DNA from: Chlorokybus atmophyticus
Lineage: Eukaryota; Plantae; Mesostigma and Chlorokybus algae
Length of the DNA stretch: 64,000 nucleotides
Reading direction: 5' to 3'
NCBI GenBank assembly: GCA_009103225.1
Contig: RHPI01001946.1
Span: 62,001 to 126,000, forward strand
Part shown: piece after piece, positions 1 to 64,000 of the stretch
Position numbering within the stretch: position 1 is the first letter of the stretch
Layout of the letters: the number at the start of each line of letters is the position of its first letter
Notes under the pieces: model-generated
The model's database searches: none
What the model saw: only the letters and a program-made list of their open reading frames with translations
Told to the model about the DNA's origin: nothing
Position numbers and translations under genes: made by a program

Positions 1-1761
1 GCTTAGCAGTTCGATCTTACCAGTAAGACTCCGCTGGGCATCTGTGCTCCCAGGTTCCTGTACGCGGCAGGGAGTTGTTGAGTGCCCTGCAACGTGCACC
101 GTTTTTGACATGCTGACAACATGCACATACTTGTATCGCGTTGCATCCTTCAAGCAGGCAACAATATCTTGCAATTCTGCCTTGGCGGCATCCACTCCGG
201 CCACATCCTGCATGCCATAGGTATTGGAGCCTGTGTACAAGAGCAAAAGCAGTCTTTGCTCTGCATCTACCTTGAACGTGACTGGGGCTACTCCAGACTT
301 CTTGGACTGCCTGGAACCCTTGCGCTTGCCGCCATTGAAATCGCGTCTGAAGAACAGGTACATTGGCACCAAAGGTAACCAAACAGCAAGCACCGTAAAC
401 AAGCCGCCTCGCAGCATGTGCCCGGGTGGTTGTGGTACAAGCCCAAACTCTACACGCTTTGCCGTAAGCTGCTGTATTAATGTGGGATCGTCCACTTTCC
501 GCGTCACAAACCGCTTCGGCTCTTGAACCTCCTGAGCAATGTTACTAAGCACTTGCATACCTTTCAACTTTGATAGGATGACTCTTATGGAATCACAATT
601 CCTAGACGTGCAGCCAACCACTCACCTCTGCAGCACCGGCGCTGCTTGTTGAAGCTGCAGCCTTGGGCGCCAACTGAAAGTATAGGCGTTCTGTGCCTTT
701 TTCAAACAAAACAGCAGTCACATCACCCGACTGCACTTGCTCCAGGAACCTGGAATACATCACCTGCAATACTACAATAATCAACAACATGAAGACTTGT
801 GATAGCTGCACAAGGCACTCTTGGAAATGTGTAGTAGATTGGCTGAGCTCATCTGCATACCATCTGTGGATGCGCTGGCTCATTCAGAGATGGAGGCCCA
901 TTGCGAAATGATCCTACGATCATAAGAGCCAAGCCAATACAGAACGGCACCAACAGGTGGCTGAGACTTTGCCAGAAGGCTTGTAACCGAGGAAGAGCAG
1001 CCTTGATTGCATTCTGCAAATTGTTGACCTTCAGCAACTAGCATAACGGGTGTAACACAACGTCCAATCAACCCACACAACCAGCAGCCCATACATCAAC
1101 CAATTGATACAGAAAATAAGTCCAGACACATAGAGGACAAAACATTCGACCAAGAGGCCTAGCAGCTGCTGGACGCGTGCCCCTACCTTGGGCGTCATGC
1201 AATATGTAGCTCTCTGTGACCTACCACTGTCTAGTAGCAAACTAACTGTCTTGCAACACTTCCTGCAAAAGGTAAAATAACGCCAAAATTGTGCAACATT
1301 TTGTGCCATGCACGGTATGGCTACATGCAAGGCAGCAGCTTACCCGTACTACAGACAGCAGCGACTGGATGAGTTGGCGCAATCCAAGGGGCGCCTTCCT
1401 TCGATCGTCACTCGTGCGCAATTCATCTGCCTCACCACCACTGCTACTGCTGTAGACAATCACGATTAGACTTGCTAGCAGTTGCTGCTCCAAACCAACT
1501 TAGCAGTCTACGCTCTGCAACAAACCACCTTGAACAATCCTGTACACACCTGCTGGGGACATCATCAGCAAGTGCACATACACTCTGCCGCTGCTGCACG
1601 CGTCGTCTCTGCTGTGAAGAGCGCGCGCTGAGAGCACAAAAATGAAGCGAGGAGCGACCTGACAACTGCGAGCGGCCTGTGCACAATCTCAGTTAGTCCA
1701 GTAAGTAACCAAGCGTGCAACTCCTTGCAACCACTCACACAGGTGCTGAAATCGAGCACAT
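1..1761 (-). CDS. FTSHI3: FtsH-family AAA protein of the plastid FtsHi3 type; spliced, 3' part runs off the left edge; start codon tentative
   Basis: Spliced minus-strand translation gives VMYSRFLEQVQSGDVTAVLFEKGTERLYF...FVTRKVDDPTLIQQL...VLAVWLPLVPMYLFF...VTFK|DVAGVDAAKAELQDIVACLKDATRYK|NLGAQMPSGVLL, cut by an intron just before Walker A. The TRKVD and W-x-PL-x-P segments match Arabidopsis FtsHi3 as I recall it. The 5' exons above about 1040 are uncertain. Confidence 0.8.
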
Positions 1762-3003
1762 ACACCAACGTAACTGGCCTGGTTTTACCATTTGAGTGGT
1801 GATTTGTTGCAAGAGAAACATCCTACTTCTAAGGGATCGCCACCCCTGTAATTCAATCTAACTTTATGCAACATGGAGATAGAACGCGCCACGTCCAGAA
1901 GGCAATGTTGGAATGCAGCTTCCAACTTTACTGCCTGGACTGGGAGGTCACCATACAGCCGAGTTATTTGCGTTTGGCCATGCAGTCGCCTCGGAACGGC
2001 ATTGGCATACTGCCTCGCCTTCGCCGACTTTTAAGCCACAATGAAAGTCTGTGGGTTTAACATGTGGGTTGGTAACCACTGTTCGAAGGCCTACCTACAA
2101 CAACTTGCTGGTGTGGCAGCAAGCGCAGCTGCCTTGAACCATCTATGTATTACGTACAAATGCTGCGTTTGAGACCGCTGTGGTAAATTATTCTTATGTG
2201 TAACATACGCCAGCTGGTGAAAAGTCAACCCGTTGACTAATCTGCCGTCTCATCAACAACTCCAACCGAAATGCTAAGCTGCTCGCGTGAAATTTTGGCA
2301 ATCATCGCCGAAATAAGCATGCAGTATGCGTGCTGGGACTGAGCAGTGCCACTTCCGTCAATCTTGGCTCAACTTGGGTTCAAGCTGTAGGTGAAATTAG
2401 CAAGAAACCAAAAATAGCTGCATTCTACTTGAAGCCTGCACCGCCGCAATCCGCAAGCTGACATGTTTCACCTGGTAACAACCCTACCGCTGGCAGAGCA
2501 CAGGACTTACGCAATGACGGCGATTTTGGCAGCAACGTCGGCCCATTAGAAGTAGAGCACGTGGACGACGATGCAATGGCTGCTCCTACGCAGCTTGTCC
2601 CCACGGCGGCCACCATCACCGCCGCCGTCTAGGCGCCCGACAGCCTGCCACTCACCGCTAACCACCCTCAGACACGCAATGCTACTGCTAAAGTAGCTGT
2701 CTGTCGGACGAGCTTGAACAAGGTGCACGATCCGGCACGGAGCACGACTACGGCGGCAAGGACGAGCACGACCGCCGCCGCCGCCTGCCAGCTGGCACTT
2801 CACCGCTCGTGCAGGAAATAGGGTTTCAGCGGATTCTTACTGCCGGCCGAGTGCCCTGCTGCGTTAGACGACCGACGAATGCAGTGCGCAATTGCTGTTT
2901 GCCGCCACCCGTCTGACGTGGCCACGTTGGAGCTGACGCCTGTTGCCGCGGCAGGCATTGCTAAAAGTTGATGTTGAACAGCAACAGCATACCGAAGCGT
3001 ATG

Positions 3004-3083
3004 GCGCATGTGGCCGAGTGGTCTAAGGCGCTGGTTTTAGGCACCAGTCCGAAAGGGCATGGGTTCAAATCCCATCGTGCGCA
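3004..3083 (+). tRNA. tRNA-Leu(UAG), intronless
   Basis: Acceptor stem GCGCATG/CGTGCGC, D-arm TGGCCGAGTGGTCTAAGGC, anticodon stem CTGGT/ACCAG with TAG at 3038-3040, long variable arm, T-arm ATGGG-TTCAAAT-CCCAT, discriminator A. First T4 run at 3119-3122. Confidence 0.95.
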
Positions 3084-3327
3084 GTGGGCTTTCGGATATG
3101 CCCGAAATGAAATTCACGTTTTGATTGCTCTGTTGCCTTCGCGCGCTGCTGCTTGCGAGTTGCTGACTCAGTCTCCTAGCCTGCTACAGTAGGAGAGATG
3201 AGAGGTCTCAGTATTACTGCCAAATATTACATGCTTAAACTTGTCACCTAAGGCGTGGCTTATCGCCTCCAAGCCAGCCGTCTCATTGGCCAGCTTACGA
3301 GGCGCCTCACAAAATGGCCTGTTACAG

Positions 3328-6300
3328 TTTGAGGCGGCCTCAAGGGGGCCCCCTTGGGGGCTCGCTTGCTTTAGGACATAAACATATACATAAACATATA
3401 CACATACACATACTCATGTTATACATACCTTGCAACCAACTACATACATAACGCGCGATAATGGTTTGCACATGAAGAGCAAATGCGAGCAACATCGAGA
3501 CATCATTTAATAGGTTCAAATAAGCCTATATGCCAGCAACACAACCCGCGACGATTGTCGCCTTGCAACACTGTAATCAACACGCGCAACATCCATGAAA
3601 GTGAGGCAACACCTTCTCATGATCAATCAATCAAGTGACACGCACGCGCCATGACCACGCACGCCAGCAATCAATGCATTGATGCACGCCATCAACATCA
3701 CCATAACGCAAACACAACCATCAATACTATAAACATCAACACAACGCAGCATGACAACATCTTACCACCAACAACTTCATAGCAGTCAACCAGACTACCG
3801 ATGCATGCGTACCGTTGATAGCAAGTATAGTTACAGCAGACGACTCGTTGCTAATGCATGTAATAAGCATGCGCAACAGCATTAAGCATGCCAGCCAACA
3901 CTACGAAATCCTTTGCAACAGTATGCTTAATTACACGTGATGTTAACTATTACGTGTAATTCAGCATACACGTGATGTCAAATAGGTTAACTTGTCTTCC
4001 ACCATGACAGGCAGCATGCCAATGGTTTGAAATGGCAACCACTGTTAATGTGCTTTTATCCATGATGCAACATGTACGCACATGCGACGCCGGCATGCTT
4101 ACGAGTAACAAACCTTAACCGCGACAAACACGCGCGTGCAGCTACCTGCTCGCTTTTAAGCATATGCACCACACCGTTGCGACATCAAACATGTTAGTGC
4201 AATATCAAGGTGCATGGGAATGGTCGCAATCAGCTACTTGCTCGCTTTGCATACATTCCATTGCGACATCAGGGTGCACGCAAATGGTTGGCATGCCGCT
4301 AAGCTGACTTGCTCGCTTTCAAGCACGTCGCTGTGACAGAGCATGCCGACATTAATTTGCACGCAAGTGGTCACAATCGTTTGCCTGCTTGCCTGTGCGA
4401 TATCATGTATCATGCCAAAATCAGCCGATGAGTACCAGCAGTTGCCGTTACGACATCAGCCATTCCAATGCGACATCAAATGCACGCAAATAGTGATTAA
4501 TAATTACCTGCTCGTTATGATAATGGCTAATATAACAGTGCGATATCAGGTATCATGCACACAACAACCGACGCATACTCCGTCTACTCATCGGTTGCTA
4601 ATAGCATCAGTAGCTCGCCTTCAAGATGCCTAACAAACAATGTTGCGACAGCAGGCATGTCGACACTGACGTCAGTGCGACGTCAGTGTGCACACGAATA
4701 GGCATTAGCTTTGGCTTGTTGGCTTTCGAGATGTCTAGCATGCTGTTGCAACATACGGCATGCCACTGCGATATCGCATTGCACGCAAACGCGAATGATC
4801 TCAAGCAGCTGTTTGCTTGTCTCTAAGCGGCCAGGCATGTGCAATATATCATATACACAGCAGCAGCAAGTGACTGCAGCTATCCGCTTGCACTTAAGAT
4901 GTCCAGACATGTCAGTGCGACTTCAGGTAGCTCGCGAATGGTCACAATCAGGTACCTGCTTGCATGTGCAGTATTAAGCATGTCACTACGATATTAGGCA
5001 TGCTTGCCTCCAGTTCAGCATGCACGTGCGACATTCATGCAAATAATTATCAACGCATGACTGCTTGCCTCTGCTCAAACATACACACATATGCAAACCA
5101 ATTTTCATGCGAATGGTCACAACTACTCACGTTGTTGTGAAATTAGAGTAGGCAACGACATCCCGTACCATGCGCATCATAACCGACAATTTTTTGCTTG
5201 CTTGGATTCAGATGTGCACGCCTGTGCGACATAGGGTAATATGCGAACGGTCACCGTCAGTTAACTGCGTTACCTTCAATAAACCGGAATAAATTACTTG
5301 TGTGCAACAAAAAAAACGAACGAATGGTCACCTCCAATGTCTTGCTTGCGCTTAACACACCCATGTGCACTAATAGGCATGCGCATGTTTGCCAGCGAGG
5401 TGGGCTCCCCCTCCGCAGCGCACGTGCTATGGCAGGGGCTGTTACGACTAGCATGTAACACACGTTTACTACCTTTTAGCACAATTACACGCGACATCAA
5501 GTTGAAGGATAATCCAGAGAAACATGATGTGTGCGAGATACGACTACATCCGTATTCACAATATTGCAATCACGCCATAATAATAACCCATATCAAATAC
5601 AATATGTATCGCTACGCAACAGCTAATACAAGTGATAAATGGTAAAAACTGCAACAATGGTGAATAAAACCAATGATGAAAGCAAGTGAATCGATTGTGT
5701 TCATACCTCTTCACATGAGCGCGCCCCTTATGCACATGCGCCGCCGGTAGTCGCCGCATAGCAGCTCGCTAGTTTAAGCGCATGTGTCGATAAGATCATA
5801 AACGCATTTTCCAACCCACATTAACGGGGGGCAGGCGGACCATGCTTGCTCGTGGCACGGAGCTCCTTGACCCAGCACACGGCGCCAAGCACACGAGCAT
5901 CTCCGTGCAGCGACAAAGTCGGATGCGGCTAAGAATTGCGTGAGTTGGCTGCAAGCACGTCGCATCACGACACGTCAAACGTCGAAGTGTTTGGCTACGC
6001 GACTCCGTGATTGCACGCTAAGCAACGATGCCGCGGTCTCCCATCACCGCACGAGGAATCCTCTGATTGAAAAAGACGTCATGAATTGCAAGGAAGCAAT
6101 TGCGGCAACATTGCCGTCGCGTCCAATTTGAGACGTGACGTGACACTTGACGTGACTAAGCGGCCGGCTGTTGTTGGCGACGGATGACGTCGCCGGTTTC
6201 GGCACCCGCTGGTGTTCAATGAATCAACCATGATGGCTTAGGTCTTCATGGTGAATGGGGAAAGGCCTGTATTGATTCGCAAAAGCGCATCAGTAATTGC

Positions 6301-6514
6301 AACATTCAGCGATTTCGCCGATGTCACTGCCTCACACGGTGGTGGTCGGATGTTCGCACAATGGGACGCTTGTACAACACCTGATCTGCCAATTGGTGCG
6401 ATTGTGATGTTGTTACAAGTCGTCTCGGGTTGTTCATAGCAGCGCATGAAGCCCATGGTGTGTACAATGTACACACTAGGTTACTAAGGGGGCCCCCTTG
6501 AGGCCGCCTCAAGG
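3328..6514. mobile_element. Non-autonomous TIR DNA transposon, superfamily unassigned
   Basis: Perfect 27-bp inverted repeat TTGAGGCGGCCTCAAGGGGGCCCCCTT at 3329-3355 and 6486-6512. 8-bp direct repeat TGTTACAG at 3320-3327 and 6515-6522. No transposase ORF seen inside. Confidence 0.75.
4130..5260. repeat. Degenerate minisatellite inside the TIR element
   Basis: Recurring motif GCGACATCA..TGCACGC.AATGGTCACAATCAG.TAC.TGCT.GC at irregular spacing of roughly 60-100 bp. Confidence 0.6.
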
Positions 6515-7254
6515 TGTTACAGGCGAATATCCAAGGCAAATTGAGGGTTAATCTTATACAGTAAGGGAATTAAGCAGCCTATTTGCTGCAGGCTTTCCTA
6601 TGCCGGCTCGGCCTGCACGCTGCGAGGTTGCGTAATGCGGCACAAATGCTGTAAGGTTGGGGCAAGGTTGGGGCAGCCGATTCAAGGCGGCAATGGATGT
6701 GGTGGACGTGAACGTGGCGGTGGAGGAGGAGCTGGCAACCCACACGCAGTGCGCTCAAATAACTACCGTACTTGTTTAACTGCTGGCCGATACTGACGCA
6801 AGAGCAAGGTATCATGAATTGGTTACCGACAACTTGTATAGCTTGCGTGTTGAATGTTGTAGCTCATATGCTTTGCTGAGATTACATCGCATATCCGCAT
6901 TGCATGCTCTTAGTTCGAACCATCTAGACTTAAACTTTGCTTGTTTTCCTGACAGTTGTCCTCACTGTCTTTGCCCTTCTGGCTAACTTAGCGGCGCTAG
7001 ACCATGAGCTGACTACATTTCTGTCGGTTGGCACACACAGGCTTCTATCTCAACAGGTATCGGCTATTGGCTGCTTAGTTGTGCAACAGTGCAGAGCTGC
7101 AGGCTTAATGTCTCATGAGACTAATTCTAGTGGTGTCTTTGCAGCTCGCTTTACCGTTTTTCCTTAAGGGAGGGCCCGCTGCCTGCTGCTCGCCTCGACT
7201 GCGCTGCTCCTCGCGCCCTCGCCTCCAGCGCTAGCTTTTCCATTGTACCTGCCC

Positions 7255-8891
7255 TCAAACCAAGGCATTCCGCCTGATGCTCGTAAGATGTGATGCTGCT
7301 TGCACTGTCCCTCTTGCGCCAGAGGAGTCTTCGTCACCCTCGCCATCGAGATCCTCGCCATTGAGATCCTCGCCTTCCCATTCTGATTCTCTTGGGAAGC
7401 CGTTGTCCTCTAAGATTGCGAACATGTTGGTAAGCAATATGCTCATGTCCATGTGCATGTTAGTGTTAGTTGCTGCTGGTGCAAAGGCATGTTGTTGTAG
7501 TGGTCGTTTCCGCACACCCCGTTTGTGCAGGCTGCCTTGCTGCAGGTTGTATTGCTTAGGCATAGGTTGTAAGTTCTTACAGTTGAAGCATGTTTCACGC
7601 TGCTCCTTCACGCGCAGATGAAAGCTGGCTATCGGCTTTTCATGGTCTAAATGTCAGCAGTCTCCCTAGTTGTCCTAGGTCATTCCCCCGCCATACTAGT
7701 GGAACTGACCTTTAATGCATCTCTCGAGGAAGGAGGTGCATCGGATAAGCTCGATGGTGCGCTAATCAAGGGTCTTGCCACCCAGGCCCTTGAATGCTTG
7801 TCGTGTCCTGCATCTGCACAGGCAAGCAATGCGGTACACCACGTCGTTGCGGTAGCGTTCCCGCTGGGCAGCATTGACACAAGTCTTGCATAGGGTGCGT
7901 GAGGTAGATACAAATGAAACCCCTCTTTTGTTCACCGCATGTGTTGCATTTGCGTTCGACACCCTCCTTGGTTTTCTTGTATGATCAGAGCCATCAACCC
8001 CCGCCTGCAAGAGGTGCAGTACTATTAATAGTCTGTCTGACGAAGCGCTCTGTGTGTTTAACTCGACATGGGCGCCCTTCCAACGAGTAAGTTGATAAGT
8101 TTGTAACGCTATGCTTGCATGCTCTGCTATGTTCTCATTCTTCTACTTGCCTTGATAGGTTGGGACCCCTTTGGCAATGACTTCGAGCTTTACTTTGGCT
8201 TCTTCGCGCTCTTCCTCTCGGCATTGGACACACTGCCCATTCACAAGGTAAACCTCGGTGTGCACGCGAGGGCATTGTGTTTCAACTGCATAGTAAAATG
8301 AGCATGTACACAAGTTTGTTTGGTGTGTTAGCTTAATGTTAGCATGCTCTCACACGACTCACTTGATTGGACAATTGCTTCAAGTGTTGTGACACGCGTG
8401 GGGAGGTCTTCTTGCTTTCTCTTCTCCCTTTGTTTGCTGTAGTTGATTTGCGTCTTCTTGTACACTCCACGCTGGTCAAAGAGCTCAAGTAGAACTCCGT
8501 ATGCCCCTCTAGACATGGCACCTCGGCTGCAAACAAGTTGATATTTGCTACTGTTGTGCTTTCATGTATGTGCGTGCAATGTATCTACTAAGGTGGCACA
8601 ACTGTACATGCTTGTGCAGTGCTGATGCTTCTCAGTGTGTGACTTGATGTTGCACTTGCTTTTGCTTGTCTGACCTTGATATGTTGTTGCGTCAGCATGT
8701 GCTAGGTTGGCCATGGCTGCTCGGTTAGAGCGCACCCATTGCTGCTCGCACTGCAGGCACCTCCTACCATTCTTTGCGTAGCGGAGTGTGCGCTCCTCGC
8801 CATCCATTATGACGATGTAGTCTACATTTCTGGAGCAGGGTATCCCATGGAATTTCCTTGGTGGTAGTGGCTGCACGCAATCCATCTGCAT
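7255..8891 (-). pseudogene. Spliced Cys/His-repeat + HNH endonuclease gene, copy A (stops and frameshifts)
   Basis: Exons encode IPCSRNVDY...RYAKNGRRCLQC, VPCLEGHTEFYLSSLTSVEC, QCPRVHTEVYLVNGQCVQC and PCRVKHTERF..YCTSC. These are followed by RYRNDVVYRIACLCR...GMT*DN*GDC*HLDHEKPIASF...QRETCFNCKNLQPMPKQYNLQQGS and an acidic tail. Confidence 0.75.
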
Positions 8892-10569
8892 TCATCGGCA
8901 CATGCAAGTGAGTACTGCCACATGGCCCAAGTGCTAACTGCTAACACAGCATGTGTGTGTATGTGTGTTGTGCATGCATGTGTATATGGTGCTCTTACTA
9001 CATAGTCATGGGTGCATTGATTCTCACGTTTTTGACTGAGTGTATACACATTCCCCAGTTGTTAATTCACATCATATGTGTGTATGTGTTGAGTTGGTTG
9101 GCATGCGTCTGTGTAGTACTGTTATTACCCAGTCATTGAGTGTATACACGTGCGCAGTGCAATGCTATTACTGACAATTTACGTGCATACTTATGCTACT
9201 ATACGCTTGTAAAGGAAGTGTACATATGCTACCACCCACACCAGGTGGTACGTGCATTGCTTGGTTGTCTAGTAATGACTGTCAAGATACCTTGGTGACT
9301 GGCGTGTACGTGGTCATGGCAGTACTACACATATCATGCTTTGCACAATACACATAATAAAGTGTACAGCTGTGTGCTTGTAAACGCAGGTGGAATTGGT
9401 TGGAGCACCATCCTTGGTTAAAAAAGTTGTTGCAAGTTAGCATGCAAGCTTACTTACCACTGGCAAGCTTCTAAGAGTTGGAGACGGTTGTTAGGCTATC
9501 TTTGTGTGCGCAAAGTGTTGTACAGCAGGTGTGGAAGGATTCTGGCTTGCGAATAGTACAGCTTCAGTTGCTACTTAGTTAGGCGGCCTGACTGTACACA
9601 TATGTGCAGTCCTGTTGCTGCTTTTGTCTACTTGTGTGGGTTGTGTAGCTACTGATCGCTGGCGTGTTGTACTGGGCTCTTGCAGCTACCACCTCTCTTG
9701 ATGGTTGGTTGTCGCCAGTCAGAAAACTCCTACTTCTAAGTGGTTGGCCTACATGTGGGTGCTGCTGCGCCGCCAGTAGTTCAGTCTCGAGTTGTAACGG
9801 GAGCAATAATAATAGGGGTATTATTGCTACCTAAATAACACATTTTGTATGAATAAGTATTTAAATATGCTTATTTATACCTCTTTTCTACGGTTCCTCG
9901 CTTATTAAAGGCTATGATGCTTTATCATAGCTTAAATAAGTCCCAATGGGTGTAGAACCGCTTATTCAAGCCTATTTAGTGTCACATTTGATATAATGTG
10001 ATCACTATCTCGTTAGGTACCTTACGATAGGTATCTTTGGATAGGTACCTTATCGATAAGTACCTTATCTGAGCTGTGATTGGCTCACGCTAGATTTCTT
10101 AACTACCCTATCTGTAGGGTCGATGTGTAGTTGTGAGTTAATTATCGCGAGGTATATAGTTGATATACTCTTGATATAAAAGGTCACATCAATCTGATGT
10201 GGGGACTTGGAGTTCTCTGCTCAGTGGCGGCCACGCCGTTGAAAGACTTGTCATAGGCGGTGTGGGTGTTGGGGTAGAGGATTGAAGGGGCATCACCGGC
10301 GACGGTGGTGCTGTTACATTGGTATCCGGGAGCAGGGGGGTGACGTGGGTACTTATAGGGGGCGGCGACCTGCTTTCGGCCAATCAGAAGGCGTCGGCGG
10401 CGGCCTCCTATTCGTCCACGCAGCCCAAGCTTCAAGTTCGCTTTCCTGCGCTACCTCCACGTTGAAGCCACCTATCAAAGAGGCGGCCTTCCCACGTGTG
10501 AGATACCATTACACGTCGGTGACTTGCCTGCTTGCCTGCTTGCCAGGTGCTTGCCAGGTGCACGTGTGT

Positions 10570-11015
10570 ACACACAGTGACTTGCCAGTGCACTATCATT
10601 GCTTGCAGTGATTGCCTGTCATTGCATGCGGTGATTGCGGCTTGCTAGTGTGCCATCACTGTTTGTCACACTTAGTGCACTATCATTGCTTGCAGTGATT
10701 GCCTATCATTGCATGCGGTAATTGCTTGTCATTGTGCTTGCCAATGCATGTCACAGTTAGTCACCGTACGGCTTGCCTGTTGCATGCCTGTGACGTACCT
10801 GTGACCTGCCAGCGGCTTTGCCGGGTCGTTTGACCCGGGTCCGTAAGTTCCAAACCAAACTGTTCCCAAACCCTCCCCCTCTGGCTTCGGCATGGAGATC
10901 GGGACTTGGTTAGGACTGTTGTGGGGAGGTTCTAGGACAATCTGTTCCCAAACCCTGTTAGTCTGAAACCCTCCACCTCTGGCTTCGGCCTGGAGATTGG
11001 GACTTGGTTGAGGAC
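10570..11015 (+). repeat. Two pairs of direct repeats in the retrotransposon 5' leader
   Basis: AGTGCACTATCATTGCTTGCAGTGATTGCCT.TCATTGCATGCGGT.ATTGC twice (about 10585 and 10675). CTGTTCCCAAACCCT and CCCTCC.CCTCTGGCTTCGGC.TGGAGAT.GGGACTTGGTT twice (about 10860-11010). Confidence 0.85.
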
Positions 11016-11210
11016 AACACAGGGTTAGGACATTCTGGTCCCACTTAGACTTGTTCTGTTTGGTGACACTTCAGATCCAACCTTTCCTATTTTGGGACTG
11101 GTTTGGACTCTGTTTGGGACTTTTACAACTTGGGGTCATTTTGATCCTCTCGTTGAACCTGGTCCATTGGTGAGGTTCTCACCATCCCATTCTGCCTGTT
11201 TTGCAGAGAA

Positions 11211-12388
11211 ATGGAAGAAAACTCGGTGCCCACCTCAAAAGGGGAGAGCTCGAAAAAAGAGCAACCTTCCCGTGAGGAGGAATTTCCATCCATGGAAGAT
11301 ATTCCGAATCCGGATGATGCACCTGATGAGTCTCAAGCTGCCAAAGCTGCGGAAGCTTCAATGGATGATAGATCACCTTCTATATTCCCTGAGTTTTCCA
11401 TTCGCATGACACAGCAGGACTTGATGGAGCATTTCTTTAACACCTATGATCAGGACCCTCGTGAGGCGATTGTCTCATTCGTGAACTTTCTCTTCCTTTT
11501 GGCAGAAAAAGTTTCAAAGCTCACCACCTTTATGGGGCAAGATTGGGAGGGGCAGATGGGTGAAGGCAAACGTGTTCTGAATATGATCGAGCGTCTTCAG
11601 CGTGCTGACGGTGGTCCACCTGTTCAAGCACTTGCTCGTCCAACCGAGTTTGTTCCCAACAAGCAAGCGGCCATCTTCGACTGGCTTGTAAAGTTGCGAC
11701 ACTATGTCAACTCCCTTCACATTTTTGAGGAGGGGAAATTGCGTGTAGCTGAGTTGCTGATCCCAAACGATGCTCTGGCAGAGTGGTACCGCCGTAAGCG
11801 ACGGGATACAAACCTCGGGCGGGAAGTAAATCAGTTGTGCTTTTTCATGGAGCAGCGCAATGGTGGCGCAGATCCTGCCCAGGTTGCTCGCAACCAGCTG
11901 CACAACCTGCGTCAGAACGGGCGTCCGGTTCAGCAGTACATCCAGGATTTTCAGTCGTTTGTCAGCAAGATCAATGCTGGCAAACTACCTATCAGTGATG
12001 CTGATCAGCTGGATATGTTCAGGCGTGGCTTGGACACAGATCTCGTGCAGCATGTGGCCGTCAACCCCGCGAGTTTGCAAGTGAGTGGGCCTCGACGGAT
12101 TTACCAATGCTGATGCAGATGGTTGCTGCTGTGGACAGTGTAAAGCGCTCTCACGCCAACATGCAAACCACGGCAAAAGAGGCAGCCCCGGTTTCAGCTG
12201 CAAAGCGCCCGGCCACTGACAACAAACCTTTTGTGAAAAGGGCGAAACCATCTCATCCTGCTAGCCCCTACAATGCGGCCAAATCCATTATCACTTGCAG
12301 TTTCTGCAAGAAGACAGGTCATGGGGAGGCTAAGTGCTATGCAAAACAGAATGCACAGAAGGCGAAGCAGCAGAGAGACAAGAAATAG
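11211..12388 (+). pseudogene. gag: Retrotransposon gag with one frameshift near 12080
   Basis: ORF 11211-12113 has gag-like LRQNGRPVQQYIQDF and DMFRRGLD. It continues in another frame (EWASTDLPMLMQM...) to the zinc knuckle CSFCKKTGHGEAKC and a TAG at 12386. Confidence 0.9.
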
Positions 12389-12759
12389 GAATTGTCCGTG
12401 GTTGGTAGCTTAGTCGAGCAGAACGACTTTAAAAACTCTGTACTTCTTGATAAAGTTTTCTCTCTTTGTGATGTATCAGATGTATGGACTGATATGAGCA
12501 CACCACCTGTGTTGAAAAATACAAACGGTTGTGTTTCAATCAATGTTCCATTCTCTGAATTAGTAAGTGATGTTAAGCACTTACACGAGTTGCAATTACA
12601 ACATGCTGTCACTGCATGTGTAGTTATCCCTCGATATCATGGCCCATGGTCGCAATTGTTGAAAGGGGGAGACATGGTGTACCCATAAGTTGACTCTCAA
12701 ATCTCCATTTGAGTGGCACTGAGTGACCATCAAATGTAGCTAATGTCGGAGTGCCGTGA

Positions 12760-15700
12760 TTGGTAGCAGACTTGATAAAGATCACTTGCAACGGTGAAGC
12801 TCCTGTATCTTTGCGTGAGAGTTGCATGATTGATGATACTGGTGCAAACCATAACTTTGTTGAACATGCTTGGGTGAAACGTAATAACATTCCTTTCACA
12901 CCAGTCACGTCATATGTACGTGCTGCTGGTTCCACTCTCTATGCAATGGGAGAGGTAAAAGGGCGTTTTGTTATTAATGGCCATAAAACCCGACCAGCCT
13001 TCATTGTGGTGGATATTAGAATCCCCGGGGTGGATGTTGTTTTAGGGGAGCAATGGCACACTGAAGCAGGTTTACAATTAGACTCTCGAGCCAATACATG
13101 CACCCTTCGTAAAGGGAAACGTAGGATGACTTTAACAGCATCTGTACTCGCATGTATACCTCTCGATAATGTTCCGCTCCTCTCTGCTATGCAATTGAAA
13201 CGTTGCATGCGTAAACATGAGGAAGTATACTTTCTGCACTTACAACAGGTGGAAATACCTGCTGAACAGGCTATCAGTGACCCTGTGGTGCAGTCACTTA
13301 CAGAACAATACGCAGATGTATTTCAGGATGAACTCCCAGAGTTGCCTCCCGATCGAAACATACATCATACCATTCCGTTAGAGGAGGGGGCAAAGCCACC
13401 TTGGCGGCCTATATACAGGCTAAGTCCCTTAGAACACGCGGAGATGGAAAAACAGCTTAAAGAGTTATTGGACAAAGGTTTAATAACAAAGAGCATATCT
13501 CCTTTTGGTGCACCAATTTTGTTTGTGCCCAAAAAGAATGGCAAGCCACGCATGTGTATTGATTACCGTGCGTTGAACAAGGTAATTGTTAAAAACAGAT
13601 ACCTTTCGCCTCGGATTGATGATTTGTTTGATAAGCTGTCAGGTGCAACAGTGTTCAGCACGCTGGATTTGACCAGTGGTTATCATCAAATCAGAATCCA
13701 CCCGTCGGATATACAAAAAACTGCATTTCGCACCCCACTAGGACACTTTGAGTATAAAGTGTTACCATTTGGGTTAACAAATGCACCGGCTACATTTCAG
13801 ACAGCAATGAATGCGGTATTTGCTGATGAATTGTACAAGTTTGTACTGGTATATTTAGACGACATTATTGTGTTTAGCAAAACCCGGGAGGACCACCACA
13901 GGCATGTGGAATTGGTTCTAGCTAAGTTACGCGAACACAAATTCTATGCCAACCTGTCCAAATGCAACTTTGCAAAGGATGAACTACCCTTTTTAGGGCA
14001 TGTGATTGGCAAAGAAGGATTGAAACCAGATCCTCAAAAGGTGTGTGCGGTAAAGGATTGGCCACCACCCAAGGATGTACATCAGTTACGTGCTTTCTTG
14101 GGGCTAGCCAATTATTTCCGCAAGTTCATGCGAGCATATTCTGGCATGGCAAATCCTTCAACATCTTTACTAAGAAAAGATGTTAAATTTGTGTGGACGG
14201 AGGCACACGCGGTTGCTTTTACACGCATTAAAGATGCATTAACGCAAGCCCCTGTGTTAGCCTTCCCCGACCCCACCAAGCCTTTTGTGGTGATCAGTGA
14301 TGCTTCCACCATTGGGTGTGGGGCAGTCCTTCTACAGGATGACAGACCATGTGCATATGAAAGCAGAAAGTTCATTCCTGCTGAACGTAATTACACAACC
14401 ACTGAGCAGGAATTGCTCGGGGTGGTGCACGCGCTGCGCACATGGCGTTGCTACTTGGAAGGGGTGGAGTTTTCAGTAATTACTGATCACAACCCGCTCA
14501 CATTCTTTCATACGCAACAAAATCTGTCGAGGCGGCAAGCTAGGTGGAATGAATTCATTTCTCGTTTCACTTTCACTTGGCAATACCGTCCGGGTCGCAC
14601 CAATGTGGCGGATCCAGTAAGTCGCAGCCCTGCTCTTTTGGCGCTTACGCGCTCTCGAAGTACGCGTAATGTACAACAGCCTGAAGATCCTTTCTTAAAG
14701 GAAGTGTCCGCAGGTTATAACTCAGATGATTGGTTTAGCAGTCAAACCAACTTGCAACAGCTTACTGCTGTTAGCAATTTGTAGTATAAAGGGGAGCAGT
14801 TGGCAATTCCCAACTCGGGCGACTTGCGTAAGCAATGCTTACATTCAGTGAATGACCCGCCGTATGCTGGGCATTTGGGGAAACACAAAACACTCAAATC
14901 TGCGCAACAGTTATGCTGGTGGCCGTTAATGTCAGCTGACGTGGATCAATATGTTCGCACATGTGACGTGTGTCAACGTAATAAGCCACTACGACAAAAA
15001 CAAGCGGGATTGCTTAAACCATTGGCAATTCCAGAACAAAAGTGGGATAGTGTCAGTATGGATTGGATTACTGACCTACCTGAAACAGCAGCTAAATACA
15101 CTGCTATTGTGGTTTTTGTCGACCGTTTAACTAAAATGGTGCATTTTGCCCCGTGTTGCACAACTGTAAGTGCACGGGACTTGGCACACTTATTTGTGTC
15201 CACGGTCTTTCGCGTTCACGGGGTACCGCGTGAACTTGTCACATATCGTGATCCTTGGTTTGTCTCCAAGTTTTGGCGAGAAGTCTGTGAATTGTTGGGG
15301 GTAAAACAAAGCATGTCGACTGCTTTCCACCCGCAAACGGACGGTCAAACTGAGCGAGCAAATCAAATACTGGAAGAAATGCTTCGCCACTATGTGGCTC
15401 CTAATCATGCTGATTGGGACAGGTACTTGCCAATGGCAGAGTTCGCTGTGAACAACGCGTGGCAGGAAAGTGTAAAGGAAACCCCATTTNTTTTCTTGAA
15501 TTATGGGATTCGCCCGAACACACCAGCGTCATTGCGTGTACCTCGCAATGCCCTGATTGTACCAGCGGCAAAGGAATTTGCCACTAATATGCAAGAAAAT
15601 ATGGCTCGAGCCAAGCTGTGTCTGTCAGAAGCACAGGACAGGCAAAAAGCTTATGCTGATACACATCGAAAAATGGCCACTTTCGATGTCGGCGATAAAG

Positions 15701-16110
15701 TTTTGCTTAACGCAAAGAACATAACCATCAAAGGTACGGGTGCTCGCAAGTTGCTGCCCCGATGGTTAGGTCCTTTCTCTATCACTGATAGAGTTGGTAC
15801 GCACGCTTATCGACTGCAATTGCCCCCAAGCGTGCGTATACACAACGTGTTCCATGTGAACTTGTTGAAACCTTACCGCTCAGACGGTAGAACACAGCCT
15901 CCACCACCGCCAGTTGAGGTGGACAGCGAGCTCGAATACGAGGTGGAAGCTATATTGAACCATAAGCTAAATAGTCGAGGACGCGCAACTCGCTATTTGG
16001 TGAAATGGAAAGGGTATGGCCCGGAACATAACAGTTGGGAGCCCGACAGGCATCTTACGCACTGCCGCGAGTTGCTTCGAGCTTATTGGGATTCATGTCC
16101 TGTCCCATAA
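12760..16110 (+). pseudogene. pol: Retrotransposon pol (protease, RT, RNase H, integrase, chromodomain) with a nonsense codon
   Basis: DTGA protease motif, YLDDII RT motif, RNase H DAS...YESRK...TDH, integrase H-H-C-C zinc motif and SMDWIT, chromodomain YEVEAIL...YLVKWKGY...SWEP. In-frame TAG at 14782-14784 (expected Trp). The second catalytic Asp of integrase reads Tyr (VTYRDP, 15244). Confidence 0.95.
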
Positions 16111-17915
16111 ACTGTGGGCTTGGTTTTATGACAGACTGGCAGTGCAGTTTCATTACCACCCTGTCATTTCCTGCTATCTCACTGGTTACAATTACTCGAA
16201 ATCAAGCCTGATCAACTTGAGTTCAACGAGGACGTTGAAAACCTAAGTGGGGGGGAATGTAACGGGAGCAATAATAATAGGGGTATTATTGCTACCTGAA
16301 TAACACATTTTGTATGAATAAGTATTTAAATATGCTTATTTATACCTCTTTTCTACGGTTCCTCGCTTATTAAAGGCTATGATGCTTTATCATAGCTTAA
16401 ATAAGTCCCAATGGGTGTAGAACCGCTTATTCAAGCCTATTTAGTGTCACATTTGATATAATGTGATCACTATCTCGTTAGGTACCTTACGATAGGTATC
16501 TTTGGATAGGTACCTTATCGATAGGTACCTTATCTGAGCTGTGATTGGCTCACGCTAGATTTCTTAACTACCCTATCTGTAGGGTCGATGTGTAGTTGTG
16601 AGTTAATTATCGCGAGGTATATAGTTAATATACTCTTGATATAAAAGGTCACATCAATCTGATGTGGGGACTTGGAGTTTTTTGCTCAGTGGCGGCCACG
16701 CCGTTGAAAGGCTTGTCATAGGCGGTGTGGGTGTTGGGGTAGAGGATTGAAGGGGCATCACCGGCGACGGTGGTGCTGTTACACGAGTAGTCTACTGAGT
16801 TTGTCCAGCATTGCCACTATTAAGTAGTGAACTTTTGTTACTATTACATTGCTGATGACTGACTGTTTGTGGGTGTACACACACAAGCAGTGAATAGTAC
16901 TGCATGCCCATTTAGTCATAGTGTAATAGTGCAGCTGCTGGTGTTTAGTACTGCTGCTGCGGTCTTGTTGCTTGCAACCACTAGTAGTTACAGGTCGACT
17001 ACCACGCTCAGCCAGCGGCTAGTTACACGGTTGTACTATCTCATGATCGCACATTCAGTCAGTAGTACATAATTGCATGGCATGAGACTACAAGTCATAA
17101 GCTACATACATGCCACATGCAATGCTGCAGCTATAAGTAACTCAGTCACGTGCATGTGTTGTGCTTGTTGGACATCATTCTGAACTTTCCCACATTTTCG
17201 TTTTCACCGTTTCCACGTTTTGATTACTTTCATGTTGCTTTCGCGCGCTGTTGCTAGCGAGTCGCTACTAGTTGATTACTTCATTTTTTACTTTAGGGTT
17301 TTCCACATATAAAACTAGGTGGTACTAGGTGAGTCTCAGCAATGCATCTGTCAGTGACATCCATCTAAATGTTTTCGATCAGATGAGTGCGCATCCATTT
17401 TCGAGTTTACCACAATATCATTTGCCGCATTCCTACTACGCACAGCCCTCTCGTCCTTTTGCCATCGTTAACCCTCTTCCTTTTACCGCCCTTTCACCTC
17501 TGTGCGTCTTCCTTTTTGCTTTTACAAGACTAACCCTTATACTGGGTTTTGCATGTTGATACATCGCACAACGACTACTGCGCGTCAGGTGCTTTCTCAA
17601 TGCCCTAACTTACAATATCAATATATGTTGAGCACACGGTTTTTTACTAGGGTTGAGAACCCACCATTATGTTGGGTAACTACTTTTGTTGAAAGAACGT
17701 TCTTTGTGAGTTGCATGCAATGTTGACCATCTACATAACCAAATCAGCTCAAATGACATTCTTCAGTTATAGTTATAAGCATGCTCATAATGGGGTAACC
17801 TAACAAACATAGCAGTGTTATAGCTGTTCCGTATCGACGCACACATGTCTTAGTAGCGTTGATATAGCTCCAAGCTTTGTTGGCTCTATATGATCGAGGG
17901 ACGAGCTTTAATAAA

Positions 17916-18480
17916 CACCAACCTGCAGCAAATGCTATCCGCCTCGGACGATCCGAAGCATATACTGCGCATGCATATACATATATGTGTGTGTGTGTGT
18001 GTGTCGCATGTATATTGTGATATGTAAGTATCACACGTATACATCGTATTATATCATTATTCAATGCATAAGTTAATTTCACAAATAGATAAAGATAGTT
18101 TATGTAGTATATGTATACTCCCTTCTTACATACATATATGTGAATGCACTACATATGCATATATGTACACACACATATATGTGTATATAAATATATAATT
18201 TACGTGAATATATAATTTATGTCTGTTAGCTTAACTTGGTCCAATTATGTGTTTTAATGATCACCAACCTATAGCAAATGCTGTCCGCCTCCGACAGTCC
18301 GAAGCATATATTACGCATACAAATACATATATGTGTGTGTCGCGTGTATATGATGTTCGGTTACATGTAAGTATCACACGTATATAACGTATTATGTCAT
18401 AATTCAATGCACAAATCGGTACCATAAATAGATAAAGATAGTTTATGTAGTATAAGTATACTCCCTTGCTATACATGTAT
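17916..18480. repeat. Degenerate tandem duplication (period about 346 bp) in AT/CA-rich sequence
   Basis: CACCAACCT..AGCAAATGCT.TCCGCCTC.GAC..TCCGAAGCATATA at 17916 and 18262. Both units end in AAATAGATAAAGATAGTTTATGTAGTAT..GTATACTCCCTT. Confidence 0.85.
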
Positions 18481-18764
18481 GTTTATGGACTATATATGCA
18501 CATATGTATATACACATATATATACATATGCATATATATACATACATATGTATGTACTAGTATATATGTGTATATTGTTGTGTTCTTTATTTGTTCGTTC
18601 GTGTTAAGCTTGATCATAAATGAGGCTTTTCGGTTCATCTTAACAAAATATTGTTATTTTAATATAAAATCATCGTTATTGTTACAGTAATGGTTATTTG
18701 TTCGTTTAACGAAGCCTAGGTCTAGTTGGTTCTCAACTCCATTTTCAACTCACTCAGGCACTCT

Positions 18765-21700
18765 TGATTACTTTTCATGCTCTCGCGCGCTCACTCAGTC
18801 CGGCAGTCCGCTGACAGCGGAATACGTGATTTATTGCTTCGCAAGCCAGCCATCCTATTGGCTGGCCTGCGTCGCACCAATTGGCTTGTGACAATTTGGG
18901 GGTAGCCCATTGATGCCGCCCCAAACTGTCACATGCGTTAGGCAGATGGGGGTAGACTGTGTAGAGGGATCAATGTGCAGCCATATAACCGCAGCCTATT
19001 CGGGGCGGGCTTGACCTGCACTCGTTGTGAGGTTGCAAACTTGGCATTGCTTCTGGCAAGGTTGCAGCGGCTGATGCAAGGCGGTGGCGGCAGTGGAGGA
19101 CGAGGCGGCGGAAAGGAGGCGTTGTATAGGTTAGGCTGCCTTTGCTTCAAGTAGTCATTGTACTTGCCTGCTAGCCTATATGTACAACAGCGCCAGCAAC
19201 AAGGCATCAATGGTTATATCCGCTTGAGTCTTTATGTGTTAGCTTGAGTGTTGAGCTACGGCCTAATGCATGCTATCTTTGCTGCTTGCTCGACGCTCTG
19301 TGTTTGACTTCGCAGCGCCGGCAGGGCCTACACAAAGCGCCCAATAATTCAAGTAGCCAAGTCACCTGTAAGGTATCATTGGTTAGTCCGTTGTTTCAAG
19401 TTATGCTTGATTGTCCAACACTGTGTGGGAGTGCAATCCGCATGTACATTTGTTATATTTGTTGGCTAAGAACTTGCTACATATGTTCTCCTCTTAGCTC
19501 TCTTCACTCATTTCGCCTTCAAGAGGGGGCCTGCCTTACTTGTGGGCTCAGCGAGAGTCGCAATGTGCAAGACCTCTCGAGACGCTAAGTTACCTACTTA
19601 TCTACTGAGGTTGGCATGCCAACAGTTGGCAACCACTCTAGCATCCAGCTAGCTTTTCAACAGGTATCGGTGGCTAGTGGTTTGAGCCGGGTTGTAACGC
19701 TGCGTTGCGTGCACATGTGCAATGTATCTCTCTCCACACATCTGTATGTGTTTTAGTAGGAAAGTGTGAGCTCAATCTCGGTAATGTCCTGGCAGTTATC
19801 ATTGTCTTTCCTTCAAGCATACATGCTTGCTGCTTACACTATTGCCTCCAGCACCAGCTACCCTTCCTGTACTTGACCTCAAGCAAGGCATGCTGCCTGC
19901 TGGTTGACGGCGCTGTTGCTAGCGCCGTCAACTCCAGTGTTAGCGGCAAGGAGGGTTGTCTTCTTCCTCCTCGCCATCGAGATCTTCGCCTTCCCCGTCT
20001 CGTTCTCTCGAAAAGCCGTTGTTCTTCAGGACTGCGAGCATGCTGGTAAACAACATGCTCATGTTTAAATGCATGTCATCTGCTGGTGCAAAGGCATGTT
20101 GTTGTAGCGGTCCTTACCGCACCCGGTTTGTCTTGCTGCCTTTCTGCAGGTTGTACTTCTTAGGCATAGGTTGTAGGTTTTTGTTAGTTGAAGCATGTCT
20201 CACGCTGCTCCTTCACGCGCGGGTCAAAGCTAGCTACTAGTATTGGCTTTCCGTGGTCTATGTGCCAGTAGTCTCCCTGGTTGTCCCAGGTCATCCCCCT
20301 TCCATACTTGTGGAATGGACCCTCGATCCAAGTTTGGAGGAAGGAGTAGGTGCATCCGAGCAGCTCCACTGTCCTCTCTGCAATGTTGAATGGCAGGGTT
20401 CGCATGGCTTTAAATGCTTGCCATGTGCGCGTACGGCATATGCAGGCAAGGCGATATACTACGTCGTTGCGGTAGCGTTCCTGCTAGGCAGCGTTGACAC
20501 ACGTCTTGCGTATGGTGCGCGAGGTAGATACGAACATCATGATGAAACCCTCTTTCTCTTCACCAAATGTGTTGCATTTGCGCTCAAAACCCTCCTTGTT
20601 GTCTTGTATGATCTTAGCCATCAACCCCCGCCTGCAGGGGTACAATAGTCTGTGGCCACAAAACGTTTTGTGTGTCCCCCACTCGACACGGGCGCCATAC
20701 AAATCAGTAAGTTAACAAGTTAACAAGTTTAAGTTGCTATGCTTGCATGTTTTCTTATGTTCTCATTCATCTTCTTACCCTGATAGGTTGGGACTCCCTT
20801 CGCGACGGTTATGCGCTTTGCTTTGGCCTCTTCACGCGCTTCCTCTCGGCATCGCACACATTGGCCATTAGGAAGGTACATTTCGTTGTAACTGCGCGGG
20901 CATTGCAAAACAATAATTTTTCAGCTGCATAGCAAAATTATTATGTACACAAGTTTGTTAGGTGTGTTAATTAAATCTTTGCATGCTTTCATACACTGTA
21001 TATATAAATCAAGTAAGCAGCTGGCAGCTGCTTACTTGATTAAACAATTGCCCCAAGTGTTGTTACATGCATGGGGAGGTCTGCTTGGTTTCTCTTCTCC
21101 CTTCGTTTGATGTAGTCGATTTGTTCTTCCTTATACACTCCATGCAGGTTGAAGAGCTCAAATAGAGCTCCGTATGCCCCTCTACACACGGCACGTCGGC
21201 TGCAAACAGGTTCACATTTGCTATTGTTGTGCTTTTATGTGTGTGTGTGCAACGCATCTATTGAGGTGGCACGGTTGTACATGCTTATGCAGTGCTGGTG
21301 CTTCTCAGTGCGTGTGACTTAATGTTGCACTTGCTGTTGCTCGTCTGCCCTTAAATATTTTGTTGCATCAGCAAGTGCCAAGTTGGCCATGGTTGCGCGG
21401 TTGGAGCGCACGCATTGTTGCTCGCATTGCAGGCACCTCCTTCGATTCTTCACGTAGCGGAGGGTGCACTCCTCACCATCCACCATGACAATGTGGTCTA
21501 CATTTTTAGGACACGGTATCTCATAGAACTTTCCTCGTGGTGGTGGCTGCACGCAACCCATCTGCATGGCACACGCAAGTAAATATTGCCGCATGCCCAG
21601 CCCAAGTGTTAGTTTACATCATGTGTGTGCATGTGTTGAGTTGTGTGTATAATGGTGCTTATTCTACTTAATGCATTGATGTTGTTATCGACCTCGCATG

Positions 21701-22350
21701 TGTATACACCTGTGCATTGCTAATGATGACACTTACTATTTGTGTACAGTGCTGCCACTGCGCTACCACTGACTGCACTTGTGCACAATCGCTTTTTGTC
21801 TGTGGCTACTTCTGATGGGCAACTAGTACGTGTATGCATGTGCTAGGCATGTCAATGCTTTCTTTACATGCATTAAGCAGTACACAATGTAGGGGCAGGT
21901 GTACCATTAAAAAGTCGGAGTTTGTACTTTTTAAGAATTGTTGTGGCACTCATTTCATGCTCAATAGCCAACTTTCCACAATAATGAACGTGTTGCTAAC
22001 AGTGGATGTAGCTGCTGACAGTAGATGTGCTGCTGCTGCACCGCTACTTGTGTGGTGTGGTGAGTAGCTGTAGCGCTGCCGTCTGATTGTCTATTTGTGT
22101 GCGCAATGCACCTCTAGTGAGACCACCTCCGCCCACAGTAGCGTGTGAGCAGTGCTGTCGCAAAGCTACCCATACCTCTTCGAGCATTTTAAAGCTAGTC
22201 TACTTAAGGACAGTGCTGTTGCTGCGTCATTATCATCTTCGGTCGCCTGCAGGTAGCCACTGCTCCTGCCACTCACTACTTTGTGCAGTGCTGCTGCGCC
22301 TCTTAATGTGTGTGTAGTATTGCTGCTGATGTAGCTTGCTGGTAACCATT
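18765..22350 (-). mobile_element. ZnF-HNH repeat element, copy B (about 3.6 kb, no large insertion); ends approximate
   Basis: Colinear with de-nested copy A across both non-coding flanks and the gene. Confidence 0.6.
19940..21594 (-). pseudogene. Spliced Cys/His-repeat + HNH endonuclease gene, copy B (best preserved)
   Basis: IPCPKNVDH...RYVKNRRRCLQC; VPCVEGHTELYLSSSTCMEC; CPRSYNEMYLPNGQCVRC...GVPTYQG|gtaag; PCRVG(fs)HTKRFVATDYCTPC. Then ERYRNDVVYRLACICRTRTWQAFK...TVELLGCTYSFLQTWIEGPFHKYGRGMTWDNQGDYWHIDHGKPILVASFD...EQRETCFN(fs)NLQPMPKKYNLQKGSK. Confidence 0.85.
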
Positions 22351-22499
22351 TGTGCAATTCGTATCTTCGAGACGTTCAGCTACCCAAGGAATTGTATTGC
22401 TCTCTATATGCAGTTGCAACGTGTTTGTGTTTTCCATAAACTAGTATGTAATGCTATGTGTGTGTAGGGTGATAATCAAGGCACTTGCAGTAATAATAA

Positions 22500-23130
22500 A
22501 AGTTACCAAGTGTGTAGGCTACAATCTCATGCATGCATGTACCACGCAGGTTAAAGATCTCAAATAGAATTCCGTGTGCCCTTCTGAGCACGGCGCTTCC
22601 GTTCAAGGAACCATTGCAACTTGCAGTTGAACTGTGCATACATTAAGAATAGCAGCACTTTTTGCCACACGACTCGTGTGACACGAGTGCACCGAAAGTG
22701 CCGCGTGGCATGCAATGCTGCTATTCCTAACGTATGCACAGTTGCTGTGGATCCTTGCTTGTAGAAGGTTTGTGGAATTTTGCTGGTCGATTTCAAGGGT
22801 TTTACTCTCATCATCTACAACCTCGCTGCACACCATCGATGACATCTTTTGCTCAACCACGGTTTGTCACTCGTTCCATACCCCAGCTCTAACTCCTCCT
22901 TTTGCCTTGCGTGTCGCTTTCGTGTGTTTGTTTTATGTCTTGCATTTATTGCGCGCTCACATATGGTCAGCGTTGCTGTCTTACTAGGGAGTGCACGCGA
23001 TCCTTTAAACAAAGTGAATTCATTGATGCGTCCGCCGCAATTTAATGTCTCGTTACCCAAATATAAGACATGCGCGTTACCAACTGCACCGCAACATTTG
23101 GTAGACAAACGCACCAGTTGTGGTCAAAGC
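22500..23130 (-). pseudogene. Fragment of the ZnF-HNH gene (repeat exons only), inverted relative to copy C
   Basis: APCSEGHTEFYLRSLTCV at about 22545-22600. ATLTICERAINARHKTNTRKRHARQK at about 22900-22980 matches 24190-24270 on the opposite strand. Confidence 0.7.
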
Positions 23131-23799
23131 CATAATAAGCGCTATGTCACGACCTGCTGCGGCAAGACATGCTGCTCATGATCTTGCACACGTGAGCACT
23201 GTCATTTGCCGTGCAGTGTGGCCTAGTTGGCATGGCATTGAGCTCATAATTTAGACGGTCGGGGTTCCAACGCCTACACACCGTGTAATCCTTGTGACAA
23301 CAAGATCTTTCACGATTAAGTTGTTTTTAGCAATCTGCGCCGAGCATGCGCGCTAATGGAACTAGCACAACTTGTATAGTGCTCGCTAAGCGAATTCACA
23401 CAAATCCGGCTTTTCCACATCTCATGCCCACAATGTCAACCTCAGCCATTTTTGAAAAGTATCCATGCAAATTGTGCGACACACCTTACTAAGTATGTAC
23501 AGTATGTATGAATTGAGTATTTGTTTTTGCTTCACAACTCGTCGTTCATTGGCTGGGTTGTGACTCGCAAGCAAGCCAATAAGACGCTTTGGTTCTCTTG
23601 AAAATGTAAAAGAGCCCGTAAGATGAACATGAGATAAACATGACAACCCCAAAAACATTCGCAATGCACATATTGGAAGCAGTGGCATAATAGCACTACA
23701 CATATGTGCATTCAATTGTTAATAATATCTTATACTTGTCAATAGCGGATCTACAGCAATTGCGCAATCGGTGATAGCAGCATTATATGCACACACCAA

Positions 23800-25460
23800 G
23801 TGCAAAATCACATTTTCGCAGCAGAAGAGCCGTGCTCAGAAGGGCACACGAAGGTCTACCTAAGCTCTTTAATCAATCATAATATGCGTGGAGTGCACGA
23901 TAAAGCGAACGCAAGTCAATTATGGCAAGAAAAAACAAGGAAACAGCAAAACTACACACGCGTGTATCAGTGCTGGGGACCATTGGCCAAGCAAATGAGC
24001 ATGCCAAGTTGAGTGTGCAAAGTTTATGCTTACACAACTAACCAACTGGTGTCAATGCTCATCTCTCTAGAGATCTATGCCGCTGTAGTATGATGCCCCC
24101 ACCGTCACACCTACATGTACCTAAAAGTTAATGATGAGCTGTGTGTGCGATGCCAAGAGGATGAGCGTGAGAAGGCTTACTACTCGGGCAGCAACGCTAA
24201 CCACATGTGAGCGCGCAATTAATGCAAGACACCAATCAAACACACAAAAGCGACATGCAAGGCAGAAGCAGTTAGTACAGGGGTATGAAACGATCGGAAA
24301 ACCGCGGTCAAACAAAATATGTCGTCGATAATGTGCAGGGAGGTTGTAGTTTTGAGTGAAACCCTTGAAATAGTTAGCAAAAATCCCATAAAACCTTTAA
24401 CAATCAAGATTCCACAACAACTGTGCACACAGTAAGAAAAGCAGCATTATATGTCACACAAGTGCAAAATCATCTATTTGCACTCAAAGTGCCGTACTCA
24501 GAAGGGCACAAGGAGTTCTATTTGAAATTTTAACTTGAGTGAAGTGCACGAGAAAGCGCACGCAAGTCAATTTTGGCAAGAAAAGAAAAAAGAAACAAGC
24601 AGAACTATCCACACGTGTTACTATGAGCTATTGTTCAAGTGGGTGCGTATGCAATGGTGAACATGCAAGGAAAGTGTGAGCACACTCAACAAACTTGTAC
24701 AAGCTCATTTGCTGTGCCGCTGAAAAACAATGCCCTTGCGGTCACACCGACGTGTACCTTGCCAATGGCCAGTGTGGGTGATGCCAAGAGGAAGAGTGCG
24801 AAGACCTCGGAGGTTAAAGCAATGCGCAAACCTATTACGAACGGGGTCCCAACATGTCGATGTCAGGTGTTATGGAATAGAGTAAAACAAGTCATTAAAG
24901 CATAGCAACCTACACTTACTGGTTCGCAGGGCGCCTATGCAAAGTGGGACACATAGAACAATCCGTGGCCACAGACTCCTGCAGGCGGGGGTGCATGGCT
25001 CAGATTATACAAGACAACAAGGAGGGTGTTGAGAGCGCAAATGCACCACATGTGGCGAAGAGAAAGATGATTTCAACTATGTGTCTACCTCTCCCACCAT
25101 GTGTAAGACATGCGAACTACTCACCAGCGGGAATGACACCCCAACGACGTGGTGCATCGCCTCGCCTGCCTGTGCGGAACGCGCACATGGTACGCATTCA
25201 AGTCTCGCATAATGTACCACTCAAACACATTAGAGAAAGAACAATTCAACTGTTGAGGTCTAGCTACTCCTTCTTCATAGAGTGGATGCAAGGTCAGTCG
25301 TATAAGTACGGAGGGGGCATGACATGGGACAATCAAGGAGAGTTGTAGCATGTAGACCACGAAGTGCCCATCCGCATTTTTGACCTGGTCGTGAAGGAGC
25401 AGCTGCAGCGTGAAAAATGCTCAACTACAAACCTGCAACCCTTGTTGCACCAAGCGGCAT
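23800..25460 (+). pseudogene. Spliced Cys/His-repeat + HNH endonuclease gene, copy C (opposite orientation, 3' truncated)
   Basis: EPCSEGHTKVYL; CPHRHTYMYLKVNDELCVRCQEDERE; PYSEGHKEFYL; LCKVGHIEQSVATD; RKCTTCGEEKDDFNYVSTSPTMCKTC; RTIQLLRSSYSFFIEWMQGQSYKYGGGMTWDNQGEL*HVDHEVPIRIFDL; NLQPL. Confidence 0.8.
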
Positions 25461-26096
25461 GCGAGCATGCGTTATTGAATAATTAATGCGAGCATTTTCA
25501 TGCATGCATTGCACATGTATAATGCATGCAATAAAAATGCCGTGCATATAACATTTCAAGAAAAAATTCATCAACAAATTCTACGCTCTCTCGCATCGTT
25601 GTGCTCAATATAAACACTTTCCTTACTCATTGATGCACCGTACATTGACTCCATTCGGAATGCATGCGTGTGCATGCTTTATGGTTGATTCATAGGCAGT
25701 ATTGTGCTTCCCTTACTGCCAGATATGCCCTTGCCCCAACTTCAGGGCCATTTTGCACCGCGCGTCACCAGCAACCAACCAAGTGATGCGCGATGCGTAA
25801 TGGCACTGATATCGGGGCGGGGGCATTTCTGTGGCGGTAAAGTAGCGGAAAGGGTTTATGTGAACCATTATGTGAACCAAATATGCGCATTCTGGAAAGA
25901 ATGCATTATCACTTCTTTAATGCGGTATTATTCGCACATGCATAACTGCTTGTAAGCGCATGGTGCAACTAGGCCTGCAACCCATGCCCAAGAAGCATAA
26001 TTGCATGATACGATATACGATATACGAATACTTATTTTAAGTGTTCAACATCCGTATATTTTGACCAGTTAGCTCGCGTACGATTGCGAATAATGA

Positions 26097-27115
26097 TGTA
26101 ACGCCTACCACACACTTACCTGTCATGGTGTGTAGAAGACTTCAAGAAAGAACAACACTTACCAAGTGTTGTCAACAACCACCCCACACGGGAATGGGGG
26201 AGGGCTACTTGAATCGGGCTAGCCACCCCACATGCAGGAGTGGTAGAGTAAGTCCACTCGAGTTCCGTTGCCCAACATACCATTAGCAATACCCTTATGC
26301 ACTCCCACTTGCTGCCCTTCAACCTCGCGCACCAATGGTAAGGCTCCTTGCCTTTCACCTCAGCGTTGACCAACCAGGAGAAAAGGGAGTTTTATCTCTT
26401 GTCTCAGGTCTGCTACATGGCAGCACCATGTGACTATGTCACATCGATGTGACATAGCCAAGCTGTGTCACATCAGCACTGAGCAGCTCTGTGTTGGCTC
26501 ACTCATGCATTGTGCAACTTATCATGCCCAAGGCCGCATGGGCTAAAGGGCAGGCTGTGCATGAGCACACCTCACAAGCGTACGTACGTGCATAAGTACA
26601 TGCATGCGCACACGCCATAAGCACTTACACACGCTTATAAAATGAAAAATCCCACTTGGTCCCTTCTTACCAACATACGTAGTAGGAACAGAGAATGGTT
26701 TTTGCCAGCCTTACAGGTGTGACATTCCTCCCCACTTGCTCGCCAACGACCGCGTTGAAACATATGGAACACTTGTATCGCACAAGCCGGATGTGGGTGA
26801 TGATCACCCTCATATTGGGGATTAAATCCCGAATCGGCGGCTGCACTCCATGTAAACATAGTGCGAGTCGTGGGAGTGACAACCAACTATGATGCTAACC
26901 ACTAATGCGCGCGATGTTGGTATGTTACATAAAGAGGTTGTGGGATGGTGCACATGTGCCTGCAACCTTGCATTTGGCAGAACAGTTGCCAAGCTGATCG
27001 GCTCCCAGGCGTTATGTCTCTTCCCTATAACCAAGCCACTTATTCAGTTTAAAACTTTGTTTACGAAGCTTTTCAAGCTTCATAAACTGCGTTGCCAACA
27101 TATCATGGCAACGAC
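26097..27115 (-). mobile_element. 3' end relic of a second chromovirus: chromodomain fragment, PPT and 3' LTR (26097-26724)
   Basis: Minus strand KWLGY(fs)HNAWEP at about 26990-27050. GTGGGGAGGAA purine tract directly before TGTCACA. The LTR ends in GTTACA and resembles 38674-39688. Confidence 0.7.
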
Positions 27116-28010
27116 TGTCACGCCCACAAAGCAGGGCGTCTGACTCTGAAGTACTTACTTATGGTAGTAAGTCAAGCTGTGTAAAGATTCCGCTTCATGA
27201 GCATGTGTAGTGCTTGAGCTTGTGAGACCTTGGGTATGATAAATTATACAAGGTAGTGATGCGGGCTAGCACAAGATTGGTCAATGCCTATGGCATGTGA
27301 ACTTATGTTAGTATATTGTGACTTGCCAAAGGAAGTGGCCATTGCAAGACGGTGAGCCGAGTTGGCAAACCACAAGACCGGTACTGTGGTAGTGCAATTT
27401 GCCATTGATGTAACAGTCGCATGGCAAGTGGTGCATGTGGGCAACTCGCAAGTACATGTGTAACTAGGGGAGCCTGCGTTTATGATTCCGAGGTAGGAAT
27501 GTTACTCATACAGTAACCTAAGGTGGTTTAATACTTCCGAGCTGGAGTTTGTTGGTTGCAATGTTGGAACAAGGTCAGCGCATAGTGACAAGGTTTGTGC
27601 CTAGGACATCCTGTACATGTGTGCCAGATCGGGAGAGCAGCATGTGGTATGCATGCTAAGTTGCATCCTTGGGTTGGGGTCAAGACACCAGCGTGTGTTC
27701 ACCACTCGAGGGCCACTTGTGCGTGAGGTGCCTAGTTGTTAGCTGATGAAGGGGCTCTCCCCCTCATCCCTTGTGGGGTGTGGTGTTGTGGGGTTGTGCG
27801 TATGTTGAACGTGTTCACGAGTGCTTGTCAGTGGGGGTGGAGCTGTGTGGAGAGGTTGGTGGTGATCACCTTTCTTGGTGCGCTGCTGCAACTTCCCCTG
27901 CAGGCTGCACCGTCACGGCGTGGTGCTGGTGGGACTTCCGCCGTAAGTTTTTGTGCTTGTGCATAAGTTTGCCAAGCCCTGAGCAGCAAATAGGTTGTGG
28001 TATTATTGCA
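27116..28010 (+). mobile_element. LTR of the second family, inserted in opposite orientation; no TSD recognisable
   Basis: Starts TGTCACGCCCACA. 27700-27990 is the reverse complement of about 38690-39000 (LGKLMHKHK segment shared). Followed by TCAGAG, a possible PBS remnant. Confidence 0.65.
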
Positions 28011-28321
28011 TCAGAGTTTGTTATATTTTTGCCGGCGATGGACAGCAACTTCTTTGGCAGCGCGGGTGTCAAGGAGCGTGAGGCCCGCGTGTGCAACAAG
28101 CTGGTGTCTCGGCGGCACCGCGGCATGGCGCACGATATCGGACGCTCTGACAACATCATTGAAGACCAACCAAACTTGCCTTGAAGGCCAGTTGGCTGGT
28201 CTTTAGTGATGTTGTATGCGGCACTTACCTTGGAGGCAAGTGCAGCATATACACGTTAATCATGAATTGATGTACGCCATCTACCATATGTGTATGTACT
28301 GCTGTTTGCAATGACACGTAT

Positions 28322-28360
28322 GACTAATCCTGGCGACTAATCCTGGCGACTAATCCTGGC
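28322..28360. repeat. 13-bp tandem repeat, 3 copies, followed by mixed CA/TG/CG low-complexity tracts
   Basis: GACTAATCCTGGC three times exactly. Confidence 0.95.
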
Positions 28361-29269
28361 GCGCGTGCATGCGAGCATGCACGCGCGCACGCATGCACAT
28401 GAACACGCGCAATCTCTCAAGCACCCACACGTGTGTGTGCATGCATGTGCGCGCACACACACGTACGTAGGCACGCACACTTGCGCGCACGCATGTACAT
28501 AAGCACGCAAGCAAAGGCATGTGCACATGCACGCACACATATGTAGAAACCAACCAACATGCATGCATGCTACAGTGGCTCAATGATGAAGCGCGGTTCG
28601 GTGTTGCTCGTGACCTGTGGGTAGCACTTACTTGTAGGATTTCTCGACGTGTGTTATGTTATGCATGCCACAGGTTGCAGGCTCGACGCTCACGGCCAAG
28701 CTATGCAACCTGTGGGCGCAAGATGCTCTTGAGAAGGCTGGCTTTGGTGGTGAACCAACAAATATTGAATTCAACAACATTCCGTGCGAACATTCATTAC
28801 TTGCCATACTGAGATGTGTGCATTAGAAATGTTGGCAGCGTGACCGTGCTGCCAGTCCCAACCGGTATGGCGATAACCCTTTGCTTCCTTGCACTGATAC
28901 AGCTACAGCCAGCTGCAAGGTACTATCATACATTCATGCTTTGGACGCAAATGTGTATGCGTGCGTGTGTGCATGCCGTAGCGTGCACGAGCGCACGAGC
29001 GCTTGCGCGCTTGTGCGTGTGCGTGTGCAGGTGTTGTTGAATGTGTTCATGGGCGCTTCTATACATGCGTGTGTGTGCGCTTGAGCGCGCCTGTGCATAA
29101 CTGCATGCGACATTGCGAGCAAATGTGCGTGCACAAGTATGTTGATGTCGGTGGTAGTGTAAAGTGGTGCTTATACTGGTCTGCACAGGTTTGAGCTATG
29201 GCCGCGAACTGACCAGACAAGCGCAGCTCTACCTGCTTAGCAAACGCATGTTAGGCCAACTACAACACA

Positions 29270-30150
29270 TCAGCTGAAAAGACTGATAAAGTTTGCGTGT
29301 TGTGAAGGCAGCAACCAAGTAGAGAACAATGTGCCAGGTGTTTCTCTATTACCAGAAACATGAAGCACCCTCATCACCGAAGGCCCTGACAATGCTGGGA
29401 TCAATGCTGTTCTCAAGTCAAGCGTTTCAACTGTTATTGCTCTATGACTACTTGATGTTGTGTGTGCCTGACAAGTGGTAGACTCGAATGTTGCCTCCTG
29501 GACAGGAATGTGTCTGGGACACGTGTCGTTGCGCAAGGTGAGAACAACACCGACTGCGGCTTAAAGCTCCAAGGCTTTAATGCTTCACATGATAGGTGTG
29601 AGTTGAGCTTTTTCGTTGTTGCTGTTGTTGTTGTGATATATGAATGATCAGCCGGTGTATCTGTAGGTATCCTGTGTGGTATTTCACACAGCAGCGGCAG
29701 CGGTTAGGACCACCAAGCAAGAAATGGAGTTGTTCCTTGATAGGCTGGGCAAGTGTTTGCATGACAGGACGCAGATGTTCAATTGAGGTTGAGAGGTGTT
29801 CTTATTTGTATTGGAGCACCTCTACACTGGACTAGTATGAGCATGGTCACACATGAACGTCACAGGGTCAACATTGAATTGCAGTCTCACTCGAGGTTAA
29901 GACAACGGCAAAGACATTGATGCATGTCTGGTTGAGCTGATGTCAAGTGCAAAGGCTTTAGGTTCAGGCACACTGCATAAGGTGTGATTGTGCTCAGCCC
30001 AGACAACAACCACAGCCGACAGCACTGACTGAATGGTAGCAAGACGCGTATTGCTGAAAGGAATATGCCGCTTATATCACGATACATGGGTGTGCTGACA
30101 TGCCTGATGCTTACTAGCATTAACACCAGTTCAAACAACAGATACACAGA
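29270..30150 (-). pseudogene. Possible degenerate leucine-rich-repeat gene
   Basis: LSGLSTITPYAVCLNLKPLHL...LCRCLNLE and VETLDLRTALIPAL...MRVLHVSGN resemble LxxLxL / CxNLxxLxL repeats. No continuous ORF. Confidence 0.35.
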
Positions 30151-30650
30151 CTAAACTTGCTACACGATGTTCACACCGTCACATACGCACATTTGCACGT
30201 GCACACACACTACAGTCTGCCTACACACCAGGTACTCACTGCCATATTAGGTGATAATTAGCATTGACACTGTTTCGGACAGGGGGGGGGGGGGCAATGA
30301 ATGTAGTAATATCAACAACTGAGATAAATATCACATCCACATACTCACTACGAGCTAACCTTGTCTAATACATGCTGACACTCGAATCTTCCAACAATTA
30401 CATCACCTGGCAGCGTCACAGCAGCACACACAGTACTTTCCCACTCTCGCTGTAGTCACACATCAGAGCTGATCACTATCCCATGCATGGAGGTTGCAAA
30501 AGGCTGCTGCCACTTCGGTTGTCAGCATTTACTTACAACTGTGCTTTTGGCATACTGTCCACAAACGCAACTCTACAAACCCACTATGCTCCACTCTGCC
30601 AATGACAGATCAGCCAACATTACTTACTCAGAAACTTCTAAGTGCTAACC

Positions 30651-31357
30651 TTAAACGTTGAGGCCCTGCTACGTCTGGATGGACAAGGCGAACTGCGCCT
30701 TGAGGCCCTTGTTAGCGTTCATGGCCTTCGTCCTGCAGCCGGGGATGGTGGCAACAATGTTGACTGCGAGCGTGTCTACAGCGGCCTCAAGGGTCTGCAA
30801 GACAGCAGCCACAGGCTGGCCAATAAAGGGAACCTCAGAGAAAAGTCCACCCCTGTCGATGAGGACGCCCAGGAGAGCCTGGTGAATATGGATAAACTCA
30901 ATGAGGGCGTCGCAGACCACACCTTGCTTGTCGGCGTGGTAGGCAGTAGCGCCCACGAGGCTCTGCAGTCAAAACATGTCCCAAAAAAACGCGAGCTTGA
31001 TGCTGAGTCTCCAAGCATGCAGACAGTAGTTACAACACTCACATGCACCCACACATGCAGCCTAAGACACACACCCACACTTACCACAGCCACGTTGACG
31101 CCAGTGTTGGTGATGGTGATGAAGCGTCAGATGATCTCAGGGAAGGGTCCCTGGCCAAGGGGGTCGTTGACGGTGGTAATGGTCTCAGCGATGGAACGGA
31201 TGGCGCGGGACTGCGCGGTCAGGGTCTTGATGGATGCGGCCAGGTTGGCAGCAGTGGGGAGGTTAGCGCCTGTACAGCTGCATGCTGTGTGGGCGTCAAC
31301 CGCCACCACAGCGAACAGCATCATGCAGAGGACGGCGACAGCCATCTTGGAAGCCAT
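30651..31357 (-). pseudogene. Fungal UVI-1-like secreted protein, copy 1 (two exons, two in-frame stops)
   Basis: Signal-peptide-like MASKMAVAVLCMMLFAVVAVDA; LGQGPFPEII; FIHIHQALLGVLIDRGGLFSEVPFIGQPVAAVLQTLEAAVDTLA. Intron 30963-31084 (GT..AG, phase 0). TGA at 31127-31129 and TAG at 30669-30671. Confidence 0.8.
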
Positions 31358-33051
31358 CTCGGCTCCCTCTTTAACAACTGATGCACAGACAGATACAAGC
31401 AGTGAGTTTGGATTGGGTGTGCAGCATGCACTGGCAGCTGATGTGACAATGTGAGCAGTGCGTCAGCAACAGCTGCAAGAGGAGGGACATGCGTATGTGG
31501 ATGCAACAGGCAACACTTGATATGCGTCTCGTGCGCCAGACACACATGTGCAACACTTGCACCCAACCAACATGTTCAACAGGCAGCATTCACCAAGCAA
31601 TGCATGTACCGTAAACTGCACACACTAAGCGATGATAAAAGCGAGAAAGCGTACCAAGCCAGTAAGGCACACCTGCTTGCTGTAGCGGACTCTCACATCG
31701 GCGCTTGAATCTGCTCGGCAACGCCTACCAACACTGGCGACTCTCGCATCTATACATACTTATGTGTGTACATGTATGTGGTATACTTCTCCACACCCTT
31801 CATCTTATTTCCTACAGAAAGAGAGGCGGCATCATTGAACTTCCGCCGCCCCTTCCCCGTCTACCTTCCTGCCTTGGTGGCTGGCAAGCACGCAGGGCGA
31901 GCATGCAGTCACGTAAGAAGCGTGAGGCACATGCGTTGAGGTAAATTTGTTCCTTTTTCAAGTGGCTACACGGTGATCCACTTAGGGAACGATCTGTGTA
32001 GCCACATAAAAGCAGTGAGCCCGACACTCTCTTACAGTGATACTGTACGAGAGTGTCGGGCTCACTGCGAGCCAAGGTACGCCGCTACAAGTCGCGGCTG
32101 TCTGACTCGCGATTGCATCATGAGGCAGCGCGCAGCCATCCTGCTAATTCTGCAGCAAGTCAATAATGCCTACCCATACTACATTATCCTTAAAGTATTG
32201 CGCGCTGTTGGCGTCCCGGAGTTTACGTGCGTGACGTTACCACCGGCGTGCCTGCTTATATGGTGCGCCTATTGCGATGGTGGCCTTTGCGGTGCAGGCG
32301 GCTCCAGCCAGGTGGCCTGGTATTCTTGACCACTCACAGCACTAACACTGACAGTTTGTAAGTGAGACGAGCGTGTCAGATTTTGGCTCTCGTACTCTGA
32401 CAGCAGCTACGTTGCGCGCCCTTTATAGACAGCATTTTTCGATTGAAGTTTTCTTCGTGAGATGCGCGCCATCTGAGAACAGGCGACGGCCTCGCCGCAC
32501 ATGACGACTTTCTCGCAATTTTCTGGTGTGCTTGAGGCATGTCAAACCGCGATGTGTGTGCTTGTATGTTTGCGGCGGTTGGCCCGCCCACCGCAAACAC
32601 AGCACCGCAAGATTGCATGACAAAAGCAGGACTTGAGTATGGCGAAGAAAGTGTGCTTCCCAAAGGCAGCGGAAGCTCAATGATGCCCCTCTCCCCATAG
32701 GAAGTAATGGGGAGAGTGTGAAGGGCATAGAGAGGTATACCTCATACATGCACACACATATATAGGCGGGAGAGTCGGCAGCGGTGGTAAGCGTTGTCAT
32801 ACGGTGGCCGACGCTGCTGTGAGCGTACCAGTCTGCAAACAGGTGTGCATTAGTCACTTGGTACGCTGCGCTCCCTCAGTTGCATCCCTGTTTGGTGTGT
32901 TCAGTCTGTGGCATATGCTTTGGTTGATGAATGCGGCTTTGTGCCTGGCGCATGTGATGCATGTCGAATGTTGCCTGTAAGATGAAGTTATGTTGTGTCA
33001 GCTGTCAACGACAGTCAAGACTGACCCCTACACTCTGTTAATTCAGATACG

Positions 33052-33911
33052 ATGGCTCAGAAGCAAGTCATGCTGGGCGCTGCCCTCTGCTGCCTGCTGC
33101 TGTCTGGCATGGCAGCGTCAGTGGCAAACGCCCAGTCATGCCCACCCTTCCCAATGCCCTCCACCCAGTCCAGCAACACCGAGCTGGCCAACCTTCTTGA
33201 TATGTTGACGAGTCAGTCGGCATCCGCACCATCGCAGAAGAAGCTTACTATCATCAACGGCCCTCTCCTGCTCATCGGCCAGGGCCCCTTCGTGCAGTTC
33301 CTCTCGGCATGATTGCAACCACCGGAGCTCAGCTCGCTGTGGTAAGTAGGAGCTGTTACAAGCTGTGCGGTGCTGTGGTCAATGCATCTGTGCCGTGTCG
33401 CGCATGTGCGAGTGTGTTGGTGTTGGTTGTTGTCTTTTTTTCTTTTATTTTGCCTGCAAGAATTTAGATGTATGTGTTGATTGTTGTTTTGGTTTCTGAT
33501 CCTGTCTCACATCTTGCGCATGCATGTGCATGTGTATCTTATCAATCGACTTACATTCCCTCCGCTCTCAACTATTGTGTTGACATGATGCAGAGGCTGG
33601 TTGGCTCTGTGGCCTACCCCGCAGCTGACCAGACTGTAGTGTGCAAGTTCTCAATCCAGTTCATCAAGATGCACGAGACCCTTCTCAATGTCCTCATTGG
33701 CAAGGCTGGCTTGCTCGCCACTGTCCCCCTCATCGGTCAGCCCGTGGCCGCCATTCTGCGCACAGTCGAAGCCGCCGTTGATACGCTGGCCTTCAGGATT
33801 GTGGCCCTTATCCCAGGCTGCAAAGCTGATGTCATGAGGGCCAAGTCAGGACTCAACGGCTTGGACATCACCTTCGCCCAGGCTATTACCTCCTACAGCG
33901 GTGCCAAGTAG
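33052..33911 (+). pseudogene. Fungal UVI-1-like secreted protein, copy 2 (two exons, apparent frameshift near 33300)
   Basis: Signal-peptide-like MAQKQVMLGAALCCLLLSGMAASVANA; TIINGPLLLIGQGPF; FIKMHETLLNVLIGKAGLLATVPLIGQPVAAILRTVEAAVDTLAF. Intron 33342-33593 lies at the same position and phase as in copy 1. Confidence 0.8.
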
Positions 33912-35570
33912 GCTGCTTTTTGTGGAGAGATCTTCTGTAGGTCTTGGAGTAACAGTGGGGTATCTATAAGAGAAAAGGCGTAAAATGGTTTGTTGCTTTT
34001 TGTCTCTGTGTAGAGTTGACAGGAGTAGTGTTTATGGTTGAACATTATTAGTGCTTTTACGAGGTTGTGTGCAGCGATGTGCTACAACCCGAGTCAATGA
34101 CAATGACTTATGCATATGTGTTTAGTAATGCTTGCGAGATGAGTGTATGCAACGGGTCAGATGAGTTAAAGGGTGATCCACCTGTCTTGTCGAGCCACTT
34201 GCATGGACGTTGTCGGCGGTTATCGTCTAATAGTGTCTGTGTATGTATGCGTTGGCATGTTGGCCAGGAAGGTAGACCAATTAACTGTCTTGTCGCGATA
34301 GTATTGAAACAATCAATGGGTGAATCCAAGCACTATGCATGCCTGTCACCTGTCTGCAAAGGAGAGTGGGGTACTGAACATGAGCATATGTTTGCGTGAG
34401 TACTGAGCACGTCGTATGTGCACATATAAGAAAACATTGCAACTATGCACTAGAGTTACGTGCTATTTGTCGCTTCGTGTGTGTATGTGTGCGTAAATGC
34501 ATGTGCGTGCGTCTCGCTGACTACATGCACATTGCATATGAACTACCATTCTGCTCAGTCCCAAAGCCAATTGCTATTCCTCAACGTATGATGCATGTAG
34601 CATTGCAACTGATTACGACAGTAAACCACACAGCAAAATCTGATTACAACAAAGTCAGCAAACCAGCACGCTAGACAACCAGCAAGAAATCGTCACACTG
34701 AAGTACATTACAGTTCTTATACATTCATGTTGCAATGCGTTCTCAACCTGCATATAAGCACTCATTATGCCTGAGCATATGCTTTACCAGGTGCACACAT
34801 ATATACTACTTGTTGACCATGTGCTGCTACCAACATGTTAGTGCAACACACGCAGCCAATCACCTGCTGACATAGTCGAGAGTACTCTGCAACATATAGC
34901 GCAGACACTTTGTGGCAGTTTGTTTCGGCAAAAGGTGCCACGTAGTTGCTGCTGTTACTTATGTCGTACTGCTTCTGGAAACCAACCACTTCTCCAACCA
35001 CCCTGCTGTACAGACTATATCTCCATTGTTCAGGGACTGCGCATGGCTGACATACCATTGATGCGCAAGCAACTGCAACAAAGTTTACTTTGGCGCAGAC
35101 TCCTCAGGCTGCTGCGTAAATGCGGTCTCTGCCTTTGTGTCCTCCGGGATTGACGTGTTCTAGGCTTGTGATGGCTTCGTGGGCAATGTTGGAGCCTATA
35201 GCAAAAACCGTTCTTGGTGACCATATCAGCCAACTAGCATTGCGATCAAATTAACATTGTCGATGCTGCGACATATTCTCAAAAATAAGGGTTGACCACT
35301 GCAACACGACTGGTTATGACAACACCAGAAACAACAACAGAAAGAACAACACGCCGGCACTCAGGACTGTTCCAAGCAGCACTGCGTTGAGCATGGGTGG
35401 GGAGTTGTCCTGCAACAGGAATGCGGGTGAGCTCCACACTGCTGGCAACAGCCAGAAACAGCACACCCAACAATTCCTCACCGCTCTCGGCTCAACGCAA
35501 TGCCAAATCTCTGGCTTGACTTCACTTGGGTTGAATTGAGTCTGCACCCTTCGAGAGTTTGAGAGAGTTC

Positions 35571-35572
<2 letters not shown>

Positions 35573-35654
<82 letters not shown>
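35573..35654. repeat. (GA)n microsatellite, about 40 units
   Basis: Direct reading of the sequence. Confidence 0.98.
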
Positions 35655-35659
<5 letters not shown>

Positions 35660-35699
35660 AAGGTAGAGCCGAAGCTCAGCTCCACCTTCTGCCGTTGAA

Positions 35700-37430
35700 C
35701 TCGCAGAGCAATGGTGAGGGAAGAAGTTATGTGCTTGTTAAGTGAAGGACTTTTCCTCTCCAATGAAATGTCAGGCAGCGTTGCCGGATGGCCCTTTTCC
35801 CTAATTATGCGTGCTATAAAGCGCTTGGCTACATGCCGCATGTAGCCAAACGCTATGTAAGGCTGAAAGCTCATGCGGACTGTAGTGAACTGCTTAAATG
35901 CAGAGGCAGAACTCCCCCCCCCCCCCCCCCCCCCGCCNCTTCTGTTGCAGGCCACCAATCAGCATGCAGAGGTTGAGGACGCTATTTGTTTTAATCACAG
36001 CAGTGTGGACCACATAAGTTTACAATGTATGCCACATCGCATGATGCCTTTCTGTCGATGATGGCTGCGCATATGCATGCTGTCGAGCTTCAGAATCGTT
36101 TGTTTAGCCTCACACTTGTTGGCATTCTCTTGAACACAGCCAGGTTTTCCCGCCATTGAATTAAGAGCACATTGGCTCTCTAAAGATAACTCCACCACTT
36201 CTTGAAGTTGTAATGGGAGTCTCCCACTAATTGTCCTAGCTATTCTCAGTGTCGCAGTCAAGGTGTACCACCACTTCAACACCTGCTGCATTATCTCCTG
36301 AATGGGCCGCACTTTGGTCATCAGATTAGCCAAATGTCATGTCTGTGATATGTTGCGGCATGCGTTGCGGCCTTACCACAAAGGATTTGCGTAGGCTTAG
36401 GAGAGACTGCATCGTCTTCCCGTGGCGCACACAACAGGACTCATTGGTGTTTGCGGTTCGCGATAGAGTCGGGTGGGAGCTGGCATGCTTGTTAACGGCA
36501 GAGGGCGGGCTCGGTATCTTGAACCCTCAACTGCCTCACACATGCGTTTCTTGCCAAGTGGGCGGCTAAGCTCTTTAATCCGACTTGGCTGCCGCAAAAA
36601 ACACTTTCGTTGCGGAAAACTGTTTCCGTCAGTTGGAGGCTTCACTGATGGATCCACTCGACCTGCTACCAACAAAAGGGTCATGCGACATGACTATATA
36701 TATATATATATATATATTTGTACATTTTTTCACATATGCCCCCCGCAGCTAAACTCCTCTCCGCGTTTTGAAAAGAGCACAATAAGGTGGCCTGGCATTG
36801 GCCGTATATTCTCTGAGCATGGCACGACAAGTGGCCCCACTCGTGCTCACCTCCATACCATGTTATGCTCATGTGCTGAGACATCACTTATTTTTCAAAC
36901 CTTTGATTACGTTTGTTAGCTCCACTAACGATACAGTTCTTACCTTAGGCTCCTACATGCGTCAGCTCAAACCCTGATCTGCAGCGGGCTTTGAATCTTA
37001 TAAAAATTAGGAGTTGATTATAGCCTTCTTCGGCCTTACACTGCAGAGGAACTTAGCCATTAGGTTCCAACGGCCATCCAGCCGCGCCTTTTCAAGCTGT
37101 GGGCGATCATCCCCCTCCACCTGGCGTGCTTTATTGGATAAGGGGCCGCACCTTCTCGAGTTTAAGGAGTGGTGGGCGAGGGTGGAGGCCAATGCGAGTA
37201 TGCAGGCAGTGCTTATGGTTGAAAAAGCTCTCTACTCCCTTTTTATGCCATCGCACTCTTTGTCGCTTAAAATCGGGATGGTCATGTGTCTATTGAAAGA
37301 AAAACGTAGCTTGCTTCACCTCTCCTCCATTCACTGTGCTCGGGTCATGCGCGTACATATGCGTGTGGGTATTGTATGCAATTGCACGGATGCATGCCTC
37401 GTGCCATTTTCATCTATCCATTCATGACAT
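35700..37430 (+). mobile_element. Degenerate L1-like non-LTR retrotransposon (late RT and post-RT region)
   Basis: Ordered relic motifs: GSVAGWPFS (for G-x-RQG-x-PLS), GSLPL (YLG-x-PL), MGRTLVIRL (LS-xx-GR-xx-LI), VGWELACLLTAEGGLGIL (W-xx-LC-x-P-xx-EGGLGI) and STWRALL (S-xx-WRSIL). Many stops and frameshifts. Confidence 0.55.
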
Positions 37431-37599
37431 CAGCACATATGGCAGTGGCATAATGCGGCATGATGCCACGTGAGCAGCGCATTACGCAATGCAGCATCGG
37501 ATGCCGCATTGCTTACGAACAAAAACGCCATTTAAATAGTGTGTTAACATTATCCTTGTTGTATGCGCATAATGCGCTAGCGCGCGCGAGGGGGGGCGG

Positions 37600-37743
37600 N
37601 NNNNNNNNNNNNNNNNNNNNNNNNNNNNNNNNNNNNNNNNNNNNNNNNNNNNNNNNNNNNNNNNNNNNNNNNNNNNNNNNNNNNNNNNNNNNNNNNNNNN
37701 NNNNNNNNNNNNNNNNNNNNNNNNNNNNNNNNNNNNNNNNNNN
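37600..37743. other. Assembly gap (144 N)
   Basis: Run of N, flanked by G-rich sequence. Confidence 0.99.
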
Positions 37744-38673
37744 CGGGGCTATATAGCGCTTGATAATATAGTATATGGCGTTTGATAATTAGCCGCGTTA
37801 TATATATATATATATATATATGAATGTCAAATCACACTTCATGCTACATTTGCGGCATTGAGTGTGATTTAAAAACCTCGTACGATTATTTATGATATAT
37901 ATTACATCAAAGTGCTATGACCATGACAGGCAATTCTTGCTATTTTGGATTTGGGTGAAGCTATCATAAGTAAATATCAAGCTTGTGCCATCAGTAAGTT
38001 CACCATTATTTTTACCATGATGAATGATACCATGCAGAATATTGATGTGACCATACAATGCTATCATATAGTGGCATTAATACACAATCATATGCTATGA
38101 GTTTGTGTTAAGCTTACACATAAAAAAGCCCACCAGGAGCAGGCGCAACATCTGCACAAGCGGATATGTCCTTTTAACATTAGGCTTGCCGGTAACCAAA
38201 CTGCATTCAAAACTATCTTGATGCAACTTGAGTAACATGCTGTAATAGATTTAGACCTCCAAAAATCAAACCCTCTTGAGAAGGCATCCCTTATAACGTA
38301 TACATTCACAAAATATTACTCGTTGGGCTGAGCGGCCCACGAGCATGGCGTAAGACTTTTGAGCATAGTCGAACAACACGGTATGCGAGTGTTTTTTTTG
38401 CTGTTCAATAAACGAGTATTTTTTGGTAACCCATTAAACCTAATCAGAGCATATGATTGAATACGACGCATGTATAGTTATAATATGCATATATTATTTT
38501 CTCTTTATTATTGAATTTATGCACATATTTGAATTGAATCAAAGCAATTCGATGTGCACAACGATAACAATCACTACACTTACCAGTCACAAGTGTATAC
38601 TTGCCACGTTATGACCCTTTCAGTGCGTTATGAGCTTATAGTTTTCATTCGGCTGTTGACCATGTTTGATGAC

Positions 38674-39688
38674 TGTAACGATACCACTCACTTACTTGCT
38701 GGGCGGCTTGGCAAACTTATGCACAAGCACAAGGACTTACTACTGGAAGCCCTACCAATCACTGGGGCAGTACCTTGCAGAGGAAGTCACAGCACCGCAC
38801 CAAGGAAGGAGAGGATGACACCAACCTCTCTACTCAGCTCCCACACACTCACACACTCAAGCACACCTCACACCCATGTGCAAAGCTGCCACGGACATCA
38901 CACCCCACATGGGATGAGAGGGAGAGCCCCTTGAACAACTAAACTAGGCACCCCACACACAAGAGTCGAGTATGCACATGCTGAGCTGCCTCAACACATG
39001 TTGAGGCCGTTCATATACCCTCTCTTTGCTGCTCTCCGACCTAGAACATCCAAGTCCAAGGCTACATGCCTTGTTATGGCTGCGTTGACCACAACTCATG
39101 TCTAGCGCTGCCACATCAGCAATTGGACCTCTTTCAACGCCCAAGACTGATCACACATCAGCCTCGGACATTGTAAACGTCCCTAGGCTGGTCACATCAG
39201 CCTAGGACATCACACACATCATCCTTGGACGTTGTGAACGTCCTTGGCTGGTCACATCAGCCTAGGACATCATACTCATGCATACATATGCATCCTTATG
39301 CAGACATATGCGCGCATATGCACACATATGCGCATGCATGCATATACATGCATACATCTAGTACATACCTCTCATGCACGCATATGCACTCATATGCGTA
39401 CATGTGCACACATATGCAAACACATGCATACACATGCGGACATACGCACACATATGTCTCTGTACATCACATGATGTCTCATCGGCTATGATCAGCCCTG
39501 TGCTTGCCAGCATGCCTTGTGTAGTTCATCATGCTCAAGGCCGCACATGCTCTAGAGCAGACCTACATGAGAGCACACCCACAAGCACTACACACGCTTG
39601 CGTAGTGTGGGTCCCCACTTGGTCTCATCTTACTTACCATATAAATAAGGGACAGAGAATGACTTTTGCCTGCCCTGTGGGCGTGACA
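38674..39688 (-). mobile_element. Solo LTR (about 1015 bp) of the second LTR family
   Basis: Ends TGTAAC...GTGACA with a 5-bp TSD ATGAC at 38669-38673 and 39689-39693. Internal tandem TCACATCAGCCT.GGACAT repeats at about 39150-39270. Confidence 0.9.
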
Positions 39689-41241
39689 ATGACACAGTAA
39701 CTATAGCGTGTAATCAATTAGCGTTACATGGTAGAGTGGATCAGTTAAAACGAGGGTGAGTAGCGACATGTCTTTGGGGTATGGGGCCTGCCCCGACCTC
39801 GTACTGCCAAAAACGCGGCCGATTTAACCACTAACCGTGCTGCAATTGATCCAAATCGCTAGCGGGGGGGTGGGTCTCCGTTGGCAAGCAATTGCCGCCG
39901 AGATAGTTTTTAGCATCTTTTATGCATCTCTGCAATGAGTGGCCAATTCGCTGCCTTTTTCAGCAACAGCTGTTGTCAATGTTGCGATCCTATTTAATCA
40001 GATTCATACGTGACCAAATGGTGGCCTAACGATGCGATTTCTCGTTGAATTGAATCTTTATGTTAAGGTTGGCAGTACGCACTGAATTAGCACGTACCGT
40101 GGCGTAAACGTTATGTTTATATCAAGTTTTGTAACGCTTACCTGCAGGTGCTGGCCATATTGCACCATACTGCACCATATTGCACCATATGTGCTTCATT
40201 GTGCAACACATCAGAGATATTGTTTGATATCATTACTGTAACACTTAATAAATAAATATGATCAACATGCGTAAGCGGCCACGTATGCAGAACTGTGCTT
40301 AATTTTACTTTTGTTGGTATGCGTTTAAACAATTGGATGTGCTTTGGACGGCTAGGATCGTTTTTAGGCAGGTAACGCTTGTACTCGCCGCCTAGCCAAT
40401 GAGAAGCAGGCGGGCGCACATACTGCCGCGCAGCCCGGCAGTCGCGGGTGCCGTGTGATGGCCCTTGTGCGCGGGATGTGTGATGCAGGTTGAATGCCGG
40501 CCGGCCGGCCGACAGGCCGGCCGGCCCGACCAAACAGCCGCACCACTCTTTTCATTAGAAGCAATAATTATTGATGTGACGCGTCGCGCGCGTCACCCGC
40601 GCCAGCCTGCGTTAACAAGCTGGCAGAGCTGGTCACTGACGCCGCGCTGCTAGCCTAGCAGCTAGACTGAGCCTAGCGCGTCAACGGCAGTAACACTGCC
40701 AAACGCGGTCAGCAATATATTAATGAGAAAGCAGTAACCAATACTAAATAGCCTTATTTCTTGTCGTATTTGAGGCGTATGACAAATCCTGCTTGAAATA
40801 CTTGTCTTTCTTCGCATAAGTGCCCCAAAGAATTCGTATTGTGCAATTATGCTTATAAACATGCAGCCTGCGACTACGCAATGTGCCATGATGTTATCAC
40901 TTAAACAGCATTCTAAACTTGATAATCTGTGCACAAGTAATTAGCAGATGTTTGCCAGCATGTATTGATGCTATTGCAAGGTTGGTAGCCGTGATATGCT
41001 TAGTGTAGCATGAATTATTGCATGATTACTCATTGGGTCATGCTGCAATTTTTATCTAACTTAAAAAATAGAGGGTGCTACATCATGGATTAATAAGTTT
41101 TATCGTAAGTTTTCTCGTGAAGGTCTTTTCCGCTTTCAACATATGATACGACTATAGATCAGTTTAACAGTTTGCAACTTGGTGGTTAAATATGTTCGGT
41201 TTTCAGTAGTTTATTTAGTACAGATACTATATATACATATA

Positions 41242-41746
41242 TGTAACAATTGGGGCCCGACTATTAGGCTATGGTAGTAAAAGACACTACCATAAGTGAG
41301 GTTTGTCACAATTTATCCCAATTTGTGACATTCTTCCCCAATTCAACCCATGAGTTCCTTATAATCCAATAAGGCACTAGCCCACGTCGCCGTGTTTGCG
41401 ACCGTATCACGATCGGTCTGCCCGCGGCCTGTTTGATCCGGCCCACGAACGGTCCTGACTGACCGAACGGCCATCCTCACCACGCGACCTGCCATTGCAC
41501 CGCGACCGCTCACGCGGCCTAAAGTTAAACTGGCTCGGCGCGCAGGTTGTGATCCCGCGCCCAGCCTAGGGCAAGCCGCCCCAAATGTTTTGTTTTCGCC
41601 TTGGATTTGCCTTAGTCTCTTACGGGAATTGAACCTGAGACGTCAAGCTCCGTTACCATTGTAACAATTAGGGCCCGACAACTAGGGTATGGTAGTAAAA
41701 GTCACTACCATGAGTGAGGTGTGTCACAATTTATCCCAATATGTGA

Positions 41747-41748
<2 letters not shown>
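41242..41748 (-). mobile_element. TRIM (miniature non-coding LTR retrotransposon), about 507 bp
   Basis: 89-bp direct repeats at 41242-41330 and 41660-41748. On the minus strand a PBS-like TGGTAACGGAGC follows the 5' LTR and a PPT TGGGGAAGAA precedes the 3' LTR. Sits in TA-rich microsatellite. Confidence 0.85.
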
Positions 41749-41777
<29 letters not shown>

Positions 41778-43553
41778 ATACAATACAATAGCCATATATG
41801 TAATATAATACAATAATACAATAGCCATCCTAATGTTAAGGTATTAGGCTTCGCAAGGACAGAGCTCAAGAGTGCAGCGTTGCAAGGTAATAGGGCCGTT
41901 GCGGCATTCGTTTTCGTAATAACAATTTGTTGATGGCTAAGTTATTAAATGAATCATTGAGCTCTGCAGGGGATAAACGACCTTGCAGGGCACTTTAAAA
42001 CGTGCTGCGAATTCTTCCACAATCGCAATCAAAGGTATTGCAGCATTCCGGCAGTTTTACACCCTCTAGCTAGATTAGGTAATGTTTGTGTGAGTATCAT
42101 TCACACATAATTATCGTTTATAATGCGCCGACAAGTAAATGCCGCATGTCTTCGCAATTAATAGCGCAATCGTTCACCCAAAAATAGCGCTGATTATTTT
42201 TGTTGTTGCGTTATTATATATGTCCATGTCAATATAAGAAGAAAGCATTCATTATGTGGTTAACCTCTATAATACGAAAAATGTTTTACATGATAACACA
42301 AGAATCTGAAAACGAGCGCCCGTAACGATTCGAACTTTGGAATAATGTTCAATACACGAATGTTGTACGGCTACGTGATAAAAACTTTTTTCATACATTA
42401 GCGTTGGGCCTAATTACGTCGGATGGCCTCTCTCTCTCGCTCGCTCGCTCGCTCGCTCGCTCCTCTTAAACTTTTGCACACGTTGCAAAAGCGTAGGCCT
42501 ACATGAAGCCATGACGCGACCGGTATTTTCAAGCGTGTGCATGAAGTTTTACAACTTGTGTTGAGCGCAGTGCGATCTGACTCTTTGATTTTGGCCTCAT
42601 GATTGCTCAGATGACACCCGTGATAGTGGCGCCAAACGCTGTGACAAGACGTCGCCTACCCGGCTTGTCGCTACAGTCCACTGATATCAGCATCAACCGA
42701 CACCTGCGGGGCATCACTACCCGGGTGATTGCTAAGCACGGAGATCTGATCACTGTCATAAATCGCCACGCGGCAATTTCCGACCCCGTCAGGTAATGAT
42801 ATCCGTCTCTGCGACGCGTTAGTCGCGTTGTCGAGCTGAGGTGAACTGATATCAATTTCTATCCAACTCTGCATGTAAGATGATGGTGCATGCTGGCTCC
42901 GAGCTGGTGAGGCGGCGGCAGTGGTGGTGGCGAGCTTGCTGTTGTCGTTGTTGTTGTGGTAGCTGCGTGGGGCGCACCTCTTGCTTGCAGCAGCAGTTGT
43001 AGTTGGGGACGTGGTGCAGGGAAAGTCAGCCTCGGGCTGCTAGCGTGGAGTGGAGTCCAGGCTTGGCTTGTTGGTTAGTGATAAGGGCCGTTGATAGGCG
43101 GCGGAGGCAGCTGGTTTGAGCGTTGCCGTCGCATGGGCCGCGGTGCGGCATGGCTTCAAGCCTTGGCGCATGACAAGCACATGAAAAGTGAGTGGTCTTG
43201 GGGGTTGACAGTTGGCTGGCGAGAACAGTGATGGGTTGATAGCTGCTGCTGATGGCTTGCAGTCACATTGAGCTGCGTTCACAGCGCGTTTGTGCGTGGC
43301 ATTGTTTCGGCGCGGCCCTCTTACTCAGACTGTGGCCAGCTTGCAAGCACTCATGCACTAGAACAAATTTGAGCGCGTGTCGACCACACGCGCAAGTTGC
43401 ATGGATGCTTGACAACACGATGGAGTTGAGGTGTAGGTTGTTGACGTGGATATCTTGGCAACCGGCTGTCAGGGTCATATTCTGCGCTAGTGCTGAAACA
43501 GTACGCAGTGAATCATACAGCAGGCAGGATGTAAGCAAACTTGCGCTCACGCA

Positions 43554-45879
43554 ATGATGGTGTTGGTCGCAGGCCTTCGCAGGAGCTTGAGGTCAATTAG
43601 GGGGTCGGTTAAAACAGCAGCAGCAGCACCCAGGCGTTACTTGCCGTCCTGTTTCGGGCGGTGTTCGCCAACTCCTCACGCCGGTGGTTCAAGGTGAGCA
43701 GCCTACAGGACTGTCTTGTAAGGTGTATGCGTGCATTCACCTATGCCAGGGCAAGTATACGTTTATTTACATGGTCGGCTTTCTTGCATGTCTGACTACT
43801 TGACAACAACAACAGCCATGTGCAGAGGCGTCTCAAACTCATTTGTTCTAGCATTACACAGCAACAGTGCTGCATCCCAGCTCATAACATTTGTTCATCG
43901 CGTTCACAATACGTTCAGTCCATATGTGGTGTTGAGTGTGCAAGTGTTCGCAGGTCTTGGTCCAACGGACTGTCTGGGTCTGAGGAGTCAAACGGTTTGG
44001 ATAGCGAGCGGTCGGTGCCTGCGCCAGCTCCTCGTTCATTGACCAAGGAGGAGAAGAAGCAGTTGGGCAAGAGGCGCCTTGTGCCTGTACGTGACATATG
44101 CAAACTGCTCGACAGTCAACTTTAGCACGCTCTGCAGAACTAACGAAATGCAGTTGGCTTTTGCGATGTATTAGCAATGACAACCACACTGATCTGCCAC
44201 GTATTTTGTTTTGCGGGGTTACCGCTAAAGCTGATGTTGTTTGCTGACAGGCAGGGGACATGACACCAAACGCCGCTGAGATTCCAGTGACATCAGATGC
44301 AAATCGGTATCAGTTCATTCAGGAAATTGGCAAGGGCAACTTTGGTGTGACTTGTCTCATGCTAGACAAGCTGACTGGCGAGAATGTGGCCGTCAAGGTG
44401 TGCCAATGCGGTACCTGCTGAGTAGCCTGCATGTCCTTCTGTGTGTACACTGAGGCTTATATCGGCTTGTTTGCAGTTCATTGAGCGAGGCCCTAGGATT
44501 GATGAGAATGTCTGTCGAGAGGTGTTGAACCATCGCAAGCTGAGGCATCCAAACATTGTTCAGTTCAAGCGTGTCTTGCTCACGCCTACCCACCTTGGCA
44601 TTGTCATGGAGTACTGCGCGGGCGGGGAGCTCTTCCATGTAAGTGTGCTGTGCTTGAGAGTCATCACACAGTGCATGTATGAACAGCGCCAGCTGCATGA
44701 TGAACACAACCTGAGTGCAATGCTGTTGCAGCACATTTGCAAGGCGGGGCGTTTCTCAGAAGATGAGGCAAGGTTCTTTTTCCAGCAACTGATAAGCGGT
44801 GTGGAGTACTGTCACACCCAGAAAGTTGTTCATCGCGACCTGAAGGTGAAATTGTTTGTGCTGGTGGTTGCAGGAAATGCAACCTGCTGTTGTCGGCATG
44901 TAGCGTAGTCTGAACTTGCTGTTTGCAGTTGGAGAATGCGCTGCTGGATGGCAACCCGCCACGCTTGAAGATCTGCGATTTTGGTTACTCGAAGTCAGAG
45001 AAGGAGAACTCGCAGCCGCATTCCATGGTTGGCACGCCAGCATACATTGCGCCAGAGGTAAGTATACCCACAGCATGTTTTTCATAAAGGTGTGTCTATT
45101 CTTGTCTGCTGCACACGGTGCTCATTGTGTATGCTTCTCTCAGGTGTTGACAGGGCTCAAGTATGACGGCAAAGTGGCGGACATCTGGTCAAGCGGCGTG
45201 TTGCTGTACGTGATGTTGGTGGGCGCGTATCCGTTTGAGGACTCAGCGCATCCACGGGATCTGCACCGCACCATCAAGCGCATCATGAGCGTGCAGTACT
45301 CCGTCCCTGCGGACGTGCGGCTCAGCCCGGCATGCTACGACATCCTCTCACGCATCTTTGTGGCGGACTCTCTCCATCGCATCACTGTTGCGGAGATCAA
45401 GAAGCACCCCTGGTTTCTCAGGAACCTGCCAGTCGACCTGTTGACAACGCCGCCGACCAGCCTCGAACACTTACAGGTAAAGCCACACACACAACTGTAT
45501 TTAGAAGGAGTAGGTCACTGGATGTTGCTCAACATGGTCTTGCAGTGATAGCGTTGTTATGGTGGCAAACAGGCAATGCTTGCTTGACAGCTTTACTTAT
45601 ACGTGTCGTCAGGTATTATAAGTCAAGTCGTCATACCTTAGTGTCGCTTGGTACTCCCATTACAAGTCATTCCAGCTGTATCTTGCATGCTATCTCTGAG
45701 CTGTGAAGTACGCCGTGCTCATTGACAATGTGTTTATCTTGCAGAGTGAGGAGGAGGTGCGGCGTATCATTACGGAGGCAAAGCAGGGTACGAAGCCTTC
45801 TGTTTTCGAGCAAATTGATGAGGAGGATGAATCTGACAATGATGATGGAGTGGATGTAAATGGCAACCCCTTCACATGA
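43554..45879 (+). CDS. SNRK2: SnRK2-family Ser/Thr kinase with a predicted 94-aa N-terminal extension
   Basis: [12 protein letters not shown]|[28 protein letters not shown]|[37 protein letters not shown], SnRK2 box [13 protein letters not shown] and acidic tail ending in TGA at 45877-45879. Upstream exons 43554-43693 and 43954-44086 splice in frame to 44251. Confidence 0.93.
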
Positions 45880-46934
45880 GCTGTTCGTCAGCCGTGAATA
45901 ACTTTATAACAGTCTGCTGGATTGGTTCAAAAAGAAGTTGGAGACGAGTTAGCCGGTTGGATGACTAACAGCCTGCCGGATGGCTCGATAACCCACCCCT
46001 TAGGCAGCTATGGTGCCTGGGTGGTGTTCACAAACACCAGATAAATTATAAGCACCGGGCTTGATAGCTGCTGAAGATGCTGCGTTAGGTAATGTACAGT
46101 AGTAGACTCTGTACCGTACATAAATAATGAACAAGTTGGTTTGGTTCTGACTTGCATGGCACTGACTTGCATGGCACATGTTTTTCTTGCTTTGTCATCA
46201 TGAAGCGTTGCTAGTCTCTGGGACAGCAACAATAGGGGTTCTCTTTCTCTCACACTTCACGTCCTGCAAGTTGCCTGGGTACTGCAAGTGTTGTGAGATT
46301 AGTCACACTTTAATGCACTGTTGATGATTGCCACTTGCAGCCAGTACACTTCTCGCACATGAGTCTGTGCGCAGTAACCGGCAATCTGCATATCATAGTG
46401 ACCTAAGTACAATTACTCCTGGATTTGGGCGTCCGCCAGGTTATTGTAAAACAGTGCGTCAAAGCTTGCAACTGATTGGCTGCGTACGGGCTGCGTGTGT
46501 GTTGCATGCGTGTACAAGTGTAGTGTAGCTTTGGTAACTGCGTGTGCAGAGAGTTAGCGGAGGTGTGTTTGCTAATTGTAATAACCACATCACCACCAAT
46601 ACAGACACAAGAAGTGAACGCTCACCTCAACAAGCTCATTCCTCAAAGAATTTCATGGCAACTCCCAAAACCGCTCAACCGCACAGCATGAAACTTTTGT
46701 ACCACTGTCACCTAGCATAGGGGTGCGGTCACAAGATAAATGCCCGCATCTACAACTACATGCTATCGAGCACAGCAGGCGAATGTTGTATCAGCTTGCT
46801 AGCTTAATCTGTACAGACCACTTCAGCTTTCTTACTCTGCTCTGCAGGCGGTAACCACACATTCCACGCAACGCATGCAGTATGATGCTAACACACATAC
46901 TTAGAATAGCAAATAACCTCTATATGCTTGCGCT

Positions 46935-47087
46935 GTCTTTCGTCCCGACGGCACACGCACGTCGCGTCGCGTCAACTACTTGCACGGGAACGCTTGGTAG
47001 TTGGGTGGTGTCGTTCGTCCCGACGGCACACGCACGTCGCGTCGCGTCAACTACTTGCGCGGGAACGCTTGGTAGTTGGGTGCTGTG
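46935..47087. repeat. 75-bp tandem duplication spanning the TAF9 stop codon
   Basis: CGTCCCGACGGCACACGCACGTCGCGTCGCGTCAACTACTTGC.CGGGAACGCTTGGTAGTTGGGTG at 46941 and 47016. Confidence 0.95.
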
Positions 47088-48647
47088 AGCGTAAACTGCT
47101 CGGGCGGCAGCGGGATGCCGGGCTTGGTGTTGAGAGGGGGAAGCGGGACGCTGTTGCGTTGCTGAGCCAGCTCCATCATGACCTGCCATCACAATATATG
47201 CGTATAAACCACCTCCTCAGATGTACACTGTGGAACATGAGCACATCAGACGGGTAGCAAACGGAGGGCTCATTGTAGTAAGTCTGTACACGTGCAGACA
47301 AGCATGCTATAACAACCCGTCAGACTGGACTACATGCATGACCAGATGCAACAACACATGTTGTGTACGTGTACTGCATACATGTACACACCAGCACACA
47401 TACCTGAGAGGACGTGCATTTACCCCACACCCCTTCCACGCGCACACGCAGGCACGAATGCACTCACAGACACGCGCACAACAAAGTGATATTTGCAGAT
47501 GCACACGTATGCACACATGCGTGTCAAGCACAATCCCCACCTCTCGCGGTGGCGGCTGTGCGAAAGCGAACTGCAGCCTGCTCTGCACCGCGAGCTTCAC
47601 GTCGTCGGTGTCGACGGGACCACTCTTGCCCGCGTGCTCAGCCAACGCAGCAGCCTCCGAGACGATGTCACCCTCGTACCCTGGACGCTATTGAATAAGA
47701 GAGATACACGCGCGCGTGTGCAGCTTGCATGCGAGTTCACACATGCATAGGCAACGTGCTGATCATGCATGTGATGCATTGACTCTTGTGTTTGTGTGAG
47801 CACATACACAAGAGCGCGCGCATGCGTGTATGCACATGTGCGTGTGCGCACCGCAACACAAGCACACCCCTTGCATGCAGAGCCAACATGCGCGCAAACA
47901 CACGCATGCACACTACGTGAGGGAGACGAACTGAGCCACTAGCAGCCTGTTGTCACACAACAGCAGAGTTCTGCGTTTCACCTCATCCGAATCCACCACA
48001 CACACATACACATCAAAATAACAACATCCACTCACTGTATAGAAACTCCATAAGTTGCGGCAGCACGCGCGGCTCGCAGGTCGACGCGCCCATACTCAGC
48101 ATGATGCGCGCCACAGCACGCGCCTCAGCAGGGTACTAAAGAGGGAGAGACACACAACGCAATGTGAGTAGAGCATATCATACTCTATATGCGTAGAAGA
48201 GCTACGTACCAAAAAGCTTCATGTACTGTGTAGTCAAAAGCCCCCAGCAAGCATGTGACATATTGACATATTCACATACTACTATGTACACAAAACTACT
48301 TTGGTAAGTATATGCATCACATATGTACTGTCAACTACACATACCTACTTCAGTTTGAAGAATGACAGGTTCTACTAGCAATGACGCATACCAAAATGGT
48401 GGAACAGTGGTTGTGTGCGCGTTGTCTGTGTGTTGCTACGGACGCATATATCAAGCTGCACATGTGCATGCAACATTATGAAATGAGCATACTGGTCGTC
48501 ACAACATCTCCAATGCAATTCACCCAACATATAGACCATACCATACGCTACACATGATTGTGATCACATGGATACAGCAAGTCAAGGCGTCAATACCTGT
48601 TCTCCATCCTGTCCGTCTGCAACTGCGCGCAAGTCCAGCGCAGACAT
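47051..48647 (-). CDS. TAF9: TFIID subunit TAF9 (four exons, about 140 aa)
   Basis: MSALDLRAVADGQDGEQ|YPAEARAVARIMLSMGASTCEPRVLPQLMEFLY|RYEGDIVSEAAALAEHAGKSGPVDTDDVKLAVQSRLQFAFAQPPPRE|VMMELAQQRNSVPLPP...LTAPNYQ. All splice phases are consistent. Confidence 0.93.
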
Positions 48648-49886
48648 GCACCTTCCCTGCAACAGTTAGAAACTAAAAGACACGAACTTGATCAATAAAC
48701 CTTACATCACAATCATGATGGGAACAGCCACCACAGCATGAATAGGGATCAGTGAACAACAGACATATGTACCACAACTGGGTAGGATGGATGCTTTTGA
48801 CAAGATCTCCATGTGAATGGCAACAACAACAATGCTCATGCGATGATGACAACTTATACCACAAGCAGGTGGTTATACAAACGACAACACCAAAGCCGTT
48901 AGTGCAAGCTGTTACCCGCAGTCATTATCACTCGCACAGTCTCTGAGAAAAACAGACTGTGAATAAACTAAACCGTAGCGACACAAAAGGGCTCAAGCAC
49001 ATCATGCGACACAAACTTGGTTGCATGTTAACCGACCAACCAACCCACACGACGCTTACGCAACTTGTTACGCACCGTCAACAGCAGCTCTTACAGGCAG
49101 GGCAGAACTTGGGTTTGCTGTCACTCACACGGGCTTGGGTTTATCCTAGTCTTGCGTGCCTTGCGTTTAGCGCTTATTGCATCATGAGTGTTGATTGGTT
49201 ATGTGGTTGTGCTCGCAAAGCCAGACCCAGACCCAGACCCAGGCCTCTTCTTCCTCCTCCTCCTTCTCTTCTTACTTCGGCCTCCTGTCCGCCGCCGCCT
49301 CCTGCTCGTCCGCCACCGTCGTCACCTCGCTGTTGAGATGAACAAGACTTAGTGGACTTGTTGTTGTGTTTCTGTTCTACCTTTTTTGGGCGGCGGCGCA
49401 GCAGAAGGAGGAGGAGGAGGCCTTGCTATGGCGCTGAGATTTGTGACGAATGCGCATTGGTTGAGGTCTTCTTCTCCCCAAACCACGCCCTGCTGCTGTT
49501 GCTCCTCAAGCCAAACGCCTCACACTCACACCTCTCCAAGGCACGAAACATGGATTAACTGAACGATTACTATCTGATTACTTTCTTGATGTGACTTGTG
49601 AGAACGGAACTGAATATTCATTTACATTCCTTCAGCGGAAGTCGTGCATTTACATCTATACACATGTGCAACCATGTGCGTACCCACACATATGAGGAGG
49701 TGGTGCATGTGCATAGTTGTAGCAGCATGCATGCATGTCCATGTGCATACTTTACACATATCGTTCATGTCAGCCAATGTGTAAGTCAATGGCTGACACG
49801 CAACGCCACTACTATCCATCTACAAGTTACATTAGAGTCACATCCAATAACACAACTGCGCGATAACACAAACCGCAGTGTTTCAG

Positions 49887-51160
49887 AACCCGCAAGCTAC
49901 CCGACAGCCACCCAACAACACCGCTTGCGCTTCCCCGCCATCTTCGCTTCGAGAAGCCAGGCCAGCAGGAGAAGTGATGACAGTGTCAACAGCAACAACG
50001 GTGCTATCGTGGCGGGGTTGACGCTCAAGCCGCACGGCGACATGAGCATGCGCGCGCCGGGAGTGCCGGACATGCACGCTGGATACAGGTGGGCATGATG
50101 GTGTGTGTGTGTGTGTGCGTCTGTGGGCGTGTGGGTGTGGGCATGTAGTTGCGTGCATGCGTGAACTTGCACGTGCACATGTGCGTCACTTGGTTCCATT
50201 TTCTCTTTGTCGTTGTTTTGCTGGCGTGCAAATTCACATGTCTCTTGTTTCATTGTGCAATGTTGTGTTTCAACCCGCTTTCTGTTAGGCAGTTGCTGCG
50301 CGATCTCGGGGATGAGTCGCTCACATTCGCTTTGCCAACACTAGTGCACGGCAATGAGGTCAGGTAAGCATGTTTATAGCACACGAAGACAGACGCGCAC
50401 ATGCACAAGCACACACGCGCACTCAGACGCGCACGCACACGCATGCACGCATACACACGCGCGCGTATACACACGCACATGCGTGCACACATGGGTGCGT
50501 GTACGTCCATGTGCATACACATAATCGCTACTGTACAGCGTATGCTTACAACCATGCAGAGCACCGCGGCGGCAAGCCATACTGGTTATAAGATACAAGA
50601 CATATGGAACTCACCGCCATCATCATCAACTCAACAGTTGTATGCAATTATAGGGTGGTGGACAAGCCAGGCAGATTGGGCAAATGCGACGGCCTCGTCT
50701 CAGCAACACCCAACATTCTCCTTTGCATCACAGGTACCCCAACCAATTTCCACACGTTCTCACAACAACCACGTGTATATCACATATCATGGAGACATGA
50801 ATACTACATCTCGAAAAACTATTGAAATACATATCAACCAACACATAAACCACACAATTCTCCCTTGTCTTCAGCGGCCGACTGCGCAGCGGTGCTGTTG
50901 GGCGACGACGTGAACCAAGTTGTCGGAGCGTGCCACGCGGGTTGGCGGGGCACACTCGCGGGGGTCGTGGAGGCCACCATCATCGCCATGACGTGAGTTG
51001 TGACAGTTACAATAACCAGAAAATCAACGAGGAGTTAGTGCTGTATGTTTTCACAACAACACCAACAAGAACAAGAAGGCGTGGCCACAACTGTATGCTG
51101 TTGTTTGAAGTTCATTCAGCACGACGGTAGCGTCAGTGACAACATCATCAAACATGTTGT

Positions 51161-51205
<45 letters not shown>

Positions 51206-51963
51206 CTTGCTCATCCCACACCAACACATGTGGAGAGTATCATCGTGATCGCACAGGTGTCCATCATCCCAACCCCACTCACCTTCCTTTCTTCCTTACA
51301 ACGCGTTCTCAGGCGATTGGGCGCTGACCCGACCAGCACGCGGGCGTACGTGTCGCCGTGCCTGTCGGCCCATCGGTTCGAGGTCGGCGAGGACGTCGCC
51401 GCGATGTTCGACGAGAGATACGTGCTGCAACGGGGGGAGTGGTCCAAACCACATGTCGACTACAAGGTGAGAGACATCATTCACACGCACCCTGTCTTGG
51501 TGCGTGTGTACGCGCGTGCGTGTGCGCTTGCGAAGGACAATAAGAAGAGTGTGAGTGACTACATTACGAAGCCAACAATCACTCATTTTGGTGCATCATT
51601 CTACTCGTTATGCCTGGTGATACACTACTGCTCGGTTTAACGTTTTTTGGCTGGTACACTGCCCGTGTGGTTGTGCATACACTGTATATGACGAGGTCGC
51701 TCATGTGTCTATCCATGTCTAGATTATGACTTTAATCAGGGTATGCTCTGTGTCTGGATTTCTTGTCCTCCTACTATGGTTTCTGGCTCCCCTCTCAGAG
51801 ACTAGTTGCCGATCAGTGCCGGCGAGCAGGCGTGACCAACATACAAGTGGATCCCGGCTGCACGCTCGCAGAGGGCAACATGTATTACTCCCACCGCGGG
51901 GGGGCGCGGGGGGCACGCATGTTGGGATTCATTTCGCTGCGGGGGCCGCCACGGCGATTGTAG
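49887..51963 (+). CDS. PgeF/YfiH/LACC1-family (laccase-domain) protein, at least six exons; first exon unresolved
   Basis: Exons 49887-50088, 50289-50363, 50654-50733, 50875-50992, 51313-51466 and 51799-51963 splice in frame. Translation: LVHGNEV...CDGLVS..PNILLCITAADCAAVLL...GACHAGWRG...VSPCLSAHRFEVGEDV...GCTL...YYSHR...RMLGFI. Confidence 0.9.
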
Positions 51964-53567
51964 AGAGTTGAGTTGTATGCAGTTGAGTTCTGTGGTTGAC
52001 TGATGTGTGTTGGTGGAGGTTGTTGCGTGTTGTCTGTAGAGTGCTGTGTGCTTTGTGCTGGTGGCAGTGTGCGTTGCGGGGTTGAGTGTACATAAGTGTG
52101 CAGTGCAATATGTTGGGTACAGTTTTGTCGTGTATGTTGGGTGGAACTTGGGGGATAATTGTGGTTGAAGTAACTGTCAGTTGTGGCTTGCTTTGACATG
52201 TGTGGGTGGATGCGCGGTATGCGGCCGGTGCTCTCAAGCAGGGTGAAGTGTACATCAATCTCTAGTCTACTATGCACATGCAAGGTGTTGCATGGTCACA
52301 CGTTGCAGCATGCACACATCCCATTAGGCAAATGAGCATACGCATGTGAGTAAATGCTAGCACCGAGGACTATCACTATCTAGCGCACACCAGCACCTAA
52401 CTGCCAGCACCACCAAACTGCCAATGACACCAATCTACCAGCAGCAGCTCCCACCCGAACGGCCCTGCGCGTGTAGTGCTGACGTAGGCAGCACACAGCG
52501 AGGGTTAGGGTAGAATGGCAGCCAGGGCCGCAGCATGAGCGGCGAGATGCAGAGAGTGGCGGGGAAGAGGGAGAGCGAAAGGGAGAGAGTCGTCGTCGTT
52601 GTGACCCGCGCTAGGAGGGCACTGGCTGCACGTGACCTGCCATTGCGCAGGCCATCGGGCTACTTGGCTCTGTACCGGCAGCGCGTGTCTTGCTTTTTTT
52701 GTTTAATGTGCCAGTAGGCCTAGTGTTTGCTTGCACGCTGCAGCGTGCCCAGGGCATCACCATTCTGGAGCGGGGGGCGGCAGTCGTGGCGGCAGTATCA
52801 GGCTGGGGTCCGGTTCAGACGGCGGCGCCAACGGCGGAAGCGGACGCTGTGCTGGCGGCTGCGGCAGTGTGGTTGTGTAGGCGTGCTTGCATGCCGCTGG
52901 CATGCGTGTGAGTATGCTTGTGCAGTGATAGGCAGGTATGACAGTACGTAGCTTGGTGTGACGATGTTGCTGTTAGTGGAAAGAGAATAGCACGTCATAT
53001 ATCCTGTACACTCTATACTACCCACCCAGCTAGACATGGCAGTAAACATGCAGTCCATGTACAAACGATGTGAAACGGAAATGCACATGCATAGTGGCAT
53101 GCACAGTCAGCAGCATGTATACCTGCAACACTCCAAGGTACAAACAGTCCTTGTAGCGCATTGATGTACACCGTGCGAGGATGGATTAGGCAGTGCATAT
53201 ATCAGAATCTGTTTGCCTTCCAAGACGTTCAGGTGCAGTAGCCCCACACTGTCCACAAATTCCGCCTTTGTAAGCAACACCGAAAACAGCGACACTGAAT
53301 GCAGCACCCACTACCAGCATAAATGATGTCATGCGTGTCTACAATTACTGGCAGCATATCCTGTATACTACCGCCTCAGTATCAAGGGCGTACGCTCATA
53401 GACAGTTAGCTATCACACGCAGACACATCACGTCTCAAAAGTCACACATTAGCAACAGCTTCACCCCAGCCACACTCACTCCACACGCCAGCACAAACAA
53501 TGCTATCATACAATGACCCTGCTAGCAGATTCTGGTCTGGTGACCAATCCGCCGTCCGCAAGTCTGT

Positions 53568-55454
53568 TCAGTGGTAGTTGATGGGTGCCGGAACCTCGCG
53601 CAACTTGCGCTTAGTGAAATGCAAATCCGCCGCGTAGTGGTTGACATCACGATGGTGCGCTTCATCAGCCCTGTCGCAACACAAGTGAAGGGTTCATTAC
53701 GTATACTGTCATGTGACTATGCGGTCACCAACATATCATGACAACAGTAAGGAATGCTCTCAGATACCTGACTGCTACCACCACGTCTCGTAGCTTGGCA
53801 TCAGCCTTGAGCTTCCAGTAATCAATGGCTAACTGCGGCGCGGGGATGTTCTCAATGCGCCCGGCGTCAATTTCTTTCAAGAAGCTGCCATTGCCAATCA
53901 CGTGTTAGACTCTTGCGTTCAAAGCGAGTGAACAGCATGTGGCACCACTACATATTACTGAAGCAAAACTCACCTTGTGTATGAGATGATGGCCTCTTCC
54001 TCAAGGTATCCCACTACGCGGTGTGCCACACGAGGAGCCACCAAGTACATGACGAAGTACCTGTCAAGTGGCCCGAATGCGATCAGTCCCCATAGCCATC
54101 TGATGGCAGTAAGTAAGGGAGGAAAGAACTACAACAGCATGAACAAAGCTTACAGATTGAAGAATACGCCTTGTGTGGCAATGACCAGCGCCCGCTCGTA
54201 CCACTTGGGCTGACTGATTATCATGAAAGTCATGAGATGCATGCGCTCGTTCTCAGCTTCCTCCAGTAGAGTCCTGATCCACCCGCCACTGTGCTCGAAC
54301 CGTCGCAAACTCTGTGCACACACAACACCAACAAGAATCCCTCACTGTAACATTGACTCAGATATTGGCATTACCATGTTGGCATTACGCGCTATCAGAG
54401 AAGCAAAGCACCTTCAGATGGAGAAGAGCTCCGCCAACCATGCCAGGAACAGCCGCAACTGTCTCAAGCATCATCGCGCGGCATCCGTATCGCTTGCGGA
54501 AAAACAAGTCTGTTGGGATGCGCATGAACTTGACCGTCCAATATGCAACCCTGTCACGCCAGTCTACAGGCTCGTGATGCTTTCGCAAGTCAATGGACAA
54601 ATCCGCCTCATATGCTTGTGCCGGCTGTAAGCAAAGATGACTCAGTAAGGGCCTGGTGTGAAGTTGATGGACGTAGCCTAGTTTAACACTGATGGTGCAC
54701 TAGCATGAGTATTTTTGCCCACGTCACAATAGGCATCAATCTGCAGGAACAGCATTGGCTCTCTACATATGCCATGCGAGTGCTGACAACCACTTCAAAT
54801 AGCGTACAAGTACACGAGTATGAACTAGAAATAGCGAGTCAGCCATGCAGGCACATCAACGTGAGTATGTAGTACAAGCTGCCACTTACCGTGAACGACC
54901 GCCACTGCCAGGGCGTGCCATCCTCCTTTTTGAACTCAGTTCCCTTGATACTCCAGTATGATGTCTGTCGGTTTTCCAAAGATACAACGCATATTCTTGT
55001 CAACATCACTGGTGGAGAACACAACAGCACAAAGGTAACCAATGCAATACGGCCCTGCTTGAATCGCAGCAGAGGTCCAGTATAAAACAGCTGTACCTGA
55101 GTGCTGATCTTATTGTTGTGGGCGACATCAACCGCCTCCTCCTTGTCATCCACCTTCAGTGGCTCTGCAGCTGGCACTTGTGTTGTTGTCGATGTCGCGT
55201 AGACGCGCGCAACCTGCAGCCCAATTTTGATCCACACAAAAACAACACAGCATGCCTATGCGCTTGAACATATGGTTGCTACTTACCAGCTGCTGCCTTG
55301 CGCCCAAAGCCTTGCTGAGCGGTACGCCATCTACGAGACCTCCAACTTGGTTGATAAACCTTTGGTAAGGAACTGCAACCTGCCAGCTTGCCGCCGCTGT
55401 AGCAGGATACCTCGCCAGCCCTTGATACCCACGTCTTGTCACAAAGCCCTGCAT
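53568..55454 (-). CDS. AOX: Mitochondrial alternative oxidase, plant type
   Basis: Presequence-like N-terminus; [16 protein letters not shown]; [20 protein letters not shown]; [13 protein letters not shown]; LEEEA; [12 protein letters not shown]; TGA at 53568-53570. Confidence 0.95.
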
Positions 55455-57139
55455 GCAAGTCGCTTACGCTCAACCCATACAGACTACGAGTTCACTAGAG
55501 GCTTTGCGCTAGGCTGTGGCTGAGACAGTTTGCATGGAACCGACGGAGACCGACACACCCTAAACCTTAGCTTCAGTCGACTAACGCAGCTACAAGCATT
55601 GGAACACACATCAAAGTACCACACCAACAGCCGGCCTTGCAAGCTGCAGTTTCGCAAGCAACAACGTTTGCTTCTCAGCTGCTAGATTGAGAAACCAACC
55701 CAGCCAGCGATGGGGATAACACCAATCCCAGCGCAACTCAATCAGCTTGATAACAAGCAAGCCAGCATCTCATCTGAACCAGCAACCCACAGGCGACAAC
55801 AGCAAGCAGCTCCCAGAAGCGTCCGTACACACTCAACTCCTCCGCCTGTTGGTGCTGCTTACCGCAGATGACACTGGCACACCTCGCACCAGCTGTCGTA
55901 AGGCGCCTCCGGCTGTCGCCATGACAAAGAAACCCTCTCGCTCACAACAATGTCGCCACCAACGCTACCGCCGCCACCAACGCCTGTACCACACTGCTGA
56001 AGCTGAAGCTGAGGCTTTGAGCTGCGTTCTGAAAGCTGCGCTGCATGCGAGCAGGCGAAATGCTATTCACGGAGCTATTCACGTAGATAGCAACACGTTG
56101 TATTTGACTAATGCTGTCATGATGTCAACACTACCGGTATGCTTACATGCGATTGTCTGCGGGTCCGTGGGGCGACGCAGCAGGCGGCCGCGTACCGTAC
56201 TGCCAGCTCTCGACGATGACGACAAGCGTTAAATTGCACAGACGCGAGGGTAAAAGTGTCGTCATCTCCGTACGTACGCGAGAGTCTGAGCGCGGAGGGC
56301 CTGTACGTATCAGTCTACCCCTTGCCAAAAGCATACTGATCACCCTCGGGGTTATCCTCAGTGCGTCTAAGCGCACGATCATGAGCACTGATGTCCAGAG
56401 TCCAGTCCAGAGCCATAAGTATGCTATTTACGCGGGTTTACCCATCTTATTAAAGTCGTAATGATGGTTGTCATCACACCCTGCTTTCTTTATACAATAG
56501 CATATCGCGTACACAAATTACGGCATTCAGTTACTTCTAGATAGCCTGCTGATTGCCTTTACCGTATACCATATAAAGCAGCAGCCCGCGGATAATTAAA
56601 GCTATCGTGAAACTCGCTACAGTAATGATTAACCTTGTACATGGTGGTGAAAGTGTACAAGTGAAAGCGAGCCTTATAATGTATGAAGTTGTGGTCAGTG
56701 TGCTTTATTGAACAATGCTTGGAACCACCAATAACCAATGATGTGATTATTTAACAAATTCTATAGTAACAACGCTAACGCCGTCAATCCAGGCCCTCAC
56801 GTAGTTGCCAAATGGCGATGGGCAACGTATAGACATGTGCATATTTAACACAATTGACGCTAGAATTGCGCAATGTCGTCAATGCCAGCAGCTGCAAACC
56901 TTACAGTGCTTATTGCTGCAATTCTCCTCTCCTCTTGTTTGCGCATTTGCTGACATCAAACCCACATCCTATGATTGTTGCTCTTCCCCGTCATGCATTG
57001 CATTGCACATATGTAAGCTCCTTTTGCATTCCCTTAAAGTGCTATTACAGTGTCGTAGTACAGCAGGGAGGGGGTGGTCTTGCAGTGCACATCTGTGCAT
57101 GGAGCGTATCTTGGCAGTTTTAATGCAAACTTACCAGTA

Positions 57140-57395
57140 TACCGTATTTGCCCGAATAGAAGCCACCCCCAAATACAAGCCCCCCTGGCAAACCAGGGTG
57201 GGGGGCTTATGTAAACATTTTCAAGCCCCTTGGACCGTTAATAAGCCCCCACATGACATAATGTGCCCATTGCGCCGCTTGGGTTACGCTTGACGCGCGC
57301 GACTCAGCCAATTAACAGCATAACTCGCGCCAAGTAGAATCCCCCGCTGAATACAAGCCCCCTTTACAAAAAGAGGTGGGGGGCTTCTATCCGGC
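57140..57395. mobile_element. Short MITE-like element with degenerate TIRs and internal hairpins
   Basis: Left end TACCGTATTTGCCCGAATAGAAGCC. Right end GGCTTCTATCCGGC matches 12 of 14 bases of the expected inverse. Two AAGCCCCC...GGGGGCTT hairpins at about 57177 and 57354. Confidence 0.55.
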
Positions 57396-57886
57396 TTCCC
57401 ATCCCGTATGCAGATAGCTAAAACTTGATGATCAACCCCCTCCCCCCCCCTGCCCCCTCCTCTCCCAACACCGCAACCACGCAGCCCCCCCTCCTGATTA
57501 TGCCATCAACCGCACTAACATTGTTATCGTAACACTGTATGGGCCCTGAAGTCTTTACCACTAGGCTAAATAGCACAATTTGCCAATTGTGCTAGGAGCA
57601 CATGTCTCACAGATATTAAATAACCGCATATGTGACAATCGCCGTATGGTGCTAGAGATGACACGCGACCCACTTGCCGCCATCGTGGTATCGCAAAAAC
57701 GCAGGGGTCGATAGTTATCTTGCTACGGACGAGTTGATATCGTTAATAATAGCTTTAACTAGTAAAGATTTCGATCATTATAGACAAACAAATCTTATGT
57801 GAGCGTGAGGTGCACAAGTGCACATCAATAAGCTTGAGGAGCTCAATAACGATGCCAATCTTAGTTAAAGTATCTTGTCAAAAGCC

Positions 57887-57920
<34 letters not shown>

Positions 57921-58916
57921 CACAATGATGGCATGTCGATATGCAGAGGTTTAATGTTGACAAACAAACTCGCAAGCAGATGAAGGAAACGCCAAGGCCT
58001 GCAAATGAATGCACTACTCGTCCTTGGTTCCAGCGCAGCAGTATTACTGTTTACTGTGATAGGTGACACCAGCAGTGTCGAGTCATAGCAGTTGTACTGT
58101 CATTCTCAACCAGATGTCTACCTACATGCGTACGTTGACTTTGCTTAGGAACAGGCTACTGCGTGCAAAGCATGCCCTGTTACCTGTTTTGATGCCTTTG
58201 AACAAGTCGAACAAGTCGAACAAGTCAGCTTTTGGATTGAGCGCATCAGCTTGCTTTGGTTGGCTATATCTGGGTGAGCAAACTTGTTGCAAGAGTGCGC
58301 CAGTTGTGCAAAGATTTTATGCCTCATATGCTGCATGCATAGGGTGTACGACTTTACTAACTTGCTAGCGTGTGTGAGTAGTGATGCCTTGTCAGCCGAT
58401 TTATTGATACAGTCAGTGTTAGCAATAATTGGTAACCTGCTGTGCATTAGTTGGCAGATTGCAGTGTCCTGCCTACTGTATGGTTTACGGGAAGATATAC
58501 CTTGCGCAAAGCCGACGTGACTAGCTGTGAAGCTGAAAAGATCCAATGCGCAGCTGCAGGCCAAGCAACTTCCGAGCAGCAAAGATGCTGCTTGTCCAAT
58601 GCTGTCAGATGTGCAGCACGACTCAATGTAGGCATGCGACAGCATAGCAGGCAGTTGGAAACCCACTCCTCATTCATGTGTGACACGTGCAGCTACTATT
58701 GACTATTCATTGCTCCAGTTGCAGCCAAGCTAGCCGTTGGACAAGCATGAGGCAAGCATGTGCTCTCAACCGGAGTGGTCAGCAAATAATCGTGCTTTTG
58801 TACGGAATTGCATGCACGCAAATCTGACCTGAGCGGCAAGCAAGCTCCGTGTGCCACATGCGACTTGTGGCACTTCTCAGCTCAAAGGCAGGCATGATAA
58901 GGTTGCAAAACATGTT

Positions 58917-61754
58917 CTACGATGGCATGTAAGTAGAAGTGTCTATCTGCTCAGGCAGCTCCTTGATGTCCACCTCAAACCGCTCCTGCACTTGATTGAG
59001 GGTTTGCGAGTCTTCCGCAGAGGCTACAAACGTGATGGCCAGCCCCTTTGTGCCAAAGCGGCCCGCACGACCAACCTGCAGCACACCACGTGGCTTATTA
59101 CTCAAAAACTGAGCACGGAGAGCACAAGAACCACAGCAAGGGCCGGCGTTGATGGCAGCAGTCATCGCAACTTTGACATTGCAAACGGTGCGCACCCTGT
59201 GAAGGTAGCTGTCTGCACTGTCGGGCATGTCATAGTTGATGACGATGTTCACGCGCTCGATATCAATGCCACGTCCAATCAGGTCTGTGGCAACCAGGAT
59301 ACGCTTGTGCCCCTCCTTGAAGCTCTTGTAACGAGTAAGCCTGCAAAGCAATCAGAATCCATGAGAAACAGTCCGCAACAACAAGCAGGGGTACGCACAT
59401 CCAATGTGCATTGAACCCCACCTCTCATCTTGGGACATTGCCGAGTGGATACATATGGACGGAAAGTTGCACTCCACAAGCAACTTGTTGAGCTCAGCAG
59501 CTCTGTTGACCGACCGCACAAAGATCACCACCTGGTTAAAGTCCAAGGCATCCAACAGGTCGTTCAGCTTCCGATTCTTCTCAGCCTCGTTCAACTTGAT
59601 GTAATGCTGAGGAACAAACCCAACGTCAGTATCATTGAAAAGCTGGCAATCAAGCAACAACAACTGCATGACTCTGCAGCTTACCTGAACAAGGCCATGA
59701 AGAGTCAGCTTGGCCTCATCGTCCACGTAAATCTCCATGGGCTGTGCACACAAGGAGGAGCATTGTTAGTGCTGGCAACAATGATTTTCAGCCGGACTCT
59801 CCTCGCACTATAAGCAAACACCGCACCCAACACCCATGTTGCCACAACATGCAGCACCCTTTGCTACTGGCTTCGCCCAGTAAAGCGGCAGACTTCAGCT
59901 TGCTGTTTCAAAGCTCATCTCCACACTGCAACCACGTGACCCCGTTGGGTGCGTGTACTGAGGTGGCATCATATGAAGCCAAGAATGATGCCATTGACGG
60001 CAACACCCACTGGCTTGCGTAGGAGCCAGCGGAAGTTGGCAGCTAGCTAACTAGCGCCCTCAAAATTCCGGTCAGGTTGACACTCGCATGCGCTCTTTGC
60101 AAGCCAGTACCCAAGCTCTGCCTTGAGCAGCTTCCCAATGGGGCCCAGCAGTTGCCGTCCCATCATGCAACAGCACATAGACCTTGCTGTGGCATGCTGC
60201 CTAACGACTGCAAACCACAACGATTCTTCCATGCGGCACCCAGGGGAGGAAACAAAAAGAGGAGATTTACATCTTGCATGAACTTCTTGCAGACGGGCCG
60301 AATCTCCTTGCTGAGCGTTGCTGAAAACATCATGACTTGCTTGTCGTGGGGAGTCATCTTAAAAATGTCTTGCACGTCCTTGCGCATGTCTGCAATTGTT
60401 CAACGAGTCAGTTCTGACTGTAAATTGGAACTGCAGTGTGGAGCCTGCAAAGCAACCATTCAAGACTTACCGAGCGATTCCAGCATCTTATCACACTCAT
60501 CCAGGATGAAGTGGCGCACATTCTTCAACTTCAGGTCTCCATCACGAGCCAGTGCCAAGATGCGGCCGGGTGTGCCCACAACAATGTGAGGGCAATCATT
60601 CTTCAGAATATCCTTGTGTGTCTTGATCGGTATCCCACCGAAAAAGACACCCACCTTGATGTCGGGCAGATACACACTGAATCTCTCAAACTCGTGGCAG
60701 ATCTGAGGCAACACAACATGCATCAGTCGTGCACAACAGACGAGTATCGGTCCCACATTAACAACAGGCAAACAAGCGACTAAACTGACCTGATAGGCAA
60801 GCTCGCGTGTGTGGCAAAGAATCAGGCAGGAAACTTGGCCCGCAACAGGCTCAATCTGCTGCAGGGTGGACAGCACGAATACAGCTGTCTTGCCCATGCC
60901 TGACTTGGCTTGACAGATAACGTCCATGCCAAGGATGGCTTGAGGGATGCACTCGTGTTGCACTGTTGAAGCCGAGCAGGACAAGCACATGTCAGTAAGC
61001 AACTCTTGCGCCACTCAGTGTGCAACGGGTCCCTCCTCACTGAGCTGAAGAAACCAACACCTGCAGTTTACCTGCAGACAGCGACCAGAACGTATTAACA
61101 CATGCTTGCCTCAATGCGCCATGGGCAAGCAAACCACAGCCGCACCTTCTGATGGATGCTCAAAACCGCAGTCTACAATGGCTCGCAGAAGCTCTGGCTT
61201 GAGAAGGAAGTCGCGAAACCCGGAGCTGTGGATGCCAACATAACCCCTGGACAACACATGCATACGCACATCAGCCATGCCACCAATCTCAGTAGCCTGT
61301 GGCATGCTAGACATGGGAGCAGCGAAAGACCCATTGTGCGTGCGAGCGCTGCATGCGACAATGGCAACACAACATAATCTGGGAAATCCGCTCTGTGACA
61401 GCATGTAACAGGCAGGACACCTTTGCCGCCGTAAATGCTGAACTAAACGGCATTCACTACCTGTATGTGATTGGATAGACCATGCACTCAATAACGTGGT
61501 CTGACAACCAACAGCGACCAGGGCAGGACAACCCAACAACCAGGTGACGTACAAGCCAAAGCCACAGGATGTGTGCGGCATGCAAAACAACCACCGGGTT
61601 TGCATGCTTCACCGTCAACACACTTTTTGGGCTGCTCGACAGGTTTGGCGGCCGCACCGCCGTCGGCGACTGGCTCCTCATCCTCCTCGTAGTCGACAAG
61701 CTCCTCGTCGCCCTCGGGGTAGGCCTCCGCTGCGTCCTTGCCGTTCTCGGCCAT
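58917..61754 (-). CDS. UAP56: DECD-box RNA helicase UAP56/SUB2 (DDX39B)
   Basis: [98 protein letters not shown]-stop. Confidence 0.98.
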
Positions 61755-62264
61755 TATTAAAGCACGGCGAGTTTCTAAGACGCCTGCTCTCTCCCTCCAC
61801 CCAACCGCAGCACCCCCCAAAACTTACCAGACCGACCACACCGCCGCCGCCGCCGCCGCCGCCGCCTGCTTACAGTTGGTAACATTAGCACCGCCTTGAG
61901 CTAGGGTTTCAAGACTTGTGACGCACACTGCGATATGACAAGCTGCTTCGCACCCGGGCAAACACCAAAGCTGAATCCCTAGGCCTCTTGTAAGACCCAG
62001 TGGCTAGGGTTTGGCGGGAACGCCAACGGGCGTCTGCGGGCGGCGGGATAGGCCGCGGCGGGGGTGTTGTGTGCGTGGTTATGCAACAGGTCTGAGGTGT
62101 TGTCTGGCAAGCGGAACTTAACGATCTGCTGCTTGCCATGTGCGTTGCGGCTAGCTAGCAGCTGCCAATGGCAGGCTGAGCCTAATCCTAGCTTTTGAGG
62201 CGGGAGGATAGTTAGTACAGCAACGCATCGGCCTTGGCGCGCTTGCAAGTTCACTGCTGCAGCC
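61755..62264. promoter_or_regulatory. Probable bidirectional promoter between UAP56 and LUC7 with two telo-box motifs
   Basis: 510 bp between divergent ATGs. TAGGGTTT (reverse of AAACCCTA) at 61902-61909 and 62005-62012. Confidence 0.6.
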
Positions 62265-64000
62265 ATGGATGCCATGCGGAAGCAGCTCGATGCGCTAATG
62301 GGATCTAACAGGTGGGGCAGCATGTGCGAGTGCATGTCGTATAGCTTTGCATGCAGCATGGCTTCCATCTTATTCATTATTCTATGTGCTTCCTGTTACG
62401 TGCGCAGTAATGTGTGTAGTAGTGTAGGTACTGTGCATAGTTACAATTTTCCCGCGAATGGACTCTCTTGTCGTCGGGCTACTTTTTGCCATGCGCTTGT
62501 TAGGCTACATCACTGGACTGGGCTTAACTTGCATATTGAATTATTATTAGAAACGGCGACGTTCAAGAGGAGGAAAAGAAGTACTTCGATCGAGGCGTGT
62601 GCAGATTTTTCCTATGCGGCCTTTGCCCTCACGATCTCTTCAACAACACCAAGATGGACTTGGGAGACTGTCCAAACGTTCACAGTACGTGCCTTTCCGG
62701 AAGCTTCTGAGCTATATGGTAGTCGGGGTTTGCTATTACTTAGACAAAATGGCGTTACCTGGCTGCATGGATTCGTCGCTCTGAGAATGCTTGCTTGTGA
62801 TGGAACAGTAATGTGCTGTTTGACAACCTGATGGTGGAATAATTGCGCACGAGACCAGATACCAAGAGCACAGTGTTATTATGTATTGAGCTCCGTCGTC
62901 CTGCAAGTAGCTGTTACCTCAGGTGACTTTTTCAAGCATACTTCCTATGTGGTGCATGCTAAAGCAATGCTTGGCAGATATGCAGCTGCGGCGTGACTAC
63001 GAAGATGCTCGCGCAAAGCGCAAGGATAACTACGACCGTGAGCTGGAAATGGAACTTGAGAAGCTAGTTGTGGATTGTGATCGTAAAATCAGTAAGTCTT
63101 GGCTGTTAATAAGAACCGTTCTGCTCAGTTGCTGTGAAGCATCAAGAGCCCATGTGATATTGTCACATTTGCAGCACGAGCACAACGCCGGCTTGAGGAT
63201 GACGACACTAATGCGAAGAGCTACCCACTAGTATCCACTTCAACCATATGTCCAGAGGCCGATGAGCTCACTGAGCAGATTAAGAAGAAGCAGCGCGAAG
63301 CTGATGATTTCTGTACGCCATGCATGGCTCGTGAAGCAGCTGCATTATGGCTCGAGCTTACTGGCTGTGTGCCGCAGTGCTGGAGGGTCGAAACGATGAC
63401 AATATCCGATTGACTGAAGAACTTGAAGTTCTTATCCAGCAGCGTGCTGATGCGCAGGTGGGCACTTCCTGCATGAGCACTTGGCGTTTTTCTTGCTCAG
63501 TGACGTGTATGGTTGTTTTGATGCACTCATTGTATACATAGCCTTCATCAACTGTCTGCAACATCGCGCAGGCCAAGGCGCTGTTGCAAGTGTTTCATCA
63601 AGACCACGCACATGCTGGAACTGCCACTGCAGCTCCGCCTCCCCCTGGTCCTACACCTGTGCCTGACGAAAAGACACAGCAGTTGATAAAGGAAAAGTTG
63701 CAGCTTGCAGAAGAGCTAGGTTAGCCATCATGTTTATTCGTTTGGCAACTGGTGGTTTCTATGTCACTCGCTTGCTTTTCTCTTTGCGCCTGTCCTTACC
63801 TCTACAATTGCATTGCCCTAAGACCAGCATTGAGTGATGGCTTCCTGCACCCTTAGGTGAGCAAGGGCGTGTGGACGAGGCTAAAGCCGCCACGGATGAA
63901 GCTGAAGCACTAAAAAGGGTACCTGCGGCACCACATTTTAATTGTCAGCTTACATCAACTTACTGACATGCGCTGGTTGCAGGCTGCGCTTGCACCGCCA
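62265..64000 (+). CDS. LUC7: LUC7-like U1 snRNP protein, spliced, 3' part runs off the right edge
   Basis: MDAMRKQLDALMGSNR|NGDVQ...VCRFFLCGLCPHDLFNNTKMDLGDCPNVH...YDRELEMELEKLVVDCDRKI...EELG|EQGRVDEA. Confidence 0.95.

Follow-up and report, generated by a model that had tools for sequence, protein, structure and literature searches.

The 64,000-nucleotide stretch of DNA that was analysed here (hereafter, the window) contains three degenerate copies (A, B, and C) and a fragment (D) of one gene, encoding tandem C-H-C-C zinc fingers and an HNH nuclease. This count, put forward in an earlier sequence-only reading, was confirmed by alignment: A (7205-9014, minus strand) and B (19828-21681, minus strand) align at 75% over 1,905 columns, C (24455-25440, plus strand) matches both at 66-67%, and D (about 22543-23004, minus strand) is an inverted relative of the upstream part of C. 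Copy C also carries an internal duplication (23750-24170 resembles 24411-24801), and is without an exon 1 match, an acidic tail, or a shared flank. All of the copies lie inside 22 kb, the remaining 38 kb of the window contain none, and fold-back palindromes occur within the cluster at 19902-19933, 21007-21041 (intron 2 of copy B), and 22630-22743. The surroundings are a TE-rich island with a tRNA gene, LTR elements, and ordinary host genes. In order of position, the features are:

3115-3355, no strand assigned: distal end block of unit A, with CCAAT-like words and the left arm of a palindrome; starts 31 nt after tRNA-Leu
3356-6485, no strand assigned: 3.1-kb non-coding insertion in the end block of A, absent from B
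6486-6800, no strand assigned: proximal end block of unit A; includes the palindrome's right arm and ~300 nt that are conserved in B
7258-8076, minus strand: copy A, predicted exon 4; finger 4, CxxC..CxxC module, HNH nuclease, and acidic tail; phrog_1035, E 2.5e-4
8151-8285, minus strand: copy A, predicted exon 3; finger 3; phrog_1081, E 0.0024
8363-8526, minus strand: copy A, predicted exon 2; finger 2 and linker; 1-nt frame break, in both A and B
8675-8885, minus strand: copy A, predicted exon 1; finger 1, a variant C-H-C-C; open frame, third-position bias versus B
9793-16783, plus strand: young Ty3/gypsy LTR retrotransposon, upstream of A; 526-nt LTRs with 6 differences, 5-nt target duplication
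17214-17266, no strand assigned: outermost end motif, third copy, without the gene; 83% to 3115-3164, E 3e-7
18760-19190, no strand assigned: end block of unit B; two stem-loops, one of 15 bp without interruption (~18890-18934), the other at ~18841-18872
19940-21561, minus strand: copy B; four predicted exons; stops, frameshifts, and two splice sites lost
22543-23004, minus strand: fragment D, inverted relative of the upstream exons of C; fold-back at 22630-22743
23750-25445, plus strand: copy C; fingers 2-4 and HNH, preceded by additional duplicated finger exons (23750-24170)

The motifs quoted in the earlier reading are present, and the last exon encodes an HNH of the phage and giant-virus family. 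Its HNH motifs stand as described; its start was moved ~70 nt upstream of where the CxxCGEEK region would place it, which adds a fourth finger. The gene likely carries three spliceosomal introns, each before one finger and all in phase 1. Predicted splice sites (GT/GC-AG) number 6/6 in A, with 4/6 kept in B and 3/5 in C, and the predicted introns restore the frame in A. When A and B were compared by codon position, the differences were biased toward position 3 in exons 1, 3, and 4 (10/8/18, 7/10/16, and 30/12/40, respectively), and showed no such bias in the introns (7/8/5, 6/3/6, and 6/5/7) or in exon 2 (4/2/4 and 3/7/5). The proposal that a virus-type nuclease gained introns is thus supported by the splice sites and the codon-position pattern. 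Divergence between A and B is lower in the introns (53/299 sites) than at third codon positions (91/307), which is unexplained. Given three likely phase-1 introns, each before one finger, the array was probably grown by exon duplication.

The nuclease belongs to a large phage and giant-virus HNH family, PHROG 1035 ("endonuclease VII"), for which a search returned 9,195 representatives at E<=1e-3. The phrog_1035 match of the last exon of copy A came from a profile search, and an own profile gave E 1e-25 and 1e-29. Among 105 sequences, D88, H89, and N112 are invariant and N121 is nearly so; the catalytic D-H and both Asn positions are kept in A. The ββα-metal HNH core (D-H ... N ... N) is present and the product is a predicted nuclease, although all copies are broken (five in-frame stops fall within 7258-7908 in exon 4 of copy A). 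The predicted fold matched seven viral models at E<=1e-3, the best being mimivirus L246, with a phage HNH also among the fold matches, and matched solved structures weakly (Cas9 HNH, Z 3.9, rmsd 3.8, 70 aligned). A virus-type origin is therefore backed by sequence, profile, and fold. Elsewhere, phrog_1035 and phrog_1081 co-occur in one intronless ORF (P0115), and a phrog_1081-type finger is carried by 23/407 HNH family members.

The best matches were metagenomic and viral proteins together with a multi-copy set from Chromera velia, and not, as the earlier reading had allowed, an ordinary single-copy algal gene family. None of the 30 matches looked up by name was a green-algal protein, and giant-virus MAGs accounted for 13 of the 80 viral loci among the matches listed. 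Pfam gave no significant match to the window's exons, a PDB sequence search gave 0 matches, and an Atlas search with exon 1 reached a best score of 0.87, below threshold. Viral contigs searched with the copy B protein yielded 0 loci; in metagenome contigs, an element-specific DNA pattern had 0 matches and the copy A protein was confirmed in 0/134 candidate stretches. A word-indexed protein search with copy B gave 0/17 among longer candidates and 1/7 among near-length candidates. Trees built on 112 columns left the copies unplaced, as their nearest rows differed between a tree of 361 rows and one of 45 (selected rows plus 14 random ones, including two Chromera domains). An inverted HNH pair in one contig (L081) was set aside, as that contig is a perfect palindrome and probably an assembly effect. 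Separately, the copy B region (18700-21225) was compared with contigs of three sequencing runs; one run (X1) held three short pieces at 99+% identity, covering 577/2,526 nt, and the other two (X2 and X3) had none. Run X1 may derive from the source sample, and its pieces carry no information about copy number.

The copies diverged under purifying selection and afterwards died separately. Values of pN/pS were 0.36 (0.28-0.48) for A-B, 0.44 (0.35-0.56) for A-C, and 0.54 (0.43-0.68) for B-C, compared with 0.79-0.80 (0.60-1.04) under simulated neutrality and 0.91-1.80 out of frame. Overall, these ratios reject the idea that A and B were already dead at the time of copying. Among the 11 stop positions of the aligned codon blocks, 10 are private and the 11th holds different stops in A and C, as would be expected had the copies descended from separate working lineages. 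The frame break near the same place in exon 2 of A and B could be one shared earlier lesion.

The similarity between A and B extends beyond the gene, albeit less far than had been reported, namely more than 1 kb on each side within a copied unit of 3.6 kb. Upstream, it ends at about A 9190 and B 21748, ~0.3 kb past the start codon, and 2/6 bins are clearly above shuffles. Downstream, it is patchy over ~1 kb (4/5 bins in 6500-7249 beat all 100 shuffles; bin 6800-6949 failed to do so), and it resumes past the 3.1-kb insertion in A, where A 3254-3355 in the distal end block matches B 18825-18901 (z 13.9, 0/60 shuffles). The unit in B measures about 3.0 kb (18760-21750). The proximal end block of A matches B 18912-19180 (z 10.7 and 11.9). 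The end block lies ~0.5-1 kb downstream of the gene and shows higher conservation than the intervening spacer. The insertion (3356-6485) has a 14-nt palindromic direct repeat on both flanks, diverged internal repeats inside, and no ORF >120 aa. Copy C shares no flank; an apparent downstream match to A failed an empirical null, being equalled by 2/382 unrelated windows.

The hairpin in the end block of B has a folding z of -2.4 (4/200 shuffles), and the right arm of A alone is not significant (31/200). Hairpins are common in the surrounding DNA, the end-block windows ranking 22nd and 26th among the strongest non-overlapping ones (of 4,241), and RNA folds of the flanks gave z -1.97 in B and +1.56 in A. 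No repeat of >=7 nt, such as the short terminal direct repeats of a Replitron or the TIRs of a TIR transposon, was found between the inferred ends of A or B (copies about 25% diverged), nor a target-site duplication at those ends, nor a terminal inverted repeat in the unit. In A, a hairpin is followed by CTAG at ~6476; B has no CTAG after the palindrome, and reading this as a Helitron1 3′ end was weakened because the A-B similarity continues beyond it. Helitron1 elements have 5′-TC and 3′-CTRR ends, with a subterminal hairpin before the latter and an A|T target; no clean ends of this kind are common to A and B. Helitron2 elements have repeats and hairpins at both ends; here, in two old copies, hairpins were seen at one. 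A Gly-rich reading on the opposite strand of the end block consisted of short tblastx pieces in several frames, and so no second gene is claimed.

As the sequence-only reading had it, the unit is without a transposase, RT, HUH, or tyrosine-recombinase motif, and it has no helicase motif either. Hits in a motif scan of 3100-26700 were limited to one "HSLRSG", antisense to exon 1, and three loose Y..KY words away from the gene copies; beyond the gene, open stretches in this region reach at most 137 aa. With the motif patterns used, no HUH or helicase motif of an autonomous Helitron RepHel was found in the window, and the Ty3/gypsy element lies outside the nuclease unit. Penelope-like (Chlamys) elements, which combine an RT with a GIY-YIG endonuclease and have pseudo-LTRs, differ, as the unit has no RT and its nuclease is HNH; the main text of PMC8557442, on those elements, contains "HNH" 0 times. 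Nor does the unit match an OMEGA/Fanzor-type RNA-guided nuclease, as it has HNH in place of a RuvC domain and no conserved structured guide RNA was found; Rfam over 1-28000 returned tRNA alone above threshold.

We judge it an even chance that a DNA element, non-autonomous and probably of rolling-circle type, carried the nuclease copies as cargo. A zinc-finger-array HNH gene of virus type would have gained spliceosomal introns in an alga, and ridden on such an element, probably mobilised in trans by a transposase of the rolling-circle (Helitron/HUH) type, while the finger array was enlarged by duplicating phase-1 intron-plus-exon units. The fingers may bind DNA and aim the nuclease, the end block would be the transposon terminus, and the nuclease may aid the element's persistence by cutting empty or excised sites. 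Targeting would be by protein, not RNA, but otherwise as proposed for Fanzor/TnpB cargo. The viral HNH identity, the purifying selection, and the private stops count for this reading, as do the conservation of the end block, the gene-less third end motif, and the TE-rich surroundings. Chlamydomonas offers precedents, in that PMC3627910 describes non-autonomous Helitron2 families carrying multi-exon Fanzor, and part of 10.64898/2026.10.09.758095 describes TET genes carried by Helitrons. Counted against it are the lack of a transposase, the 22-kb clustering, the absence of an end block from C, the lack of shared clean Helitron1 ends, the commonness of hairpins, exon 2 with its shared frame break and no position-3 bias, intron divergence below that of third codon positions, and the lack of a green-algal protein among the 30 named matches. 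Of the earlier proposal of a homing-like or non-autonomous mobile unit, viral origin and intron gain are supported, but nothing seen here shows movement: the copies lie within 22 kb, and no target-site duplication was found at the inferred ends. Two of the outcomes that the earlier reading named as refuting it are still plausible, namely local duplication and an internal piece of a Helitron-like element.

A rather doubtful, though serious, alternative is a single domestication of a virus-derived nuclease at this locus, e.g. for a role in defence or genetic conflict, followed by local tandem and fold-back birth-and-death, with no transposon involved. The clustering of all copies, the inverted C/D pair, the three fold-back palindromes, and the tandem exon duplication in C agree with this, as does the failure to find either a target-site duplication or a terminal repeat, and working paralogues fit purifying selection equally well. 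However, all of the copies are dead, conservation returns in a distal non-coding block past a poorly conserved spacer, and the end motif recurs without the gene. Homing is copying to an allelic empty site, and by itself makes no non-allelic copies. This is one reason why a self-sufficient homing-type element, in which the nuclease cuts a target chosen by the fingers, the gene is inserted there through host repair, and duplication or loss of finger exons brings retargeting, seems improbable; the others are that the copies sit in neither a host gene nor a self-splicing intron and that no empty site was seen. The retention in A of the family's catalytic D-H and both Asn positions speaks for it, as do the varying finger number, the presence among the relatives of a protein from Bodo saltans virus that bears the name intron-encoded endonuclease, and the Chromera set of at least eight paralogues, several of whose gene models have two tandem HNH units; HNH homing introns are also described in Bodo saltans virus in part of PMC5871332. 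Most improbable of all, in our view, is that an integrated giant virus or Polinton-like virus, with genes that had acquired introns, left these copies behind. The HNH family is common in giant viruses, passages of 10.64898/2026.10.09.758095 give introns in 61/506 endogenous giant-virus genes of Chlamydomonas, and passages of PMC12220804 report HNH genes in PLVs. Yet among 2,094 ORFs from 160 viral loci, HNH homologues alone match the window, at A, B, and C, amid the tRNA gene, the LTR elements, and the ordinary genes of the host.

The closest known proteins are those of PHROG 1035 (mimivirus L246, Q5UPT5; the Xanthomonas phage FoX1 HNH; Bodo saltans virus A0A2H4UUB1), which are alike in nuclease module and motifs, some with a fused phrog_1081 finger and others with tandem Cys/His repeats, as here. 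Those members are, however, single intronless ORFs with mostly one such finger, whereas the window's copies form a long branch and come from a nuclear gene with at least four, each in an exon of its own. The Chromera velia genes with CEHGR repeats (Cvel_9800, Cvel_23820, Cvel_20559) are of the same HNH family and likewise have tandem C-H-C-C repeats upstream and many nuclear paralogues, but their finger type differs. In the 45-row tree, Chromera proteins group with viral CEHNK-repeat proteins (SH-aLRT 94), apart from the window's copies, although one clade of both was not rejected with the two Chromera domains in that tree (AU p 0.47). CRe-1/2/3, the non-autonomous Chlamydomonas reinhardtii Helitron2 elements with Fanzor1 (PMC3627910), also carry a multi-exon nuclease of prokaryote or virus ancestry, are without a transposase, and have hairpins near an end; they differ in using RuvC and a guide RNA in place of HNH and protein fingers, and have asymmetric Helitron2 terminal repeats, a TTTT target, and high copy number, features that the window's unit may lack. 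Mirusvirus "shintrons" (PMC12768974) also link HNH homing endonucleases with spliceosomal introns, but in that case a viral gene's intron contains the nuclease ORF, whereas here the nuclease gene contains the introns.

We found no paper describing such an element. That mobile DNA recruited a viral HNH as a protein-guided counterpart of Fanzor, with one-finger phase-1 exons allowing retargeting by exon duplication or loss, and did so independently in Chromera velia, is a speculative extension that we consider unlikely. Were the copies products of local duplication, the story would be a smaller one, of another virus-derived algal gene that gained introns and is now dead. A 2017 review states that "at least" GIY-YIG and PD-(D/E)XK homing endonucleases are found in eukaryotic transposons (PMC5718144). 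If the cargo reading is true, an HNH cargo under selection would add to the homing-endonuclease classes of nuclear selfish elements, would allow the proposed role of cargo nucleases in transposon persistence to be tested in a system that is not RNA-guided, and, through its finger-per-exon layout, would provide a natural example of a modular, retargetable nuclease.

The nuclease gene of this window is real, virus-type and of an unusual build, one zinc finger to an exon. Its broken copies lie together; no match to the gene was found in the window beyond 27 kb. The features concerned, with exons from the three-way alignment and splice-site readout, are:

7205-9014, - strand: copy A, with exons at 8885-8675, 8526-8363, 8285-8151 and 8076 to ~7258
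19828-21681, - strand: copy B
23750-25445, + strand: copy C
22543-23004, - strand: fragment D, an inverted relative of the upstream part of C
9793-16783: near-intact, young Ty3/gypsy element with 526-nt LTRs (6 differing sites) and a 5-nt target duplication

A and B are 75% identical across 1,905 aligned columns, and C is 66-67% identical to each. One public run, possibly of the source sample, contained three short pieces of B at 99+% identity. The gene is probably spliced, as read from the DNA: the putative introns of A measure 148, 77 and 74 nt, are phase 1 throughout and have GT/GC-AG boundaries throughout, and B keeps 4 of 6 splice sites and C 3 of 5. Every exon opens with one C-H-C-C finger. 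In exon 4 a CxxC..CxxC module and the HNH domain follow it, to which copies A and B add an acidic tail. Duplication of symmetric phase-1 exons leaves the frame intact, so the finger array would have grown by exon duplication; C holds an internal tandem duplication, a duplicated pair of finger exons.

Judged by its substitutions, the gene was formerly under selection. In the homologue-matching frame, pN/pS was 0.36 for A-B (307 codons), 0.44 for A-C (230) and 0.54 for B-C (232), although these frames were chosen visually wherever a frameshift occurs, and that choice could depress the ratio somewhat; neutral simulation gave 0.79-0.80 (0.60-1.04) and off-frame controls 0.91-1.80. For B-C the interval (0.43-0.68) reaches into the lower tail of the neutral distribution. 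Third-position bias of A-B differences is present in exons 1, 3 and 4 and absent from the introns and exon 2; intron 1 (A 8674-8527 and its B counterpart) differs at 20 of 148 sites, below third codon positions. Since pN/pS lies below neutral and 10 of 11 stop positions are private, three working lineages diverged and only later died, each on its own. Against this, A and B have the frame of exon 2 broken at nearly the same position, and the exon shows no bias between them.

With B's last exon as query (X at the stop), 9,195 representatives were retrieved at E<=1e-3 and 128 at 1e-10. Thirty hits whose names were looked up comprised 6 Chromera and 24 unnamed or hypothetical proteins. The profile phrog_1035 (endonuclease VII) matches A's last exon (E 2.5e-4) and phrog_1081 its exon 3 (E 0.0024), and both occur in a single frame of a metagenomic ORF, P0115. 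The finger type of the window's gene was found in 23 of 407 family members and CEHxx-type repeats in 18 of 407. Phage records containing the HNH family numbered 76 (query P0021, a Chromera velia protein), and giant-virus MAGs made up 13 of the 80 viral loci among the matches listed. A's last exon, modelled at a mean pLDDT of 71.8, matched mimivirus L246, a Xanthomonas phage HNH and further giant-virus proteins, seven at E<=1e-3; solved structures gave weak matches. The catalytic positions conserved across the family are present in A.

Chromera velia proteins stood at ranks 1, 2, 4, 18 and 19 of the search with B's last exon, ranks raised by two matched stretches per protein. Three more came from a second search, made with a query alignment that had one Chromera protein among its sequences. 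At least eight Chromera velia gene models (P0003, P0004, P0006, P0020, P0021, P0154, P0155 and P0177) contain both an HNH of this family and CEHGR repeats; in the Atlas they lie next to viral clusters (0.93). Several have two HNH units, or repeats read in the opposite frame; the models suggest a mis-annotated tandem repeat family. Titles and abstract openings yielded no paper on the Chromera set. In trees the window's copies formed a long branch and Chromera grouped with viral CEHNK-repeat proteins (SH-aLRT 94); a joint clade of the window's copies and Chromera was not rejected (AU p 0.47). A viral contig, L081, is a perfect palindrome at 1418-12795, with 5.7-kb arms and a CEHNK-repeat HNH gene present twice, and is either an assembly artefact or a hairpin end.

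The sequence-only reading had described a copied unit of 3.6 kb with >1 kb of shared non-coding sequence on each side. The 3.6-kb size and the >1-kb flanks did not hold; the unit, which does extend beyond the gene, measures about 3.0 kb. Upstream, A-B similarity ends at ~9190 (A) and 21748 (B); downstream it is patchy as far as 6486/18906 and resumes at 3254-3355/18825-18901, which argues for a 3.1-kb insertion in A (3356-6485), the alternative being a deletion in B. The flanks of C share nothing with the A-B unit. The insertion sits in the middle of a palindrome, intact in B as a single stem-loop, and is flanked by a 14-nt palindromic repeat. It is non-coding, with diverged internal repeats (4147-5270), a hairpin of 9 bp close to the right-hand end and no CpG depletion (o/e 1.09 vs 0.77 for the window), and may be a separate non-autonomous element.

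The conserved downstream end block (A 3115-3355 and 6486-6800, B 18760-19190) has its outermost motif repeated at 17214-17266, without the gene. Its hairpins carry little weight, being common throughout this DNA, and folding of the flanks, where a guide or structural RNA had been thought possible, gave no fold shared by A and B; in 1-28000 the tRNA was the only Rfam match above threshold. At 18760-18900 and 3115-3355 stand ACGT words and others that we take to be E2F-like and CCAAT-like, pointing away from the tRNA; they could be the promoter of a lost opposite-strand gene.

The window is of eukaryotic DNA, with 43-54% GC. The copies sit in a TE-rich island from 3.1 to ~30 kb, bounded by a tRNA-Leu gene and host genes. 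The Ty3/gypsy element has an end that is presumably chromodomain-like. Two repeat pairs (26466-26724 ~ 39475-39688 and 27716-28003 ~ 38681-38963) are probably remnants of other LTR elements, and an inverted repeat of ~270 nt (69%; 31583-31850 ~ 32665-32937), enclosing the window's strongest hairpin, is a possible MITE. Near-perfect fold-back palindromes occur at 19902-19933, 21007-21041, 22630-22743 and 32012-32068; that at 21007-21041 mirrors the donor region of B's intron 2, which suggests template-switch inversions. A kinase at ~44.4-45.5 kb (44400-45550) has plant SnRK2 as its best structure matches (E 1e-40), which places the host in the green lineage; with the style of the genes it suggests a green alga. 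The host genes at 47300-47690, 58900-61600 and 62200 onward are presumably TAF9-like, UAP56/Sub2-like helicase and LUC7-like.

The likeliest reading, to which we give about an even chance, is that the nuclease gene was cargo of a non-autonomous element, whose transposase was supplied in trans and was probably of the rolling-circle type. Such a history explains selection before death, the conserved distal end block, the gene-less end copy and the TE-rich setting. Two papers offer precedents, Chlamydomonas Helitrons carrying multi-exon Fanzor, an RNA-guided nuclease (PMC3627910), or TET genes (10.64898/2026.10.09.758095). No target-site duplication was found at the inferred ends of the A/B unit, and a motif search found no transposase in the copies, in agreement with the sequence-only reading. 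Local birth-and-death of gene copies, a distinctly less probable history, accounts for the clustering and inversions at least as well and requires no unseen partner.

Both of these outweigh a self-homing element, which we consider unlikely, and a virus remnant, which is slightly less likely still; no other viral gene was found in the window among 2,094 viral ORFs compared. Of the papers listed by full-text searches, none dealt, by title and abstract opening, with an algal transposon that carries an HNH gene; such cargo could yet be described in Repbase/Dfam, a curated Chlamydomonas TE library or a punuivirus preprint appendix. As cargo of this kind, the nuclease gene and its unit would possibly represent a new family of selfish elements.

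What the first reader, a model, noticed from the sequence alone, without database searches (positions are those of the whole stretch)
30651..33911. Divergent pair of fungal UVI-1-like secreted-protein genes in an alga: candidate fungus-to-alga transfer
Seen: two head-to-head paralogues with signal-peptide-like N-termini and a shared phase-0 intron after ...AV. From memory, NGPLLLIGQGPF and HxxLLNxLIGKAGL..VPxIGQPVAAxLRxVExxVD are signature stretches of ascomycete UVI-1-family proteins. I know of no such family in green algae. The shared spliceosomal intron and flanking algal genes argue for real integration rather than contamination. Location in a TE island fits HGT followed by duplication (inference).
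Basis: partly seen in the sequence, partly recalled or inferred. Interest (0 to 1): 0.75.

Follow-up and report, generated by a model that had tools for sequence, protein, structure and literature searches.

The report
Decayed fungal-type UVI-1 genes in Chlorokybus
Two neighbouring, broken copies of a fungal-type secreted lipid-binding protein gene sit in the genome of the soil alga Chlorokybus; with one intact copy elsewhere on the same scaffold, they point to an old gene transfer from an ascomycete-like fungus into this early-branching relative of land plants.

Summary
Two divergently oriented two-exon paralogues (59% identical in exon 2) lie at 30669-31357 (-) and 33052-33911 (+). They share a phase-0 intron and signal-peptide-like starts.

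Both match Pfam PF17615 (C166), which is the fungal UVI-1 family. The window is Chlorokybus atmophyticus: gene A is JGI model Chrsp90S09248.

Both copies are broken at the end of exon 1: A has an in-frame TGA, and B has a net 7-nt deficit that shifts the frame. An intact 196-aa paralogue, Chrsp90S09245, lies outside the window. Its predicted structure is a five-helix bundle like the fatty-acid-binding Mp1p/Afmp4p domains.

All other named relatives are Dikarya fungi or bryophytes (Marchantia, Sphagnum; Physcomitrella from a preprint). No other alga was found.

In a full-length tree the Chlorokybus clade is sister to the ascomycete UVI-1 clade. The bryophyte copies nest among Agaricomycetes. 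A conserved cysteine pair agrees with this split. However, an AU test does not reject a single plant clade (p = 0.12).

Verdict: the fungal origin is well supported and looks old. Independence from the bryophyte copies is probable but unproven. The two window copies are most likely pseudogenes. This is a new member of a known kind, of moderate interest.

The parts
31085..31357 (-). Gene A, exon 1. It encodes the signal-peptide-like start and the first half of the PF17615 domain. An in-frame TGA lies at 31127-31129. Relative to the intact paralogue P0273 it also has a 3-residue deletion.
30963..31084 (-). Gene A intron: 122 nt, GTAAGT...CAG, phase 0 after ...AV.
30669..30962 (-). Gene A, exon 2: the C-terminal half of the PF17615 domain (43.9 bits), open to its stop codon. 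It is identical to residues 63-159 of JGI model Chrsp90S09248 (P0003).
33052..33341 (+). Gene B, exon 1: 290 nt (2 mod 3). Frame 0 stops at 33310-33312. The last 11 codons before the donor are in another frame. The net deficit relative to gene A is 7 nt.
33342..33593 (+). Gene B intron: 252 nt, GTAAGT...CAG, at the same position and phase as in gene A.
33594..33911 (+). Gene B, exon 2: the C-terminal half of the PF17615 domain (55.8 bits), open to its stop codon.
31506..31850 (.). Upstream block of gene A. It is homologous in inverted orientation to 32665-32978, so the 5' region was duplicated together with the gene.
32665..32978 (.). Upstream block of gene B, the partner of 31506-31850 (69% over 282 nt; 82% over 39 nt).

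Best explanation
The locus is an old inverted duplication of a Chlorokybus atmophyticus gene for a secreted UVI-1/PF17615 protein. This is a five-helix bundle of the Mp1p/Afmp4p/HsbA type; in the solved fungal relatives the bundle encloses a fatty acid.

The family entered the Chlorokybus lineage by horizontal transfer from an ascomycete-like (Pezizomycotina-stem) fungus, long enough ago to acquire a host-type intron and to duplicate at least twice. This transfer was probably separate from the one that gave bryophytes their Agaricomycete-like multi-domain versions.

Both copies in this window evolved under purifying selection for most of their history. Both are now disabled inside helix 2 of the bundle: a nonsense codon in A and a frameshift in B. 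They are therefore most likely pseudogenes. The intact paralogue Chrsp90S09245, outside the window, carries whatever function remains. My inference is that this function is binding of lipids or hydrophobic surfaces in the wall or mucilage of this aero-terrestrial alga.

Shown: family membership, the breaks, the paralogy, the fold of the intact paralogue, and the taxonomic distribution among named hits. Inferred: direction and age of the transfer, its independence from the bryophyte copies, secretion, and ligand binding.
For: - **Family:** PF17615 hits on all four exon pieces. The same model scores Bipolaris UVI-1 at 149.7 bits.
- **Host:** P0003 (EukProt/JGI Chlat1 8772, Chrsp90S09248) is 100% identical to gene A's exons.
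- **Intact paralogue:** P0273 (Chrsp90S09245, 196 aa) is 82% identical to gene A and is absent from the window.
- **Breaks:**
- **Selection:** dN/dS between the A and B exon 2 is 0.20, with dS about 1.7, which is saturated.
- **Distribution:** an exhaustive phmmer search of 1.84 billion representatives gave 288 hits. Named hits are Ascomycota, Basidiomycota, Marchantia, Sphagnum and Chlorokybus only. Of 126 unnamed representatives, 118 are nearest to fungi, 8 nearest to bryophytes and none nearest to Chlorokybus.
- **Tree (85 rows, 191 columns, LG+C20):** the Chlorokybus clade (100/99) is sister to 41 ascomycete UVI-1 rows inside a 98/95 clade. The bryophyte clade (100/98) lies inside an Agaricomycete clade (100/99).
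- **Cysteine pair:** present in Chlorokybus 2/2 and in the ascomycete groups 17/18 and 5-6/6. Absent in bryophytes 0/7 and Agaricomycetes 0/11.
- **Introns:** a fungal UVI-1 locus has introns at ...AFRE|FVRVHQ and ...VVD|TIAF, not at the Chlorokybus position.
- **Fold:** the AlphaFold2 model of P0273 has pLDDT 89.3. Top Foldseek PDB hits are Afmp4p with palmitate (5j5k, target TM 0.89) and the Mp1p ligand-binding domains with arachidonate.
Against: - The AU test does not reject a single Chlorokybus + bryophyte clade (p = 0.12 full-length, 0.31 exon 2 only).
- In the exon-2-only tree Chlorokybus grouped elsewhere, with an unidentified Logan transcript, P0005.
- No read-level or RNA evidence was available, so the TGA and the frameshift could be assembly errors, or could be bypassed by splicing as in the JGI model.
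- Secretion and lipid binding are untested.
- No donor lineage can be named: the best fungal identity is only about 37-50%.
Confidence: 0.62

Rival explanations
1. There was one ancient acquisition, or an even older vertical origin, in the streptophyte stem. It was inherited by both Chlorokybus and bryophytes and lost in every other streptophyte lineage. The Chlorokybus genes would then not reflect a separate fungus-to-alga event.
For: The AU tests do not reject one plant clade (p = 0.31; p = 0.12). The family exists in Marchantia, Sphagnum and Physcomitrella.
Against: The ML tree separates the two plant groups by three strongly supported branches, and holding them together costs 34 log-likelihood units. 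The cysteine pair is shared by Chlorokybus and ascomycetes but is absent from bryophytes and Agaricomycetes. Bryophyte proteins are multi-domain arrays, whereas the Chlorokybus proteins have a single domain. This scenario also needs losses in all other streptophyte algae and in vascular plants.
Confidence: 0.2
2. The two window genes are still functional. The lesions would be assembly errors, or would be bypassed by use of upstream GT donors, as in JGI model Chrsp90S09248, which skips the TGA.
For: Gene A is annotated with an open 159-aa product that uses a donor at 31171. Exon 2 of both copies is open, and dN/dS is 0.20. The upstream regions are conserved at 69%.
Against: The JGI model removes the equivalent of P0273 residues 63-93. 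That is the short helix plus all of helix 73-94 of a five-helix bundle. It uses a weak GTCAAC donor although the conserved GTAAGT donor, shared with gene B, is intact. A 7-nt deficit in non-repetitive sequence is not a typical assembly error. Gene B has no model among the high-scoring EukProt hits.
Confidence: 0.2
3. This is contamination or a chimeric join: the UVI-1-like genes belong to a fungus that was co-sequenced with the alga.
For: The family is otherwise overwhelmingly fungal. GC3 of the exons (0.72-0.76) is somewhat higher than in the neighbouring kinase ORFs (0.61-0.64).
Against: The nearest fungal sequences are only 37-50% identical. There are three diverged paralogues on one scaffold. 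The introns are 122 and 252 nt long and lie at a position not used in the fungal locus examined. The contiguous sequence also carries SepSecS exons 1.6 kb away, a kinase gene and a chromovirus. No chimeric junction is apparent.
Confidence: 0.03
4. The TGA in gene A encodes selenocysteine. Chlorokybus has Sec machinery, and a SepSecS gene lies next door.
For: SepSecS exons lie at 27771-28181 and 28816-29037.
Against: No SECIS-like match was found in 28500-36000 on either strand, even at E up to 5. The intact paralogue has an ordinary sense codon, not Cys, at that position. The site lies inside a bundle helix, not at a redox motif.
Confidence: 0.01

Closest known systems
UVI-1 of Bipolaris oryzae (Cochliobolus miyabeanus, Q9P338) and the Pfam family PF17615 (C166)
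   Same: Same Pfam family, above the gathering score. Same length class (about 185-205 aa), with an N-terminal hydrophobic leader, a GQGPFP motif and an HQxLLNxLIGKxGL...GxPVAAVLR core.
   Different: The host is a streptophyte alga. Identity to fungal members is only about 35-50%. The Chlorokybus proteins keep a cysteine pair that the 41 sampled 'UVI-1 proper' fungal rows lack. They have one intron at a different position. The two window copies are broken.
Mp1p ligand-binding domains (Talaromyces marneffei) and Afmp4p (Aspergillus fumigatus), PDB 5ecf, 5csd, 5j5k
   Same: The predicted fold of the intact paralogue is the same five-helix bundle (target TM-score 0.82-0.89, rmsd 1.9-2.2 A over about 155 residues). 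These domains enclose palmitate or arachidonate.
   Different: Sequence identity is only 11-16%. There was no sequence-level PDB hit. Ligand binding was not tested, and there is no mannoprotein Ser/Thr-rich region or GPI signal.
HsbA (Aspergillus oryzae, PF12296) and MoSVP of Magnaporthe oryzae
   Same: A related helical family. Some relatives co-hit PF12296. HsbA binds hydrophobic surfaces and recruits lytic enzymes; MoSVP is a small secreted HsbA-domain protein (PMC6859710).
   Different: The window pieces and P0003 give no PF12296 hit. Function in an alga is unknown.
Bryophyte PF17615 proteins (Marchantia MPTK1_4g06545 with 5 domains; Sphagnum CY35_12G120700 with 7 domains; a Physcomitrella secreted protein)
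   Same: Green-lineage members of the same otherwise fungal family.
   Different: They are multi-domain arrays, lack the cysteine pair, and nest with Agaricomycetes rather than with ascomycete UVI-1.
Documented fungus-to-plant transfers, for example the Mucoromycota-derived macro2 gene of mosses (PMC7181705)
   Same: A fungal gene family with a patchy presence in early-diverging plants, carrying introns in the recipient.
   Different: Here the recipient is Chlorokybus, in the streptophyte lineage most distant from land plants. The apparent donor group is Ascomycota. I did not read that paper's details.

Membership tests
Pfam PF17615 (C166) = UVI-1 family | Match to the family HMM above the gathering score (36.7 bits) | tested here: met
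   Exon 2 of B scores 55.8 bits and exon 2 of A scores 43.9 bits. The exon 1 pieces score 24.2 and 23.1 bits at profile positions 16-81 and 5-80. JGI model P0003 scores 44.7 bits.
Pfam PF17615 (C166) = UVI-1 family | A complete, uninterrupted domain of about 170 residues | tested here: not met
   Gene A has an in-frame TGA and gene B a frameshift within the domain. The feature is met only by the out-of-window paralogue P0273 (199 bits against my family HMM, positions 1-184 of 186).
Pfam PF17615 (C166) = UVI-1 family | N-terminal signal peptide (secreted protein) | tested here: inconclusive
   The hydrophobic leader with VDA / ANA motifs was read from the sequence. pLDDT is low over residues 1-30 of P0273. 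No predictor was available.
Pfam PF17615 (C166) = UVI-1 family | Induction by near-UV light (the origin of the name) | not testable with these tools
   No expression data were reachable. The original UVI-1 paper is not in the library.
Mp1p / Afmp4p-type lipid-binding five-helix bundle | Five-helix bundle fold superposable on solved ligand-binding domains | tested here: met
   This was tested on the intact paralogue P0273 only: pLDDT 89.3, Foldseek probability 1.00, target TM 0.82-0.89 to 5j5k, 5ecf and 5csd. The window copies are interrupted in helix 2.
Mp1p / Afmp4p-type lipid-binding five-helix bundle | Binding of a fatty acid in the central cavity | not testable with these tools
   This needs a binding assay or a structure.
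HsbA (PF12296) | Match to the PF12296 HMM | tested here: not met
   No PF12296 hit for the four window pieces at E up to 1, nor for P0003. Only some fungal and bryophyte relatives co-hit it.
Horizontal gene transfer, fungus to Chlorokybus | Recipient sequences nested among donor-group sequences with support | tested here: met
   The Chlorokybus clade lies inside a 43-row clade (98/95) whose other members, where named, are all Ascomycota. Further ascomycete clades are the next relatives.
Horizontal gene transfer, fungus to Chlorokybus | Absence from the recipient's relatives | tested here: inconclusive
   No other alga appears among the named hits of three searches. No unnamed representative is nearest to Chlorokybus. 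However, many hits are unnamed, only 150 of the 288 hits were listed, and bryophytes do carry the family.
Horizontal gene transfer, fungus to Chlorokybus | Rejection of the vertical / single-plant-clade alternative | tested here: not met
   AU p = 0.31 and 0.12.
Horizontal gene transfer, fungus to Chlorokybus | Real integration in the host genome | tested here: met
   A JGI gene model on scaffold Chrsp90. Host-type introns at a position not used by a fungal UVI-1 locus. Contiguous SepSecS, kinase and Ty3/gypsy sequences. Read-level linkage was not tested.

The most novel reading that the evidence does not exclude
An ascomycete-stem fungus donated a UVI-1-type secreted lipid-binding protein gene directly to the Chlorokybus lineage, independently of the Agaricomycete-like transfer into bryophytes. 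This would be a molecular trace of intimate fungus-streptophyte-alga contact on land. The intact paralogue would still serve the alga's aero-terrestrial life through surface, lipid or UV-stress biology, while the family is now being lost copy by copy.
Probability: 0.45. Interest if true: 0.6.

Novelty: new member of a known kind. Interest (0 to 1): 0.5.

Why it matters
Chlorokybus belongs to the streptophyte lineage most distant from land plants and lives on soil and rock. A recent fungal timetree paper states that no complex symbiosis between fungi and streptophyte algae is known today (PMC12592215). A fungal secreted-protein family fixed, given an intron and duplicated in this alga would therefore be rare genomic evidence of past close contact.

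Together with the separate Agaricomycete-like arrays in liverworts and mosses, it suggests that this lipid- or surface-binding module was taken up repeatedly by plants living on land surfaces.

For annotation, it shows that model Chrsp90S09248 is a stop-avoiding model of a probable pseudogene, and that a second copy is unannotated.

Tried and rejected
- **Word-indexed search with exon 2 of B:** it found only one Colletotrichum protein and missed even gene A's own model, so I did not read its blank as absence.
- **PDB sequence search with the family profile:** no real hit. The fold search was needed instead.
- **Selenocysteine reading of the TGA:** no SECIS match; rejected.
- **First AU test (p = 0.04):** discarded as unfair. 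Its constraint left out the unnamed bryophyte-like rows. The fair versions give p = 0.31 and 0.12.
- **Exon-2-only tree:** too few columns (90) and most forks unresolved. It was superseded by the full-length tree once the intact database paralogue P0273 was found.
- **The look-up of encoding contigs:** it identified P0005 only as Logan runs SRR32069681/2 and found nothing for P0003. I therefore had no transcript or read evidence, no fungal genomic loci from that route, and no locus for P0273.
- **Metagenome scan with P0273:** it found only relatives at 38% identity, which turned out to be fungal UVI-1 loci. These were useful for intron positions only.
- **ESM Atlas:** only ascomycete HsbA clusters.
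- **Literature:** I found no paper describing this family in Chlorokybus.
- **The search of earlier findings by sequence:** blank.
- **Joined spliced model:** All window searches were exon by exon, by reference. The only full-length sequences used were the database proteins P0003 and P0273.
Full report
**What is there**

Between 30669 and 33911 lie two divergently transcribed two-exon genes.
- Gene A (- strand): exon 1 31085-31357, intron 30963-31084, exon 2 30669-30962.
- Gene B (+ strand): exon 1 33052-33341, intron 33342-33593, exon 2 33594-33911.

Both introns start GTAAGT, end CAG, are phase 0 and follow ...AV. The exon 2 products are 59% identical (E = 3e-35). The exon 1 products are 34% identical. 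Both start with a basic and then hydrophobic leader that ends in a small-residue motif.

The 5' flanks are also homologous in inverted orientation, at 69% over 282 nt and 82% over 39 nt. The pair therefore arose by an inverted duplication of gene plus upstream region. The region is not repeated elsewhere in the window.

**Both copies are broken**

Exon 1 of A is 273 nt but carries an in-frame TGA at 31127-31129. Exon 1 of B is 290 nt (2 mod 3): the ATG frame stops at 33310-33312, and the last 11 codons before the donor are in another frame. Relative to A there is a net 7-nt deficit.

The breaks lie in the same short stretch, just after the GQGPF motif.

Window sequences were searched exon by exon, by reference.

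**Host and paralogues**

The exhaustive phmmer search and the cluster look-up returned P0003. This is EukProt Chlorokybus atmophyticus, JGI Chlat1 8772, Chrsp90S09248. It is 100% identical to 31172-31357 plus 30672-30962. The window is therefore Chlorokybus scaffold Chrsp90.

That model avoids the TGA by using a GTCAAC donor at 31171 instead of the GTAAGT donor that gene B shares.

A profile search found a third copy, P0273 (Chrsp90S09245, 196 aa). It is 82% identical to gene A, open throughout, and not present in the window. At the position of A's TGA it has an ordinary sense codon, and A also lacks three residues before GQGPF.

Gene B has no high-scoring model in that search.

Between the A and B exon 2, dN/dS is 0.20 with dS about 1.7, which is saturated. 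The duplication is therefore old and both copies were long under selection. The disabling changes look late.

**Family**

All four exon pieces hit Pfam PF17615 'C166'. Some relatives co-hit PF12296 HsbA; the window pieces do not.

**Fold and likely action**

AlphaFold2 on P0273 with a 65-sequence alignment gave pLDDT 89.3 and pTM 0.81. The model is a bundle of five long helices plus a short one.

Foldseek against the PDB gave these top hits (probability 1.00, target TM 0.82-0.89, rmsd about 2 A):
- Aspergillus fumigatus Afmp4p with palmitate (5j5k) and with arachidonate (5j5l)
- Talaromyces marneffei Mp1p ligand-binding domains with arachidonate (5ecf, 5csd)

Lower in the list were a Drechmeria virulence factor (6zpp) and a Pleurotus laccase small subunit (8paq). 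A sequence-only PDB search found nothing.

The intact protein most likely works as a secreted helical bundle that holds a fatty acid or binds hydrophobic surfaces, as Mp1p and HsbA do (PMC6859710). This is inference from fold.

The breaks in A and B, and the 31 residues skipped by the JGI model, fall in helix 73-94 of that bundle. None of those products should fold in this way.

**Distribution**

The exhaustive search gave 288 representatives at E <= 1e-3. Named members fall into these groups:
- Ascomycota: many Pezizomycotina, including the lichen-formers Lasallia, Thelocarpon and Pseudocyphellaria.
- Basidiomycota: Trametes, Cubamyces, Exidia, Mycena, Psilocybe, Gloeophyllum.
- Marchantia polymorpha: proteins with 5 and 2 domains.
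- Sphagnum magellanicum: a protein with 7 domains.
- Chlorokybus.

A Physcomitrella secreted protein with PF17615 is mentioned in bioRxiv 10.1101/2024.03.26.586753.

Two odd labels are likely contaminants: a 'Zoysia japonica' UVI-1 and a Rhizophlyctis entry on a 2.6-kb contig.

Of 126 unnamed representatives, 118 are nearest to named fungi, 8 nearest to bryophytes and none nearest to Chlorokybus. A JGI metagenome scan with P0273 found only relatives at 38% identity.

No other alga was seen.

**Phylogeny**

The exon-2-only tree (128 rows, 90 columns) was poorly resolved.

With P0273 a full-length tree became possible (85 rows, 191 columns, LG+C20, careful search):
- Chlorokybus P0273 plus B exon 2 (100/99) is sister to 41 ascomycete 'UVI-1 proper' rows, inside a 98/95 clade.
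- The next relatives are further ascomycete clades.
- Marchantia, Sphagnum and three unnamed rows (100/98) sit inside an 18-row clade (100/99) that is otherwise Agaricomycete, with Gloeophyllum next to them.

A cysteine pair agrees with this. It is present in Chlorokybus (2/2) and in two ascomycete groups (17/18 and 5-6/6). It is absent from the 41 UVI-1 rows, from bryophytes (0/7) and from Agaricomycetes (0/11).

Even so, the AU test does not reject one Chlorokybus + bryophyte clade: p = 0.12, delta lnL 34; p = 0.31 for the exon 2 set. An earlier p = 0.04 used an unfair constraint and is discarded.

**Integration and age**

A fungal UVI-1 locus from a metagenome (L003/L004, 67% identical to Bipolaris UVI-1) has introns at AFRE|FVRVHQ and VVD|TIAF. 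Both Chlorokybus copies are continuous across those sites and instead have one longer intron at ...AV|xLVG.

The contiguous window also holds:
- SepSecS exons (27771-28181 and 28816-29037)
- kinase exons (44441-45548)
- a Ty3/gypsy chromovirus (11211-16110)

No SECIS element is present, so the TGA is not a selenocysteine codon.

Contamination is very unlikely. The low identity to any fungus, the saturated dS between paralogues and the different intron position all indicate an old event.

**Verdict**

The fungal affinity and the real integration are supported. 'Absent from the green lineage' is wrong for bryophytes, and a separate transfer into Chlorokybus is favoured but not proven. The two genes in this window are probable pseudogenes of a small local family whose intact member lies elsewhere on the scaffold.

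I therefore could not obtain transcripts, reads, the P0273 locus or more fungal gene structures.

Noticed in passing
window 27771-28181 and 28816-29037 (+): Exons matching SepSecS (O-phosphoseryl-tRNA(Sec) selenium transferase), profile positions 5-47 and 71-118 of 389. This is selenocysteine machinery in Chlorokybus. ORFs of 35 aa or more before gene A did not show the remaining roughly 270 profile positions, so the gene may have many small exons or be truncated.
   Followed up: partly
window 11211-16110 (+): A Ty3/gypsy chromovirus-type retrotransposon with open gag, RT-RNaseH and integrase-SH3-chromodomain ORFs. It looks young or intact.
   Followed up: partly
window 32012-32068: A near-perfect hairpin (27-nt arms, 3-nt loop, 96% complementary) in the unique spacer between the two divergent genes, about 200 nt from the centre of the inverted duplication. 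Its only Rfam match is a non-significant miRNA-precursor hit (E = 0.14).
   Followed up: partly
window 44441-45548 (+): Two adjacent ORFs covering Pkinase profile positions 41-127 and 168-263: an intron-containing protein kinase gene.
   Followed up: no
P0002, P0008 (Marchantia), P0266 (Sphagnum), P0137 (Gloeophyllum): Bryophytes carry tandem arrays of 2-7 PF17615 domains that nest within an Agaricomycete clade (100/99). This is a separate candidate fungus-to-bryophyte transfer followed by internal domain amplification.
   Followed up: partly
P0003 = JGI Chrsp90S09248 versus window 31085-31171: The public gene model for gene A uses a weak GTCAAC donor to skip an in-frame stop, deleting a whole helix of the domain. 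It is probably an annotation artefact over a pseudogene. Gene B appears to be unannotated.
   Followed up: yes
P0179 ('Zoysia japonica' UVI-1) and P0295 (Rhizophlyctis rosea, 2.6-kb contig): Two database entries place typical ascomycete UVI-1 proteins in a grass and in a chytrid. Both look like fungal contamination of those data sets rather than real occurrences.
   Followed up: no
L001/L002 (Logan SRR32069681/2), protein P0005: An unidentified 246-aa relative on transcript-sized contigs of about 1 kb with no interruption of the ORF. It grouped with Chlorokybus in the exon-2 tree, but with lichen-fungus sequences in the full-length tree. Its Kex2-like KR sites suggest a fungus. The organism is unknown.
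   Followed up: partly
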